DNA of 59,387 bases. Source: a virus. Its lineage: Duplodnaviria > Caudoviricetes. The stretch spans positions 1 through 59,387 of IMG/VR virus record IMGVR_UViG_3300003894_000331. One strand, 5' to 3'. Positions 1-59,387 of this stretch are shown one piece after another; position 1 is the first letter of the stretch; each line of letters starts with the position of its first letter. Both the position numbers and the translations under genes were made by a program. The notes under the pieces are model-generated. The model worked only from the letters and a program-made list of their open reading frames with translations, did not search any database and was not told the DNA's origin.

Positions 1-2649
1 ATCCCAGTACTGGAATCCTTCTTGTGGAGATGGTGCTGTTGGTGTAAGATCGAATTGTATTCCACCTAACCTTGAATAACCTTCTACATATAGTTTGTAA
101 CCTAACGCATCTGTAGCTCCTATCGCTACATCATGAGAAGTTGAGTTTGGGTACAATTCGTTTCCTGTCAAGTCCCAATATCCAATATCTCCAATTAGTT
201 CATCAATAGAACTTGATGTAACTTCTCCTGCTGTAGAATTCCAACGTAGTATTTGGTCAGAGGCTCCTGCATCGTTAGGTTGATATTTAAGAAGTAAATT
301 ACCACCCCTTGTTAAAGCCATAACTTCTGTACTTGAAACACCTCCTTTATTTGTATGCCAAGTGAACATCTCGTTTGTATCAAAGTCTCCCCCGTTAGAA
401 GTGAATCGCAGAGCATAATATCCCGTAACATTGTTAGAATCTATGTAATTGTAATAGCCACCATTGGCAGATTTCCATTTTATAGTGTGTTCCCAAGGCA
501 AAATAAGGTCTCCATTATCTAATTCTACATCCTTCATGAACTTTGCGTTCTGACTAGCATCAATGCGTACTGCTTCTACTCCTCCTGTTATTAGAGAGAG
601 GTTGTCTGCCCCTGCCCAACCTATACCTGTGTCGGTATCAGAACGGTTAGGTACAAGTGTTGGGTTTGTTGATGATGCAACTTCATTAAGAATACCACCA
701 GCTGTACCAGTTGATCCCCCAATTACACCCTGTGCCAACCTTAGTACATCCACTCCACCTATTGAAAAATACATAGTATCATCAATAGCCTCATAAATAC
801 CTGTATCACCATCTCCAAAGGCTAAACCTGTTGATAGTGAACCTACTCCACCGTTGATGTGTAGCTGGGCTAGTGGATCTATACCAATACCTACGTAACC
901 GCCATAAGGTTGTAAATTAATATTATCGGAAACTGTAGTAGATGATGCTCCTTGAATTCCTATTGTTGAATTTGTTACTTGGGTAATAAATAAAGATCGT
1001 TCTACATCCGTTCTAACCTGAACTCTGAAAGCTCTTGACCCAAATACTTCAGATAAATTACTCGCTGCCCAATTACTCCCTTTTACGTGTAAAGCTGTAG
1101 TTGGAGTAACGTTTATCCCAACCTTACCGTCATCTAATACTGTAATAGCACCAGTAGCAGCATTATTACTCATCAATGTTTGTCCACCTGTAATATCTGA
1201 CCATACAGCCAGTTCTCCGTCTACGTCTGGTGTAAAATATTCCCTTGTTACACTATCTGTAGCAAGGTTATCAAGAGTAAACTTTATCTTTCTACTATCG
1301 TTTAGGTTGTCATGTATAGTGAATATATCATCAGGAAAGTTTGTTATGGAACCGGGTGGGATATACGTTGTACCACCTTTAACAGAACTGGGCTTATCTC
1401 CTCTTAAATCAATCCATGATTGGAATACCCATGTATTTGATTGTTGCCTTACTGTTATAGCAGCTATTAAGAACCCTGTAGAACTAGCTCTTATAAACTC
1501 GGCAGGTATATCTGTTTGTGTATAACCACCCGCATCAGCTTGAGCATCTCCAAGGTTGTTATAAGTTCCTGTAGGCATATTAACCATTAAAGGAGAATAA
1601 GCACCTCCTTTATTAGCTACGCCCCATAAAACAAATGTGAAATACTTATTTGTCAATGTTCCACCTGAAGCATCAGTAGTTATATCATAAAGATTTGTTA
1701 CCTCTCTATATGCTTGTGTAAAATCATTTGTAATATGTACATCATCACCTGCAGAAGAATCCTTAGCAGTATAATTGTGTGGGTGCATCTGCATGATTAG
1801 TCCAGAAGAACACTGGACTGTTACACTCCCCGTTGTTGAGGTAATATAATTAGTTGTCCCTGCTGGGTCTACTCCTGATTGGTATATAGCCCCTAAAGCT
1901 CTTGAACGGGCAGCCATATGAGTCATATGACCCATTTCGTCTGTACCCTTATTCTCATCATTCCAGTTCTGGTTTATAAGAGCACCGCTTTCTGATTGTA
2001 CATGGGCAGCTGTTGGAACGAAGAAGTAACTAACCTTAATATGTTCTACGCCTGATGGCCAACCTGTTGTTGACTTGGTTAATAGCCCTGTAGACTTCAG
2101 GATATAAACATAATTACTCTGCGGAGAAGCCAATGTTCCCGGAGTAAGCGTTATAGTTTTAGCAGGTGTGCAATCTAATGTTTCATCACCGGTACTCCAT
2201 TGCATTGTTAAGTCACCACCAGTTTTACTCTGTAGTGACATAGTAACTGTTGTACCGTCCGAACTAACAGTAGCATTAAATGGCTCAGCAAAAGAACCGT
2301 TTACAAAATCTCTGGATAGATATATATGTTGTAAATTATCGGCATACTGTTTAGGAACTGCGTGTAAGTCTGCTGTTGGATCCCCGCCAAGTAATAACCT
2401 CTTAGCAGTATCATCCCACTTGAGCTCGTTTGTTTCTGTATGTTTCCATCTATCAGTATCCCAAAATGCCATTTGACCATTAGCCGTACCGGCCTCCAGA
2501 TCCAATCTATTAAGCATCTTGTAATAGTTGCTATCTGATATTAGTTCATATAAACCATCAGATAGGGCCATCATGCCCCTGTCTCCAGAACCGATAGACG
2601 GTCGTTTGGACGCATCTATCTCATGATATGTGAGTACGTCTAACCTCAT
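1..2649 (-). CDS. Tail fibre / receptor-binding protein, partial (open to the window edge; not in ORF track)
   Basis: ATG at 2649 right after the stop of 2651..4798. Segments translated by hand stay in one frame down to position 1: MRLDVLTYHEIDASKRP..., DGKVGINVTPTTALHVKG, GYVGIGIDPLAQLHING, GLAFGDGDTGIYEAIDD, DTDTGIGWAGADNLSLITGGVEAVRID, ...PSPQEGFQYWD. These are typical fibre beta-repeats. Confidence 0.85.
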   Translation of the reverse strand, partial: MRLDVLTYHEIDASKRPSIGSGDRGMMALSDGLYELISDSNYYKMLNRLDLEAGTANGQMAFWDTDRWKHTETNELKWDDTAKRLLLGGDPTADLHAVPKQYADNLQHIYLSRDFVNGSFAEPFNATVSSDGTTVTMSLQSKTGGDLTMQWSTGDETLDCTPAKTITLTPGTLASPQSNYVYILKSTGLLTKSTTGWPSGVEHIKVSYFFVPTAAHVQSESGALINQNWNDENKGTDEMGHMTHMAARSRALGAIYQSGVDPAGTTNYITSTTGSVTVQCSSGLIMQMHPHNYTAKDSSAGDDVHITNDFTQAYREVTNLYDITTDASGGTLTNKYFTFVLWGVANKGGAYSPLMVNMPTGTYNNLGDAQADAGGYTQTDIPAEFIRASSTGFLIAAITVRQQSNTWVFQSWIDLRGDKPSSVKGGTTYIPPGSITNFPDDIFTIHDNLNDSRKIKFTLDNLATDSVTREYFTPDVDGELAVWSDITGGQTLMSNNAATGAITVLDDGKVGINVTPTTALHVKGSNWAASNLSEVFGSRAFRVQVRTDVERSLFITQVTNSTIGIQGASSTTVSDNINLQPYGGYVGIGIDPLAQLHINGGVGSLSTGLAFGDGDTGIYEAIDDTMYFSIGGVDVLRLAQGVIGGSTGTAGGILNEVASSTNPTLVPNRSDTDTGIGWAGADNLSLITGGVEAVRIDASQNAKFMKDVELDNGDLILPWEHTIKWKSANGGYYNYIDSNNVTGYYALRFTSNGGDFDTNEMFTWHTNKGGVSSTEVMALTRGGNLLLKYQPNDAGASDQILRWNSTAGEVTSSSIDELIGDIGYWDLTGNELYPNSTSHDVAIGATDALGYKLYVEGYSRLGGIQFDLTPTAPSPQEGFQYWD

Positions 2650-2650
2650 A

Positions 2651-4798
2651 TTATGCTATATGTAAAATGTGTGCTGCTCCTGCGAATAATCTTGAACTGG
2701 TAATAACGATATCACCTGTTGTAGTATCAATAGTTTTACGAATTCCTTCCTCGATGAGTAGATCTCCGCTTGTCTCGAATATCAATACTATGAACTTACC
2801 ATTAGTTCCTAATCCATGGTTTTGCTGACCGTTACCGGTTGCTCCACTGTTTTTGAAGGTAATAGTATAAGGACCGACTCCAGCCCATCCTGTAGCTCCT
2901 ACAGCAGCAATAAAGTTAATCTGTGTGCCGAATAAAGAACCTGGAGTAGTACTGAGTAGATTTCCAACAGTAACATACTTTGTGTTATTACTGTCAGATA
3001 CATCAGCGATCGCTAGCTTATCACCTGTAGCAACTGATGTTAATTGTGTTGACAAACCATTAATGTCTAACCCGAGTGAAATGTAATTACCTCCATCAGT
3101 ATATGATATACCTCCAATAGTTCTTAGTACACCGTCAGATGAAGAAGATCCGATGTAGTCAGGAGTAGCTCCACTATCAATCTTTACTTTCCAATCCATA
3201 GCAAAGGTTGATGCTTGCCATGACCATACACCTGCACTTGTGGATGTAAGAACATAATCATTCCCCGCAGGTGGTGCAACTGGAAGAGTATAAGACTGAC
3301 TAGCAGTAGTACTTGCGCTCGGTGTAAATGATACACTGAATGCATGAGAAGTGTGAGCCATAGTTAAAGATCCTGTACGTGTAGATGCTTTACCCAATGT
3401 AACAGCATGTGCAAAGGAAGCCTGTGTTGCATCCCATGTTAACACTTGCCCCTCAAGACCAGTTATCTGACCTAGCGAACCTGTTGTTGGTGCATATACA
3501 ATTCCATACTGTGTCCAAGAACCTTTACCGGTACCTCCTCGTGATACTGATAAGTATTGTTCTGCTGTGATATCTCCTGAAGCATTTGAGTAAACAGCAT
3601 AGTTTGCTGTTAAGTCCTCCATCTTACTCCATTCAATAGCTGCTGATGAACCAATGTTAGCGTTGTTAATATAGCCCCAAGCTCCAGTACCTGCACTTGC
3701 GTACAGTACAACTTGATTAGAAGAGCCAGAAGCAGGAATGTGCTTATACCCGTTGTTAGTGCTGTGGGAGATTACGTTTCCAGTAACCTCGATAGGTAGT
3801 GTTCCAGTATAAGTACCTGTTCCTGCTATCTGAACCCATTCCGTTCCATTAAATGTCCATCTTTCATCTGAGTGTTCTGTACCGGTTTTGATCCATACAG
3901 TATCTCCATCAGTCGGGAGATCTGCTTGAGTACCGTCTTGCTGTACGGTCCATACCCATGAACCTGTAGAACCACTTGACAGATATATCTTATGATCTTG
4001 TGAGGCTGTTGAACTGTCCTTAACGAGAACTCTCATCCCGGAAGTTACAGTAACCCCATCGATTGTATTTGTTGTTGCGCCTAGAGGATTACTTCCATCA
4101 TCGTATAGTAAGTCACAAGGAGGACGATACGATACATTATCATATGTTCTGTTATCCACATAGGTCTTAATACTTTCACTACTGGCAATAGTCGTTGCAC
4201 TGGCAGTCGCCATTGTATCATCATCGATAAAACCAGTGATTGCTTGTCCTGGACCCAATGTGAATGACGCTGTTCCTTTAGCTATAGTAAAGGTGTTGGT
4301 CCCATCACTGATAGTATAATCACTCCATACCGGTGAGGATCCGTTAGACTTTAATACCTTATTAGCTGTGCCTATATTACGCTTTGCCAGAGTAGTCGAA
4401 TTTGACGCATAGAGGATGTCTCCTGCTACGTAAGACGCTATTCCTGTTCCACCATCAGTAGCAGGTATTGGAGTCGCCTGAGAGGAAACTACACCACTAC
4501 CATCGATCTTTATATATCCGGCAGAACCATTAAATTTCTTTATACCATACTTAGAGGTTGCAGTCGCTACAGACACTAACAACTCGTTTTCTGCTGCTGC
4601 TGCTGTTTTCCAAGCAAATGAGTAGTAATCATCAGTATCACCACCACGGAACTGCGGTATATTCTCATCTGAGTTATACAGGACAAAACCCTGTGTTGGA
4701 GATGCTGGACGGGATGCAGTTGCATATGCTTGCAGTACTGCTTCTTGTAGCTCATTAAAAAAGAGCCTAATCGGACTGTTAAATGGATACGGTTCCAT
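2651..4798 (-). CDS. Tail fibre-like structural protein (715 aa)
   Basis: Gly/Ser/Thr-rich; repeated GGTG motifs (IPATDGGTG, LSVSRGGTG); TIDGVTVTSGMRVLVKD module typical of phage fibres. Confidence 0.75.
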   Translation of the reverse strand: MEPYPFNSPIRLFFNELQEAVLQAYATASRPASPTQGFVLYNSDENIPQFRGGDTDDYYSFAWKTAAAAENELLVSVATATSKYGIKKFNGSAGYIKIDGSGVVSSQATPIPATDGGTGIASYVAGDILYASNSTTLAKRNIGTANKVLKSNGSSPVWSDYTISDGTNTFTIAKGTASFTLGPGQAITGFIDDDTMATASATTIASSESIKTYVDNRTYDNVSYRPPCDLLYDDGSNPLGATTNTIDGVTVTSGMRVLVKDSSTASQDHKIYLSSGSTGSWVWTVQQDGTQADLPTDGDTVWIKTGTEHSDERWTFNGTEWVQIAGTGTYTGTLPIEVTGNVISHSTNNGYKHIPASGSSNQVVLYASAGTGAWGYINNANIGSSAAIEWSKMEDLTANYAVYSNASGDITAEQYLSVSRGGTGKGSWTQYGIVYAPTTGSLGQITGLEGQVLTWDATQASFAHAVTLGKASTRTGSLTMAHTSHAFSVSFTPSASTTASQSYTLPVAPPAGNDYVLTSTSAGVWSWQASTFAMDWKVKIDSGATPDYIGSSSSDGVLRTIGGISYTDGGNYISLGLDINGLSTQLTSVATGDKLAIADVSDSNNTKYVTVGNLLSTTPGSLFGTQINFIAAVGATGWAGVGPYTITFKNSGATGNGQQNHGLGTNGKFIVLIFETSGDLLIEEGIRKTIDTTTGDIVITSSRLFAGAAHILHIA

Positions 4799-4800
4799 AG

Positions 4801-5115
4801 TTATTTAATTTTTTCCCACACAATATAACCATCTATACTAGGTGAGAGAGTTACTTTAAATGTATGATCATCAATGATTTTCTTGCGAGCTCCTACTTCA
4901 ACATTGTCTGAGTTGTAAACAGTAATGTCCAAGTACATACTTTCACATTCATGTATTACAGTGATAGTGCCTTCATTGGTAAAGTGTTGTATACCACTAC
5001 AGCCAGTAGAGCTGTCAGGATTACGAGTATCATCACTACCATCAGGACCAGACTCATCTTCTTCATAAAATAAAAAGAGGTTTTTCTTGTCAAATAATTC
5101 TATATCAAATTCCAT
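4801..5115 (-). CDS. Small structural protein sharing a beta-domain with the C-terminus of 2651..4798
   Basis: H...ITVYNSD...KIIDDHTFKVTLS...GYIV parallels NHGLG...VLIFETSG...TIDTTTGDIVITSS...GAAHIL. Confidence 0.55.
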   Translation of the reverse strand: MEFDIELFDKKNLFLFYEEDESGPDGSDDTRNPDSSTGCSGIQHFTNEGTITVIHECESMYLDITVYNSDNVEVGARKKIIDDHTFKVTLSPSIDGYIVWEKIK

Positions 5116-5117
5116 GT

Positions 5118-5579
5118 CTACTCAGTTTCGTAGCCTCCACTAAACGTAGTTTCAGACTCCTGGTTATCAAACTCGTTTTCACCAACTACCTGTCCGGCAT
5201 AAAACAGCTCATTAGGAACTGAACGGTATTCGAGTCCTGAAGGAAACCCACTCCTTTCAAAGATTAAGATTGATCTAACGTAGTAAGGCCCTGCTGACAT
5301 ATCTTTTATATCAGCCCTGCTAACCTTAATACTCACAATACCCTTGTCTTTCTTCTCAGGGTATATCTGATTGAAGCCAGTTACATTGCTCCATGCACTG
5401 TTAACGATATCAACAGCATATTTTAATTGGACCTGACGGAACTTATTATACAAAAAAATCCTGACCCCAGTTAACGGATAACCAAGATCAGAATCTAAAT
5501 CTACCACCTTACCGGTGTGCAACTGTTTAATCCTAAATATTAATTCATTGTCATGTCCTCGTACAATATTTTTAATCAT
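5118..5579 (-). CDS. BppU-N/Ig-like virion structural protein
   Basis: Pattern IVRGHDNELIFRI...GKVVDL...KGIVSIKVSRADIKDMSAGPYY; lies next to fibre genes. Confidence 0.5.
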   Translation of the reverse strand: MIKNIVRGHDNELIFRIKQLHTGKVVDLDSDLGYPLTGVRIFLYNKFRQVQLKYAVDIVNSAWSNVTGFNQIYPEKKDKGIVSIKVSRADIKDMSAGPYYVRSILIFERSGFPSGLEYRSVPNELFYAGQVVGENEFDNQESETTFSGGYETE

Positions 5580-6103
5580 TAGTCAACTGTTTCAAACAGT
5601 CTAGGCTTGTATTCATTATCAGAACGTTTGTCGAACTTACTTGAGTTACTCGCCAACTGTTTAAGTTCCTTGCCAAGCTTCAAGAGCTCCTGAGCACGTT
5701 TCAAAGCTGTGAACTTCTCATCCTTGTTCTCAAGATTCATCTTGATATTCTTAAGCATTTTGATGTAGGCATCAGCATCCTTCTGCCATGACATGTACAA
5801 AGCCCACTCAGGACTGTACATCGTCTCTATATATAGATTCTCAAACTCTTCGTATACAATACTATCGAGAACCTCTTGAACATCATAGCCATTCAAATAA
5901 GCCTGCTGAATACGGATAGCTTTCTTATTTCTCGGAAGATCATGGTACAAAGAAACCCCTTCAGGCGAATAACTATAGTATAACAACACTAAGCCTGCTT
6001 TTACAAACTTCTTGTCCTTATGCGATAAGAACTGCGCCACAACAGGCTGATTCTCCGCACCGTCAACTATAGACACCTTACCCCTATTTGTCTTTGCTAA
6101 CAT
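5579..6103 (-). CDS. Helical protein, possible terminase small subunit-like
   Basis: 174 aa with C-terminal coiled coil; follows the GroES-like gene at the start of the late block. Function is inferred only. Confidence 0.35.
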   Translation of the reverse strand: MLAKTNRGKVSIVDGAENQPVVAQFLSHKDKKFVKAGLVLLYYSYSPEGVSLYHDLPRNKKAIRIQQAYLNGYDVQEVLDSIVYEEFENLYIETMYSPEWALYMSWQKDADAYIKMLKNIKMNLENKDEKFTALKRAQELLKLGKELKQLASNSSKFDKRSDNEYKPRLFETVD

Positions 6104-6470
6104 CCTTAACTATAACGTCATTTTTATTAAGCTGTCTTAAAACATCACCCTTGATGTTTATCATAGTGCCTCCAAATACTCGCACATAAACTCTGTCACC
6201 TACTTCATAGCCATCAACTCCACTAGCAACGATAACACCTTGTACCGGCCAATCCTTAAAATACCCCAATGATGTGTACTTCTCCTCAAGATCACCCCCA
6301 CGCATCGCAGTTAAGAAAGCCGTGTACAACTCCCTCTTACCTTTAATAATAGAACTCTCATGCTGAAAGCTATGAAAGTCATCCATCCTTGCTAACATAA
6401 TATCATCATTTACCTCGATAATACCACTGTAGTCCATGATAGGTTCCTGTTCTTTTTGATTAGATTCCAT
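6084..6470 (-). CDS. GroES-like co-chaperonin
   Basis: VQGVIVASG...YEVGDRVYV...INIKGDVLRQLNKNDVIV matches the GroES pattern. Start moved to ATG 6470, just after the upstream stop at 6472. Confidence 0.6.
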   Translation of the reverse strand: MESNQKEQEPIMDYSGIIEVNDDIMLARMDDFHSFQHESSIIKGKRELYTAFLTAMRGGDLEEKYTSLGYFKDWPVQGVIVASGVDGYEVGDRVYVRVFGGTMINIKGDVLRQLNKNDVIVKDVSKDK

Positions 6471-6471
6471 A

Positions 6472-6747
6472 TTAATTAAATATTGATTGTATCTGTTCCT
6501 GGCGTATAACAAGGTCCACCTTATGCTCCCTCTGTAAATCATTAATCATAATGTTTACACTCTCCTCATAACCATCCTCAATACGGTAACGTCCGTTCTT
6601 AGGATCCAACCGTCCATAGTTCTGTATAAGCGCATTATACCTGTTAACGTACTTAATGTACCCCCCTTGCATAGGAATACTAAGAGACATCTTATTATTC
6701 AGCATCAAATCCTGAATACCTATAATTTGTTTACCCTCTCTGACCAT
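6472..6747 (-). CDS. Hypothetical protein
   Basis: 91-aa ORF in a tightly packed minus-strand run. Confidence 0.6.
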   Translation of the reverse strand: MVREGKQIIGIQDLMLNNKMSLSIPMQGGYIKYVNRYNALIQNYGRLDPKNGRYRIEDGYEESVNIMINDLQREHKVDLVIRQEQIQSIFN

Positions 6748-7052
6748 GACATTAAAGCTTGATTACCTTGATCTACGATATCGGCAGGCACTAACTCATT
6801 AATTCCATAACGAGCCTTGATCTGGATAGTATTACCCAACTTATCTACTCCATTCCAGTGACACATTACCCCCACTACTATCTTCTTACGCTTTTGCTCA
6901 CCATTCGAAGTACCCGTGATAGGAACACCCTTCTTTATTAAATACTCTACATAAATGTTACGCTTATCATCCCTGACAATATCATCAGTGTGATATACAC
7001 GTAAACCACTACGTATCCAATATTTACTATGGAGATTGTCTGTTCCCACCAC
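6720..7052 (-). CDS. Hypothetical protein (SH3-like beta pattern)
   Basis: 110-aa ORF; GLRVYH...VMCHW...NELV pattern. Confidence 0.6.
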   Translation of the reverse strand: MVGTDNLHSKYWIRSGLRVYHTDDIVRDDKRNIYVEYLIKKGVPITGTSNGEQKRKKIVVGVMCHWNGVDKLGNTIQIKARYGINELVPADIVDQGNQALMSWSERVNKL

Positions 7053-7218
7053 GCTTACTCTTTATATAACGACCTTTACCGATTATGTATTCGTCAGTCT
7101 CATGAGTCTCTTGCATAGCAGCCAACAGAACCTTTTTATCTACCCCCAAACTCTCTACATCCTTCTTATCACGGAAGATCCGGAAAATCTGTCTCCTCTT
7201 TTCATACACAACAACCAT
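7027..7218 (-). CDS. Hypothetical protein, first gene of the leftward block
   Basis: Start placed at ATG 7218 (MVVVYEKRRQIF); the longer track version runs into low-complexity intergenic DNA. Confidence 0.5.
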   Translation of the reverse strand: MVVVYEKRRQIFRIFRDKKDVESLGVDKKVLLAAMQETHETDEYIIGKGRYIKSKRGGNRQSP

Positions 7219-7565
7219 AACAACTAACTTATAACACTTCAGCAAATATAATACAAAATCCCCCCTTTTGATACCAAAACATAAAAAATATTTATCCCAA
7301 TCAACCGCAGCCCACAAATACATATATAAGACAAATACTAAAATACCCCCTCCCTCATAATAACATAAAGGCCCTCCTGAACATACCCAGTACCCCTCAA
7401 ATCAACGATCCCTAATCAAATAGACATAACCCCCAAAACCATAAAAAAATACTGTGTGTGTACAGAGAGGAGGTATCCTACCCCAACCTCCCCCGGTGTT
7501 CGATATTATCAAAATTGGTTTCAGCCAGAACCGGTTTTGTTTGTTTAATCTTAAATACTTTAATT

Positions 7566-7880
7566 ATGGCAAAGAACACATTAGCAACTATGAGCGTTAT
7601 TGCTAGCGCACCAGTGAATGCAGGTTTCCAGAATGATTTTGGACCAGCCAAGGTACTAGGTACCACATTTGTTAAGGAAACAAAAGAGGGTGATGGTTAC
7701 ATCGGCATCTTATGTGAAGATGATAGTGGTAAGCACAAGCTACCCATGTCATACGAACAGCTTAAGACTGAAAAGGATTACGCTAAGTACTTTGATGTTA
7801 ATGATGATGGCAAAGGTGAACTCATCGCTGGTACTAACTTCACCATAACAAATGGTGTTGTTGAGATGTACGCTGACTAA
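7566..7880 (+). CDS. Hypothetical protein, first gene of the rightward block, probably monocistronic
   Basis: AT-rich leader, ATG 7566 (MAKNTLATMS), strong terminator directly downstream. Confidence 0.75.
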   Translation: MAKNTLATMSVIASAPVNAGFQNDFGPAKVLGTTFVKETKEGDGYIGILCEDDSGKHKLPMSYEQLKTEKDYAKYFDVNDDGKGELIAGTNFTITNGVVEMYAD

Positions 7881-7902
7881 GGTACTCTTATCCACCAATA
7901 CT

Positions 7903-7934
7903 ACACTCTACACTTCGGTGTAGGGTGTTTTTTT
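7903..7934 (+). terminator. Intrinsic terminator
   Basis: ACACTCTACAC-TTCG-GTGTAGGGTGT followed by a T run; cUUCGg loop. Confidence 0.9.
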
Positions 7935-7973
7935 AAATCAACCAGTTTTATAACCTATAACATAAACATAAAC

Positions 7974-8252
7974 ATGAGCAACAAAAATAAACATACAGAG
8001 TTTACATTAAAAGGTCCTGTGATTCCATCTATATATAAAGGAGAAGAACTACTTCCTAAGTATTACATGGAGCTTAATGTTTTTACCGAGTGTTACTCCC
8101 TCAAAGAGAGTGATGTAATCAGCTTACATGTTAAAGCTTGCAATACAGAGCATGAAGAAGGAGAAGAACCGTCTATTTATCTTAACTTATCCAAACTCCA
8201 AGCTCGTGAATTATGTGCCAAGTTATTTAACCTATTAACATCAGAAATATGA
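7974..8252 (+). CDS. Hypothetical protein
   Basis: 92-aa ORF with A-rich leader. Confidence 0.7.
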   Translation: MSNKNKHTEFTLKGPVIPSIYKGEELLPKYYMELNVFTECYSLKESDVISLHVKACNTEHEEGEEPSIYLNLSKLQARELCAKLFNLLTSEI

Positions 8253-8383
8253 GAAAGCTCCTTTATAAATACACAGACTTTATGATTAAGATATCTGTAT
8301 GGTATGAGATAACAATCTGCTCCATCATCGGTGTCGGATTAGCCATCCTTATCGTCAATTATTGCATTAACTACCATAAATAA
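8249..8383 (+). CDS. Small membrane protein, 44 aa (not in ORF track)
   Basis: ATGA overlap with the upstream stop; MRKLLYKYTDFMIKISVWYEITICSIIGVGLAILIVNYCINYHK has one hydrophobic helix. Confidence 0.6.
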   Translation: MRKLLYKYTDFMIKISVWYEITICSIIGVGLAILIVNYCINYHK

Positions 8384-8394
8384 CCCCTATTTTG

Positions 8395-8442
8395 GTGTTT
8401 TGCCGTCAAAACAAACCATTTTTAAGTGTTTTGCCGTCAAAA
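8395..8442. repeat. Two exact 17-bp direct repeats GTGTTTTGCCGTCAAAA, 31-bp period
   Basis: Copies at 8395-8411 and 8426-8442; each contains the dyad TTTTG-N4-CAAAA. Confidence 0.9.
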
Positions 8443-8635
8443 GAACGCAATATCAACAACCAAACAACTCAATTATTAACATTCTACAAACAAGAAGAAA
8501 ACAATATTAAATAACCTCTCAGCCCTACAGTAATAAACGATACAACTACTTTCGTGTGCTTGCACGGGTCTAGGTCACAGAAAGGTTAATGTTATGTTAT
8601 AGGCTTATTAATAGCTATAGGATAGACATGTTTTA

Positions 8636-8643
8636 TACCTTTG
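8636..8643 (+). promoter_or_regulatory. Bacteroidota sigma-A type -7 element (TAnnTTTG)
   Basis: TACCTTTG in intergenic DNA about 100 nt upstream of the 8742 operon. Confidence 0.55.
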
Positions 8644-8741
8644 TATGGTCTTAGGATGCTTGTACGCTTCATATAATTAAAGAGTGGAGTCGCAAGCCAT
8701 GAAATAATAGATCGTGTGTTACAGGGTAAAAATGATGCATT

Positions 8742-9023
8742 ATGAAACAAATCTTATTAGTATTACATGAGCTTGAGCCAGAGCTTATGAATTTGTTGTT
8801 CGATGAACATAAAAAAGAGTTCCACGCCTTTGCAGTGTCTGGACAAGTAGAATCAAATGATTTAATCAAGCTGTATAAACATTTAAAAGCAGAATATGCC
8901 GTTGTTGATGACCAGGCTCTCGGTGCTTTGTTGTTTGCACGTGGCATTACAGTTAAGCTGTACACTGATGGTAAGTTAGTGCCAGTTAAGTCACCGGTTA
9001 CTCATGACTTCTCATTAAATTAA
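8742..9023 (+). CDS. Hypothetical protein
   Basis: 93-aa ORF coupled to the next gene (TAATG). Confidence 0.7.
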   Translation: MKQILLVLHELEPELMNLLFDEHKKEFHAFAVSGQVESNDLIKLYKHLKAEYAVVDDQALGALLFARGITVKLYTDGKLVPVKSPVTHDFSLN

Positions 9024-9286
9024 TGCAACAACAGAAATACATACGTGATTACGTGACTCAGGTGCGCCTCTTATTGTATCATAGACATGGTATTAAAATG
9101 AGTGATGAATCTGTATCACGTATCATTACGTATTCTGTAAAGAATATATTAACATCAATGTACCAACAAATACCTATTACCCTGAAGTATTTGTTTGGTA
9201 TTAAAATCTATCCCACACGATATGTTAAAAGAAATACACAACCAATTAAGCGAAATAAAGGAGCTACACGAAGCCCAAGTACGTAA
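9023..9286 (+). CDS. Possible HU/IHF-like basic DNA-binding protein
   Basis: SDESVSRIITYSVKNILTSMYQQIPITLKYLFGIK loosely follows the HU helix2-strand pattern; basic tail. Confidence 0.35.
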   Translation: MQQQKYIRDYVTQVRLLLYHRHGIKMSDESVSRIITYSVKNILTSMYQQIPITLKYLFGIKIYPTRYVKRNTQPIKRNKGATRSPST

Positions 9287-9551
9287 GGCTCACTTATACA
9301 TAGAAAGTATCACCAACGTCTTGTATCCGGTTCAGGACACATTTCCAGAAGAGTTAGATATCATAATAAGTATCAATGGTAAATCATTTCAGGTTGAAGA
9401 TGATGATAACGCAGTGTTTGAAGAGTTCATCTCCAATTACCTGGTACGTCTCATTGAGCTTACTGATTCACATGAAAATACTGTGCTGATTAAGATGGAA
9501 AAGATAAATAAACTTATCAAGTTAATTAAATCCGGCAATCATGGCAGATAA
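9222..9551 (+). CDS. Hypothetical protein
   Basis: Start moved to ATG 9222 (MLKEIHNQ). Confidence 0.65.
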   Translation: MLKEIHNQLSEIKELHEAQVRKAHLYIESITNVLYPVQDTFPEELDIIISINGKSFQVEDDDNAVFEEFISNYLVRLIELTDSHENTVLIKMEKINKLIKLIKSGNHGR

Positions 9552-9846
9552 TATTAAACCAACACACCTTGAGGTATCATTTGATAATGATAGACCTAAA
9601 ATGCAATTCCATCTTCATACTTCTGTTGATGAGATCTGTAAGTTTATTAATAACAATATGAGCTTTGTGCATACATTTGTTTGTAGACTTAATGAAGAGC
9701 ACTCATGTAAAGCAGAAGTTATTGATAATGATAATCAATGGAATGATGAGCTGGATAAGATGATCCTTATAACTGGTGACGAGGACCGTCATGAAGCAAA
9801 GGTAGAAATAATGACACCTATTAACCCTAACACTGTACTAGAATGA
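9541..9846 (+). CDS. Hypothetical protein
   Basis: 101-aa ORF overlapping both neighbours. Confidence 0.7.
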   Translation: MADNIKPTHLEVSFDNDRPKMQFHLHTSVDEICKFINNNMSFVHTFVCRLNEEHSCKAEVIDNDNQWNDELDKMILITGDEDRHEAKVEIMTPINPNTVLE

Positions 9847-10160
9847 AAATACTATTTAAACAATGGGCCTGTGAGCTCATTACATCGACTTACACCGCAG
9901 ATGATAGTAAAGCTATGCTGCTTGTAGATATGGTCACAAATGAGCCTATTTGCTATGTAACAGTATGTTTAGTGGACTTAGGTATTAAACCTGATGATGG
10001 TAATGTTATAATTAAAGATTATGATAATCCTGGTATGGTTGAATGTATGATTGAACATGGTGTGATCTTAGATAATCCTGTTAAAATGCATAAGCATGGG
10101 TTTGTTGAGTCACATGAATATCATTTAACTGAGAAAGGGCTGTCATTATGGGAAGATTAA
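9843..10160 (+). CDS. DUF4313-like protein
   Basis: Y...AMLLVD...EPICYVTVCL...IIKDYDNPGMVECMIEHGVI...GFVES pattern. Confidence 0.5.
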   Translation: MKILFKQWACELITSTYTADDSKAMLLVDMVTNEPICYVTVCLVDLGIKPDDGNVIIKDYDNPGMVECMIEHGVILDNPVKMHKHGFVESHEYHLTEKGLSLWED

Positions 10161-10462
10161 GTGAAGCAGTAGCTAAACGTGATCATGTTAACCATTTACT
10201 CAAAAAGATGAGATGGACTATCGATGATCTTGCACAAGCAGCAAGAGATAATCCTGTTCCTGAAGATATTAAAGATGTTGATGATATGACCATGAAATTA
10301 GTATTTGGTGTAAATGAGTGTGAAATACGTGGGCCATTAAAGGTTGACTTTATGAGAGCTTATATTTTGATGACTCAAGGTTTTAAGAAAACTATTCTTA
10401 CTCATGAATTAGAACTCAGAGCACTTGAAGAAGAAATAGATAAACTTATCAAAGAACAATAA
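10148..10462 (+). CDS. Hypothetical helical protein
   Basis: 104-aa ORF. Confidence 0.7.
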   Translation: MGRLSEAVAKRDHVNHLLKKMRWTIDDLAQAARDNPVPEDIKDVDDMTMKLVFGVNECEIRGPLKVDFMRAYILMTQGFKKTILTHELELRALEEEIDKLIKEQ

Positions 10463-10467
10463 AACAT

Positions 10468-10538
10468 AACAGGGGATGTCTCCAGTGTCATTGTTATAGG
10501 AATGGATGTTATTGTAGACATGGAGCTCCCTTGTTTTT
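10468..10538 (+). other. Long interrupted hairpin followed by a T run (terminator or processing site)
   Basis: AACAGGGGA/TCCCTTGTT and CTCCAGTGTC/GACATGGAG arms. Confidence 0.6.
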
Positions 10539-10544
10539 ATATAA

Positions 10545-10697
10545 ATGGATATGACAAAAGAAATAGTACATAGTGACCACTATCGTTATCCTTTCATGCT
10601 GTATGATTATGATTTTGATTATAGTTGGAATGTATTAAATGGACCGGATCCTTTGACATCATTATACAATACGATGACAACATGGCTTTACATGTAA
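10545..10697 (+). CDS. Small hypothetical protein, 50 aa (not in ORF track)
   Basis: MDMTKEIVHSDHYRYPFMLYDYDFDYSWNVLNGPDPLTSLYNTMTTWLYM; fills the gap and has an A-rich leader. Confidence 0.45.
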   Translation: MDMTKEIVHSDHYRYPFMLYDYDFDYSWNVLNGPDPLTSLYNTMTTWLYM

Positions 10698-10743
10698 AAT
10701 AATTTGTGCTATCTTAGCACCCATTGAGTAATTAAATTGGTTG

Positions 10744-10769
10744 AGCCTCGCATCCTGCGGGGCTTTTTT
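10744..10769 (+). terminator. Intrinsic terminator
   Basis: AGCCTCGCA-TCC-TGCGGGGCT followed by a T run. Confidence 0.8.
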
Positions 10770-10772
10770 ATT

Positions 10773-10857
10773 GGCTGTATGGCGAAACTGGTAGACGCTC
10801 TGGACTTAAAATCCAGTGAACATTGAGTTCGTGTGAGTTCGAGTCTCACTATAGCCA
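10773..10857 (+). tRNA. trnL: tRNA-Leu (anticodon TAA), CCA not encoded
   Basis: Acceptor GGCTGTA/TATAGCC-A, D arm GGCGAAACTGGTAGACGC, anticodon arm CTGGA-CTTAAAA-TCCAG, long variable arm, T arm GTGAG-TTCGAGT-CTCAC. Confidence 0.95.
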
Positions 10858-10966
10858 CGAATACGAATACCGCATGAAGTAGAGTAGTGTGATGAGTAGT
10901 ATTATGACTGTTGTGAATAGCGCAATGAAACCACTCAGGAGTACCAAGCCTGAGACAATAACTATT

Positions 10967-11104
10967 ATGCAATACGTAATTTATATGACAAATGGAGGCA
11001 GTAAAATTGTTAACATTCCTGATGACATCAAAGGTCAGGATCTTGAGGACACGATTCATGCACTGGCTAGTCCAAACAAAGTACGTTACTTTGAAAAGGC
11101 TTAA
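10967..11104 (+). CDS. Small hypothetical protein, 45 aa
   Basis: Start moved to ATG 10967 (MQYVIYMTNGG) after an A-rich leader. Confidence 0.55.
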   Translation: MQYVIYMTNGGSKIVNIPDDIKGQDLEDTIHALASPNKVRYFEKA

Positions 11105-11108
11105 GTCT

Positions 11109-11519
11109 ATGAACAATTGGAAAAAGGACCTGCGTAAGCTTAAGAATGATAAGTTTACTCAGAAGAATAAAAAGAAACGGGTCGTAGTTTACTTTCCAGT
11201 AGAACCATTTAGACCAACCTTAAAAGAGAATAAGATGTTTGCTGATTACTGCAGGCTCTTAGGGTATCACTTTAAGCTTTCTGTTGATAAGAAATGTCCA
11301 ATAATATTCTCACCGGATTACAAACGACATGTATACATACAGAAAGAAGATAACAGGTTTTCAGCTATATTTGGTAATGCACGTGAGTCTGTGGACGATA
11401 TAAACAACCTTTCATTAGGTATTTTGAAGAACATAACAAAGCAGATTGAAAAGAGAAGTATAAATTTTGGTATTACCAAGATCAGAGAGGTCTATGGAAT
11501 ACAAATGTTAAACATTTAA
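11109..11519 (+). CDS. Basic hypothetical protein
   Basis: Start moved to ATG 11109 (MNNWKKDLRK), just after the previous stop. Confidence 0.65.
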   Translation: MNNWKKDLRKLKNDKFTQKNKKKRVVVYFPVEPFRPTLKENKMFADYCRLLGYHFKLSVDKKCPIIFSPDYKRHVYIQKEDNRFSAIFGNARESVDDINNLSLGILKNITKQIEKRSINFGITKIREVYGIQMLNI

Positions 11520-11528
11520 TAAATAATC

Positions 11529-11912
11529 ATGAAAAAAGTACCATTTACATTAGGAAACACACGTTTCGCAAAAAACTTTGCAACTGACAATGACAAAGTA
11601 AAAGAAAACCGTAAACAACAGGTTATAACTCAGGCTCAGAGAGCTTACAAAAAAGAGATTGATGACCTTAAAGACAAATTACTTGATAAACAAGTAGAGC
11701 TTGATAAGCTTAATGACTTCAGTCCTCGCACTGATGATGATTTGCTTTACAGGAATGATTTCAATGCAAGTGAATGGGCTAAGAGTCGCATTGATGTTGT
11801 AAGCAAAATGGAAGCACTTGAGTATAAAATCAAAACTCTTCAGGAAGATTACAACTATTGGTTCACTGATATTAAAGAGCCTAGTAATGATTCTAACAAG
11901 GAGGCTAAGTAA
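11529..11912 (+). CDS. Coiled-coil hypothetical protein
   Basis: 127 aa with heptad pattern. Confidence 0.75.
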   Translation: MKKVPFTLGNTRFAKNFATDNDKVKENRKQQVITQAQRAYKKEIDDLKDKLLDKQVELDKLNDFSPRTDDDLLYRNDFNASEWAKSRIDVVSKMEALEYKIKTLQEDYNYWFTDIKEPSNDSNKEAK

Positions 11913-12535
11913 TGACATCAATATCTCTATCAAAGAGTAATATTGCTAACCCTGACATTGTTAAGTTAGTGGATGACTTCTTTACTAAGAAGGGATTCAA
12001 GGTTAACAGATGGAAGGGTGGCACTTACTCTCCCAAATATATGGATGATGCCAAGATAAATGTATTTATTGGCTACCCTCAATTTGATCTGACTAATGAA
12101 CATGTCGGAAAAGGACTCTATGGTGAGATAAAATATGTAATGGACAGACATTATGTAAACCGTCAATGGCATAAGCTTGCTATTTATATTGCCAGTGATA
12201 ACAGAGGACCATTCCTACAATGTGTTGATGACATGTGGGAATATAAAACAGATGACTATCAAAAGTTATACGGAACTGTCGCATTAGGTGATCTTGATAC
12301 AGCAATGGAAGAGGTATTCGATCTTGATGGTGACCTTGATTATGATCACATAGTTAAGGAACTTCAGTTACTAATGGAGAGTGCACGTAATATGGACGCA
12401 GACGCTGCTCCGGATACTGTTGGACCCGAAGATACTTTGAAGCATAAAAGTGCGTCAGAGAGCAAACGTGATAGCAAAAAAGACGATTCTGATGATGATG
12501 ATGTATTCGAGGATATTCGATTTGGATTAGTTTAA
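11912..12535 (+). CDS. Hypothetical protein, possible Rossmann/NDT-like N-domain with acidic tail
   Basis: MDDAKINVFIG...VGKGLYGEIKY resembles deoxyribosyltransferase/TIR-like folds; DDSDDDDVF tail. Confidence 0.35.
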   Translation: MTSISLSKSNIANPDIVKLVDDFFTKKGFKVNRWKGGTYSPKYMDDAKINVFIGYPQFDLTNEHVGKGLYGEIKYVMDRHYVNRQWHKLAIYIASDNRGPFLQCVDDMWEYKTDDYQKLYGTVALGDLDTAMEEVFDLDGDLDYDHIVKELQLLMESARNMDADAAPDTVGPEDTLKHKSASESKRDSKKDDSDDDDVFEDIRFGLV

Positions 12536-12536
12536 C

Positions 12537-12544
12537 TATCTTTG
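12537..12544 (+). promoter_or_regulatory. Bacteroidota-type -7 element
   Basis: TATCTTTG directly after the stop of the 11912 gene. Confidence 0.5.
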
Positions 12545-12547
12545 AAA

Positions 12548-12734
12548 CATGATACATTTATTAGCATATCTTGTCGTATTTGATTTCTTCCAGGGTGAGC
12601 TACCTACAGAGCCCTTAAATCCTGTGACAAGGTGCCTTATTCACACTTTAGCCGGTACTGTGCCTTACATACTAAAGTGATAGGTGAAAAAAACAAGAAA
12701 TTCTTTAATCCTCCTCTTCTCGGGGAGGATTTTT
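12548..12734 (+). ncRNA. Candidate ~185-nt structured RNA (or leaderless 43-aa ORF 12549..12680)
   Basis: Bounded by a promoter motif and a terminator; stems CTTGTC/GACAAG, GATTT/AAATC, AGGG/CCCT, CACTTTAG/CTAAAGTG, TTCAC/GTGAA. Confidence 0.45.
12707..12734 (+). terminator. Intrinsic terminator
   Basis: AATCCTCCTC-TTCTC-GGGGAGGATT-TTT. Confidence 0.7.
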
Positions 12735-12752
12735 CATTTAATCCTATTTATT

Positions 12753-13037
12753 ATGGGACGAATATTATTATACTGCTTACTTGTGCTTGTATTTATTGGT
12801 CATTGTGAACAACAAGAAAGCATGGTACGCAATACAGAAGAATTAATAGAACAAAACGAGCAATTAATTAATTATGTAATTAAAATGTATAAGAATGACT
12901 CTGCTGCCAGATACCGGGATTCTTTAAACTTTCAACATTTAAAGGAATGTTCCTGGATCTCATCAGATCATATCGAACTACGTAATAATTATGTTTATGT
13001 CAAACCTTTAACAAATTATTCAAATGACAATAATTGA
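12753..13037 (+). CDS. N-terminal TM/signal plus coiled-coil protein
   Basis: Start moved to ATG 12753 (MGRILLYCLLVLVFIG), downstream of the terminator. Confidence 0.65.
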   Translation: MGRILLYCLLVLVFIGHCEQQESMVRNTEELIEQNEQLINYVIKMYKNDSAARYRDSLNFQHLKECSWISSDHIELRNNYVYVKPLTNYSNDNN

Positions 13038-13410
13038 ATTGATTTTATTTGGAGCGTTAGTGCTTATAGGCATATCATTCATACTGTATGCTCATATAGC
13101 GACTAAACGCAACCGCAGTAGTAATATAATGCTGACTGCAAAAACAAAAGAGTACAACACTCTTAATCAAAAGTATCTAGATCTCATGGAGAATTCTCAT
13201 GAACAAGAAAAACAGATACAGACATTTAAAAACCGTAACCTTAAACTCTCACAAGACAAAGAGAGACTTGAGGAGAATAACCGTATACTACGTGCTAAAG
13301 TGGTGAAGTATCGTCCATATAGCAGAACTTGCCCTCATTGCAAGAGATTCCTGAAAAAGTCTCATGACGGAGATAGTTGTTATCATTGTAATAAACCTTT
13401 AAACTCATAA
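13024..13410 (+). CDS. TM plus coiled-coil protein with C-terminal CxxC...CxxC zinc ribbon
   Basis: MTIIELILFGALVLIGISFILYAH; CPHC...CYHC. Confidence 0.75.
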   Translation: MTIIELILFGALVLIGISFILYAHIATKRNRSSNIMLTAKTKEYNTLNQKYLDLMENSHEQEKQIQTFKNRNLKLSQDKERLEENNRILRAKVVKYRPYSRTCPHCKRFLKKSHDGDSCYHCNKPLNS

Positions 13411-13413
13411 GCC

Positions 13414-13722
13414 ATGGAATTTGTAATAGGAACACTAATATGTGTAATCATTATTCTTATTGGAATGAACATCCATGAGAGTAGTATGAGAAAACGACAA
13501 GACAAAGAAGCAAAAGCTGCTATCAATAATCTTGTTGATGAGATATCTCTCAAGATGAAAACCATCGAAGAGTTGAACAAAGAGGTTCTTGAGTGTAACA
13601 GGAACAATAAAATTTTACTGGACCTAACAGATAAGCTGAAACGACAGCTTGCTAAACATAAGCCTAAAAAGGATCCAAAGACCGGTAAATTTGTCAAAAA
13701 GAAACATCCTACTAAGGGATAA
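13414..13722 (+). CDS. TM plus coiled-coil protein with basic tail
   Basis: MEFVIGTLICVIIILIGM; tail KDPKTGKFVKK. Confidence 0.75.
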   Translation: MEFVIGTLICVIIILIGMNIHESSMRKRQDKEAKAAINNLVDEISLKMKTIEELNKEVLECNRNNKILLDLTDKLKRQLAKHKPKKDPKTGKFVKKKHPTKG

Positions 13723-13767
13723 AGAGCCATTTATATGGTTATTTCTATTGTTTTCATTTATGTGTAG

Positions 13768-13796
13768 AGGAGGATCGCTCGGTCCTCCTTTTTTTT
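13768..13796 (+). terminator. Intrinsic terminator
   Basis: AGGAGGATC-GCTC-GGTCCTCCT followed by a T run. Confidence 0.85.
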
Positions 13797-13864
13797 AAAC
13801 TCAGAACTTATGCCAGGAATTGAAATGTTTAGTGACGCATGGTTTGATAAAGCAGACGAATATT

Positions 13865-14188
13865 ATGATCTTAAAAGAGATAGTGCTGAAGTCTGGAGAA
13901 CTATCAGAACTCGTAAGAAATGTAAAGAACACTTTAGTAGACGAATTAAAGATAGGCCAGATAGCACCAACCGTAAACGTGGAGGAGCTCGCCCTCAAGA
14001 TAGTAAATAACATAGCGAGTAAGACATTAAGAGAGTTTCATGAGTCGGATCCTGTAAGGGTACACTTACATGGTAGATTTGTGGACGCAACATTTGTGAA
14101 ATACACAGATGACGGTAAATGTGTGATAAGAGTAAATGGATTAAATAACATTGTACCTCAAATATTCATTGATTTTAAGGATGAATAA
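13865..14188 (+). CDS. Hypothetical protein
   Basis: Likely ATG 13865 (MILKEIVLKSG); the track gives a TTG start at 13820. Confidence 0.6.
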   Translation: MILKEIVLKSGELSELVRNVKNTLVDELKIGQIAPTVNVEELALKIVNNIASKTLREFHESDPVRVHLHGRFVDATFVKYTDDGKCVIRVNGLNNIVPQIFIDFKDE

Positions 14189-14213
14189 AAAAAGCCTCCC
14201 ACGAATGAGAGGC
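14187..14213 (-). terminator. Intrinsic terminator on the minus strand, inside a plus-strand gene cluster
   Basis: Minus strand reads GCCTCTCA-TTCG-TGGGAGGC-TTTTTTT; the G-U wobble and UUCG loop work only in this orientation. Confidence 0.8.
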
Positions 14214-14257
14214 AATGACTTGTGTTTGGAGCCTAAACGAGAGATAGGTCAATTCCG
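14187..14257 (-). ncRNA. Candidate ~70-nt antisense small RNA
   Basis: Lies between minus-strand TATGTTTG (14261-14268) and the minus-strand terminator; three blocks are complementary to 14373-14435. Confidence 0.55.
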
Positions 14258-14260
14258 ATA

Positions 14261-14289
14261 CAAACATATAATAATTTTTTATAAGTTTG
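14261..14289. promoter_or_regulatory. Back-to-back divergent Bacteroidota-type -7 elements
   Basis: TATGTTTG on minus (14261-14268) and TAAGTTTG on plus (14282-14289), separated by a 13-bp A/T-only spacer. Confidence 0.6.
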
Positions 14290-14371
14290 CCATTCAATGA
14301 ATATTATTTCACACATACAAGTTGTTGACACCCTCTGTACAACTATGGGATTGACTATCCTTAAAACAAAA

Positions 14372-14458
14372 ATGGAGGCTAAACGAGGAATATCTGAAAG
14401 GTTAGGAGCAATGACCCACAAGCGTCAACTCCGATTAAAAGGCATGCACGTAGTATAA
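14372..14458 (+). CDS. Putative leader peptide, 28 aa (in-frame ATGs also at 14297 and 14345)
   Basis: TTAAAACAAAA leader, then MEAKRGISERLGAMTHKRQLRLKGMHVV. Confidence 0.4.
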   Translation: MEAKRGISERLGAMTHKRQLRLKGMHVV

Positions 14459-14486
14459 CATACGCAGTGTAATAAAAGACCCTTTC

Positions 14487-14510
14487 CGGACCCGCCATGT
14501 CCGTTTATTT
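14487..14510 (+). terminator. Weak terminator / attenuator-like hairpin
   Basis: CGGAC-CCGCCAT-GTCCG-TTTATTT, 28 nt after the leader ORF stop. Confidence 0.4.
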
Positions 14511-14538
14511 CTCACGGTAAATAGTCGTTAAATAATTA

Positions 14539-14595
14539 CCTAAATAGTTGGTGCTATAGTATATATAATCTATAGTAACATGCCAACTAAATAGG
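14539..14595. repeat. Imperfect inverted repeat just upstream of the RadC-like gene
   Basis: TAGTTGG/CCAACTA outer and TGCTATAG/CTATAGTA inner arms around an AT loop. Confidence 0.6.
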
Positions 14596-14619
14596 CTTGA
14601 ACTGTAAAAACGAGAAAAA

Positions 14620-15075
14620 ATGAAAAAATACAAATCAAAGATCACAAGGTATAAACTGGTAAAAGAACCAGTTGACATTAACAAAGTTAAAATAAGCTCT
14701 TCTGAAGATGCAATGATTTACATGAAGGACTTCTTTGGAAGTGACATCGATATTCATGAAAGTTTCTTCTTACTGCTAATGAATCGTGCTAACATAACTA
14801 CTGGATATGTTAAAATATCTCAAGGTGGTACAGCTGGAACTGTAGTGGATCCTATACTTGTTTCTAAGTACGCAATAGAGTCTTTAGCAAGCTCTGTTAT
14901 ACTTGCTCATAATCACCCTTCAGGTAATATCAAACCTAGTGAAAATGACATTAACCTGACTAAGAAAATTGTTCAAGGATTAAAGATGTTCGATATTCAT
15001 GTATTGGACCATTTAATAATTCCTGGAAATGATGTTGAATATTATTTTTCATTTGCCGATGAAGGCTTAATTTAA
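14620..15075 (+). CDS. radC: RadC-like JAB/MPN domain protein
   Basis: HESFFLLLMNRAN...ISQGG...VDP...AHNHPSGNIKPSENDINLT...VLDHLII; intact E...HxH...S..D motif, JAB domain only. Confidence 0.92.
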   Translation: MKKYKSKITRYKLVKEPVDINKVKISSSEDAMIYMKDFFGSDIDIHESFFLLLMNRANITTGYVKISQGGTAGTVVDPILVSKYAIESLASSVILAHNHPSGNIKPSENDINLTKKIVQGLKMFDIHVLDHLIIPGNDVEYYFSFADEGLI

Positions 15076-15080
15076 ATTAT

Positions 15081-15659
15081 ATGAACGAACTAAGAAAAGA
15101 TGTAAAGGAACTGTTATGGAATGAGTTTAACTACTCAACTTATAGGAGTTTAGAAGATGAAGCATTTGATAAATTATGTAAAAAAGTTGCAAGAGATATA
15201 GTTAATAAATGTGGGGAAAAACTCCAACAGCAAAGTAATGATGGTGAAGTGAGGATATGCACAGGGTGCGGACGTTTAACAACTGATATAGCATTACCAT
15301 TAACAGCCTTATCCTGTTGCCCTGATAGTAGATATGTAAGTATTGAAAAATTTAGGGATGAATGGAGGGAGGAAAATAAAAAAAGATACGATAAAATGCA
15401 ATCCACCCCCAAACCAACGGGAGTTAGTAAGGATGTTGCAAAACAGTACGCTGAATTTTGTGTATTATGTGATAGGGATAATTTACCATTACTTGATTTG
15501 GACAGTTTTATAAAACAATCCCAATCACAACCAAAGCAAGGGGAGTGTTGTGATAACCCAAACATTCAAGTAGGCAGACGCTCGAGAAAAGAATACTGTA
15601 TTAATTGTAATACGTTATTACCCCAATCACCCGAATCAGAGAAAGGGTATGAGGGGTAA
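15081..15659 (+). CDS. Modular Cys-rich hypothetical protein
   Basis: CTGC...CCP, CVLC and CCD...CINC clusters separated by Q/S/P linkers. Confidence 0.65.
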   Translation: MNELRKDVKELLWNEFNYSTYRSLEDEAFDKLCKKVARDIVNKCGEKLQQQSNDGEVRICTGCGRLTTDIALPLTALSCCPDSRYVSIEKFRDEWREENKKRYDKMQSTPKPTGVSKDVAKQYAEFCVLCDRDNLPLLDLDSFIKQSQSQPKQGECCDNPNIQVGRRSRKEYCINCNTLLPQSPESEKGYEG

Positions 15660-15698
15660 CGTATGATAATGTGAATAGTAATTAAATTTATTTGAGCG

Positions 15699-15968
15699 AT
15701 GGAAATACAAGAATTAAAGAAAAGCGACAACAGTAAAGAAACTGTAAAATACCTTGCCGATGTAGAATGGCTTTGGTTAGGAAACACAAAAGACTATAAA
15801 GAGGTGAAAGATTTTGTAGCATTAGTTTGTAGAGATGTAACAAATGCAAGCTGTATAAATGAGATTTGTATAAATGATGTATTACAAGCACTTAGACAAC
15901 ATGGATATGAAGTTGTGGCATTATGTGACCACGATAATATTAATGCCTGTGATAGTGATGATGATTGA
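15699..15968 (+). CDS. Hypothetical protein
   Basis: 89-aa ORF. Confidence 0.6.
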   Translation: MEIQELKKSDNSKETVKYLADVEWLWLGNTKDYKEVKDFVALVCRDVTNASCINEICINDVLQALRQHGYEVVALCDHDNINACDSDDD

Positions 15969-16155
15969 GGATGAGAAAGTAACTCACCCTACCCTATTCC
16001 CCGGTCAATATCTTTACGTCAGAGATATGTATATCTATGATGAGAATGATTTTGAAGTGGGACACATGCTTGACCCCATGTTTGGTGAACAATCAAATGA
16101 GTGGGATACTAATTGGACTATTTATAAAAAAGAAATGGAGGTTGTAAATGCCTAA
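15961..16155 (+). CDS. Small hypothetical protein
   Basis: Start moved to ATG 15961 (MIEDEKVTHP), overlapping the previous stop. Confidence 0.6.
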   Translation: MIEDEKVTHPTLFPGQYLYVRDMYIYDENDFEVGHMLDPMFGEQSNEWDTNWTIYKKEMEVVNA

Positions 16156-16519
16156 TAAAACAAAATGTTATTGCTGTAGCGTAGAAGATGCTACACGTAA
16201 AGACTACCGTGAAAGAGATGGTGTCTTAAGTAAATACGCTGTGTGCGATGAATGTGCACATAAATCTGATCAACAGTTCTTTGCTGACCGAGATAAGGCC
16301 CGTGAAGTTACTGATTCCGGTAAGTGGTTCTGCCCTGACTGTTATTCAACAAACATATCTTTAAGGTTGTGGGTTAATGTCAATGAAGGAGTAATCAATG
16401 ACGTTATATCCAATGACATTACTGAGATGGATGAATCCAGTATGGATTTCGAATGTGATGACTGTGGCAATAGCACCAGAATTTTAAGATCCAGAAAGGA
16501 GGTAGAATGTCATGGCTAA
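16148..16519 (+). CDS. Double zinc-ribbon protein
   Basis: CYCC...CDEC and CPDC...CDDC. Confidence 0.7.
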   Translation: MPNKTKCYCCSVEDATRKDYRERDGVLSKYAVCDECAHKSDQQFFADRDKAREVTDSGKWFCPDCYSTNISLRLWVNVNEGVINDVISNDITEMDESSMDFECDDCGNSTRILRSRKEVECHG

Positions 16520-17069
16520 TCATTGTTGGAATTGGGTGGAATTTGAAAAGGATGAAACCCGTAACTGGATAAATAAGCATTTGGTACGTGAGTATGATAA
16601 GTACCATTTCTTAACAGAATTACCGTTAAATCTTACTGAAGAAGAAATCAAATCACAAAGTGTTTATGACTTGATTGGTACTAAATGGATTGACCTTAAC
16701 ACAGAAATTGAAGACTGTGACAATGAATTTGGATGTGATTCTGCTTGGAGTCCTCCAGTAGGAATGTTACAGAGGCTTTCAGAAATGTTTCAGGACACAA
16801 TACAGATTGAATTTGAAGAACCTGGTTGTCAGGTTTTTGGATGTGTTAAGTTTATTAATGGAGAAACAGTTGAAGAAACTTGGTATGCAGATTTCTGGAA
16901 ATATTCTTGGGAATACCTTAAGGATAAAGAAAAAATCCTTAGTGAGTTGGACTGTTATGACCTGATTTCTTATCAAGAGTATACTTACCTAAAAGAAAAG
17001 GTAGGCATTACTGATGATGAGTTTAAAGAGTTAGAGGTTGAGATAGAAAAGGAGAAAGTTAATGGCTAA
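16512..17069 (+). CDS. YubB/DUF1281 ferredoxin-like domain protein
   Basis: MANHCWN...GTKW...DSAWSPP...FEEPGC signature. Confidence 0.8.
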   Translation: MANHCWNWVEFEKDETRNWINKHLVREYDKYHFLTELPLNLTEEEIKSQSVYDLIGTKWIDLNTEIEDCDNEFGCDSAWSPPVGMLQRLSEMFQDTIQIEFEEPGCQVFGCVKFINGETVEETWYADFWKYSWEYLKDKEKILSELDCYDLISYQEYTYLKEKVGITDDEFKELEVEIEKEKVNG

Positions 17070-17595
17070 AGAATGTAAGTATAGTAACTGTAATAATCCT
17101 GTATTCGGAGGAGGTTATTGTACATGGCACCAAGCTCATCGTACAGATAAAAAACCTAAAGGGTTAAAGAAAACCCCAATCAAGAAGATCCGGAAAGCTA
17201 CAGGAGAGCTCAAGATGTTTCATCAAATAGAATGTGAGAGAGCATTCAAATCACTCCTGAGTGATGAAATGTTGACTGATTATATTGGAACAGATCTCTA
17301 TGTTAATTGCTTTGCTCATATTATTCCTAAACGTGGACATAATGCTCTACCGTTTGCTAATACAGAGCAAAAAGAACGACTATTAAGGTTGAATAAGGAA
17401 AATGTAGTTTTGCTCACTCCTGTTGAACATAATCTCTTTGACCATGGCTCAGATAAAGATCGCCAGAGATATGCTGAGAAAATGCGTCTAAGGGGTAAGC
17501 ACATCGATTGGAACAAACTATTTACCATAAGAGATTATCTCTTAGAGAAGCTAAAACAAACCATAGAAAAGGAACGGATATATGGATATCAGTAA
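17062..17595 (+). CDS. HNH-family endonuclease with N-terminal C-C-C-H zinc finger
   Basis: CKYSNC...GYCTWH; FAHIIPK...ENVVLLTPVEHNLFD. Confidence 0.65.
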   Translation: MAKECKYSNCNNPVFGGGYCTWHQAHRTDKKPKGLKKTPIKKIRKATGELKMFHQIECERAFKSLLSDEMLTDYIGTDLYVNCFAHIIPKRGHNALPFANTEQKERLLRLNKENVVLLTPVEHNLFDHGSDKDRQRYAEKMRLRGKHIDWNKLFTIRDYLLEKLKQTIEKERIYGYQ

Positions 17596-17986
17596 AGTAA
17601 ATACAGATAAGCTCTATGATAAGCACATAAGACCGGTACACCCTAATGGTGAACATACAAGCTCTCAGATTACATTCTTAAAGGCATTCCAGAATAATGT
17701 ACTCAGAAATGAAGAAGATGTTATCACTATTGCGAAACGCTATAAATCATACGTTGATCAATGGCATATAACATATAGTGGTGTCAGTGAAGCATACATA
17801 GCAAAAGAAAACAGGATTAAGTCCTTCAAAGATTTCTTTATGTCAGGTATGCATAAATCTGAGTCATTCTCTAAAATGGATGCACGTTACATATATTTAT
17901 TCGGACAAGTAGAATATGGCAAAATCAAAGAAAAATTCCAAGCGTTCAAAAAACGAACAGAATCACCGTACAACACGAATAGCTGA
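17582..17986 (+). CDS. Hypothetical protein, possible initiator/helicase-loader-like
   Basis: Directly upstream of and overlapping the DnaB gene; inferred from position. Confidence 0.35.
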   Translation: MDISKVNTDKLYDKHIRPVHPNGEHTSSQITFLKAFQNNVLRNEEDVITIAKRYKSYVDQWHITYSGVSEAYIAKENRIKSFKDFFMSGMHKSESFSKMDARYIYLFGQVEYGKIKEKFQAFKKRTESPYNTNS

Positions 17987-19373
17987 TATCTCTCATGAAA
18001 ATTTAATTGAATTTGGTCGAATACAACCACAGGCCGTAGATATTGAGGAGAGTCTTTTAGGAACAATCACAAACAACGGTGATGTATCATACTTAAATAT
18101 ATTATTTTCTGAGTTGTTCTATAAAGACTCACATAAGCGCATTATGGAGGCTATAATTGAGCTAGCAGAGCGAAACGAGCCTGTTGACATGCTAACAGTC
18201 ACAAACCAGTTAAAATCTACTGGAGAGCTTGAAATGGTCGGAGGACCTTATTATCTCACAATGTTAACAGCACGTGGTTTATCTGCAGGTAGAATGGAGT
18301 ATCATATTCGAATACTTCATGAGTTCTGGATAAAGCGTGAAACTATCAGAATAAGCAGTGAGGCAACAAGAAAAGCTTTCGAAGATGTAAATGACTGTTT
18401 TGATATAGTTGATGACATGATAGATGAAGTGGATGAAATGTATGAGAGAGTTCTTGTGCAAGGATCCACGAAGATAACCAAGACTAAGGATATCACATTA
18501 GCTAAAATCAATGCTGCAATCTCTACTGGTGGACACAACTATTATGACGTAGGACTACCTAGATTCGATAATATAGTTAAGCTATCCGGAAACAATGTGA
18601 TACTTGTGGCTGCTAAGAATGGTTCTGGTAAGACTAAGCTTATCATATATCTAATGATGATGCTCTTTCGTAACTATGGAGATAAGATAGCTGCAAAGTG
18701 GTATTCCATGGAGGACGGTGATGATAAAATCATGCGTAATATGATTGCTAACAACATACGTCTTACAGATGATGAGCAAATGTCAAAAGGCCACAAGCTC
18801 ACAGCAGACCAGTTACAGCTTATAGCGAGCTCAGCAAATGATATATCAAAATACGACATAGAGTTCGTAAACAAACAGTCATCGATCAGAGACATCGGTA
18901 AGGACTTTAAAAAGTTTCGAGCTAAACGAAAAGAAAAGGATTTGAACTTCCTTATAATCGATAACCTGATGTTATTGGAAGATAATGGAGCACATCGGAC
19001 ACAAACAGAGGATGATGTTGCCATATGTAAGGTTATTGACTCATGGAATATAAAAACAGATAGACGAGGTGATCCAGTTGTGATACTTATTCATCACTTC
19101 AATGACGAGCAAATCAAAAGTATCAACCTTAAGAATGCATACAGACCTACTGAGGGCCATGTAAAGGGTAATGCTCGATATAGAGATATTGCCACAATGA
19201 TATGGTTATTAAACAGACCAGGACAGTATGCTGACTTAATATCAGAATATCCCGGAAAAGAAGATGTGTTAAAACAGATATTCCTGTTGGATGTTGTGAA
19301 GAACAGAAATAGTAAAACCGGTTTTCTCAGGTTCTTTATCGATCTTGGGTATAACATAATAGAAGAATTCTAA
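17916..19373 (+). CDS. dnaB: Replicative DNA helicase, DnaB family
   Basis: PQAVDIEESLLG, FYKDSHKRI, EPVDMLTVTNQL N-domain; Walker A AAKNGSGKT; IIDNL; VVKNRNSKTG. Confidence 0.9.
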   Translation: MAKSKKNSKRSKNEQNHRTTRIADISHENLIEFGRIQPQAVDIEESLLGTITNNGDVSYLNILFSELFYKDSHKRIMEAIIELAERNEPVDMLTVTNQLKSTGELEMVGGPYYLTMLTARGLSAGRMEYHIRILHEFWIKRETIRISSEATRKAFEDVNDCFDIVDDMIDEVDEMYERVLVQGSTKITKTKDITLAKINAAISTGGHNYYDVGLPRFDNIVKLSGNNVILVAAKNGSGKTKLIIYLMMMLFRNYGDKIAAKWYSMEDGDDKIMRNMIANNIRLTDDEQMSKGHKLTADQLQLIASSANDISKYDIEFVNKQSSIRDIGKDFKKFRAKRKEKDLNFLIIDNLMLLEDNGAHRTQTEDDVAICKVIDSWNIKTDRRGDPVVILIHHFNDEQIKSINLKNAYRPTEGHVKGNARYRDIATMIWLLNRPGQYADLISEYPGKEDVLKQIFLLDVVKNRNSKTGFLRFFIDLGYNIIEEF

Positions 19374-19391
19374 TTTAAAATTGCTAAAAGC

Positions 19392-20834
19392 ATGAAAGCA
19401 AAATTCAAAATCAAAAACTACAAGCTACACAAAGATGTAGAAGTACAAATGGAGGGTGGAAACCTGTACTTTGTCAAAGGGCCTAACGGTGTTGGTAAAA
19501 CATCATTCGTACAAGCCATTACTGATTTAGCACGTGGCACATCATCCAACAAACAGAAACTTACGTTCAATGAACTAAGTGGATACGTTTCCGGCACATT
19601 CAACTTAAATGGTGCTGATGGCGAAGTTTACCAGGTAATCATGGACTATGCTCAAGGAAAGCAGGATAAGTTCACATTGGTTAAGCCTGATGGAGAGAAA
19701 ACAAATAAGAAAACAGAGATTGCTGAGATCTTTAAATACAATGAGTTCACAGTTGAGGAATTCTTTGCGTGGGGATCTACTGCTGATGGCAGACGTAAGC
19801 AAGCTGCTATCTTCTTAAATCTACTCTCTGATGAAAATCAAGACCGTATTAAGGTTATCGACTCATTGATTAACACAAATACCGGAACTAAGTTCATCGA
19901 GCGTAGAGACGTTAACAGAGACTACAATCGTTATGAGGACCAACTCGGGCAAATGTTGTTAAATGCATTTGAAGAGGCGGTACACTCTAAGGGAGAACAG
20001 TGGACTGATGACTATGACAAAATGCTAAAAGAGCTTGAAGAAGCTAAACTTAGTAATGCAGGTCAGGATGGTACTGTTAAGAATAACCAATTGCTACTTG
20101 AACGTAAAGATGCTGCTGTTGAAGATTATGATAAGCTGGAAAATCAGTTCAATAATCAAATACAAAATCATAAGGATGAAATTCAACGTCTTGAAAAGCT
20201 TATTGCTGAGGAGAAGGAACAAATGGAAATAACTGAAGCAAGAAAAGCAGGAAGCCTTAAACTTGCAAAGGAAAAGGTTGATAACACTCATAAAGCCTAC
20301 ACAGAGGGTTATAAATCTACTGAGACTATCGACATTGAGCCACTCCAGCAAAAAGTGGATAAACAAAAAGAAGCTATTGCTGAGTACAATCGTATTTGCA
20401 GAATAGTCGAAACAAAGGCAGAAATGACCAAACAATTTGAGAAAACACGTAAGGATCGTGATAAGCTTACTGATGAAATAACAGAGCTATCTGAAGAACG
20501 TGCTAATATCATATCTGAAGGTATCTCCAATGATGGAAGAATACTTATCAATGAAGGAGAATTACTATACAGAACAACTGAGGGAGTGCTCGTGCCATTC
20601 AGCTCACAGAATATAAGCTATTCTGAAGCAGGTATGATCATATTTGAGTTAATGACACGTATCAATGATAAGTTCAAGATATGGGTTATCGGTAAAGCCA
20701 GTGAGTATGATAACACTCGCTTGGAACAAATGCTTGAAGTCGCCAAACAGCAAAATGGTATCATTGTCGCTGACATGGTTGACCGTACAGAAGAAGATTT
20801 TAAAATCGAGGTCTATGACGAAACAGACCATTAA
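19392..20834 (+). CDS. SMC/SbcC-like ATPase with long coiled coil
   Basis: IKNYK...GPNGVGKTS; central coiled coil; degenerate C-terminal signature and Walker B. Confidence 0.8.
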   Translation: MKAKFKIKNYKLHKDVEVQMEGGNLYFVKGPNGVGKTSFVQAITDLARGTSSNKQKLTFNELSGYVSGTFNLNGADGEVYQVIMDYAQGKQDKFTLVKPDGEKTNKKTEIAEIFKYNEFTVEEFFAWGSTADGRRKQAAIFLNLLSDENQDRIKVIDSLINTNTGTKFIERRDVNRDYNRYEDQLGQMLLNAFEEAVHSKGEQWTDDYDKMLKELEEAKLSNAGQDGTVKNNQLLLERKDAAVEDYDKLENQFNNQIQNHKDEIQRLEKLIAEEKEQMEITEARKAGSLKLAKEKVDNTHKAYTEGYKSTETIDIEPLQQKVDKQKEAIAEYNRICRIVETKAEMTKQFEKTRKDRDKLTDEITELSEERANIISEGISNDGRILINEGELLYRTTEGVLVPFSSQNISYSEAGMIIFELMTRINDKFKIWVIGKASEYDNTRLEQMLEVAKQQNGIIVADMVDRTEEDFKIEVYDETDH

Positions 20835-20845
20835 ATATAAATGAT

Positions 20846-21505
20846 ATGAACAAAGGTGACAAAGGAACGTCAAAAGTAAAGAGACTGAACAGATCCATGG
20901 GAGAGTTCGGTGAACAGGAAGTATGGGAATCCAATAACGGCAAACTCTATAAGAGTGTTATTGATTTGGAAGATGGAGCATCTGGACAGGTTTGGTCCAA
21001 GAAAGAAGATCCTCCATATAAAGAGGGTGACACTGTAAATTATACTGTAACACGTGTACATGAAAAGTATGGCCCTACTTTAAGTTGTAAAATACCTGAT
21101 GAAAATCGTCCTGGTGGTGGCGGTGGTAGAGGTAAATCACGTGAACTTGACCCCAATGCTAAAAAGCAGATAATGATGAACGTGGCTATATTCTCAGCAG
21201 TAACAACTGTTGACAGATTACGCCAACCTATCGACCTTGAAAGCTGTATCGATGAATACAGAGATTGGTTAATTACAAAGATACATGGAAGTGGCTACAA
21301 CGAAATTAATGCACAGTCAGCATTAAAGATGGCAGCAGCCCTTGCCGGTGCAGAAAAGCAAAATGTTGACTCACCTCAACAGGTGGTGATGTTAGCTAAT
21401 AGATTCTACGATAAAATAATGATGGGATGTCCGGACAGTCTGATCCAGCAAGCGAGTTCGAAAAGCTCAAACGAAAGCACGAACAGAGTAGGTCCACCGG
21501 CATAG
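20846..21505 (+). CDS. OB-fold ssDNA-binding/annealing-like protein
   Basis: Beta-rich N-domain (WESNNGKLY...LEDG...GQVWSK...EGDTVNYTV), Gly linker, helical C-domain; sits between ATPase and nuclease. Confidence 0.5.
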   Translation: MNKGDKGTSKVKRLNRSMGEFGEQEVWESNNGKLYKSVIDLEDGASGQVWSKKEDPPYKEGDTVNYTVTRVHEKYGPTLSCKIPDENRPGGGGGRGKSRELDPNAKKQIMMNVAIFSAVTTVDRLRQPIDLESCIDEYRDWLITKIHGSGYNEINAQSALKMAAALAGAEKQNVDSPQQVVMLANRFYDKIMMGCPDSLIQQASSKSSNESTNRVGPPA

Positions 21506-22467
21506 AAAAAGTAGAGAAACCAAAAGAGGAGAAGTCTGAGCCTATTAAACCTACCGTTAAGAAGCTGAGGCCTCCTCACATTGGTTATAAAGAGAATGGT
21601 GACATCGAGTATATCATGGTGTCACCATCTTTGATTACACGCTTTTTCTGGAAAGGAACACTCAACGAGAACATATGCTACAAGAAAGTATATCACACTA
21701 ATATCTTAAATGATGTCTATAATCCTTCTACACGTGTTCAAAACTATGGTAATTACTTTGAGTCAATGACTATAGGAAAACATCTTAAGGAGGGCGTATT
21801 TGACTTACCACGCAAATTAAACGGAGGTAAGACTGCTGATCATTTAAGAATCGATGAACAGATCCACAACTTTGATAGAGTATGTGAGATGCATAAGATT
21901 GAAGTAGATCCTGAATATGTACAATTTCATAAGAAGTATCACTTTGAGATGTCTGACGAGTTTAAAAGAAAGCATGACGTTATTGTGCTTGTCTCTCATA
22001 CTATTGACTTTATTTCACCTCTACAGCTTGAGGATAACTACTTTAAACGGATAGTTATTGATTTGAAGCTGCCAAGAGACAGAGATGGAGGATTTGGAAA
22101 GTATAACTGGGAACATCCTCAGTCATTGGATCATACTCAGATTATAATGTACAGCCTGCTAACAGGTTTACCTGGAACTTACTTGCTGTTTGATTATAAG
22201 CCTAGAGATTACGGTTACAAATTTGTACCGGTACTTACAACAGCTTACCTTGAAGCTTTGGGTGTTAAGGACGAAAACTATATAATGGAAGCCAACAACC
22301 GAAACAAGGAACTTTTTAAGAGCATCGAAAATACAGTTGAACTGATTATTCAGAAAGATGCATTAGGATGGGATGAATACCCTAGTGCGGAAAACTGTAA
22401 AGGATGTCCATTATCCTCCAAAATGGGAGGCACATGTAATTTATTCACTGAAATTAAAACAGTCTAA
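21427..22467 (+). CDS. PD-(D/E)xK exonuclease, Cas4/RecB-like
   Basis: GNYFE, TIDFI, VIDLK, QIIMY motifs; CYKK plus C-terminal CKGC...C. Confidence 0.8.
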   Translation: MSGQSDPASEFEKLKRKHEQSRSTGIEKVEKPKEEKSEPIKPTVKKLRPPHIGYKENGDIEYIMVSPSLITRFFWKGTLNENICYKKVYHTNILNDVYNPSTRVQNYGNYFESMTIGKHLKEGVFDLPRKLNGGKTADHLRIDEQIHNFDRVCEMHKIEVDPEYVQFHKKYHFEMSDEFKRKHDVIVLVSHTIDFISPLQLEDNYFKRIVIDLKLPRDRDGGFGKYNWEHPQSLDHTQIIMYSLLTGLPGTYLLFDYKPRDYGYKFVPVLTTAYLEALGVKDENYIMEANNRNKELFKSIENTVELIIQKDALGWDEYPSAENCKGCPLSSKMGGTCNLFTEIKTV

Positions 22468-22469
22468 AG

Positions 22470-23414
22470 ATGGCAAAGATTATCAACTTACCTGATGACA
22501 ACAGGACGGAATTAGAAGTATTCATTGAAGAGTACATCAAAAAGAACAAGATTACTTCTGATCGTTTCCCTGAAGATGCTGAGAGACACCGTAATGTTCC
22601 TATGAACATAAATATTGCGTCTCTTTATGAATCTATAAGGATGAGCTCAGTCGGACAAGCTAGAAATAAGTCCGTAACAGAACACTTTGAGGTGTTCGTC
22701 TATGTAATGAAAACATTGACAGAACTAAACGTTGAATTTGAACTATCCAACATCTTCATCAAAACTGGAGAGATTGCACACCTTGCACCTCAGAAAATGA
22801 AAGAACTCGGTATCACCGAACAGGATGCATCAGCAAACCATATTCCTAAAGTAATAGGACGTATTGATATACTTGATTGTATGGATGAAGATCGTAACCT
22901 TGCAATAGGTATCGGATATGATGAGAAATCAACAGTAATGGTATTTGGCACTAATATTACAGTATGCCAGAACATGTCAGTATTCGGTGATAACTTCATG
23001 ACTACTCGTGGACGTGATGCTATGAAACTGGATACTATTCTCGATAAGATAAAAGACCTTATTGGTACACGTAAAGCCATATGGGATGAGAATAACCGTG
23101 TTCTCAACAAAATGAAAGATGTAGAGCTTGAGTATGACTCATATTTACGTTTCTTCGGATGGTTATCTCATAATGCTGTAGGTAAAGCATACTTCCAAAA
23201 GAATTGGCCTTTCTCTATTGCAAAAACGAGTGAGTACTCCAAGAAAGTATGGGAGGAACACAAGGATATGGCTATAGCGGATATGACAATGACTCTATAT
23301 GAACTGTATAACCATGGAACATTCGTTCTTACGCATCAGGCTAAGATTAACGATGTATGGGGAGATCTTCAGTTATTTGGTAATTTATTCACAGAATACT
23401 TTGATTTAATATAA
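22470..23414 (+). CDS. DUF932/DUF3871-like protein
   Basis: FGTNITVCQNMSV and TLYELYNHGT motifs. Confidence 0.6.
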   Translation: MAKIINLPDDNRTELEVFIEEYIKKNKITSDRFPEDAERHRNVPMNINIASLYESIRMSSVGQARNKSVTEHFEVFVYVMKTLTELNVEFELSNIFIKTGEIAHLAPQKMKELGITEQDASANHIPKVIGRIDILDCMDEDRNLAIGIGYDEKSTVMVFGTNITVCQNMSVFGDNFMTTRGRDAMKLDTILDKIKDLIGTRKAIWDENNRVLNKMKDVELEYDSYLRFFGWLSHNAVGKAYFQKNWPFSIAKTSEYSKKVWEEHKDMAIADMTMTLYELYNHGTFVLTHQAKINDVWGDLQLFGNLFTEYFDLI

Positions 23415-23415
23415 T

Positions 23416-24537
23416 ATGAACTTTCAAATAAATGTAAGTGTGATGGCTGCGAAACTAAAGCAGCTATCACCTTTTGTTGGAGTTAAATCGACTCTGCCTA
23501 TCTTAGAATACATTCTACTGCATAAGGCTAAAGATGATAACAAGATGTATATGACAGGTACAAATCTGGAGCTCACTATGGTCACACATATTGAGGTGCC
23601 GGAAAAAGTAGAACCCTTTCATGTGTGCGTTAACTACACAGAGCTATTTAAGCTCATCTCTGCGCTTAACTATGACGAATACGAGGTAACTATCGAAAAG
23701 AATGAGATGGTGCTAACAAGCCCATTCCTGGATGTATTTAAGCTACCCCTGATAGAACCAGAAGGATTCCCTGAACTACCTTCTATGGAAATTAAGATGG
23801 AAGTAGAACTCAGTGCCAGTTTCGTAAGAAGTTGGTTTAATGATTTCGGTCCATTCGTAGGTAATGATGAGCTGCGTCCTGTAATGAGTGCAATCAACGT
23901 TGAGATCGAAAAGAAAGACATTACGATCGTAGCAACAAATGCACATATCCTACTTGCAAAGACATACAATGACTATTTGCCAAAGGAGTATGACTCTAAT
24001 CAATTTCTTATTCCTATCAAATCAGCTATTGTGAAGTCTATTACCGGTGAAAACGTTACATTCTCTGAAGGTGATACCAACATCCGTATCGAGGGAGATG
24101 TATACACTATCTATATTCGTAAGACTGAGGGTAAATACCCTAACTGGGAGGCTGTACTTCCTAAAAAAGATGAAGTTCAGGCTATCGAGATAAAAGTGAA
24201 CCGTGTTAAGTTCCTGGAGGCCCTGAAAGCTATCAGTGTACTCACCAATGAAACTAAAGCTCTTCAGATTCATGTTGAAGAGAAGAGAATACGTTTAATA
24301 GCAGAAAATTTAGATGTTAAAAAGTCAGGTAATGTATTTGTTGATGCTGAACCTTCATTTACTGAAGATAAAGTAGGATATCGTTATGACTTCCTTACAA
24401 CCGTTCTAAGTACTGCTACTGAGGAAGAGGTAACTCTTAAAGGAGCTCACAACAGAGCAGGTATAATTTATGAAGAATCCGATGAGGTGTACAAGAGAAT
24501 ACTTATAATGCCCGTAATGATAACTAACAATGGATAA
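23416..24537 (+). CDS. dnaN: DNA polymerase III beta sliding clamp
   Basis: STLPILEYILL, TGTNLEL, DELRPVMSAI, VATNAHIL, EGKYPNWEAVLP, C-terminal LIMPV; 373 aa. Confidence 0.93.
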   Translation: MNFQINVSVMAAKLKQLSPFVGVKSTLPILEYILLHKAKDDNKMYMTGTNLELTMVTHIEVPEKVEPFHVCVNYTELFKLISALNYDEYEVTIEKNEMVLTSPFLDVFKLPLIEPEGFPELPSMEIKMEVELSASFVRSWFNDFGPFVGNDELRPVMSAINVEIEKKDITIVATNAHILLAKTYNDYLPKEYDSNQFLIPIKSAIVKSITGENVTFSEGDTNIRIEGDVYTIYIRKTEGKYPNWEAVLPKKDEVQAIEIKVNRVKFLEALKAISVLTNETKALQIHVEEKRIRLIAENLDVKKSGNVFVDAEPSFTEDKVGYRYDFLTTVLSTATEEEVTLKGAHNRAGIIYEESDEVYKRILIMPVMITNNG

Positions 24538-24940
24538 AGCTATAATAAAAGTAACAGCAGAGGCTGAATTTGATGTTAATCTGGAAGAGATGTATGACAT
24601 TAATTCTATTATCAACGACTTTACTGATGACCAATATTTTCTTAGGGGGATAAAAAGAGACTCAACTGCTGAGTGTAAGGCACATGCTGTAAAGCTTAAG
24701 AACATTGAATACAAGTTCAAAAAGTATGGTGTAGTTGTTCTTACTGATAAACATTATTATTGGGTGCAATTCAATGCAGGAAATGCAGCAGAAGAGCCTA
24801 CTCACCTTAGATTACAGCATTGTGATCCTAAGAAAGCGTATGATAAAGATCCTACAGAGTGGATGCCTATCCAAAATGATGGAATGATAAAGCTAACTGA
24901 ATCCGTCAGTTTTCATGTAAGTAAAATCAGGAAGATATGA
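24530..24940 (+). CDS. Hypothetical protein
   Basis: 136-aa coupled ORF. Confidence 0.7.
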   Translation: MDKAIIKVTAEAEFDVNLEEMYDINSIINDFTDDQYFLRGIKRDSTAECKAHAVKLKNIEYKFKKYGVVVLTDKHYYWVQFNAGNAAEEPTHLRLQHCDPKKAYDKDPTEWMPIQNDGMIKLTESVSFHVSKIRKI

Positions 24941-25422
24941 TACGAGGTAAAACATTAGAAGCAGATCTCAATAAGTTCAATATTATGTTCGGATATTACG
25001 ACTATGACTCTTTGGAAGAAGTACCTGTAGAGCAGGCTAATTGTATAAACTTGTCATCTATTGATCAGGACTCTGAAGTGTATATTCCAATAGGAACGTA
25101 TATCAGAACTCCAAAAAAGAAGCCTGTTACTCTGGAGTGGATACTTGAAAAGGTAAATAAAGCCTCACAGTTCAAAAATCTTACAGAGCACATGAAGAAA
25201 GTAGTTTCCGGCAATAACATTGACGTATACCCGACATCATACGGTGTTGGTATGTTTAGGTTATTTGGGATAGAAAAAGGCATTCTTGTACGTGTAAAGA
25301 AGTTCTTTGATGACAATAACATTGAGTACACTAATGAATTCAGTGACGCTCGATGGGTATATAGATTCAAGGTGTCTAAGAAAGCTGAGAATATTAAACG
25401 ACTTAAGGAGATACTATCATGA
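24937..25422 (+). CDS. Hypothetical protein
   Basis: 161-aa coupled ORF (ATGA overlaps). Confidence 0.7.
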   Translation: MIRGKTLEADLNKFNIMFGYYDYDSLEEVPVEQANCINLSSIDQDSEVYIPIGTYIRTPKKKPVTLEWILEKVNKASQFKNLTEHMKKVVSGNNIDVYPTSYGVGMFRLFGIEKGILVRVKKFFDDNNIEYTNEFSDARWVYRFKVSKKAENIKRLKEILS

Positions 25423-25610
25423 CTGAAAGTAAAGACGGCCTATGCCCTAATTGTAAATCAAGCTCATCTTTTCAGGATGGGATATCAAGTTTTATAATTT
25501 ATCAAACTTGCAAGTCTTGTAGTGCTGAGTACTATGAGGATGTAAATAAAATGTTTATGCGTTATGAGTATCAAATGGACAAAAGCAGAATTGCAAAAGA
25601 AGATCGATGA
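25419..25610 (+). CDS. Small zinc-ribbon protein
   Basis: CPNC...CKSC. Confidence 0.6.
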   Translation: MTESKDGLCPNCKSSSSFQDGISSFIIYQTCKSCSAEYYEDVNKMFMRYEYQMDKSRIAKEDR

Positions 25611-26367
25611 AGGTAAGGTAAAAGTTGATAAAGAACAACTCACAGGAGGTACTAGCCTTTTTAGCGAAAAAGAGATGATCAAGACGATTAAGGATGATGA
25701 CATCAAAAAAGTAGCTGAAAAGGTTAGCTCCCTTGAGAGGGATGTTCTTAACACACGTGCCATATGGGTCCCGGGAAATGTACCATCAAGTAAAAACAAC
25801 TACCAGATAGTTATATTTCCTAAGAACATCAGCACATGCTGTAAAGAACCCGTGTTTAAGCCTAAAGACAGTAAGATTTATATATGTTCCAGATGCAATA
25901 AGGTTGCCAACAGAGTAGAAACAAGAACTATTGCTGCAGGTAAAACTATTGTAAAGTATAAAAAGGAAACATTAAAATACTGGCAAGAGCTTGGACAGGT
26001 ATTTAAGTTCATGACTCGGAATATGACTCCCCCTTACTATGTAGGATTCTACTTTGTACGTAGCTCACGTAGGATCTTTGATTATATCAACGCTGCTCAA
26101 GTAATACAGGATATCATGGGTAATGGTATAAAGCAACAAAAGCTTATTATATCTGAGCCATGGATGGAAGATGATGATACTGATAACATCAATCCTTTAT
26201 TTCTAGGAACACATGTTGACTCTAATGCACCAGGTATCTATATAAGACCTGTAGGCGAGCTTGTAGGACATTTCTTCAAGCTGATAACGAATCCTGCCGA
26301 ATTTGATATGACGCTCCTCACAGAGCAAATAAATGACTTTAAAAAGGAATACGATGAAGATATATAA
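25564..26367 (+). CDS. RusA-like Holliday junction resolvase with zinc-ribbon insertion
   Basis: WVPGNVPSSKN, YFVRSSRRIFDYINAAQVIQD, WMEDDD; inserted CCKE...CSRC. Confidence 0.7.
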   Translation: MSIKWTKAELQKKIDEGKVKVDKEQLTGGTSLFSEKEMIKTIKDDDIKKVAEKVSSLERDVLNTRAIWVPGNVPSSKNNYQIVIFPKNISTCCKEPVFKPKDSKIYICSRCNKVANRVETRTIAAGKTIVKYKKETLKYWQELGQVFKFMTRNMTPPYYVGFYFVRSSRRIFDYINAAQVIQDIMGNGIKQQKLIISEPWMEDDDTDNINPLFLGTHVDSNAPGIYIRPVGELVGHFFKLITNPAEFDMTLLTEQINDFKKEYDEDI

Positions 26368-27184
26368 GTATATGTTTACCAAGAAAGGCCAAAAGGTTGC
26401 CATTCTTGAAGATTTAAAAGACGGTCAGTTCTTAGTTCAAGAAGTCTATATGGACGATAATGACAAAGAAGTACTTGCCGGAGATAAGTGGGTTGCAAGA
26501 GATCTGCATGATACTCCTCCTCTTACTTATCAGGAAAAACAAATGGAGAAACACCGCATTGAACTCAGCCAAATGGAACAAGAGGTTGAAAATGAAAAAA
26601 GGAACTTGCGTAATGTTAAAAGCACTTTAAGACAGCAAAGAAGAGCCTTTGCATCACATCTGACAAGTGATTTTGAAAAAGTAAAAGAACACATTTATAA
26701 TGTTCTCACTGGAGAATATAAATATGCAGTACAAGACGATAGAATAATACCTATTGACGAGTTTCTATCAAAATCACATCATGGAGAGATGATAAAGCTT
26801 GTTAGCTTGTTTGGAAGCTCTGAAGGAGATTTGGAGTACAGACTATTCAGATACAGTGACGGCAGTGGAGGAGGAATGCCTTTCACCTTGCACACTACTT
26901 TAAAGTCTGCAAAAGAGAGAGTCCTTAAATACATGAAAAATAGTATATCTAATAGAGTAAATTATTCATATAATGAAGTTCTCTATGCACGTAATCATGA
27001 TATTCCTTTGGACAGAGAAAAGTTAAACAAGCTAATTACTAAACTTGTTAAAACAGCAGGTGAGCATGCTAACAGCGCTAAACATTACAGAAAGCGTGAA
27101 GTCGCTTGTTGGAGACAAATAAGATACATTGAAAAATACTATCCAGATGAAGAGTTCAAAAATAAGAGACAAGAATCAGTTTAA
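26354..27184 (+). CDS. Hypothetical coiled-coil phage protein
   Basis: Likely ATG 26354; KLVSLFGSSEGDLEYRL..YSDGSG motif. Confidence 0.7.
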   Translation: MKIYKYMFTKKGQKVAILEDLKDGQFLVQEVYMDDNDKEVLAGDKWVARDLHDTPPLTYQEKQMEKHRIELSQMEQEVENEKRNLRNVKSTLRQQRRAFASHLTSDFEKVKEHIYNVLTGEYKYAVQDDRIIPIDEFLSKSHHGEMIKLVSLFGSSEGDLEYRLFRYSDGSGGGMPFTLHTTLKSAKERVLKYMKNSISNRVNYSYNEVLYARNHDIPLDREKLNKLITKLVKTAGEHANSAKHYRKREVACWRQIRYIEKYYPDEEFKNKRQESV

Positions 27185-28295
27185 CCTGTTTGAGAATAAG
27201 ACATATGCTCAAATAGAAGAGTTGGCTAAAGAACCAGTACCTGAACAGAAAGAGGAAAAGGTTAAGCCTATATCTGACAAAGAAGCTGAAAAAGCAATCG
27301 CTACAATCGACAAAAGATTAGAAACAGCTCAAAAGAAAGCTGATAATATCAATACTGAGGTATCAGGTAACTGGACACCCAAAAGAGGAAGAGAAGCAGA
27401 AGGACGCAGGAAAGATAAAGAGGATCTTCTCGGTCTGATTCATGGATTGGAACAGATTAAAGCAATGTGGGAAGGGAGGACCATTCCTGAAGAGTTAAAA
27501 AAGGTGAGAAGCGTAAATGATATTGAACACCTTCAAAATCTTCGTTGGCTAACTTATAAAGAAGATGATTATGATCATTACAAGGAACGTGTTGAGAAAT
27601 ATCAGAAAACCAGTAAGAGGTTAGGAGTTACTGAAGCTAACTACGAGGTCATACAGTTGCTTATGAAGGATCTTTGTGCAGTTGAGAAGTCAGAGGAAGA
27701 GATTAAAGCAGATAAGCTCAGAGAAGCTCTAAATAACGTCAGAGGTAAAAAGTTTCCTGGATTCTTTCCAACAACGGATCCTCTCATCGATAAGATGATT
27801 GATTATGCTAAGCTTGCAGGTTATACTGAATTAATCATACTTGAGCCTAGTGCAGGTATAGGTAATATTGCTGATAAAATACGTGAGCGTGACTACGATC
27901 ATGACATCCATTGTGTTGAGATTATACCTGAACTCGTGGAAATACTGAGGCTTAAAGGATATGAGACTGTAGCACATGATGACATCTTAGAAGCTGATGG
28001 ATTTATAGAGGATACTCTCTATGACCGTATCATAATGAATCCTCCATTTGAAAGAGGTCAAGATATACAGCACATTCAACATTGCTATAAATATCTTAAA
28101 CCAGGAGGAATACTTGTTTCCGTTGCCAGTAATGGTGTAACGTATAACTCCCAAATGAAATACCAAAAGTTCAGAGACTTTGTTGATGAGAATGGATACT
28201 TTGTAGAGCTTGAAGGTAATGAGTTTGCCGGACCAGATGCATTTAATAGAACAGGAGTGCGTACAGTACTCGTAATACTTGAAAAAGATGGATAA
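27147..28295 (+). CDS. SAM-dependent amino (N6-adenine-type) DNA methyltransferase with long helical N-domain
   Basis: GFFPT, LEPSAGIG, IIMNPPF, LKPGGILVSV; likely ATG 27147. Confidence 0.88.
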   Translation: MKSSKIRDKNQFNLFENKTYAQIEELAKEPVPEQKEEKVKPISDKEAEKAIATIDKRLETAQKKADNINTEVSGNWTPKRGREAEGRRKDKEDLLGLIHGLEQIKAMWEGRTIPEELKKVRSVNDIEHLQNLRWLTYKEDDYDHYKERVEKYQKTSKRLGVTEANYEVIQLLMKDLCAVEKSEEEIKADKLREALNNVRGKKFPGFFPTTDPLIDKMIDYAKLAGYTELIILEPSAGIGNIADKIRERDYDHDIHCVEIIPELVEILRLKGYETVAHDDILEADGFIEDTLYDRIIMNPPFERGQDIQHIQHCYKYLKPGGILVSVASNGVTYNSQMKYQKFRDFVDENGYFVELEGNEFAGPDAFNRTGVRTVLVILEKDG

Positions 28296-28431
28296 AATAA
28301 TAATCGACCCTCACCATTGTAGTGCAGAGGAATACGTAGACCTTCAGGATTATCTGACAGACAATCACTGGGATTGGCAGAAAGGTAAAATCATTCACTG
28401 GACAGATTTAAGGTATGAGCATAGCAGATAA
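28288..28431 (+). CDS. Small hypothetical protein, 47 aa (not in ORF track)
   Basis: MDKIIIDPHHCSAEEYVDLQDYLTDNHWDWQKGKIIHWTDLRYEHSR overlaps both neighbours and fills the gap. Confidence 0.6.
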   Translation: MDKIIIDPHHCSAEEYVDLQDYLTDNHWDWQKGKIIHWTDLRYEHSR

Positions 28432-28855
28432 ATTGGATGCTATATTCCAGCGTCCCAAAGGTGAGAGATTCACAGAAGAGGAAAAGAGGTTTATAAAATC
28501 AGTCTATCCGAAAAAGAAGTTCAGGATTCTGTATGTCATATACAAAAGAGAGTCTAAAAAGAAACAGAACATAGGAGTAGTACTGGACCAAAATCCCAAC
28601 TCAAAGAGAAGATCACTTGTGATGAACTTATGGGACGTTATAGCTGATAGAGAGCTGACACAATTAGAGTACGATGAGACCATTGAAAATATAGACTGTA
28701 ATATAAAAAGGTTTGTAGTCTGGTGGTACGAGAAAATAGAAGATGTAATTAGTGATGACTTGCATAATTACGGAGTAGAGACTCCTGAAGCTTTTGTCGA
28801 AGAATGCAGAAACAGAGGTTTTACAGGAGCAGTTCAATTAAAACTTGACTTATAA
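28415..28855 (+). CDS. Hypothetical protein ending in QLKLDL
   Basis: 146-aa ORF. Confidence 0.7.
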   Translation: MSIADKLDAIFQRPKGERFTEEEKRFIKSVYPKKKFRILYVIYKRESKKKQNIGVVLDQNPNSKRRSLVMNLWDVIADRELTQLEYDETIENIDCNIKRFVVWWYEKIEDVISDDLHNYGVETPEAFVEECRNRGFTGAVQLKLDL

Positions 28856-28866
28856 AAAACGAGATA

Positions 28867-29436
28867 ATGGTTAATTTAACAATTTACACAGTAAGCGACA
28901 ACGTAGGAGGTTCTCCTGGAGACAGCACCGACTATATGTTCCTTGAGAAACAGGGAGCTATTGACAAGTTCAATGAAATAGTAAAAAATGCTTTGGAAGT
29001 AGATCTCCCTACAAAGAAGTATGATACTTATGAAGAGTCTGAAGAAGAGGATAAGATAGTAATTCTAAAAGATATCCTCGGAGATAAATATGATGACAAC
29101 TGGCGGGAAATAGAGTTCAGCCCTGAAAAATATTTCTATTACGACCATAATCATACGGGTTGGGGTGTTTTATCAATTGTAGAGCATTATATGTGCCCTC
29201 GATGTAAAGCATCTCATAATACGTGTACTTGTATCGAAGATATGCAAGATGGAGACCTTGTATGGATAGAAGATGATCCTCATGTTCACAGATTCGTATT
29301 CAAAGAAGAATGCGAAGAGATGAAACAATGCAACGGACATACTGTTGCTGATATCAAAAGAATGATGGAAAGTAATCCTGGTGCGATAAGAATAATGCCA
29401 CGTGAAATCACAAAAACCGATCAAGATGAAGTATAA
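28867..29436 (+). CDS. Acidic hypothetical protein with Cys cluster
   Basis: CPRC...CTC. Confidence 0.7.
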   Translation: MVNLTIYTVSDNVGGSPGDSTDYMFLEKQGAIDKFNEIVKNALEVDLPTKKYDTYEESEEEDKIVILKDILGDKYDDNWREIEFSPEKYFYYDHNHTGWGVLSIVEHYMCPRCKASHNTCTCIEDMQDGDLVWIEDDPHVHRFVFKEECEEMKQCNGHTVADIKRMMESNPGAIRIMPREITKTDQDEV

Positions 29437-29713
29437 GATCAAAATAACCGTAACTGATGTTTACGAAGCAGAAATGGACGTAGAAGCTGATAATTTAAGT
29501 CAAGCTTACGATAAGGTGTATGACGAAATAAATGCCTGTCCTGTAGAGTCACGTGGCAGCACAGTAGTAGACACCGAAACTGAGCTGATGGTTGTTCCTG
29601 AAGTTCATGAAGTAGAATCTCTCATGGGAGATGAAATCGATGAAAGAAAGGTTGTCTTAGTTGACGACTTGGATGAAGCTCAAAAGGAATATTTAGGAAT
29701 AAAAGAGGTATAA
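29426..29713 (+). CDS. DpnD/PcfM-like small protein
   Basis: MKYKIKITVTDVYEAEMDVEADNLSQAYDKV; start moved to ATG 29426. Confidence 0.55.
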   Translation: MKYKIKITVTDVYEAEMDVEADNLSQAYDKVYDEINACPVESRGSTVVDTETELMVVPEVHEVESLMGDEIDERKVVLVDDLDEAQKEYLGIKEV

Positions 29714-29715
29714 TC

Positions 29716-30195
29716 ATGAATGAAATATTACAAGATTTAAAAAACACAAGAGACTACTATCAACATGAAGTATTTAAACATGTTGAACAAGTACTGGAGA
29801 GACCTATCGATCATATGACTGAGGACTATTTGGATCCTCAGATTAATGAAAATCCTCTATACAATCTTTGGGATGATAATAACCTAACCAACCATACTCA
29901 CTTGCAAGCTAAGTTTTGGGCCATTGAAGAGTTTATTCAAAGGATCGAAAATAAGTCTAAGAAAACTACCTTTTATGTTCGTGTATATGAACGTGAGTCT
30001 TACACAGGAATATTTAAAGTAACAGAAGTAAATGACTTCAGTGAAGCTCGTGATAAAGTTGATAATTACATTCAGAATGATGGGTTCGGATATCTTGCTG
30101 AAAAGAAAGATACCTACGATGGAGTAGATCATGAATATGAGGACGCAGGAAATGAGTTCGATGATAAATATGTATGGGAGGTGCCAAATGAGTAA
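29716..30195 (+). CDS. Hypothetical protein with C-terminal DpnD/PcfM-like domain
   Basis: FYVRVYERESYTGIFKVTEVNDFSEARDKVDNY. Confidence 0.55.
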   Translation: MNEILQDLKNTRDYYQHEVFKHVEQVLERPIDHMTEDYLDPQINENPLYNLWDDNNLTNHTHLQAKFWAIEEFIQRIENKSKKTTFYVRVYERESYTGIFKVTEVNDFSEARDKVDNYIQNDGFGYLAEKKDTYDGVDHEYEDAGNEFDDKYVWEVPNE

Positions 30196-30538
30196 AGTAA
30201 CAGCAAGATCAGAAGGTAAGAAAGTAGGTTTCATGTTTATGGGGCAATTTATAACAAATCCTTATATGGATGAGACTATGAGAAAGGCAGTTAATCCTTA
30301 CCACTATTATGGTAGACATTACCTGGCAAGTCCATTCTTTGAGCCCTTAAACCATAAGATATTTCAGATGATTCATACACAACCTGATTATCAGCCGTCA
30401 ATATCATATGTTGATGATACTGGTATCTCAGAGGATTATGGTTGGAGTAAAGAAGAAGCCGAGAAGATCCTTTCAATGAGTATTGATGAACAATATATAG
30501 CAGAATATAGAACTATCTTCATAAAGCGTATGGTATGA
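30188..30538 (+). CDS. Hypothetical protein
   Basis: Start moved to ATG 30188 (MSKVTARSEG). Confidence 0.65.
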   Translation: MSKVTARSEGKKVGFMFMGQFITNPYMDETMRKAVNPYHYYGRHYLASPFFEPLNHKIFQMIHTQPDYQPSISYVDDTGISEDYGWSKEEAEKILSMSIDEQYIAEYRTIFIKRMV

Positions 30539-30915
30539 CGAAATCTGAATTCAATGAGTTCGGAGTATGCATGAATTCTGCACCGGTAGTTGTTGCAAGA
30601 GAGGATAAAGCTCCATTATACCTTGTTGAGTATGAATATGGAAAGCTAGGAATTATTATCTTTGAAAGCGATACGGAGATAATGGTCAAAATAAAGAAGT
30701 TCATGGCTGCTTATGGCATTGTGGACATCAAGATGAGGATGCTAAAGATAGTCGAGCTCCTTAGAATACAGGGCTTTCCTGATGACTATATCCTGCATGG
30801 TACAAAGACTGAGATTAAGAAGTACATTGGCAACGCTGTTGTTCCGGTAGTAGCTGAACATATAGCAAAGGCCAATTATAATAGTTTGTTAAACCACGTA
30901 AAACTTACAGCATGA
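30535..30915 (+). pseudogene. C-terminal fragment of a C5-cytosine DNA methyltransferase (motifs IX-X only)
   Basis: DIKMRMLKIVELLRIQGFPDDY...KKYIGNAVVPVVAEHIA; no FxGxG, PC or ENV motifs in this or the adjacent ORFs. Confidence 0.7.
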
Positions 30916-31742
30916 AAACACCTTTGACTTATTATGGAGGTAAGCAGCGTATGCTGAAATTCATTCTTCCTTTAATCCCTGAACACGATTCCTACTGTGA
31001 ACCATTCATAGGTGGTGGAGCAGTGTTCTGGGCCAAAAAGGAAGCACGTGTGGAAACTATCAATGATGCTAAGAAAGATATTGTAACATTCTATGAAGTC
31101 CTTAAAGGTGGACACAATAAGATGTTCTATCGATATATAGACCAATCATTGATGTCACGTTATCAGCACAACAAAGCTTACCGTATATATCATAGAATAA
31201 AGAAACGTCCGTCACGAGCAGAGATTGCCTGGGCGGTATGGTATCTTGGAAACTTATCCTTTAATGGAGACTTCGATGGAAGAATTAAGTTCTCAAGAAA
31301 CCCTGAACGTAGTTACCGGTTCCTGACAAATGGTAAAGACAGGATACTGGATCCTAAAATGATCAAACGATTAGAAAAGACTCAGATAGATTGCAGAGAT
31401 GCTCTCGATGTTATTCCATTGATGGATTCCGTTGAGACATTCATGTACGTGGACCCTCCATATGTAAAATCCGATCAAGGTCATTATGGTGGATATACTA
31501 AAAAGGACTTTACTAATCTATTAGATGAACTGGCACTGTTTAAAGGCAAGTTTTTACTGAGTAGCTACCCGAGCAAACTCCTCGATGAATACGTTGAGAA
31601 GTATGGCTGGAATACGATGAAAATTAAGATGAGTAGTTCTGCTGCTGTACTGCATGGTCATAGATCTGCAAAGACAGAAGTGCTCACCTATAATTATCCA
31701 ACAGATTTTGATAGACAATTAGACTTTTTTAATAATGGATAG
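30912..31742 (+). CDS. Dam/D12-class N6-adenine DNA methyltransferase
   Basis: LTYYGGK, YCEPFIGGGAV, ETIND, YVDPPY, TEVLTYNY. Confidence 0.92.
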   Translation: MKTPLTYYGGKQRMLKFILPLIPEHDSYCEPFIGGGAVFWAKKEARVETINDAKKDIVTFYEVLKGGHNKMFYRYIDQSLMSRYQHNKAYRIYHRIKKRPSRAEIAWAVWYLGNLSFNGDFDGRIKFSRNPERSYRFLTNGKDRILDPKMIKRLEKTQIDCRDALDVIPLMDSVETFMYVDPPYVKSDQGHYGGYTKKDFTNLLDELALFKGKFLLSSYPSKLLDEYVEKYGWNTMKIKMSSSAAVLHGHRSAKTEVLTYNYPTDFDRQLDFFNNG

Positions 31743-32148
31743 AGATAAGATAATAGAGTTTCAATCTAATTTTCAGGCTGCTAATATGTTCATTCACATG
31801 AATAACCTTATGGCATTAGTATCCCAATCCAAGAAGGTACAAGTATTCCACATGGCTTTATATGCAGTAGGACGTGCTCCTCGAAGAATGGGTAACACAA
31901 CCAGAGTAGTGGATCTTGCAATACAGTTTCTCTTTTTATATGGAGAGTTGAGAATAGAATGGATACGTTTGGATGAAGAGAACTGGCAAATGGCAGAACA
32001 TACATGGGCTATGATAAGGAGGAGGTTAGCCAACGAACATGCTAGCAAGTCGTGTCCTATATTCATGAACAGTAAACAGATAGTTGTAATTATTAAACCT
32101 AATCCACTTGAAACAGAATGCAGCACAAAAACGACTACTATACAATAG
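31735..32148 (+). CDS. Hypothetical protein with degenerate P-loop-like motif
   Basis: PRRMGNTTRVVDLAIQFLF. Confidence 0.6.
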   Translation: MDRDKIIEFQSNFQAANMFIHMNNLMALVSQSKKVQVFHMALYAVGRAPRRMGNTTRVVDLAIQFLFLYGELRIEWIRLDEENWQMAEHTWAMIRRRLANEHASKSCPIFMNSKQIVVIIKPNPLETECSTKTTTIQ

Positions 32149-32678
32149 GGTATATTAAAACGATATATCCAGTAGAAGAAAATAAGGGCTACAAAAAGAG
32201 GACATTCGTGCTCCGTAATGTGTTTCGTAAAAGAAATAAATGGCATGTAACTGACCTTGTATTTGTAGCCACAGGAGAAGCAATAGAGCAATTAGAGATG
32301 CTTTATGTTAATCTGGAGGTAATAGTCAACTTTAGCATTAAAAGCCGTCCATGGATAAAAGATGGCGTACATCAGCAAAGAAATGGCAAAGACATATACT
32401 TCATTGAGCATAATGCATGGAAGATATTCTCACATACTAACAGAACGGCTAAACCCGAAGTTTGGGAATTGAAAGATTTCCAAGAAGTAGGTTCTACCAA
32501 CAAAGAGGTAGAGAACGAAGATACTCAGGTTAACCAGGAAATTAAAAGGAGAAACCCTGATAACAGGAGGTACGATCATGACAAATATGACAGAAGAAGT
32601 GATTATTCACCGGTAGACAACGGAAATGAAGGGGAGACAACTCCTGATCCTTACATTGACGATGACCTGCCATTTTAA
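32118..32678 (+). CDS. SSB-like OB-fold protein (DUF3127-like)
   Basis: IGYIKTIYP...YKKRTFVL...VIVNFSIKSRPW...HNAWKI; acidic tail DDDLPF. Confidence 0.75.
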   Translation: MQHKNDYYTIGYIKTIYPVEENKGYKKRTFVLRNVFRKRNKWHVTDLVFVATGEAIEQLEMLYVNLEVIVNFSIKSRPWIKDGVHQQRNGKDIYFIEHNAWKIFSHTNRTAKPEVWELKDFQEVGSTNKEVENEDTQVNQEIKRRNPDNRRYDHDKYDRRSDYSPVDNGNEGETTPDPYIDDDLPF

Positions 32679-32685
32679 ATAACAT

Positions 32686-33150
32686 ATGAAGAAAATAAAT
32701 AAATATTACATCCCGGAATTAACAGATTTTATTCCTGATATTACTTATGAGACGTTATACCAAAAGCATAGACTTGATTTTAGTAACGGTATGCCTGAAA
32801 TGGTTCCTGTTTCAGATAAAAAGGAATGGCATACTGATAAGATCATTGACGGCCTAGTTCATTCGATATGTCATATAACCAAACATATGCGTGAAGGAAC
32901 GTTCAGAGTTAAGAAGCTTTGTATCGATGACTTTGTTGAACTTGACTTCGATATCAAAAAGGAGAACAATGGTATTTATACCCTTACTGGATATCAGGAC
33001 CAACGAGGATTGCTTGTAAGAGCATTATGGCAACCTATTACATCATGGTTAGTGGTTGAAAACTCATCAGGCACATTGTATGCAGGTGAGTGCCTTAACA
33101 CATGGGAGCTAAACTTTATTATTAAACGATTAAAAGTCATAAAACAATGA
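32686..33150 (+). CDS. Hypothetical protein
   Basis: 154-aa ORF. Confidence 0.7.
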   Translation: MKKINKYYIPELTDFIPDITYETLYQKHRLDFSNGMPEMVPVSDKKEWHTDKIIDGLVHSICHITKHMREGTFRVKKLCIDDFVELDFDIKKENNGIYTLTGYQDQRGLLVRALWQPITSWLVVENSSGTLYAGECLNTWELNFIIKRLKVIKQ

Positions 33151-33479
33151 AAGATCAAGAACTATTTCTATCACAAGTAATGATACATCAGAACGATTGC
33201 CAGATTATGATAAGCGCATCTGACGTTGATCCTATAAAATCAGCTACTAAAACAGCATTCACTAAGAATGTTATTGAACGTATCATATGGGATGTGCCTC
33301 AAGCGGAAAAAGTAGAAGAGCGTTTATTAAAAGCCTGGGAAGAAACAAATACTAAAAGTATGAAAGCAAAGCTAGGCAAGGAAACAAGACTTTTGAGAAT
33401 TGCAATCAAGGAGGTAAACTTTCCATATTTAATGTCACCTTTTGCATCTTCTATATACAATGAAACATTACCGTTTTAA
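33147..33479 (+). CDS. Hypothetical protein ending in ETLPF
   Basis: 110-aa coupled ORF. Confidence 0.7.
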   Translation: MKDQELFLSQVMIHQNDCQIMISASDVDPIKSATKTAFTKNVIERIIWDVPQAEKVEERLLKAWEETNTKSMKAKLGKETRLLRIAIKEVNFPYLMSPFASSIYNETLPF

Positions 33480-33739
33480 TGAAGTGTGAGCGTTGCAACA
33501 ATGAGATCGAGGACATAATGGGTCCCGATATTTATATATGCCGTCATTGCGGAGCATATAGACAAAATAGTGAATTAATATTACCATACGGTGTCGTCAT
33601 CTTTACCGGGAAGAAAAAGGAAGTAATAATCCCCGTAACTACTGAGGACAAACTAAAGAGAGTATTAAACAAATCTTCTATGAAACCAGAGTTCAGGCGG
33701 TTTAATCCAATCAGCCAAGAAGTGATAATATCAAAATAA
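33479..33739 (+). CDS. Small zinc-ribbon protein
   Basis: CERC...CRHC. Confidence 0.65.
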   Translation: MKCERCNNEIEDIMGPDIYICRHCGAYRQNSELILPYGVVIFTGKKKEVIIPVTTEDKLKRVLNKSSMKPEFRRFNPISQEVIISK

Positions 33740-33770
33740 GAAAAGGGGCCTTTCGGGGCCCCTTTCTTTT
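33738..33770. terminator. Bidirectional intrinsic terminator at the convergence of early and late blocks
   Basis: AAGAAAAGGGGCCT-TTCG-GGGCCCCTTTCTTTT. Confidence 0.9.
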
Positions 33771-33789
33771 ACTACATCTTTACCTATTG

Positions 33790-35328
33790 TTATGGTAATT
33801 GTTCAGTTAACTGTAATCTATACCATACTTTAATGGTAGCTGAAAATGTAGTTCCTCCCACAGCAACGGGATTTCCTGTTGATACATCCAAAACAAGATC
33901 CTCATTCATCCTAACCTGAGTATCTGTTGCATTAGACACATGATTCATTTTAAACATAAGCTCTCTGTCTACAGTACTTGTTAATGCGTAGTCCTCGGTA
34001 TATAAAGGAGCAGAAGCGTTTGCATGTTTAAGGTTCATTGTGACATATGTCTGATAATATGTATCTGTATAATTTACCTCAATAGAAGCATCAACAACAA
34101 TGATTCTAACATCATTTCCGGCCACTGAAGGACATGAAATGACTGTCTGAGGGTTAGAGTTCAGTTGACTCGCAGTAGTGTGACTGAGCGTAATCTCAGC
34201 GTATTGAAGTACCTTTTCATCTAACTGACCAAATGATATACTGTTATCGATAATAGTAAGTTCATTACTTGTAACAGTTATATATGTGCCATCAACTTTG
34301 TTATCAAGAAAGTCAGGTGTTCCGTCTGCAGATGAAGCTTTGACCTTATAGGTATCAGCAGCAGACTGCATCTCAATCCATGTACCACTGTCTGATAATA
34401 CTTTTCCGGCAACACTTCCAGGAGCAGGAACAAATCCATTAACAGATGTTGTAAAAGCTGCATGAACATGGTCACCCTCAGATACAGTACCAGCAGTAGT
34501 TCCAAAGTTCTTATTATGTGCATCACCTACAGCAACAGTACTAAGCTTTTGGTTAGAATCTGTCATTACAACAAGTGAAGCAGCAAGCTCAGTACCTATT
34601 TCTGGAACCTCTCCAGGATCATGACCGAAGTTCTTATTAAATGCTGTACCGGTAGCAACCTCTTCAACGCTTTCGTAAGTACCATAATCCTTACCAACCC
34701 AAATTTTATTGGCTGTAAGCTTCAATGCCACGTGAACAGTATTATCGACATATTGGAACTGGTTTGAATTCAGATAGTCAGCAGTAGCCTCACCAGATAC
34801 AAGCACTTTTGTACTGGTAATGGTTGTAAGATCATAGAAACCTATAGTAGAGTCTCCATCAGGAGTACCCCAATACTTTCCATTGCCTATAGTTCCTTTA
34901 GGCTTTAATTCCTTAGTAGTTTCATCAAATACAAAATACGTACTCGATGCCAAGAAATCTAACATGAAGTCTTTAGCTCCAGTAGTGTCGTTTGTATATT
35001 CACGCATATGTAAGCCATCCTTTTTAACAGCAGAGCCATATATCGTATACCCCGTATCATCACCTAACATTAGTCCAGGTAATTGAGTTACATCAGCAAC
35101 AACAGTATTGTTTGAGGTGTTAGTTCGAGCTTTAATTTGGTCTGCAGTAGCTTTTAGCACATGCCCTGGCACTTCTGTACCAGCAGTATCTCCTGGTTCC
35201 GATTTCCAGAGTATCGCATTAAATAGTTGGCGAAACATCTCAGAGCTCGGTTTGTTTCCTTTTGAAAAACGATCATACTTGCTACCAGGAGGAGTCGCAA
35301 ACATATCATCTCTTTTGTATAGTTTCAT
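33790..35328 (-). CDS. Tail fibre/spike-like structural protein
   Basis: Internal repeats AFNKNFG / AHNKNFGTTAGTVSEGDHVH and KV...T(A/P)D(Y/F)L; Thr/Gly-rich. Confidence 0.7.
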   Translation of the reverse strand: MKLYKRDDMFATPPGSKYDRFSKGNKPSSEMFRQLFNAILWKSEPGDTAGTEVPGHVLKATADQIKARTNTSNNTVVADVTQLPGLMLGDDTGYTIYGSAVKKDGLHMREYTNDTTGAKDFMLDFLASSTYFVFDETTKELKPKGTIGNGKYWGTPDGDSTIGFYDLTTITSTKVLVSGEATADYLNSNQFQYVDNTVHVALKLTANKIWVGKDYGTYESVEEVATGTAFNKNFGHDPGEVPEIGTELAASLVVMTDSNQKLSTVAVGDAHNKNFGTTAGTVSEGDHVHAAFTTSVNGFVPAPGSVAGKVLSDSGTWIEMQSAADTYKVKASSADGTPDFLDNKVDGTYITVTSNELTIIDNSISFGQLDEKVLQYAEITLSHTTASQLNSNPQTVISCPSVAGNDVRIIVVDASIEVNYTDTYYQTYVTMNLKHANASAPLYTEDYALTSTVDRELMFKMNHVSNATDTQVRMNEDLVLDVSTGNPVAVGGTTFSATIKVWYRLQLTEQLP

Positions 35329-35329
35329 C

Positions 35330-35779
35330 TTATGAAATTGTTAATGTATCTTCAATAATATCAAATCCAATACCCTCATGGTCTACTGGGTTAGTAGGAG
35401 GTGTGTCAGGCAACATATAGATAGCCAAGAACTCTTCAATTAGTATGGTTACATCACAACCAAAGCACATGAACTTTTCTTTTATCTCATCTATTCTGTA
35501 GTTAGTGTAAAACAATTCTCTCTCTGCTTCTGTCATTCCATCTTTGCTGTACTCATAATATGCCATCACAAGTAGGGCAAACAGATAGTGAAAGTTGTTC
35601 GCAAAATCTTCACCGGTTAACTCATCCTTAATAACAGGATTATACTCTCCGTGTGATCTTCTCTCATATGAGCTGTTAACGAATTTAAGTATACATTCTC
35701 GTGCATGTGAGTAATAATTCACAGAGAAGTCCTGTAACCGTGAGTCAAATATTTTAATCATATTAGCCATTAGGAGCAA
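35330..35779 (-). CDS. Putative tail-associated structural protein
   Basis: 149 aa between structural genes; KFMCFGCD. Confidence 0.5.
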   Translation of the reverse strand: MLLMANMIKIFDSRLQDFSVNYYSHARECILKFVNSSYERRSHGEYNPVIKDELTGEDFANNFHYLFALLVMAYYEYSKDGMTEAERELFYTNYRIDEIKEKFMCFGCDVTILIEEFLAIYMLPDTPPTNPVDHEGIGFDIIEDTLTIS

Positions 35780-36828
35780 ATGTTACAGTTTTTCTTAATA
35801 TCGATAAGCTTTGTAATAAGCATGTTCGCTTCAGACAGTGCATCTCCATTTATGATAGGATCATTATAAGAGTTCATTCCCATTGCATAATCCTCATTTA
35901 AATAAGATAACAGTGTTAAGAATGCTGCTCCGAATACATTGAGGAAGTTCCTCTTCTTGCGGTCCAACTCTATCTCATCAGGAGTACAAGGGTTGTCATC
36001 ACAGCCACACTTACTGCACAGAACATCAAAAACAACAGCTTTATAGCAAGCCACTAAGGAGCAAATCTCTATTATCAGAACGTCCTCTACAACTTCCTGA
36101 GCGGACTCTGTTCCTTTAAGTAATCTTACAACGTAAATACCATCCTCATAAGTGTTTCCATCACTATCAGTATAGCTTTGGAGGTTAAGAGTAATGGCAT
36201 CATCCACAATAGTTCCCCACGATGTTATAAAACCAGTACGGTTAATGTACTGTTCCAATGTCATCAAGGCATAGTTTGTCGCACCTGTACCGGTAGTAAC
36301 AATATTGTAGTTATAACAACTTGTCTTTGTAGGCACAGCTGACCCTGTTTGTAATTCTGCATACCCTTTGTCGTAATAGAATGTATAATTTCCATCAGCG
36401 ACTAAAGCAGCAAACAACGCTTTAACTGTTGCAACATCAGTAGAAGTGATTTTCTCCCAGTACAATACATCTATACCAGGAAACTTACCAGTTCCACCTT
36501 GTATACATTTGTAGAAAGCATAAGGAGAAAATGGACTATCTGTTTCGTTATAGTCTTTACCGTAAACTATATCACCTGCCTTGTATGTGGTAGCACGGTC
36601 CCAAAAAGGAACTCCATATACCTCAGCTTCAACAGTAGAGTTTACAAGCAATTCTATTGACCATGAATCAAACATAGGCTGATCTAGTACCATGCCTGGA
36701 GTACCTGCATCATGGAACACAACGAAAGCATTTACTTCCCTTTCATCAGTACCCCATGGAGACAAATCCTTAACACGAATACCAACGTCAATAAGCTCAA
36801 CAGCTATTTTAAAATTTGCAGCATCCAT
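35770..36828 (-). CDS. Putative tail hub-like protein with CBM5/12-like insert and Cys-rich C-terminus
   Basis: WDRATTYKAGDIVY...YKCIQ...YWEKI; CSKCGC...NCNICS. Confidence 0.55.
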   Translation of the reverse strand: MDAANFKIAVELIDVGIRVKDLSPWGTDEREVNAFVVFHDAGTPGMVLDQPMFDSWSIELLVNSTVEAEVYGVPFWDRATTYKAGDIVYGKDYNETDSPFSPYAFYKCIQGGTGKFPGIDVLYWEKITSTDVATVKALFAALVADGNYTFYYDKGYAELQTGSAVPTKTSCYNYNIVTTGTGATNYALMTLEQYINRTGFITSWGTIVDDAITLNLQSYTDSDGNTYEDGIYVVRLLKGTESAQEVVEDVLIIEICSLVACYKAVVFDVLCSKCGCDDNPCTPDEIELDRKKRNFLNVFGAAFLTLLSYLNEDYAMGMNSYNDPIINGDALSEANMLITKLIDIKKNCNICS

Positions 36829-36833
36829 TTCTA

Positions 36834-39800
36834 TTATTCTTTAGTTTCGTTAATAATATCATTTCCTAATTTCACAGTGCTACCAAGTGGTAATACATGT
36901 GATAAATTCTTTTCAGGTTCTCTGAGCATAATCACATTGAATACACTCTTTGCCATATTCACAACCGGTAAAGCTGTAAACATACTCATCATATAACCTG
37001 GAGATGTGAGAATAGCAGTCTGCATACCCTCAGTCATAGCTCTCCATATTCTTCTGTAACGAAGAGCCCAATTATCTTCATCTTCACTTTCAGCCAGTGA
37101 TGATAAACCGGTGTAAGCAAAGTAAGCAGTTGCAATAAATAGTAAGTCAAGTGAGGCCCTTACCAAATTGTACTTCTCAAGCTCTGACATATTTTGCCAT
37201 TGCCAGATGGATCTCGTTTGGTTAACCCACTCATACTTACTTAGAACATTAGCCACAAACGGAGTAGACTTAAGTAGTATCTTACTTGCAGTAACCCAAC
37301 TACCTTCTTTTTCGTATGTCTGCCATGCTCTTACAAAGTTTCCTTCCTCATCTTCACGAATAACCTTTTTACCTCCTTCAAACGCTTCAATCTTAGATCC
37401 AAGACGTTCACCAATCTTAGTTGTCATAAACTTCTTGAACTGTAGAACAAGATTTGCAAAGAAATAACTGTCACCGTTTATCGATGCTTCTTTGTTATAC
37501 ACACCAACCACGAACTGCGAACCAACATGTTCCAATCTCCTTTGATCCTGGACATCATATGCTCTCACAGGAGCAAGTTTATCCTTTTGTTGATCCATTA
37601 CCCTCTCATCCTGAGAAAGTGATTCTACAAGCCAATTACGCAGCTCTGCTTGCTTTTTATCACTCTGGTAGTTATTGATACGTGTATCCTTAGATGCATT
37701 ATATACAACTTCACCTTTTTCATTAAGTGAATGTGCATCCCATGTACCATCATGCTTCATTTGAGCAACAGCAGCCATGGCTCGCATAGATAAGTCAGTC
37801 CACCTGTTCATAAAGTGAGCTGCATTACTATGCCATGGACTTCTAAAGGTTACATCATAACGAGGATTTACCAGATAATCCCATCTATCGGATTCAATCA
37901 CCTGATAGTACTCCATTATCTTACGCACCTTTTTGAAGTTGACTGTATATTCCTTAACAGCACTGGCCCAGTTCTTAAAGTTAAACAGATCATAAGGATT
38001 AGCTCCTGATATGTTAACCGCAACTGAGTTCATTATAGATTCAAATGTGTTTGCTGTAAGAGACGTAACAGCTACCGGTATACTAAGAGCAACTCCGTTG
38101 AATGTAGTAATACGAATCATCATTCTACCAAATCCCTCGATGTTATCCGAAAGCTTACTGTCTTTAAAGTGCTTTTGATGTCTACCAAGAACATTCTTTT
38201 CAAACATTACTCTCAAGTGCTTCGCTACTCTACCTTTGTCAGTATCACTGAACATCTTAACTGTATCAGCAGCAATCTTAGCCTCACGGTAAGCAGGAAG
38301 TAAACGGTCCTCAAGAATAGGCTTACTTATACTATCCATAGCCATGTACTTAGCTATATTAAAGAGGTTCTTTGTGTATATAGTATTATTTTTAATGTCC
38401 TTAACAATAATGTTACCATCAACATCTTCGAGCCCTATGTTCGCCAGACGTTTGTCATCACCAAATGCAGAAGTTCCTTCACCACCTACCTGATTCAAGA
38501 ATACAGAGTTTACTGATTCATCTAATGTAGTATGGTCATCAACAAGAACATCCTGAAATACCTGTTCAGGATTAGAGGTCTGATATGAGAACTTTCTCAT
38601 AGCCTGAAGTACTTTACCCTCCTTGAGATATGTGGATGTGCCTTTCCTTAATAATGGAATACGTCCTTTTTCCCAATGATCATTATAATACTTCATGGTC
38701 ATACTTTCAAGCTTCTTCTCATTGAATGAGCCATCTTTAAATACTGCAAAGCTGTACTTAAACTTAGCACGGATAAGGTTTATCATATACTCCTCAACCT
38801 TTTCAGCAATAAACTGGCTGTACTCAAACTCTTCCTGACTTAAAGTACCATTACCAATAGCCTGTTTGGTTAAAGGATCATTGATATCATGGTGTATTCT
38901 GAATGTATTTACACTCTCTCCATCGATCTCCTCATAAATAAAGAACTTGTCAAAGTAGTTTTCACTTGCATCAACCATTCTCTCCACTATCTTCTGAGAA
39001 GGATTCTTCTTATTATGCATCTTCATTATCTTTTCAGTCTCATCTGAAAGGATCTGTTGTTCCTTTGCAAACAAACCACTGATAATTCCGAGCTCATTCC
39101 TCATACTGTTGTAGAATGACTGAATAATCCTATTGCCTTGATCTGCCTGATTCATTAAGAATGAACGGTAGATGCCTGGTTCTTTAATATTCTTCTCTGA
39201 CACATCAATCATTGTATTAAATTCGAACAATGCATTGGAGATAGTCTGATATTCATTTTCATCAACAAGATGCTTTGTGATATCACTCGACATTAAGCGA
39301 TCTAAGCTATGTTTATACAGCCTTAAGCTCTCAAGCAACTTCTTCACATTTCCTCTTCCTGAGACAACGTCAGATAGCTGAGAAACGATTCCTTTGATAC
39401 TTGGATCATTCGCTCTTTTGTAATTGCTATCAGAGAACATACTCAATAACACTTCGAAGTAATCAGGAGAATACTTTTCATACCTGAACACATCAGGACT
39501 AGTTATTAGACCTCTTAGCTGTGGTGATAGAGATTCTTTGAACTCTTCATTTCCTGATAGGGCCTGAAGATTCTTCAACGCTTGGATAAGGTTTACCTGA
39601 GTGTAAGTAATGCTACCAGATACATCATCCATCTCACTCAGTCCTATTGCACGAATATTTACCCTGTCACCTGCAATCTGCTTCATTTGCATTACAGTCA
39701 TAGCCATTTTGAGCTTCTCAACGTTTGCAAGAGTAGCTTTCATGTTAACTCCTAAAGCAGATCCTTCAACATCACTCATATAATTTGATGATATAAGTCC

Positions 39801-42800
39801 TCCACGTAATCCTACGTTACCGAAGTTCACCTTACTTGGGAAAACCTTAACTAATGATATATCCATTGAAGTAACATCACCGCTTGATGTCATAACACTT
39901 CTATGAACTATGATTCTGGTATCGTTCTCAACACCGGGAGGAATAGAATCCTTTAAGGTAGGATACTTCTTGGTAAACTGTGTTGGCGTATAGGAAACAG
40001 AGTTGCTATTCCAACCGATGTTTTCTGAGAACTTAACAAGAGTCTCCTTGAATTTCGTATCATTCTCCTTTCCTCCTAATTTGAAGTAACTAGAGACAGT
40101 GTGAACATCTGCTTTTCCACCGTCAGCAGTGTTGCGTAACCACCTGAATACGTTCTTAGAAACCTTTGCGCCATCTTTATACAACTTAGGAAGATACTTC
40201 TCAACCATCACTCTGATTGCACCCTCTTTGTCATTGTTTGTCACATATGGTTCAAAATTATAAGTCACCCCGTCTGCATACAACTTCTTGTTTTTCCTCC
40301 TCTTAATCCTATTCCATAGATTATTTGCATGCCTTTCCATCACATACTCATCAACTGTCAGCTTACTGTCTTTTAACAACATTGCGTCAGCCATATCCTG
40401 AATATCAGTAATAGGCTTAGATGCTGCCAGATATGAGTTGTACTTATTTTGTAATGCTGATATATCATTCTTTGTAGGATCAAACTTTCCGGATCTCACA
40501 TTCTTAATCATTTTATCTACAACACGTCCTATAGTATCATTTGGATCTATTTTGATGTCGGTACCAAATAACATGTTAATGTATGATATTATATCATTCC
40601 ATGCGTTCCTGATAGCTTTGAGTATCCTCTGACGTACTGACGGCTTTTTACCTGACAGCAGTGCATCAATCTTACTCTCGGAATTAAATCCCATAAGAGT
40701 AGCAGCAACCTCATATACTAAAGCTTTCTTATCAAGTGCCGGATAGTTATGAGCAATTCTCACAGCTAAAGGATCATTGTTATTAATCATGTTTTCAGCT
40801 ATACCAATAACCTCATACCCTGCTCCATCCCATAAGTAAACGTGGGCCATCTCATGGAAGTAAGTATCCATGGTTACAAGGTCACTGTTGTAATGTATAG
40901 TGCCGTTCTCTATGTATCCTTTTAATCCTGGGTACTTAGTTGTTTTGTTATTTACAATAACCGCACCCCTGCTGAATGAAGTATTCTTAACGAGCTCCTC
41001 AAGCGTGTTAGCACTCATTGCTCTTCTTTTGCCAATATCCCTACTTGCTACAGGTTCAGATGCAACTTTACTCTTAGCAGTCTCCTCATATTCCTTCTGA
41101 CTTGTCTTTGTAATAGTAATACTGTTGAATGTTTTTCTGAACTGAGCGTACTCAGTATTTATCCTGATAAGGTTAGCAGGTACTTCTGCTTTTTTCTTAT
41201 GAACTATCAGCCCTCTGAATGTATGTTTGTAAGCATATCTTATGGTAGTAGCATGATCGTCCATCCACTCCCTTAAGTTTCCAACATCACTGAAACGTGT
41301 TGTCTCTTCATTGGAGTTAGTTACAAAGCGAGTAGGAAGTCTCTTCATATAACCAGACACCTGATTATACATCTGCTCATACTTGGCCCTTCCATCGACA
41401 GTGCGTAAGTATCTTCCCGGTACAGTCGTTTGTCTGTTCCTGCCGAATATACCTGAATCAATCTTCTTATACACCATTGATATCTCTGGAGGCACATAAG
41501 TATCATTTGCCCTCTTCGTGAAGTACCGGTATAGGTTACTGTCATTAATAACGGCATTTCCTACAAAGTTACTCCTCACATTAAGAATGAATGAAGGATC
41601 TTCTGATACACTATCAATGAATGTACCCAACTCTTTAGCCATGAAGTTACCAATAAAGTTAGTCAATGAGAAGTACCCTCCTGCATTAAACCCTGAACGT
41701 AACAGGTTATATGCAAAGAACAATTTCTTAGTCTTATCGTCCAGAAGTTTAAATGATTCGGATATCACTGACAGCTCTGCATCAGTAAGCGTATTATGGT
41801 CACGAACAATCAATGAGCCATTATCAATGATTAGTGAGTCAAGGAACTTGTTGATAGAACCATCAGGATCCTTCGCCATTCCATTTTCCTTGACAGCCAT
41901 AATGTATTGAGGAAACTCAAATGTAAAGTATAATGACTGTGTATAGTTGTTGAGGTTAATGTTCTCAGCAGCGCTATTGGTTATATTCACGCCATACGCT
42001 CCCTGTACTGATTCGCCATTAAACCTTGTCAAGTCTATGCTTGTGAAATCTTCATCACTTGTACGTGTAAAAAACTCATCAACGTATGCGTTCTGAAGTT
42101 GGTTCCTAAGAGCTACATACTCACCGTTAGAAAGCCTACTTTTCTTTTGCATATCAGTGTACTGATTTTCGATATGATCCATGGCATTACCATTCCATAC
42201 AAAGTGTCTCATATTATCATTGGCATACTTAATCATTGTCAAGTATGTTTTGATATTACGGAAACTTCTGAGCATGTCAGGAAGATTCTTAAACTTACTA
42301 CGGATAGCATTCTCCCTTGTCATCCATGCATTATATGGAGACTGACGTTGAGATCTGAATAAACTGATGTTAGGACCGGTAATAGCAATCTCTATCTTGC
42401 CATCTCTTCCTAATGTGGATTTACTTTTCTCGATCTCCTCAACTCTAGCAGTAATATCACCTACAACCCTTTCAATAGCTTCCTCGGTAGGGTCCGCTAC
42501 ACCTGAAGAGGCATGAATACTATTCTTACCGTGTATAGCATGTACCTTGGCATAGAGTCCTTGATTAAACGGATTAAATACGAACTGTGCATCGATATCA
42601 CGTTCTCTTCTACTAAGACCATCCTTTTTAGTAATAGTATGCCACAAGGATAGCAATGATTTATCATCAGTCTCAACCTCATTAAAGTTGTTCTTAGGAC
42701 GTAACCCCTTATACCTATCAGAGCTTCTAGTAGTACCGCTGCTGTCATATACATTCATCTTGGCTTCATTAGTGAAACGCTTACCTTTTTCGTAGTAAAC

Positions 42801-45800
42801 AGTCACATTGATACCTTTATTTGCGAATGCGTTTGCAATAGCTTGATCAAAACCACTCTCACCGGTTGTACGTATCGATATCTTATCAGCTACACCTGAG
42901 TCAATAAGACCATCTAACAGTTGATTAACATAGTTGTTAATTTCTGCCTGGGAAGTATTACTCCACTGTTGGAATACAGATTCCTTAAGCAAGTGATTAC
43001 CTTTATCCCTCCACTCATAGTTGCTTTCCTCTTTTTTGTTCACAAGGTTTTCTAACGTTGTGCCGGTAGCAAATTCTGTTCTCTCTATAAAGTCATACAG
43101 CTCATACTGACTTGATGGTATGTTCTTGTTAAGCCTTAGTATCGGAACTACACGCCTAATACTTTCACCAACAATCATCATGTTGTATATCTCACGGTAC
43201 TCACTTAAGTTAGTCTCAGTATCCTTCCGGATCTTCTCAATGTATGAGTCACTGTTCTCATCAGTAAGTTCTGAAAGCTCCTGTCTTGTGGCTTCAATCT
43301 TATCATCGATATCCACAAGGGCATTTTCAGCATACTTGTCGAATGTTCTACTGTTGAATACATAATCCTTACGGACAATCTCCTTTATTTCTGCTTCATT
43401 GTACTCACGACCTTTATGAACATACTTGTCATCAGTCATTGTAATAACCTCTCTTTCCACAAGGTCAGTAACGAAGTTGTCAAGGAACTCATCGAAAGCA
43501 GTATCAGAACCTGATATCAGTTTTGTTATCTTATCAAATCCACGTTTGTTCTCAAGGAAATCAGTTATCTCCTCAGTCTTTATTGTGCCATTTGAACCAT
43601 CATCATACAACTGTATCAATTTGTGTCCTGCCTCTTTCTGTTCCTGATATTTAGTCATCATCCTAGCAAGACGGTCCACTCTATTCTTTCTCATAGCATC
43701 ATAGACAGCATCATCTTTAGTCTCATACTTACGGATAATCTTTTCAACGTAGTCGAACTGGTCAAATGCTGTTGAACCAATAGACCTACCGTTATGAGCT
43801 TTACGGAATATGTCCTGGACTTTATTACTTGCTAACATATCGTAGATCTCATTCTTACTTTTACCTGACATTGCAAGCGCAGCTATGAATGAACCACTCT
43901 CAGTATTGATGTTTAGCATATCCAGAATCATCAGCTTTGGGTTGTCCACTGAAATCTGCAATAATTCACCTAACGTATCGATGATATAATGCACTTTGTC
44001 CTCCACTTGGAATGTACCCTCATTATTGAACTGCATATCCTCTGAAAGAAACTGTTTCCTTTGTGACTCAGTAAGCTGATTTAACTTTGAGTAAACATGT
44101 ATCATGTTAGCGAATACACTAACCATTTGTTTACCGGTATGAGATGCAATAAAGTTCTTAATATTGGTAGAGAAATCATTGTTCAATAGAACCTCATTCT
44201 TCTGCTTAGTCTCAGCACGCTCAACAGCATCATTAACATTAAGCCTGATAAAGATGTGATCCTTTTGCTTATAGTCTACCCAATCATTGTACAGTAAGTC
44301 GAACTTCTTATTCATGAGTGCGCCTATACTTTGATCCTGGAACCTGTTATTGGTCACACTTGGAGCAACTGGACTGTTACCTGAAGTAGTGATGCCTCTG
44401 AATAATACAGTTAACTGGTCAATATCGTAGTCGGAGTCATCAAATAGTATCTTCTCAGATGAAACATATACTGTGGTACCCGAGTCGTATGTGAATGATG
44501 TAACCTCTCCTGCAAATGCAAGACCTTTTGAAGTTGACGGTATCCTAGCAGCAAACACATCCAATGTATCGAGGAAAGCAGAATAGTATTTCGTCAATGC
44601 TTTTGCATCCTCGAACTGGATAGTACCTAAGTTCTTAAAGAATGATTTATCATCAAACTTATTGAAGTTGTCATTGATAAACTTACTTAACTCAGTTTTG
44701 ACTGCTTCCTTATTTGTATAGTACTCATTACCTAGTTCATTCTTAAGATAAGCACGTAGATTTATGTTCTTACCTCCAACAACGAAGTTGAGTATCTCAT
44801 TAAGAGTGTGTCTGTTCTGTCTGGAAATACCAAACTCTTCAGCATATACAAATGGCATGGCAACCTCTGCAGGAATAATACCCTCATTTTCTTGATCGAT
44901 GCGAGTATGTTTCAATGGAGATGAAGTAGTCTTATCAGTAATTTTAAATAATCCCCTTTCGATATCCTCCATTGTTGCACGAATAGTTCCATTCTCAGTC
45001 TCTATATCATAATACTTAATGAACATATCACCTGCAGCCTGTACCATTTTCAACCCTGGCACTTTAAAGTCAACAGCGTTCTGTAGCCTCTTCATGAATG
45101 TGGGCCACAACTTATTCATTACAGTAGGAATGTTAATTGAGAGTTCCGGGATATTCAAAAGATCATTAAGAGATGACGCTCCTTTAATCTTATCAACGAT
45201 GTCAGATCCTAATCCTCTGAAAGCTTCTGAGAACTTGTCAAGATCATTTACTCCAAATTCATCTTTGATGTTCATAAAGAGCTTCTCAGTGATAAAACTA
45301 TCGATGTTTGATATCGTAGCTCCATTACGGGAGTTAATGTTGGATATGAGCTTTATTTGGCTCAAGTCAGTAACTCTTCTCTCAGTTATACTTTGATTAG
45401 CATTCAGAACGAATAACTCATCCTGTGTTCTCTGTGTATCAATACGTATATCATCACCTTTAATGAACTTATCCCAACTCATATAGTTTACATTAGGAGA
45501 GTGCATCTTAGCTGTAGAAACAAACTCTATCCTTGCAATCGTACCCTGAAGTAAATCTACTCCATGAACTATACGGACGTTCTCAACGTATTCAGCTAAC
45601 ATACTCATAGCCTCAGTAGGAGTATTATCCTCAACATATTCCTGATACTTATTCCAAAGATTTGTCTCTACTCCCTCTATTTGTGGGAACTCTGCCTTTG
45701 AATGATTACCCTGAAGCATTAGCTTTGTGAGTGAATTGTATAGTTCTGGATTATGAGCATAAAAGTCATCGTTCAGGGTAACATTCGCAGATTTCTTGTA

Positions 45801-48800
45801 CTGGCCTAAACCAGTGTTAGGATCAATACCGGTAGCAATCGTTTTCATGGTATTGTCATTCTGATTCATGTATGACGCATTACCACCGTAAGCTTTATTA
45901 AGGAAATGTGTAAACAACCTATGAGTTAACATTGTACCGTCAGTGAACATATATTCATCTTTGATACCTAACATCTCCTTATAGTGTGAAGATACAGCAG
46001 ATTGATCTACCATTCTTGCTACATTAAATGTTGGACCTACCGTGAATACTGGTGTTACAAGGTCATCAGTGTTGGCAACATATCCCTGACCTACCATTGT
46101 CTTGGCATACTTAGCAAGTTTCCTGGCATCCTCAGATTGGAACTCATTACCCATAACAGTATTAACTAAGCTGTCATTAAACAGGAAGTATGAGTACACA
46201 AATGCTCTGTGTAACGGATTATACTCAACAGACTTCTGTACATTAGGTATAATCTTAACAGGCTTTTCTAACATCTTTGACATCCTGTTATTCCAACCAC
46301 TGATATCAACACTACGAGGTTGAAGGTTTGCGCTCTCCTTAATCATGTTTGTGTGGAGACGTAACCTGTCATCCATAATAACATCGATATAGTCAGCTTT
46401 CTGATCATTGTCCTTCAACTTCATCCAACCTTTGTAGTTCTGAAGTGTAAATGGTGACTCAGTAGCATATATGTTTGCCTCAGTCTCATAGGACATCTCT
46501 GTATTCTTTCCAATACGTATATAATAACGCTCTCCTGCCTTTTCTACAGTGTAGTCAACGTTACGTACCATTCCGGCTTTTGAAAGCTTATGAAGGTTTG
46601 TATTGGACGCAGACATCTTGTTAACTCCTGATAGATGTTCATTGATAGCATTGATTAAATACTCTGCTCTCTCTACCGGTGTGGAGTATTTTCCTATGTC
46701 AGTAACATTGGATACAATGCCAGCCCCAGTAGTTTCTCCAGTATAGACATCAATACCTGTCCATTTGTTAATACTAATGGCTGCTTTCTTGAAGTACACC
46801 TTGAACTTGTCATCGAACATATTGGCAAGCACCTCATTGTTCATTGTAACCTTTTTAATGTTTCCATCAACTTTAGTAACATCGAAAAGCCTACTTGACA
46901 CATCCTTGCCAAACGTAACATCGAATACAGGGAAGAAACCTGAGTCAGACATAGTGGTAGTCGATAGTCTGAGGACCTGTTCCTGATTATTCCTAAGTAC
47001 TGATGTCAGCCAGTGACCATAAACCATATGATTTATCATATCAGCTTCAGTAAGGTGTTTGATATCATGCGGAGTGAACTTGTCCTCAATACCTGAAGTG
47101 TAATGTAACTTAACAACGTTGATCTTACCGTTAAGTATAGGCTCTATTACTGTTCCATCAACTGTAAACGGATTGTTGAAATTGTTTGTGTTCTTAAGAG
47201 CATCACTGTAGAAGTTCATTAAAGCTTCTTGTCCTGTTCCAGAAGAGGTAAACATCCTAGACAGATGAGAACCTAACATTGCCTGGTTGACTGCTTTTCC
47301 TTCAGGTGTATATGTATAGCCTCTTGCATTGATAATATTCATCTCAGTTTCAACTGTTGCAAGTGCTGATGTATAATCATAGAATGATTCAATATGGATA
47401 TTAGCATCCTCGATAGTATCTTCAGGATCTAAAAGCTCACTCATCCGGATAGGATCTAACCTGTGCTTGTTGGCAAACTTTTCAACAGCATTCTTATAAT
47501 GGTTATTTGTATCCTGCTCGAAGTAGCTCCTCAATGTGTATGCTATTGCACCAAATCCATCAGCAATCTGATCAATGCCAATCTTTGAAGAGTAGTTAAT
47601 ACCAAGTATAGCATTACGAGTAGAAGATGTAACATAGATACCCATAGCTCGGAATAAATCATTCAGGAGCTTCTGGTCCTTACCACCTACCCACTCGAAT
47701 GTGCCTTTATTCTCATTGTAACGGATAGCCTCTACCTTTTTACCTTTATTGTAGTGTATCGATATGGAGTTGCCCTCAACAGATAATGTTCTACTAGGCT
47801 TCTTATCTGTTTTATTTGCCGGAAGAACTAATGTTTCAGCGTTGTTCCTTAATCCCTCTTCGGCAAAGAACCTTGATACAAGTGCTGAGTTGAAGATACG
47901 TTTCTGCTCCTCAACATTTGTGTTGTTTCTTTTCTTACTCTGGAACCAGCTTCCATCTTCATCTCTTTTGTGCTCCACTGATACATAGTCAGCAACCTGT
48001 GCTGATACATAAAGTGAGGCAAAAGCGTTCAGGATATCTGAGGCATATGCTGATTTATTCTTAACCTTATTGGCTAGTGTACCCTCTGTGGATATCTCAT
48101 CCATAAGGATGCTGTTATCATTGTAGCCTAACTGTTTAAGAATAGCGTTCTGAAACTTATAGTAATGATATGGCTTCAGTAGAGTGTCGTCTGTGATACC
48201 CTGCTGCAATCCTGTTACAAGTGAACCATTCTTATTAATCCTTAAGTAACCGAGATCTAAAAGGAATGATGCAAGCATATTTGCATTTTCATTCGTGCCA
48301 TCACTCTTCGAGCTCTTAATGTAGTCATGCATTATCTTGAAAGCACGTGTTACCGGATCTACACCGTTATCACCGTTAGTACCATAATCTTTGAATACCT
48401 CGATTAGAACTGCTTTCAGCTTAGAACCTGATGCATTCTGAGGAGTACCAGGAACTAACTTAATGGACTTGTTTACAACCTTAACCCTTTTAAAGTGTAT
48501 GGAATTCAGCTCATTATTAAGGATGGCAGATGTCTTTTGCTCTAATGATTTGGCATTAAAGTCATCTCTCATCACCTCATTGGAACTGGACTCCACTGTA
48601 TTCTCATTGAAGTTGATAGTAGGTAACATAACAGCCATTAAAGACTCTTTGAATAATGTATTGTCAGCTATCTTTTTGGATAAGTGTACAAGCCTCTGTG
48701 TTTTGTTCTTAGCATATGTAACATCCTTTTGACCTTTAATTAAATCATTCTGAGCTGCTACCATATTTAAGCCCTCAGTAATTACATCATAATACTGGTC

Positions 48801-51800
48801 AAATGAAGAGATATCATTCCATTTGATAGGAGTCCTGGACGGGTCATTATTCTTTATGATCTGAGTAACGAGCTCCATCACTGATACAAGGTTAGCATCT
48901 CCACCTACTTCACGGGCCATCTGTTGACGATTCATAGCACCAATAGCAAAGTCGAACTGGAAAACCTCCTCAAGTAGTTTATCTACTGCAGGATCATTCT
49001 GACTTCGACCTCTCTCCATAAGTGATACCTGTTCACTGTTGTTGTATCTTACAGGTTCATTCTTATATCCTCCCCTGTTAAGCTTATTGAGGAACTCATT
49101 TACAGTATCTCTGTTACCGGTAATGTAATTGATAACACCCCTCACCCAGTTAACGAAACGAGAAACTAATGATTTAGAACGAGCTTCTCTGATTCCTTCA
49201 TTAACCTCTGCAATAAACTCCTCTGCCATGTTATCTGAAATAGGCCCTTTAACACCTTTTAAGCGCATTTGGATCCTAGCATCGTCCGTAATCTTTTTGT
49301 AGCTCTCAGGAGAAACAAAGTGCTTCAGTGCAAAGTGTACGGCTTCATGTCTACCTACACCTCGTTGAGTAAGGTCATTCACTGTCTCAATAAACATTCT
49401 CATATTACCTACAGCACCATAAGCAGGTTTACCGTTAACTAATAGAGATGAGCTAAACTCAAGGTCATTCATTAAGAACTGTTTTCCGAATACAGCTTCC
49501 AGATAATACATTTGGTCAGCAAGCGGAACCATATCCTCAGTTCTCGTTTCCTTTGTAGCAGCAAGCCAATCTAATGGATTCCTATGATTACCAGAATTCT
49601 CATTATTAGAACCTGATGTATTCATGTCATCAATATGAGATGCACGAGTGTTAAACCTTACAGCATTCGTCTTAGCGTTACGAAGTATAGCACCATTAAC
49701 CCTGACAGCATTACCTTGTTCGATTCCTAGAACCTTAACTTTAATAGTAGGAAAGAACGCACCATTATCCACAAGCTTGTTGTACACATCCTTAAGATTA
49801 TCTACAATAGTTGTTGTACCACCAGAACTCTTGACATCGATATAACCGTTTGGTCTTTTCTTAAGAACATCCTCATAGTCACGGATAATATTACCGTTAC
49901 GATCTAAGAACAAGCTTCTATTGTAGTTAATGGCATGTGCCATGAATGATGAATTCAACTTCTCATTGAAGTATTTCATCTTAGCAGATTGATCTGCCTT
50001 AGTACCTTTACGACTCTCAGCTTCACGTGCTGCTTTACGAAGTTCTTTTAACTCTTCAGTGTTCTTTATGCTTACTTTTTCAGCTTCAGCCTCATTGATT
50101 TCGTTAATCCTTTGCCCTTTAATCTCTATAGGAACCCAACCAAAGTTAGGATCATCGATCCTTTTAGCATAAACAATGTCATTAACATAACCGTCACGTT
50201 TTACCTGGTCGACTATAATATCATCGCTCATTTCAGTAACAGAAGTATTATTCACACCTTTAAACGCTCCACCGTTGCTAACTATTCGCTCGAAGAAAAA
50301 AGTAAAATCATTCTCCTCCTTAAAGTTATATTGCATGTTAAGCTCAGTATCATCTCCAAACTGATGCTGTACAATTACATCGTAGAACTCAGCGAATGTG
50401 AACGTATCCCTTGTATCCTTATCATTAACAATCAATGTAGCAGAGGGCCAGTAATTAAGTATTGCATCTTGGTTAGTACTTCCTGATGCTCTTCCTAATG
50501 CATGATGATATAAAGCAGACAGGGCCATAACTGATGCTCCTTTTGCAGATTCTTTTTCGTACTGTACATTGTTAGGATCATAATCCTGAACACCTAACTG
50601 ATGTTTACTCTTCCTGTATAGTTCATTCTTATAAGCAGTCTCTTCTGCCGGTGACATTAATGGTTGATATAACACACCAACCGTTTCACCTCCACGCTCA
50701 ACAAGTATCACATTGTAATTCGTTTCGATCTCACCGTTATTAAGGTTATACAAATCGATTTCCTTATGGAATACAAGCTTAATGGTAGTATCTTCATTAT
50801 AGAACCTTTGTTTTAAAATGTTGTTATAATGCTTCTCGATACCGTGCTTTTCAACCATGGACACTGTTGCTTCATCAGCCACCATAACAGCAGATGAGAA
50901 TTTCAGTGTATTAGGAGCACTCACAATGTTTTCCTCGATTAAATCAGCTTCAGTATCTTCTGAGAATGTAAGGTCCACTTCTTCTTCAGGAGTATTCTCA
51001 ACAACATCCTCTACTACTTCAACTGAGTCAAATAGCTTCTCAATAGCTTTAACCCTCCTGGTAATAGCAGCTCTCTGTTGACCGTACACTTTATCATATT
51101 CGTTCTTCAGATCCCTGAGCTCCTGTAGTTCATTTACAAACTGGTCAGGGTTTACACGGTTAAGCTCTTCACCTTTTTTAGTTACTTTCTCATGCAGCAC
51201 ATAGAAAGGGCCTGTCTTAGCTGTTTGAGCAGCAGACTTACCAATCTTCTCAGGACGTGATATCGTTTCTCTTGGAGTAGTTATTGGTTCCTGGTTCTGT
51301 GAACCCATTGTTTCGATACGTGACTTCTGTAACTGAAATAGCTCACGTTCATTCTTTTCGTTGCTCTTAGCACCTTCACTACTTGTAACGGAGATATCGA
51401 TAATGTTATCACGCTTCGAGCTTTTATTTGGATCTCCCATAACAGAAACGAACTTCTTAGCTCTACCAACTGCTGTTTTGAAGATACGCAAGTTATGCAT
51501 GTCTGATGGAGCTTTCATAGCTACATAAACATACTTGAACTCTAACCCTTGTGCACTTGTGTTCGCATTTAAAGGATCATTAGGTTGTATGAATGATACA
51601 TTCTCAGGAGGAATATTGGTGTTCCTCTTCTTAAACTGTTCAGCATCACTCTCAGTAGCAAATATGATAACCCTGTCAGTCTTACCAAATCTGTCTACAT
51701 GGTCAACGTACATCTTCTCAAAGTCCTTTTGACTCTTATCACTGTACACATACACACCCTTAGTCATATCACCGTTATATCCTAAGTCAGCAGGTAGTTG

Positions 51801-54800
51801 TACAGTGTTGTCATACATCGTGGTCATACTTCTGGAAACAGAATTCTGTAAATCGGATATCTGTTTAACATCAGCACGGTGTACTTCATCAATCATTGGA
51901 GTACGATATGATAAGTGGTCAAGGATAATTCCGGCAGACACATCTGGATCTCCTCCAATATTATATTTTGGCTGTTGAGGATCCCCTAAAGCTATCAATG
52001 CACCTTTTTCCAAATGATTCTGGATAGCATTGTTCTGCTCAATAAATACAAGGCTTGCTTCATCAAGGAAAATAACTGTGTTATCATCTACAGTCACCCT
52101 GTCATTATCAAGCGCATCAGCAAAGTCCTTAATGGTATACCCTTTGTCATTCTTTACATTCTTAAGAGTCCCAATGTTTCTTTTCTGTGCTTCTACATTC
52201 TGCATGTTAGGACCTACATGAATAAATGTATGGTCGCTATTCTTATCGGCTACATTGTTATCGATCATCTTAGCAATAGTGCTTAGCACGAATGTAGTTT
52301 TACCGGCACCACCAGTTCCCTGTACTAAGAAAGCGTTCTTATGCAGTTTGAATGTTCTTGTGAATAACGGCCCATCTAAAGCTGTAAGTTCTTTAACCTC
52401 CTCTGAGTTGTAACCCATAGCCTTAAGCTCTCTCTTAAACTCAGGAACCTTGTTACTATTCGTCACATCTTCATTGGCTGCTCTGAGTACAATAAGATCA
52501 CGGCTAGCATTGATACCCATCATCACCTGCTTAATAGCATTCTCTTGCTGTATGGAGATTACTCTATCCCCGTCATCATAGTTACTTGTCTCGAATACGG
52601 AATGTAACTGATCGTAGAATTTATTGTTATCAAGATTAAGCAGCTCATTGAATAACTGAATATGCCTGTCTACAGCTTTATGAGCGACCACTCTTGCCAC
52701 TTTCTTCACTTCAGGAAGGTTTTCCTTCTCTGATAGCTCAACGGCTTTCTGATAAAGCGAGAATGGCTCTGACATATTAAACACTAACTTATGCTTACCA
52801 TACTCAAGCTGTCCTACATCAAAATCAAACTCAGAAATACTCTGACCGTCTTTATTATTGTTGTAGTCATATGTCTCTCCAGTGTGGTGCTTGAAGTTAA
52901 TGCCTAGATCCACAACCTGCTTTTTAATAAACATCTCACCGTCCTTATTGTCTAAGGCTTTATGAATGTCAGTCTTGAGGTTGTTGAGAGTTTTCTCCAT
53001 TGATATGATATCATCCTCTTCCCACTTGTTCTCCATAAGAGCGTTCATCCTGGCAACTTTTGCCTCTTCATAGAGTGTGAGCATAGCATTCCTTGTCTTA
53101 TCATCGATAAGTTCTGTTGGAGGTAGCTTACTGATTATTGCTGCTTGGTTATGGATATGGAGTATTCTCCTGCGTTGATCACGCTTTTTCAATGACGCAC
53201 TTTCCCGGGATGTCTTTTCGTACATCTGCTCAAGTGTAAGATCACCCTCCTGAGTACCGTTGACAGCTTCATCGATATACTTCCCGATTTTGTTTATCTG
53301 GCCGTCAGTAAGGATATCACCTTTATTCGAAATGGTAACTCCATTGTAATTCCTTTCAATGCTTTCTACTTGGTCTGAATAGGTAGTTCTATAGTTAGTT
53401 CCATCGATCTCCCTATCTACTACAGGATAGTTCTCATCAGTCCTGTTAGCACCACGTTTATTATCAAGATATAATCTAACAGCAGCTAAGTTGTTAAAGG
53501 CAGTCTCGATAACATTGGCATTAGCTTCCTCAGTGAGAATACTAGGATTCTCCTTATAAGCTTTACGAATATCTTTTAGCTTCTGAACCGCATCGAAATA
53601 AATAGCATTGGCTACTCTCTCCTCGTATGGCTTAGTTTGATCGGCAGCAGCTTTCTTATCTCTACGATAGTTTTTAAGGTTAGACAGCTCATTATCAATC
53701 TGAGTAGAGAATGCACTTATAGCTCCAAACTTATCACGAGTTGCCTGGCTAACTGATTTACCCTCTTCTCTAAAGTTGAACTTTGATAAGTCTCCGTTCT
53801 CGAAAAGAATATCAGCCATAGCAAGAACATCATTGATAGAACTTTCTATACTCTTAAGTGCTTTCTGATAATTATCGGACTCATACGCAAAGACTCCACC
53901 AGCTTCATTCTTACCTTCAAATGTTCTAATCTCTTCAATCTGAGCATCAAGGTCATTAATAATATCCAATGACTGTGATACCATATTCTCAAACTTCTCA
54001 AGGCCACCCTCGTCCATAAGGTCTCCTGGAGATACTCCCGCTACTTCCTGAAGAGTACTTTGATCAAATGCTTCAGTAAACTTCTCTCCGAACATACTAC
54101 CGAGATTTACCTTACCTGAAGATACTGCTTCATCGAAGTTAACCAAACCTATTGCATCATTGGCGTTATTATAAAAAGCCGCTGCTGTCATAATAGCCTG
54201 CATCTTATTGGCCCATTCACCCTCAGTAGCTTTAGAGTGCTGCATCATATCAGCAAACATGTTGTACTGGAATACCTTTTTACGCATGTACTCAGAAGTA
54301 CCGAAATCAGTTATTTCAGTCTTAAACTTAATACTCTCATCAAGCTTAGCTATTTTCTTCTCAAGGTCCTCCTGATTATATGTCTTACCATCGTATTCAA
54401 TCTCCTCAGTATTCTCTGCTTGGTCTATTGCATTACGAATGTCAGCTATCTGACTCATCTCAATCATTGATTCTTTCATGGCTTCCTCGCCACCAATAGC
54501 ATTGAGAACATCAGTATTGTCATAACCGTTCCTGGTAATGAACTGCTTGTATGCATTGATACGTGCTCTTACAGCATTTGCCATATCCTGAGCAACTGAC
54601 TGAGTAGGATCTGATACTGCTTGTCCTTGTGAATTCTGTCCACGAAGATATCCGCTTTCCTTTTGAACCCACTTTGTTAATCCTTTATCGAAACTCTTCT
54701 GAGCATTACGATTCTTAATCTCATTAAGGGCCTGTTGAGCTTCATTGAACTGTTGAACCCTTTTGTTACGGACACCCATTGTATTGGTTGCACCTCCCAT

Positions 54801-56486
54801 ACCAAGTGTAGCAGCAGTAGTAATTGCTGCCATTGCTCCCTCAGATGTGTTGAATGTAGGATCATAAGTCTTAAGGCTACCATCAAGGATACCTCTTGCA
54901 CGAACCAAGTCCTTCTGGATAGCTTCATATTCTCCTGCAGTCAATCCTATAATTTGACCATCAGGCATTGTCATCACATGTTCGATACCGGGACCAAATA
55001 TAGGAATGGTAGTTCCTCTATCATCTTTTCTACCCATACGGTTACGATAAGCCTGATCTAACCTCTCAAACTTAACACCACGATAACTCCTGTCCATCTC
55101 ATCAGCAGCATTATACAGAATTGAGTTCTCCCAGTTTTGTGTAGCATAATGGAGACCACCTTCAATAAGTTCCTCGATACCCTCTTCAATAGCACCTACG
55201 CCAATACGAGTACCCATGTTTTTATCAGCAAACTCCCTTAATCCTACATAATACTTTTGCCAAAATGTTTTCTTAATAGCATCAAGCTCATTGGCACCAA
55301 TCTTTGCGATATCTCGACCATCAAGACTTTTTGCAAAGGTCTCTCTCATCATTTGCCTGGCTTGTCTACCATAACCTCTTTGAATAACGTTGGCACCGAT
55401 AACCATCTCTGACATCAGTGTACCGGCACTTGCTTTAAAGAACATCCTAGCAGCATCCTCTTCAGATAAACCTAAGTCCTTTGCTTCTTCATATAACCCT
55501 GAACCACCTTCAACAGCACCAAGTAGCAGACCTGCTGCCTCACCTAATTGAGCAGCCTTTGCAATACCAAGTGCGCTTGCTGTCATACCGGTAGCATATG
55601 AAGTTAATATCATACTTGAGAGCTGTGTGATACCATTACCGAAACTCCATAGGAATGCGCTCCAGTTACCAAATGGATCCTGAGCTTCATCTAAGTTCTG
55701 ACCGGTGTAATAGTTTCCAAAGTTCATAAGCTTGTGACCTACTAAGTCAGTCCACTTATTATCATCATTAGCATCCCCGAAGATATCACCTACTGACTCT
55801 ACAAGGCTACCAACACCTTTAGGCATTAAAGCAACACCTGCAACAGCACCTCTACCAAGAGAGCTGAATATATTATCCGAAGTAACTTCTGTAGGGCCAA
55901 AAGCTGAGAGCATTTCCATACCATTGATGTAGTCTTTGCTTGACACTTCCTGGAAGTATGGATAATCTTTATCATTCTTTAAAACAAGGTAATGGTCTGG
56001 ACGCTTATGGTCCATAGGAACTGTTCTTCCCTCGATATCAACTATAGTTCCTCTTAAGTATGCTAACTGCTGTCCTGTAATGATAGGCTCTGAACGTCCT
56101 CCCATATCAAAATTAGTCGGGAGCTCACGTGTAATACCTGTACCTATATACTGAGGATCAATTCCTGCATACGCATCACCAACATTCTCTTTGTACTTAT
56201 CATACTCAAGCTTAGTGTTGATGAGATCCTGATACAAGTTCTCCATGTACTGAACACCTTCAGGAGTATCTGCCAAGTTTGGGTTCTTCTGTAATAGATC
56301 CGCAAACACTTCCTCTTTAGGTTCAAGAATCATAGTGGCATTATACGCACCCTCTGTTTGTGCAAGAGTCCTGAAATCAGCTCCATTACTCATTAACCCA
56401 TAAAAGTTAAACTCTTTAGGCTGTTGTGCTTGTGCCCCATTCTGAGGCTTGCCGTCACCGCTAGGTATATTTTGGTTTTCTGCCAT
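36834..56486 (-). CDS. Giant virion polyprotein (6550 aa): ejection-type N-terminus, SF1 helicase, zincin, two-barrel virion RNA polymerase, SLOG-like insert, second zincin
   Basis: GTGGAGKT (52296-52319), LDEAS, LGDPQQ, SAQGLEF, TAVGRAK; HEAVH (49335-49349) plus EEFIAE; TDG...K...K and RIPS...SDYDID (44418-44432), VDNPK; HEMAH (40842-40856). Confidence 0.88.
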   Translation of the reverse strand: MAENQNIPSGDGKPQNGAQAQQPKEFNFYGLMSNGADFRTLAQTEGAYNATMILEPKEEVFADLLQKNPNLADTPEGVQYMENLYQDLINTKLEYDKYKENVGDAYAGIDPQYIGTGITRELPTNFDMGGRSEPIITGQQLAYLRGTIVDIEGRTVPMDHKRPDHYLVLKNDKDYPYFQEVSSKDYINGMEMLSAFGPTEVTSDNIFSSLGRGAVAGVALMPKGVGSLVESVGDIFGDANDDNKWTDLVGHKLMNFGNYYTGQNLDEAQDPFGNWSAFLWSFGNGITQLSSMILTSYATGMTASALGIAKAAQLGEAAGLLLGAVEGGSGLYEEAKDLGLSEEDAARMFFKASAGTLMSEMVIGANVIQRGYGRQARQMMRETFAKSLDGRDIAKIGANELDAIKKTFWQKYYVGLREFADKNMGTRIGVGAIEEGIEELIEGGLHYATQNWENSILYNAADEMDRSYRGVKFERLDQAYRNRMGRKDDRGTTIPIFGPGIEHVMTMPDGQIIGLTAGEYEAIQKDLVRARGILDGSLKTYDPTFNTSEGAMAAITTAATLGMGGATNTMGVRNKRVQQFNEAQQALNEIKNRNAQKSFDKGLTKWVQKESGYLRGQNSQGQAVSDPTQSVAQDMANAVRARINAYKQFITRNGYDNTDVLNAIGGEEAMKESMIEMSQIADIRNAIDQAENTEEIEYDGKTYNQEDLEKKIAKLDESIKFKTEITDFGTSEYMRKKVFQYNMFADMMQHSKATEGEWANKMQAIMTAAAFYNNANDAIGLVNFDEAVSSGKVNLGSMFGEKFTEAFDQSTLQEVAGVSPGDLMDEGGLEKFENMVSQSLDIINDLDAQIEEIRTFEGKNEAGGVFAYESDNYQKALKSIESSINDVLAMADILFENGDLSKFNFREEGKSVSQATRDKFGAISAFSTQIDNELSNLKNYRRDKKAAADQTKPYEERVANAIYFDAVQKLKDIRKAYKENPSILTEEANANVIETAFNNLAAVRLYLDNKRGANRTDENYPVVDREIDGTNYRTTYSDQVESIERNYNGVTISNKGDILTDGQINKIGKYIDEAVNGTQEGDLTLEQMYEKTSRESASLKKRDQRRRILHIHNQAAIISKLPPTELIDDKTRNAMLTLYEEAKVARMNALMENKWEEDDIISMEKTLNNLKTDIHKALDNKDGEMFIKKQVVDLGINFKHHTGETYDYNNNKDGQSISEFDFDVGQLEYGKHKLVFNMSEPFSLYQKAVELSEKENLPEVKKVARVVAHKAVDRHIQLFNELLNLDNNKFYDQLHSVFETSNYDDGDRVISIQQENAIKQVMMGINASRDLIVLRAANEDVTNSNKVPEFKRELKAMGYNSEEVKELTALDGPLFTRTFKLHKNAFLVQGTGGAGKTTFVLSTIAKMIDNNVADKNSDHTFIHVGPNMQNVEAQKRNIGTLKNVKNDKGYTIKDFADALDNDRVTVDDNTVIFLDEASLVFIEQNNAIQNHLEKGALIALGDPQQPKYNIGGDPDVSAGIILDHLSYRTPMIDEVHRADVKQISDLQNSVSRSMTTMYDNTVQLPADLGYNGDMTKGVYVYSDKSQKDFEKMYVDHVDRFGKTDRVIIFATESDAEQFKKRNTNIPPENVSFIQPNDPLNANTSAQGLEFKYVYVAMKAPSDMHNLRIFKTAVGRAKKFVSVMGDPNKSSKRDNIIDISVTSSEGAKSNEKNERELFQLQKSRIETMGSQNQEPITTPRETISRPEKIGKSAAQTAKTGPFYVLHEKVTKKGEELNRVNPDQFVNELQELRDLKNEYDKVYGQQRAAITRRVKAIEKLFDSVEVVEDVVENTPEEEVDLTFSEDTEADLIEENIVSAPNTLKFSSAVMVADEATVSMVEKHGIEKHYNNILKQRFYNEDTTIKLVFHKEIDLYNLNNGEIETNYNVILVERGGETVGVLYQPLMSPAEETAYKNELYRKSKHQLGVQDYDPNNVQYEKESAKGASVMALSALYHHALGRASGSTNQDAILNYWPSATLIVNDKDTRDTFTFAEFYDVIVQHQFGDDTELNMQYNFKEENDFTFFFERIVSNGGAFKGVNNTSVTEMSDDIIVDQVKRDGYVNDIVYAKRIDDPNFGWVPIEIKGQRINEINEAEAEKVSIKNTEELKELRKAAREAESRKGTKADQSAKMKYFNEKLNSSFMAHAINYNRSLFLDRNGNIIRDYEDVLKKRPNGYIDVKSSGGTTTIVDNLKDVYNKLVDNGAFFPTIKVKVLGIEQGNAVRVNGAILRNAKTNAVRFNTRASHIDDMNTSGSNNENSGNHRNPLDWLAATKETRTEDMVPLADQMYYLEAVFGKQFLMNDLEFSSSLLVNGKPAYGAVGNMRMFIETVNDLTQRGVGRHEAVHFALKHFVSPESYKKITDDARIQMRLKGVKGPISDNMAEEFIAEVNEGIREARSKSLVSRFVNWVRGVINYITGNRDTVNEFLNKLNRGGYKNEPVRYNNSEQVSLMERGRSQNDPAVDKLLEEVFQFDFAIGAMNRQQMAREVGGDANLVSVMELVTQIIKNNDPSRTPIKWNDISSFDQYYDVITEGLNMVAAQNDLIKGQKDVTYAKNKTQRLVHLSKKIADNTLFKESLMAVMLPTINFNENTVESSSNEVMRDDFNAKSLEQKTSAILNNELNSIHFKRVKVVNKSIKLVPGTPQNASGSKLKAVLIEVFKDYGTNGDNGVDPVTRAFKIMHDYIKSSKSDGTNENANMLASFLLDLGYLRINKNGSLVTGLQQGITDDTLLKPYHYYKFQNAILKQLGYNDNSILMDEISTEGTLANKVKNKSAYASDILNAFASLYVSAQVADYVSVEHKRDEDGSWFQSKKRNNTNVEEQKRIFNSALVSRFFAEEGLRNNAETLVLPANKTDKKPSRTLSVEGNSISIHYNKGKKVEAIRYNENKGTFEWVGGKDQKLLNDLFRAMGIYVTSSTRNAILGINYSSKIGIDQIADGFGAIAYTLRSYFEQDTNNHYKNAVEKFANKHRLDPIRMSELLDPEDTIEDANIHIESFYDYTSALATVETEMNIINARGYTYTPEGKAVNQAMLGSHLSRMFTSSGTGQEALMNFYSDALKNTNNFNNPFTVDGTVIEPILNGKINVVKLHYTSGIEDKFTPHDIKHLTEADMINHMVYGHWLTSVLRNNQEQVLRLSTTTMSDSGFFPVFDVTFGKDVSSRLFDVTKVDGNIKKVTMNNEVLANMFDDKFKVYFKKAAISINKWTGIDVYTGETTGAGIVSNVTDIGKYSTPVERAEYLINAINEHLSGVNKMSASNTNLHKLSKAGMVRNVDYTVEKAGERYYIRIGKNTEMSYETEANIYATESPFTLQNYKGWMKLKDNDQKADYIDVIMDDRLRLHTNMIKESANLQPRSVDISGWNNRMSKMLEKPVKIIPNVQKSVEYNPLHRAFVYSYFLFNDSLVNTVMGNEFQSEDARKLAKYAKTMVGQGYVANTDDLVTPVFTVGPTFNVARMVDQSAVSSHYKEMLGIKDEYMFTDGTMLTHRLFTHFLNKAYGGNASYMNQNDNTMKTIATGIDPNTGLGQYKKSANVTLNDDFYAHNPELYNSLTKLMLQGNHSKAEFPQIEGVETNLWNKYQEYVEDNTPTEAMSMLAEYVENVRIVHGVDLLQGTIARIEFVSTAKMHSPNVNYMSWDKFIKGDDIRIDTQRTQDELFVLNANQSITERRVTDLSQIKLISNINSRNGATISNIDSFITEKLFMNIKDEFGVNDLDKFSEAFRGLGSDIVDKIKGASSLNDLLNIPELSINIPTVMNKLWPTFMKRLQNAVDFKVPGLKMVQAAGDMFIKYYDIETENGTIRATMEDIERGLFKITDKTTSSPLKHTRIDQENEGIIPAEVAMPFVYAEEFGISRQNRHTLNEILNFVVGGKNINLRAYLKNELGNEYYTNKEAVKTELSKFINDNFNKFDDKSFFKNLGTIQFEDAKALTKYYSAFLDTLDVFAARIPSTSKGLAFAGEVTSFTYDSGTTVYVSSEKILFDDSDYDIDQLTVLFRGITTSGNSPVAPSVTNNRFQDQSIGALMNKKFDLLYNDWVDYKQKDHIFIRLNVNDAVERAETKQKNEVLLNNDFSTNIKNFIASHTGKQMVSVFANMIHVYSKLNQLTESQRKQFLSEDMQFNNEGTFQVEDKVHYIIDTLGELLQISVDNPKLMILDMLNINTESGSFIAALAMSGKSKNEIYDMLASNKVQDIFRKAHNGRSIGSTAFDQFDYVEKIIRKYETKDDAVYDAMRKNRVDRLARMMTKYQEQKEAGHKLIQLYDDGSNGTIKTEEITDFLENKRGFDKITKLISGSDTAFDEFLDNFVTDLVEREVITMTDDKYVHKGREYNEAEIKEIVRKDYVFNSRTFDKYAENALVDIDDKIEATRQELSELTDENSDSYIEKIRKDTETNLSEYREIYNMMIVGESIRRVVPILRLNKNIPSSQYELYDFIERTEFATGTTLENLVNKKEESNYEWRDKGNHLLKESVFQQWSNTSQAEINNYVNQLLDGLIDSGVADKISIRTTGESGFDQAIANAFANKGINVTVYYEKGKRFTNEAKMNVYDSSGTTRSSDRYKGLRPKNNFNEVETDDKSLLSLWHTITKKDGLSRRERDIDAQFVFNPFNQGLYAKVHAIHGKNSIHASSGVADPTEEAIERVVGDITARVEEIEKSKSTLGRDGKIEIAITGPNISLFRSQRQSPYNAWMTRENAIRSKFKNLPDMLRSFRNIKTYLTMIKYANDNMRHFVWNGNAMDHIENQYTDMQKKSRLSNGEYVALRNQLQNAYVDEFFTRTSDEDFTSIDLTRFNGESVQGAYGVNITNSAAENINLNNYTQSLYFTFEFPQYIMAVKENGMAKDPDGSINKFLDSLIIDNGSLIVRDHNTLTDAELSVISESFKLLDDKTKKLFFAYNLLRSGFNAGGYFSLTNFIGNFMAKELGTFIDSVSEDPSFILNVRSNFVGNAVINDSNLYRYFTKRANDTYVPPEISMVYKKIDSGIFGRNRQTTVPGRYLRTVDGRAKYEQMYNQVSGYMKRLPTRFVTNSNEETTRFSDVGNLREWMDDHATTIRYAYKHTFRGLIVHKKKAEVPANLIRINTEYAQFRKTFNSITITKTSQKEYEETAKSKVASEPVASRDIGKRRAMSANTLEELVKNTSFSRGAVIVNNKTTKYPGLKGYIENGTIHYNSDLVTMDTYFHEMAHVYLWDGAGYEVIGIAENMINNNDPLAVRIAHNYPALDKKALVYEVAATLMGFNSESKIDALLSGKKPSVRQRILKAIRNAWNDIISYINMLFGTDIKIDPNDTIGRVVDKMIKNVRSGKFDPTKNDISALQNKYNSYLAASKPITDIQDMADAMLLKDSKLTVDEYVMERHANNLWNRIKRRKNKKLYADGVTYNFEPYVTNNDKEGAIRVMVEKYLPKLYKDGAKVSKNVFRWLRNTADGGKADVHTVSSYFKLGGKENDTKFKETLVKFSENIGWNSNSVSYTPTQFTKKYPTLKDSIPPGVENDTRIIVHRSVMTSSGDVTSMDISLVKVFPSKVNFGNVGLRGGLISSNYMSDVEGSALGVNMKATLANVEKLKMAMTVMQMKQIAGDRVNIRAIGLSEMDDVSGSITYTQVNLIQALKNLQALSGNEEFKESLSPQLRGLITSPDVFRYEKYSPDYFEVLLSMFSDSNYKRANDPSIKGIVSQLSDVVSGRGNVKKLLESLRLYKHSLDRLMSSDITKHLVDENEYQTISNALFEFNTMIDVSEKNIKEPGIYRSFLMNQADQGNRIIQSFYNSMRNELGIISGLFAKEQQILSDETEKIMKMHNKKNPSQKIVERMVDASENYFDKFFIYEEIDGESVNTFRIHHDINDPLTKQAIGNGTLSQEEFEYSQFIAEKVEEYMINLIRAKFKYSFAVFKDGSFNEKKLESMTMKYYNDHWEKGRIPLLRKGTSTYLKEGKVLQAMRKFSYQTSNPEQVFQDVLVDDHTTLDESVNSVFLNQVGGEGTSAFGDDKRLANIGLEDVDGNIIVKDIKNNTIYTKNLFNIAKYMAMDSISKPILEDRLLPAYREAKIAADTVKMFSDTDKGRVAKHLRVMFEKNVLGRHQKHFKDSKLSDNIEGFGRMMIRITTFNGVALSIPVAVTSLTANTFESIMNSVAVNISGANPYDLFNFKNWASAVKEYTVNFKKVRKIMEYYQVIESDRWDYLVNPRYDVTFRSPWHSNAAHFMNRWTDLSMRAMAAVAQMKHDGTWDAHSLNEKGEVVYNASKDTRINNYQSDKKQAELRNWLVESLSQDERVMDQQKDKLAPVRAYDVQDQRRLEHVGSQFVVGVYNKEASINGDSYFFANLVLQFKKFMTTKIGERLGSKIEAFEGGKKVIREDEEGNFVRAWQTYEKEGSWVTASKILLKSTPFVANVLSKYEWVNQTRSIWQWQNMSELEKYNLVRASLDLLFIATAYFAYTGLSSLAESEDEDNWALRYRRIWRAMTEGMQTAILTSPGYMMSMFTALPVVNMAKSVFNVIMLREPEKNLSHVLPLGSTVKLGNDIINETKE

Positions 56487-56489
56487 AGT

Positions 56490-58706
56490 TTATTTTCTTT
56501 GATGTTGTAACACCTCTTCTTGAGACATTGTAGGATCAATAGCCTCATCCATGTTATAGTTACCGGTTCTTAGTTCGTCTAACACATCAACATTACCACC
56601 GAAATCAGTAAAGTCATTAAGGTTAGCCATTGCTTTCACCCTATAAATCACTCCAGGTAATCTCTCACCTGTTTTATTTTTATAATACTCGATAGTCTCA
56701 TCATCATCGATACGCTCTATCTGTAATAATTTACCCCACTTAGTAAGGTTACTGCCAGAGAATAGTTTACCTACTCCTGTCTGCTTTCCTAAGTCATGTT
56801 CAACCGCTCTCACCTTACCATCAACAACAGTAGGAATACGAACTGTAAGTTTCTCCAACTGTTCCTGAGTAACAAGGACGTTTTCCATAAGGAATGAACC
56901 AGTATCCTCAACATCACCATTTTGATCAAGCATTGTTGAATTAGATGTTTGTTGGTAGATCTCATCAATAACAACTGGTGAGTCAAGCTGATTAGCTGTA
57001 CCGTTAATGTAAATAACATCACCAGACTCATGTCTACGCTTCTTGTTCTTGAGATACTTCTCAGTATCCTTACTTATACTATAAACTTTAGCGTTGTCTT
57101 TATGAGCATGATATAACCAACTCTTATCAGTATCACTGAGATTAGCATTCTTCAATAAAATGTCTGTCTTTTCTTCTGCAGTAAGGTTAGAATCGTAATA
57201 TACATCAAGAGCATCATACGCACCAGACCTCCTACGCAATACATTTTCAAAGTCCTTAACAGCTTCTTTGGAGAAACCTCCCTTTTTACCCTGATAGAAC
57301 TGCATGATGTTATATGCTGTGCTTATCTTATCGTTACGGTTAGCAAATATCTTCTTATACTCCTCAGGTAAACTAGCTCTGTACAGTCTAACATGTCCTT
57401 GATACTTACGGATGAAGTCATCCATTCCCTGCAATACATCTTCTCCTAAAGCAGCCTCTAAACCTGCATATGCTCCTGTCTCACCTGTCTCAGAAACAGA
57501 ACCAGTATCCCATTTCTGAACTTTATTAGCTGTACCCATACCGGTAGCATTAAGGAAGAGCTCCTTTTCTACCTGATTAGTCTCATTCATAACATCGATA
57601 ACACTCTGATTAGTGATAGACTCAAACCCTGGAACTGTATTTACTTTAGAACGGAAGAGATGTTTCTGATATGTATCATCGATAGCATACATAACCTCAC
57701 CTGCTTCTCTCTCAAGCTCAGAACGCTTCCTGTCATCAGTTTCCTGACGAATACGCTCAACAAGTTTATGATACTTACCATACTCTTCATTCATGTTAAT
57801 GGTCTTAAGTTTACCATCTTCAATGATAGGCTTCATCTCATTATCATACATAGGAAGGATTGCATTGTCATTAATAGCATTATACTTCATGAGATTATAC
57901 TCATCCTTCATAACACCATTACTTCTGAGCTGTTCCTCGAACTTTCTGTAATTATCCTGAATAACTCCTATTTTGTCCTCTCTAATCGTTTTATTGGTAT
58001 TCCTTACACTTTGGTCCTGTGCTAAGAGATCGTTAGCCTCACGTCCAGTATTAACCCCTGTGGTGAATTTTGCAGCACTATCTTCAATGTTGATACGATA
58101 GTTATTGAGAGCATTGTTTACATTATTGTTCAAACTCGCATCGATATCATCAGGAGCAGTAAATCCGAATGCACCATCATCGTCAATACCAACACCATAT
58201 TGTTTGTTCAGAAAATCCTCTTCAGTAACAAATCTCCCACCTCCATCTTTTCCTGGCACCCAATTAGTACGGCCACCATGAATAAGAACATTAGAGGCAT
58301 TGTATTGATTCTTTTCAAAGTCTGAGATCTTTTGTCCTCTATCCTCAACTGCTTTAGAAATAGAATTCAGCCTTATCCATTCACCATAATTCTGATTATA
58401 TGCATTCAGAGCAGCGGTCGCACCTGCTTGGTCATTATTGGCATATGAACTAATGAACTGACTTCTTGATGCGTCCAACCCCATCTTTGCCATAGCTAAA
58501 CCGGCTGACAACTGTTGTGACTGCAAAGGAGTACCTCCTCTTGTAATAGCATCAGGATCCGCTAGCATGTTGTTAATCTGACCTGCAGTTAACGATTGCT
58601 TTTTCTTCTGAGCTAATCTCATTACATTGGCAATGGTAATACCTTGTGGCATCACCTGTATAGGCCTTGCCCCGACCCTTCCTCTTGGTGCTGATGATGT
58701 AGCCAT
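56490..58706 (-). CDS. Internal virion (cargo/ejection) protein
   Basis: 738 aa with Ala/Gln-rich helical N-terminus; directly upstream of the vRNAP polyprotein. Confidence 0.55.
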   Translation of the reverse strand: MATSSAPRGRVGARPIQVMPQGITIANVMRLAQKKKQSLTAGQINNMLADPDAITRGGTPLQSQQLSAGLAMAKMGLDASRSQFISSYANNDQAGATAALNAYNQNYGEWIRLNSISKAVEDRGQKISDFEKNQYNASNVLIHGGRTNWVPGKDGGGRFVTEEDFLNKQYGVGIDDDGAFGFTAPDDIDASLNNNVNNALNNYRINIEDSAAKFTTGVNTGREANDLLAQDQSVRNTNKTIREDKIGVIQDNYRKFEEQLRSNGVMKDEYNLMKYNAINDNAILPMYDNEMKPIIEDGKLKTINMNEEYGKYHKLVERIRQETDDRKRSELEREAGEVMYAIDDTYQKHLFRSKVNTVPGFESITNQSVIDVMNETNQVEKELFLNATGMGTANKVQKWDTGSVSETGETGAYAGLEAALGEDVLQGMDDFIRKYQGHVRLYRASLPEEYKKIFANRNDKISTAYNIMQFYQGKKGGFSKEAVKDFENVLRRRSGAYDALDVYYDSNLTAEEKTDILLKNANLSDTDKSWLYHAHKDNAKVYSISKDTEKYLKNKKRRHESGDVIYINGTANQLDSPVVIDEIYQQTSNSTMLDQNGDVEDTGSFLMENVLVTQEQLEKLTVRIPTVVDGKVRAVEHDLGKQTGVGKLFSGSNLTKWGKLLQIERIDDDETIEYYKNKTGERLPGVIYRVKAMANLNDFTDFGGNVDVLDELRTGNYNMDEAIDPTMSQEEVLQHQRK

Positions 58707-58711
58707 AACGA

Positions 58712-59287
58712 TTAAATAAATTTGTTTAAGTACATTAAATCAAAGATTGATTGCTGCTTCTGTGTACCAATCAACCCTAACTGTGCTACCGATGTCTGTA
58801 GACTGTTGAGAGTCTCAGCATTTGCCTGGGTAGTAATCAAATTCTCTTTAGTCTGCATATCAAGACGTAGCTTCTCAGCTTCATTCAGTATACCTGAACT
58901 GATAACACTCTGCTTAGAGGCTGTCTCTGCTTCAGATGCTGCGTTGATATTACTCACTTCAGTTAAATGACCTGACTCAGCAACATTAAGGTCACTAAGA
59001 GCTTTCATTGTTCCTGCCATAATAGTAGGAAGAAACTCAGGACTACCTGACTCACTCACACCTCTTCGAGCTGCTGCTGATTCATCTTTGATAGCTTTTG
59101 CTCCTGCTCTGAATGGTGCAACATTTGGCTTGAGTACTGTTGGTTGTAACACCGGTGTATCAAACTGAGGTTTAGCAATAGTTCTTGGTTTTTGCCCTAA
59201 CATAGCAGCGTCAGTAAGAGCTTTTGCTCCATATACGCTGTAATTAATAATTGCCGTCTTATCTATAGGATTCCTTGGTTTAGTCAT
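58712..59287 (-). CDS. Internal virion (cargo/ejection) protein
   Basis: Start moved to ATG 59287 (MTKPRNPIDK); Ala/Ser/Gln-rich helical composition. Confidence 0.55.
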   Translation of the reverse strand: MTKPRNPIDKTAIINYSVYGAKALTDAAMLGQKPRTIAKPQFDTPVLQPTVLKPNVAPFRAGAKAIKDESAAARRGVSESGSPEFLPTIMAGTMKALSDLNVAESGHLTEVSNINAASEAETASKQSVISSGILNEAEKLRLDMQTKENLITTQANAETLNSLQTSVAQLGLIGTQKQQSIFDLMYLNKFI

Positions 59288-59291
59288 AACA

Positions 59292-59387
59292 TTACATATT
59301 TTCTGTTCCAATAATATTGTATCGAGGATCATTCTCCATCTCAGTCTGAATGTCCGTGTATTCATCAACATCACTAATCTTATGTGA
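59292..59387 (-). CDS. 3' end of an upstream gene (partial)
   Basis: SHKISDVDEYTDIQTEMENDPRYNIIGTENM-stop, ending 4 nt before ATG 59287. Confidence 0.6.
   Translation of the reverse strand, partial: SHKISDVDEYTDIQTEMENDPRYNIIGTENM

Follow-up and report, generated by a model that had tools for sequence, protein, structure and literature searches.

A putative small antisense RNA unit in the spacer before the radC-like gene of an orphan marine phage

Described antisense systems and the spacer

In phages P1 and P4, the antisense RNAs c4 and CI control a small upstream ORF, and hence the genes downstream of it. Each of these RNAs is released by processing from the transcript that also carries its targets, and the complementarity is therefore an inverted repeat on one DNA strand; Rfam includes a model for c4. 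The OOP RNA of phage lambda and the sar RNA of P22 both end at an intrinsic terminator. Both are short RNAs that are directed against the flow of a one-directional phage operon and act on the sense mRNA: OOP (77 nt, cis-encoded) leads to RNase III cleavage of cII mRNA, and sar RNA inhibits anti-repression (PMC5415839). In the divergent type I toxin-antitoxin loci of E. coli (tisB/istR-1, shoB/ohsC, zor/orz, dinQ/agrB), an sRNA gene is divergent from a small ORF, and a short sequence common to the neighbouring units provides ~20 nt of imperfect complementarity (21 nt for IstR-1). The toxins of these loci are hydrophobic and small, 29 aa in the case of TisB, and the antitoxin RNAs base-pair within a long 5' UTR rather than over the start site (PMC4147584). 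Finally, in the Cellulophaga phage phi14:2, a marine phage of Bacteroidota, long intergenic regions of unknown function are highly transcribed (10.1101/2020.03.07.982082).

The spacer considered here (14189-14619, 431 bp) lies in a marine phage, within a stretch of 59,387 nt that we analyzed as a whole and call the window. The small genes upstream of it end at 14188 and lack a plus-strand terminator of their own. Downstream, a radC-like gene (14620..15075, plus strand; phrog_10276, E 8.3e-26) opens an 18.9-kb plus-strand block, and the window scan bore out a preliminary description in finding no strong plus-strand terminator between 14620 and 33741. All the sequence elements that this description had listed are present where it had placed them. 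The reading we favor, at a probability of roughly 0.4, has the minus strand giving rise to a non-coding RNA with its end at 14187, which would act in antisense against plus-strand transcripts running across the spacer.

Such an RNA would resemble OOP and sar in its direction and presumed mode of action. However, those RNAs are fully complementary to a defined coding target, whereas here the only perfect partner would be an untranslated read-through tail, and the match at an ORF start is partial and lies in a duplicated copy. There is no similarity to OOP or sar in sequence or structure, and no Rfam match at threshold. The likeness to the divergent type I loci would lie in the layout and in complementarity to the mini-ORF region of 17/20 plus 14/17 positions, with a binding z of about -4 between the candidate transcripts. 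In contrast to the type I toxins, the peptide here is basic and hydrophilic (GRAVY -0.56, pI 11.6) rather than hydrophobic; the match covers the start codon and not the 5' UTR, as is usual in that family; the locus precedes a phage replication operon; and no homology or multi-copy family was found. Unlike the inverted repeats of c4 and CI, the blocks here are direct repeats, which would need transcription of the opposite strand for pairing, and no Rfam family model matches them. The phi14:2 RNAs run in the same direction as the adjoining genes and at another place on the map, whereas the candidate RNA here would be antisense.

A backward-facing terminator and a local duplication

By its design and strand bias, both computed directly, the hairpin at 14187-14213 is a genuine backward-facing transcription terminator. 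It has a stem of 8 pairs, 5 of them G-C, with a 4-nt TTCG loop (14194-14213), and a T7 tail follows directly (14193-14187), so that the G+C-rich stem, short loop and U run of an intrinsic terminator are all present on the minus strand, the one presumed to be transcribed. Hairpins of this strength are rare by chance: the window holds seven strand-sites at six loci, whereas 20 shuffles of the whole window average 0.35. All six loci are in non-coding DNA, and of these only 14194-14213 points against the direction of its gene block. The fold is favored on the minus strand by 3.9 kcal/mol (-11.4 vs. -7.5 kcal/mol on the plus strand) because a G.U pair on the minus strand becomes a C.A mismatch on the plus strand. 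The same preference for the own strand, by 3.0-5.4 kcal/mol, is seen in all four plus-strand terminators of the phage, the strong ones of which fold at -14 to -17 kcal/mol. The UUCG terminator claimed for the minus strand is thus confirmed by its strength relative to shuffles and by its strand bias.

Given the strength of this terminator, its strand asymmetry and its non-coding context, minus-strand transcription ending at ~14187 is very probable, and a small antisense RNA at the spacer is plausible. The minus-strand ORFs of the spacer have codon scores of -0.03 to -0.11, which is non-coding-like (genes score 0.10-0.27), and a minus-strand small protein or type I toxin was rejected on these scores. 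The body of the candidate RNA would occupy 14214..14256 on the minus strand, with a 5' end at ~14256 should the TATGTTTG box serve as its promoter, and otherwise further upstream. Taken as 71 nt, it has a predicted folding energy of -17.2 kcal/mol (z -1.82), which 10 of 200 shuffles equal, and the stretch opposite the block A core has an unpaired probability of about 0.9.

The template of this RNA overlaps one copy of a local repeat. Copy 1 (14227..14264, 38 nt) consists of block A1 (14227-14246) and block C1 (14248-14264); copy 2 (14373..14440) consists of A2 (14373-14392) and C2 (14424-14440). Block A is identical at 17/20 positions (14/15 in its core) and block C at 14/17 (11/12 in its core), and the two are collinear in both copies, with a gap of 1 nt in copy 1 and 31 nt in copy 2. 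In 300 dinucleotide shuffles of the spacer, the ungapped block A score of 14 was reached by 1.7%, and block C, as the second-best pair, by 4.7%; the A+C chain score of 25 was equaled in none of 400 shuffles (maximum 23). On this directly computed evidence, the local 38-nt A+C duplication is real. The preliminary description had counted three complementary blocks, of which A and C stand and B does not: B is an 8-mer (8/8), three further pairs in the spacer also score 8, and it is at chance level. Because B is dropped, the caveat about discordant block order (B-A-C vs. A-B-C) disappears. Another caveat holds, as both core mismatches are indeed non-wobble.

Although the A+C blocks are 84% identical, their flanks are unalignable, and the spacer halves outside the blocks align no better than chance (92 of 500 shuffles score equally). 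A tandem duplication of the whole leader was rejected, since the significance comes solely from A and C. The seven differences between the copies, read by eye, all change an amino acid in the shared frame, which points to conservation at the nucleotide rather than the protein level; paralogous small proteins encoded by the two copies were rejected for the same reason. Searches of the window found no further copy of the repeat and no opposite-strand copy of block A at ≤2 mismatches, and neither the palindrome half-site nor block C recurs there above chance.

The preliminary description had proposed that the pairing energy be compared with shuffled controls, and it proves stronger than these. 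In direct computation, the net cofold binding of the 71-nt RNA to the leader is -18.5 kcal/mol, as against -7.1 +/- 2.9 kcal/mol for shuffled bodies, and is equaled by one of 300 shuffles (z about -4); the duplexfold value is equaled by none of 300. It should be noted that these statistics restate the repeat and are not independent of the A+C duplication. Target specificity is not supported, as pairing of about the same strength is predicted at two or three unrelated places in the window. When 2964 windows of 120 nt are ranked, no non-self site scores better than the leader, at -33.9 compared with -33.7 at 26761 and -33.0 at 45721; with windows of 30 nt, the block A site comes third or fourth (-26.1 vs. 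-27.9 and -26.3). An sRNA regulon acting on gene starts was also rejected, with 57 start regions pairing no better than background (mean -11.1 vs. -12.6). At gathering scores, Rfam matched a tRNA alone in the window, and a search of 14100-14700 with a relaxed E-value returned seven matches, all far below gathering (the best, RprA, at 34.1 vs. 70 bits).

Leader ORF, hairpin and promoter boxes

Block A of copy 2 is overlapped by the ATG of a 28-codon ORF (14372..14458, plus strand; 53 codons if read from 14297). The 28-aa product has 7 K+R and a best 15-aa hydropathy window of -0.43, and is basic, as had been described. Its role as a leader peptide did not gain support: the codon score of 0.04 is ambiguous, falling between coding (0.25) and non-coding (-0.13) values, and in a HMMER search against 1.84 billion representatives the 53-aa ORF matched itself alone. 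The stop codon lies 161 nt before radC, so the mini-ORF and radC are not translationally coupled.

The preliminary description had gone further and proposed a lytic-versus-carrier switch: a ~70-nt sRNA driven by the TATGTTTG box would keep the 28-codon leader ORF from being translated, and so set termination at 14487-14510 and with it the read-through into the 19-kb radC operon. The claimed geometry and complementarity are there, the start codon is within the duplex, and the operon lacks a strong internal plus-strand terminator, as noted above. However, the proposed attenuator does not hold up. The hairpin (14487-14503; 5 pairs, 7-nt loop, T-rich tail to 14510, plus strand) is at chance level, at -5.1 kcal/mol against the -14 to -17 kcal/mol of the phage's strong plus-strand terminators, and it begins 29 nt past the mini-ORF stop codon and is therefore beyond the reach of a terminating ribosome. 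The leader fold (14366-14515) is unremarkable (z -0.90), and no set of alternative pairings of the kind expected of a leader-peptide attenuator was identified. Moreover, the mini-ORF lacks homologues and a clear codon signal, the TATGTTTG-type motif is at chance (see below), and a 57-nt palindrome that could hold the operon promoter sits downstream of the hairpin. No feature of the window speaks to a carrier state, and the lytic-versus-carrier switch is unsupported. Taken together, this complete scheme is improbable.

The promoter signals call for similar caution. The two back-to-back TAnnTTTG elements do exist, as the arms of a 29-nt AT-rich palindrome (14261..14289; 12/14 pairs), but their assignment as promoters is not supported. 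TAnnTTTG is the box found at -12 to -5 in Bacteroidota sigma-A promoters (PMC9723704). The window has 50 matches, at or below chance (60.2 +/- 6.8 expected), of which four are intergenic in a window with roughly 8% non-coding sequence; within the plus-gene block, a hand count gave 10 on the plus and 15 on the minus strand, so that neither strand is preferred. By eye, no TTG lies 17-22 nt upstream of either box, and palindromes of this 29-nt kind occur twice in the window against 1.5 expected. The long inverted repeat at 14539-14595 is real, as had been noted (z -3.55 on the plus and -3.64 on the minus strand). This 57-nt palindrome sits between the weak hairpin and radC, just upstream of the latter, and contains a sigma-70-like match on the minus strand (TTGGCA, 17 nt, TATACT; 10/12). 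Such matches number 16 locally, with 20.6 expected, and 56 in the first 20 kb, with 76 expected. The palindrome could carry a promoter of the operon itself, in which case transcription would begin beyond the proposed attenuator.

Relatives of the phage and competing readings

By the searches made here, the marine phage is an orphan, with no known relatives among the databases covered. No match to 13400-15100 came up by blastn among 50,697 phage records. RadC has 269 relatives in viral contigs (best 61% aa), with the spacer shared by none of the 80 loci kept, and 587 in metagenome contigs (best 59%), with spacer homology in none of 191 loci. In the closest phage with radC plus helicase, which is still distant, there is no such spacer and radC begins 19 nt after a 399-aa gene. 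The upstream 122-aa ORF had one weak match (24%) and, in a word search, found itself alone; the downstream 192-aa protein and the helicase had no matches. Four neighbouring proteins each form a cluster of one among about 15 billion proteins. The block A 15-mer had 30 single matches in viral contigs, the three examined being in unrelated coding or other contexts, and the gapped A..C pattern had none. Contigs of four DNA runs compared with 13000-16000 for natural variants showed no differences and no joints, with the spacer partly uncovered in three of the four. The large minus-strand ORFs gave no PHROGs match, and the 6550-aa ORF has an SF1 helicase-type domain alone in Pfam. The crAss-like label that had been attached to the phage is not backed by any PHROG or Pfam match; the only hints in its favor are the giant-ORF layout and the mostly Shine-Dalgarno-less starts (the motif is present at 11 of 59).

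In the reading we favor, the spacer would be the home of a small non-coding minus-strand transcription unit whose 3' end is the reverse terminator. We infer that the RNA is made, and its start would be at ~14256 if the 29-nt palindrome is a promoter, or alternatively as far upstream as about 14551 should the sigma-70-like site of the 57-nt palindrome serve instead. It would act on plus-strand transcripts that cross the spacer, pairing perfectly with read-through from the small genes ending at 14188 and imperfectly (17/20 plus 14/17) with the duplicated copy of its own 38-nt template, which covers the start codon of the 28-codon ORF, 146 nt downstream. If the RNA is real, this would place an antisense RNA at the border of a small-gene block and a replication operon, in a marine phage without known relatives, with a partial target made by local duplication, as in the divergent type I loci but minus the toxin. 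It would be one more case among few phage antisense regulators, in a lineage whose expression control is otherwise uncharted. At present it is a single-locus proposal drawn from sequence, and in practical terms it offers strand-specific transcript mapping a defined target.

Two other accounts are less likely. The stronger of them holds that the spacer is evolutionary debris, that is, a local duplication decaying neutrally beside an orphan or insulating terminator, with functionless complementarity. The failure of the spacer halves to align beyond A and C, the chance status of block B, the occurrence by chance of equally good pairing sites elsewhere in the window, and the absence of such a spacer from the distant radC-plus-helicase phage all fit this account. 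However, the terminator retains a perfect strand-specific design, and the juxtaposition of 84%-identical blocks and unalignable flanks is better fitted by constraint on the blocks than by uniform decay. Slightly less credible is regulation at the DNA level, whereby the repeat copies and the two palindromes would be bound by some phage or host protein governing the replication-operon promoter(s), and the reverse terminator would merely shield the upstream genes from divergent transcription. It would account for the clustering of the A+C chain, both palindromes and a 12-bp inverted repeat within 431 bp, for the restriction of the repeat to this part of the window, and for conservation at the nucleotide level (all seven copy differences being amino-acid-changing). 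On the other hand, no HTH, repressor or recombinase domain was found among 54 ORF products with Pfam or 37 with PHROGs in the window, which is 62% of the genome; blocks A and C show no internal dyad symmetry by eye; and the A-C spacing differs by 30 nt between the copies.

The 12-bp inverted repeat itself (14161-14172 / 14294-14305) is perfect and suggests a further arrangement, which we regard as very improbable, in which the 121 bp between its arms (14173-14293) are an inverted or invertible segment. In the flipped state the upstream ORF would gain a 20-codon extension ending in a TAG, the terminator would follow 19 nt later in plus-strand orientation, and blocks A and C would turn into same-strand inverted repeats. 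The repeat exactly frames the terminator, copy 1 and the 29-nt palindrome, and the reading frame is unbroken across it; with about 1.6 such repeats expected per window, the expectation for this spot is roughly 0.016. Over the window as a whole, however, the repeat is at chance level (1 vs. 1.6 expected), the codon score of the ORF extension created by flipping is non-coding-like (-0.04), the window contains no recombinase that we could find, and the block duplication is left unexplained. More improbable still is the combined scheme in which 14173-14293 would be a DNA-inversion switch that flips the terminator together with the antisense-RNA template. One orientation would end the upstream plus-strand unit cleanly, and the recorded one would permit plus-strand read-through and release a minus-strand RNA that pairs at the mini-ORF start, such that the DNA flip would set the RNA gate before the replication operon.

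The spacer was also considered as a replication origin and rejected on this count, as the minimum of the cumulative GC skew falls instead at ~8-9 kb.

A terminator facing against its own gene block

The spacer is a 431-bp stretch (14189-14619) between small plus-strand ORFs, which end at 14188, and a radC-like gene (14620-15075, plus; phrog_10276, E 8.3e-26). With radC starts an 18.9-kb plus-strand block that includes a DnaB-type helicase, an SbcC-like ATPase, a sliding-clamp homologue, and several DNA methyltransferases. Genes run leftward over 1-7323, rightward over 7458-33479, and leftward again from 33790, and GC skew tracks this layout (cumulative minimum ~8-9 kb). The window is a linear virus record of 59,387 bp with a completeness estimate of 62%, and its DNA was found solely in marine metagenome runs.

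Terminators were scored strictly: a site counted if it had 8 or more contiguous pairs (5 or more of them G-C), a 3-8 nt loop, and a T-rich tail. The window has 7 such strand-sites at 6 loci (mean 0.35 over 20 shuffles), all six in non-coding DNA. Four are on the plus strand (7903, 10743-10765, 12707, and 13766), where G.U pairs in each make the plus strand more stable by 3.0-5.4 kcal/mol; a tRNA-Leu gene (anticodon TAA, 10773-10858) lies directly 3' of the second. The locus at 33741-33766 (10 pairs, 6 G-C, T-rich tails on both strands) serves both strands and is located where plus and minus gene blocks converge. The hairpin at 14194-14213 is the mirror image of the plus-strand terminators (-11.4 kcal/mol on the minus strand, -7.5 on the plus), and among the strong terminators it alone faces against its own gene block. 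This reverse terminator is the strongest of the spacer elements.

No minus-strand ORF in the spacer looks coding, so the most economical reading is that the minus strand would yield a non-coding RNA with its 3' end near 14187. We place the probability that this RNA exists at about 0.6-0.65, a judgement rather than a computed value. It would be antisense to any plus-strand RNA crossing the spacer; that it acts on such transcripts is a more tentative proposal, judged in the same way and somewhat short of even odds.

A duplicated segment and its predicted pairing with the leader

All elements of the preliminary description could be found again in place, and they differ in weight. It had proposed three blocks of complementarity between a ~70-nt minus RNA and a divergent leader. 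As direct repeats, block A (14227-14246 and 14373-14392) is 17/20 identical (score 14, equalled by 1.7% of 300 spacer shuffles) and block C (14248-14264 and 14424-14440) is 14/17 identical (score 11, equalled as second-best pair by 4.7% of 300). The two are collinear in each copy, with a chain score of 25 that was reached in 0/400 shuffles (highest 23). Block B (14212-14219 and 14408-14415), an 8-mer, is at chance level because three other spacer pairs reach its score, and once it is left out the earlier worry over block order is gone. The true object is a single 38-nt segment, 14227-14264, duplicated to 14373-14440 with its halves 30 nt further apart, and there are no further copies in the window. 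The duplication and the reverse terminator are real. The 8-mer core of block A, AAACGAGA, also occurs at 14608-14615 and 28857-28864 (plus); these are two of its four plus-strand copies, and each sits 3-4 nt 5' of a start codon, one belonging to radC and the other to the gene at 28867.

When a 71-nt minus RNA (14257 to 14187) was cofolded with the plus leader (14293-14510), the gain was -18.5 kcal/mol versus -7.1 +/- 2.9 for RNAs with shuffled bodies and unchanged terminators, 1 of 300 of which did as well. The segment opposite the block A core has an unpaired probability of ~0.9. The complementarity is not unique. Over 120-nt windows on both strands, the leader ranks first among non-self sites (-33.9) but is nearly tied with 26761-26880 (-33.7) and 45721-45840 (-33.0); over 30-nt windows, the site at block A scores -26.1 and falls behind 26806-26835 (-27.9) and 45801-45830 (-26.3). 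Against the start regions of 57 genes, the minus RNA paired no more strongly than background. The pairing result mainly restates the repeat, and the leader is no unique target. That the minus RNA functionally pairs with the duplicated block at the start of the mini-ORF is, in our uncomputed judgement, doubtful.

This mini-ORF (28 codons, 14372-14458, plus; 53 codons from 14297) is indeed basic (pI 11.6), but as a leader ORF it is weak. Its codon score, 0.04, falls between the values for coding sequence (0.25 +/- 0.11) and for non-coding open frames (-0.13 +/- 0.09), and the 53-codon form, searched against 1.84 billion representatives, matched itself alone. The proposed attenuator proved weak (14487-14503; 5 pairs, -5.1 kcal/mol). 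In a run that may be the source of the record, the two assembly-graph contigs over the spacer join at 14457-14487 with a 31-nt overlap, after the stop of the mini-ORF and before the weak hairpin; the join may mark a branch, which would mean a population variant.

Candidate promoters and rival readings

The two TAnnTTTG boxes read previously as promoters are arms of one 29-nt palindrome (12/14 pairs), and palindromes of that quality number 2 in the window versus 1.5 in shuffles. The motif makes weak evidence: it occurs 50 times versus 60.2 +/- 6.8 expected, 4 of the 50 being intergenic where ~8% of sequence is non-coding, and inside the plus-gene block its plus-strand copies number 10 and its minus-strand copies 15. 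Sigma-70-like matches are not enriched either. In Flavobacterium psychrophilum the box occupies -12 to -5 (PMC9723704); by that analogy, starts would be at ~14256 (minus) and ~14294 (plus) if the boxes are used, near the earlier guesses. A 57-nt palindrome (14539-14595), 3' of the proposed attenuator, has a fold z of ~-3.6 on either strand, and it is in large part the reason that the whole-spacer plus-strand RNA is unusually structured (z -3.85; 0/100 shuffles as stable). Its minus strand carries a sigma-70-like match (TTGGCA, 17 nt, TATACT), second-best in the first 20 kb, and its plus strand a weaker mirror-image match read by eye. For phage phi14:2, a preprint (10.1101/2020.03.07.982082) describes middle promoters that are -35/-10-like and used by host RNA polymerase, and early promoters without a recognisable motif, so by analogy either kind could apply in this spacer.

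The preliminary description proposed that the minus RNA and leader peptide could form a switch that controls entry into the replication operon by attenuation and decides between a lytic and a carrier state. Geometry speaks for this and nothing further does, and the 57-nt palindrome could hold the radC promoter, in which case the model falls; we consider it improbable. It is rather unlikely that the spacer is neutral debris whose terminator merely insulates, and distinctly unlikely that its repeats are protein operators. Very improbable indeed is an inverted cassette of the 121 bp inside a perfect 12-bp inverted repeat (14161-14172 and 14294-14305). The repeat encloses the terminator, the first copy of the duplication, and the small palindrome, and a flip would put the terminator on the plus strand, 19 nt past the stop of an extended upstream ORF. 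That extension is non-coding by codon score, domain scans of the window found no recombinase, and 12-bp repeats number 1 versus 1.6 expected, so this one is notable for position alone.

P1 c4 and P4 CI have a same-strand geometry, a feature absent here. In mode of working, the antisense reading is most like divergent type I pairs such as tisB/istR-1 (PMC4147584), whose defining feature, a hydrophobic toxin, this locus lacks. The locus also resembles the short phage antisense RNAs lambda OOP and P22 sar (PMC5415839), without homology to either. If true, this would be a variant within an already known class.

Relatives and neighbouring features

None of the searches for relatives found the spacer or close kin, and Rfam gave no match at threshold for it. 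Four flanking proteins are each a one-member cluster among ~15 billion sequences, and in the nearest phage that has both radC (61% aa) and a helicase (31% aa), no spacer precedes radC. The label "crAss-like" gained no support from a PHROG search with the large minus-strand ORFs, which gave no match. One of 6550 aa (36834-56486, minus) has as its sole recognisable domain an SF1-type helicase (AAA_30/Viral_helicase1, ~residues 1381-1561), with a sub-threshold patatin hint in its C-terminal part. Shine-Dalgarno-like motifs occur at only 11 of 59 gene starts, a scarcity compatible with a Bacteroidota host without proving one.

Upstream of the spacer, ORFs 13810-14010 and 13865-14188 (plus) share ~145 nt in different frames, both gene-like in codon score (0.24 and 0.21), and the 107-aa form is the one present in a public protein collection. 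Weak matches to an Rz-like spanin (phrog_739, E 2e-4) and to holins (Holin_BhlA, E 1.7e-3; DUF6568, E 2.3e-5) suggest a lysis cassette at 12753-13037, 13024-13410, and 13414-13722 (plus). For the ORF 3' of the terminator at 12707, the probable start codon is the ATG at 12753, giving a hydrophobic N-terminus.

A looser 9-mer version of TAGACAT is not enriched overall; the 7-mer itself, a candidate promoter or regulatory motif, ranks top for intergenic enrichment among 7-mers. Four of its six plus-strand copies are intergenic (7421, 8623, 9082, and 10515; intergenic share of sequence 4%), all four within the small-gene region at 7.4-10.5 kb. At 8378-8439, a tandem pair of 31-nt units (81% alike, with an identical 17-nt core) lies in 489 bp of non-coding sequence where the cumulative GC skew reaches its minimum, and the units are therefore candidate replication-origin iterons or a regulator site.
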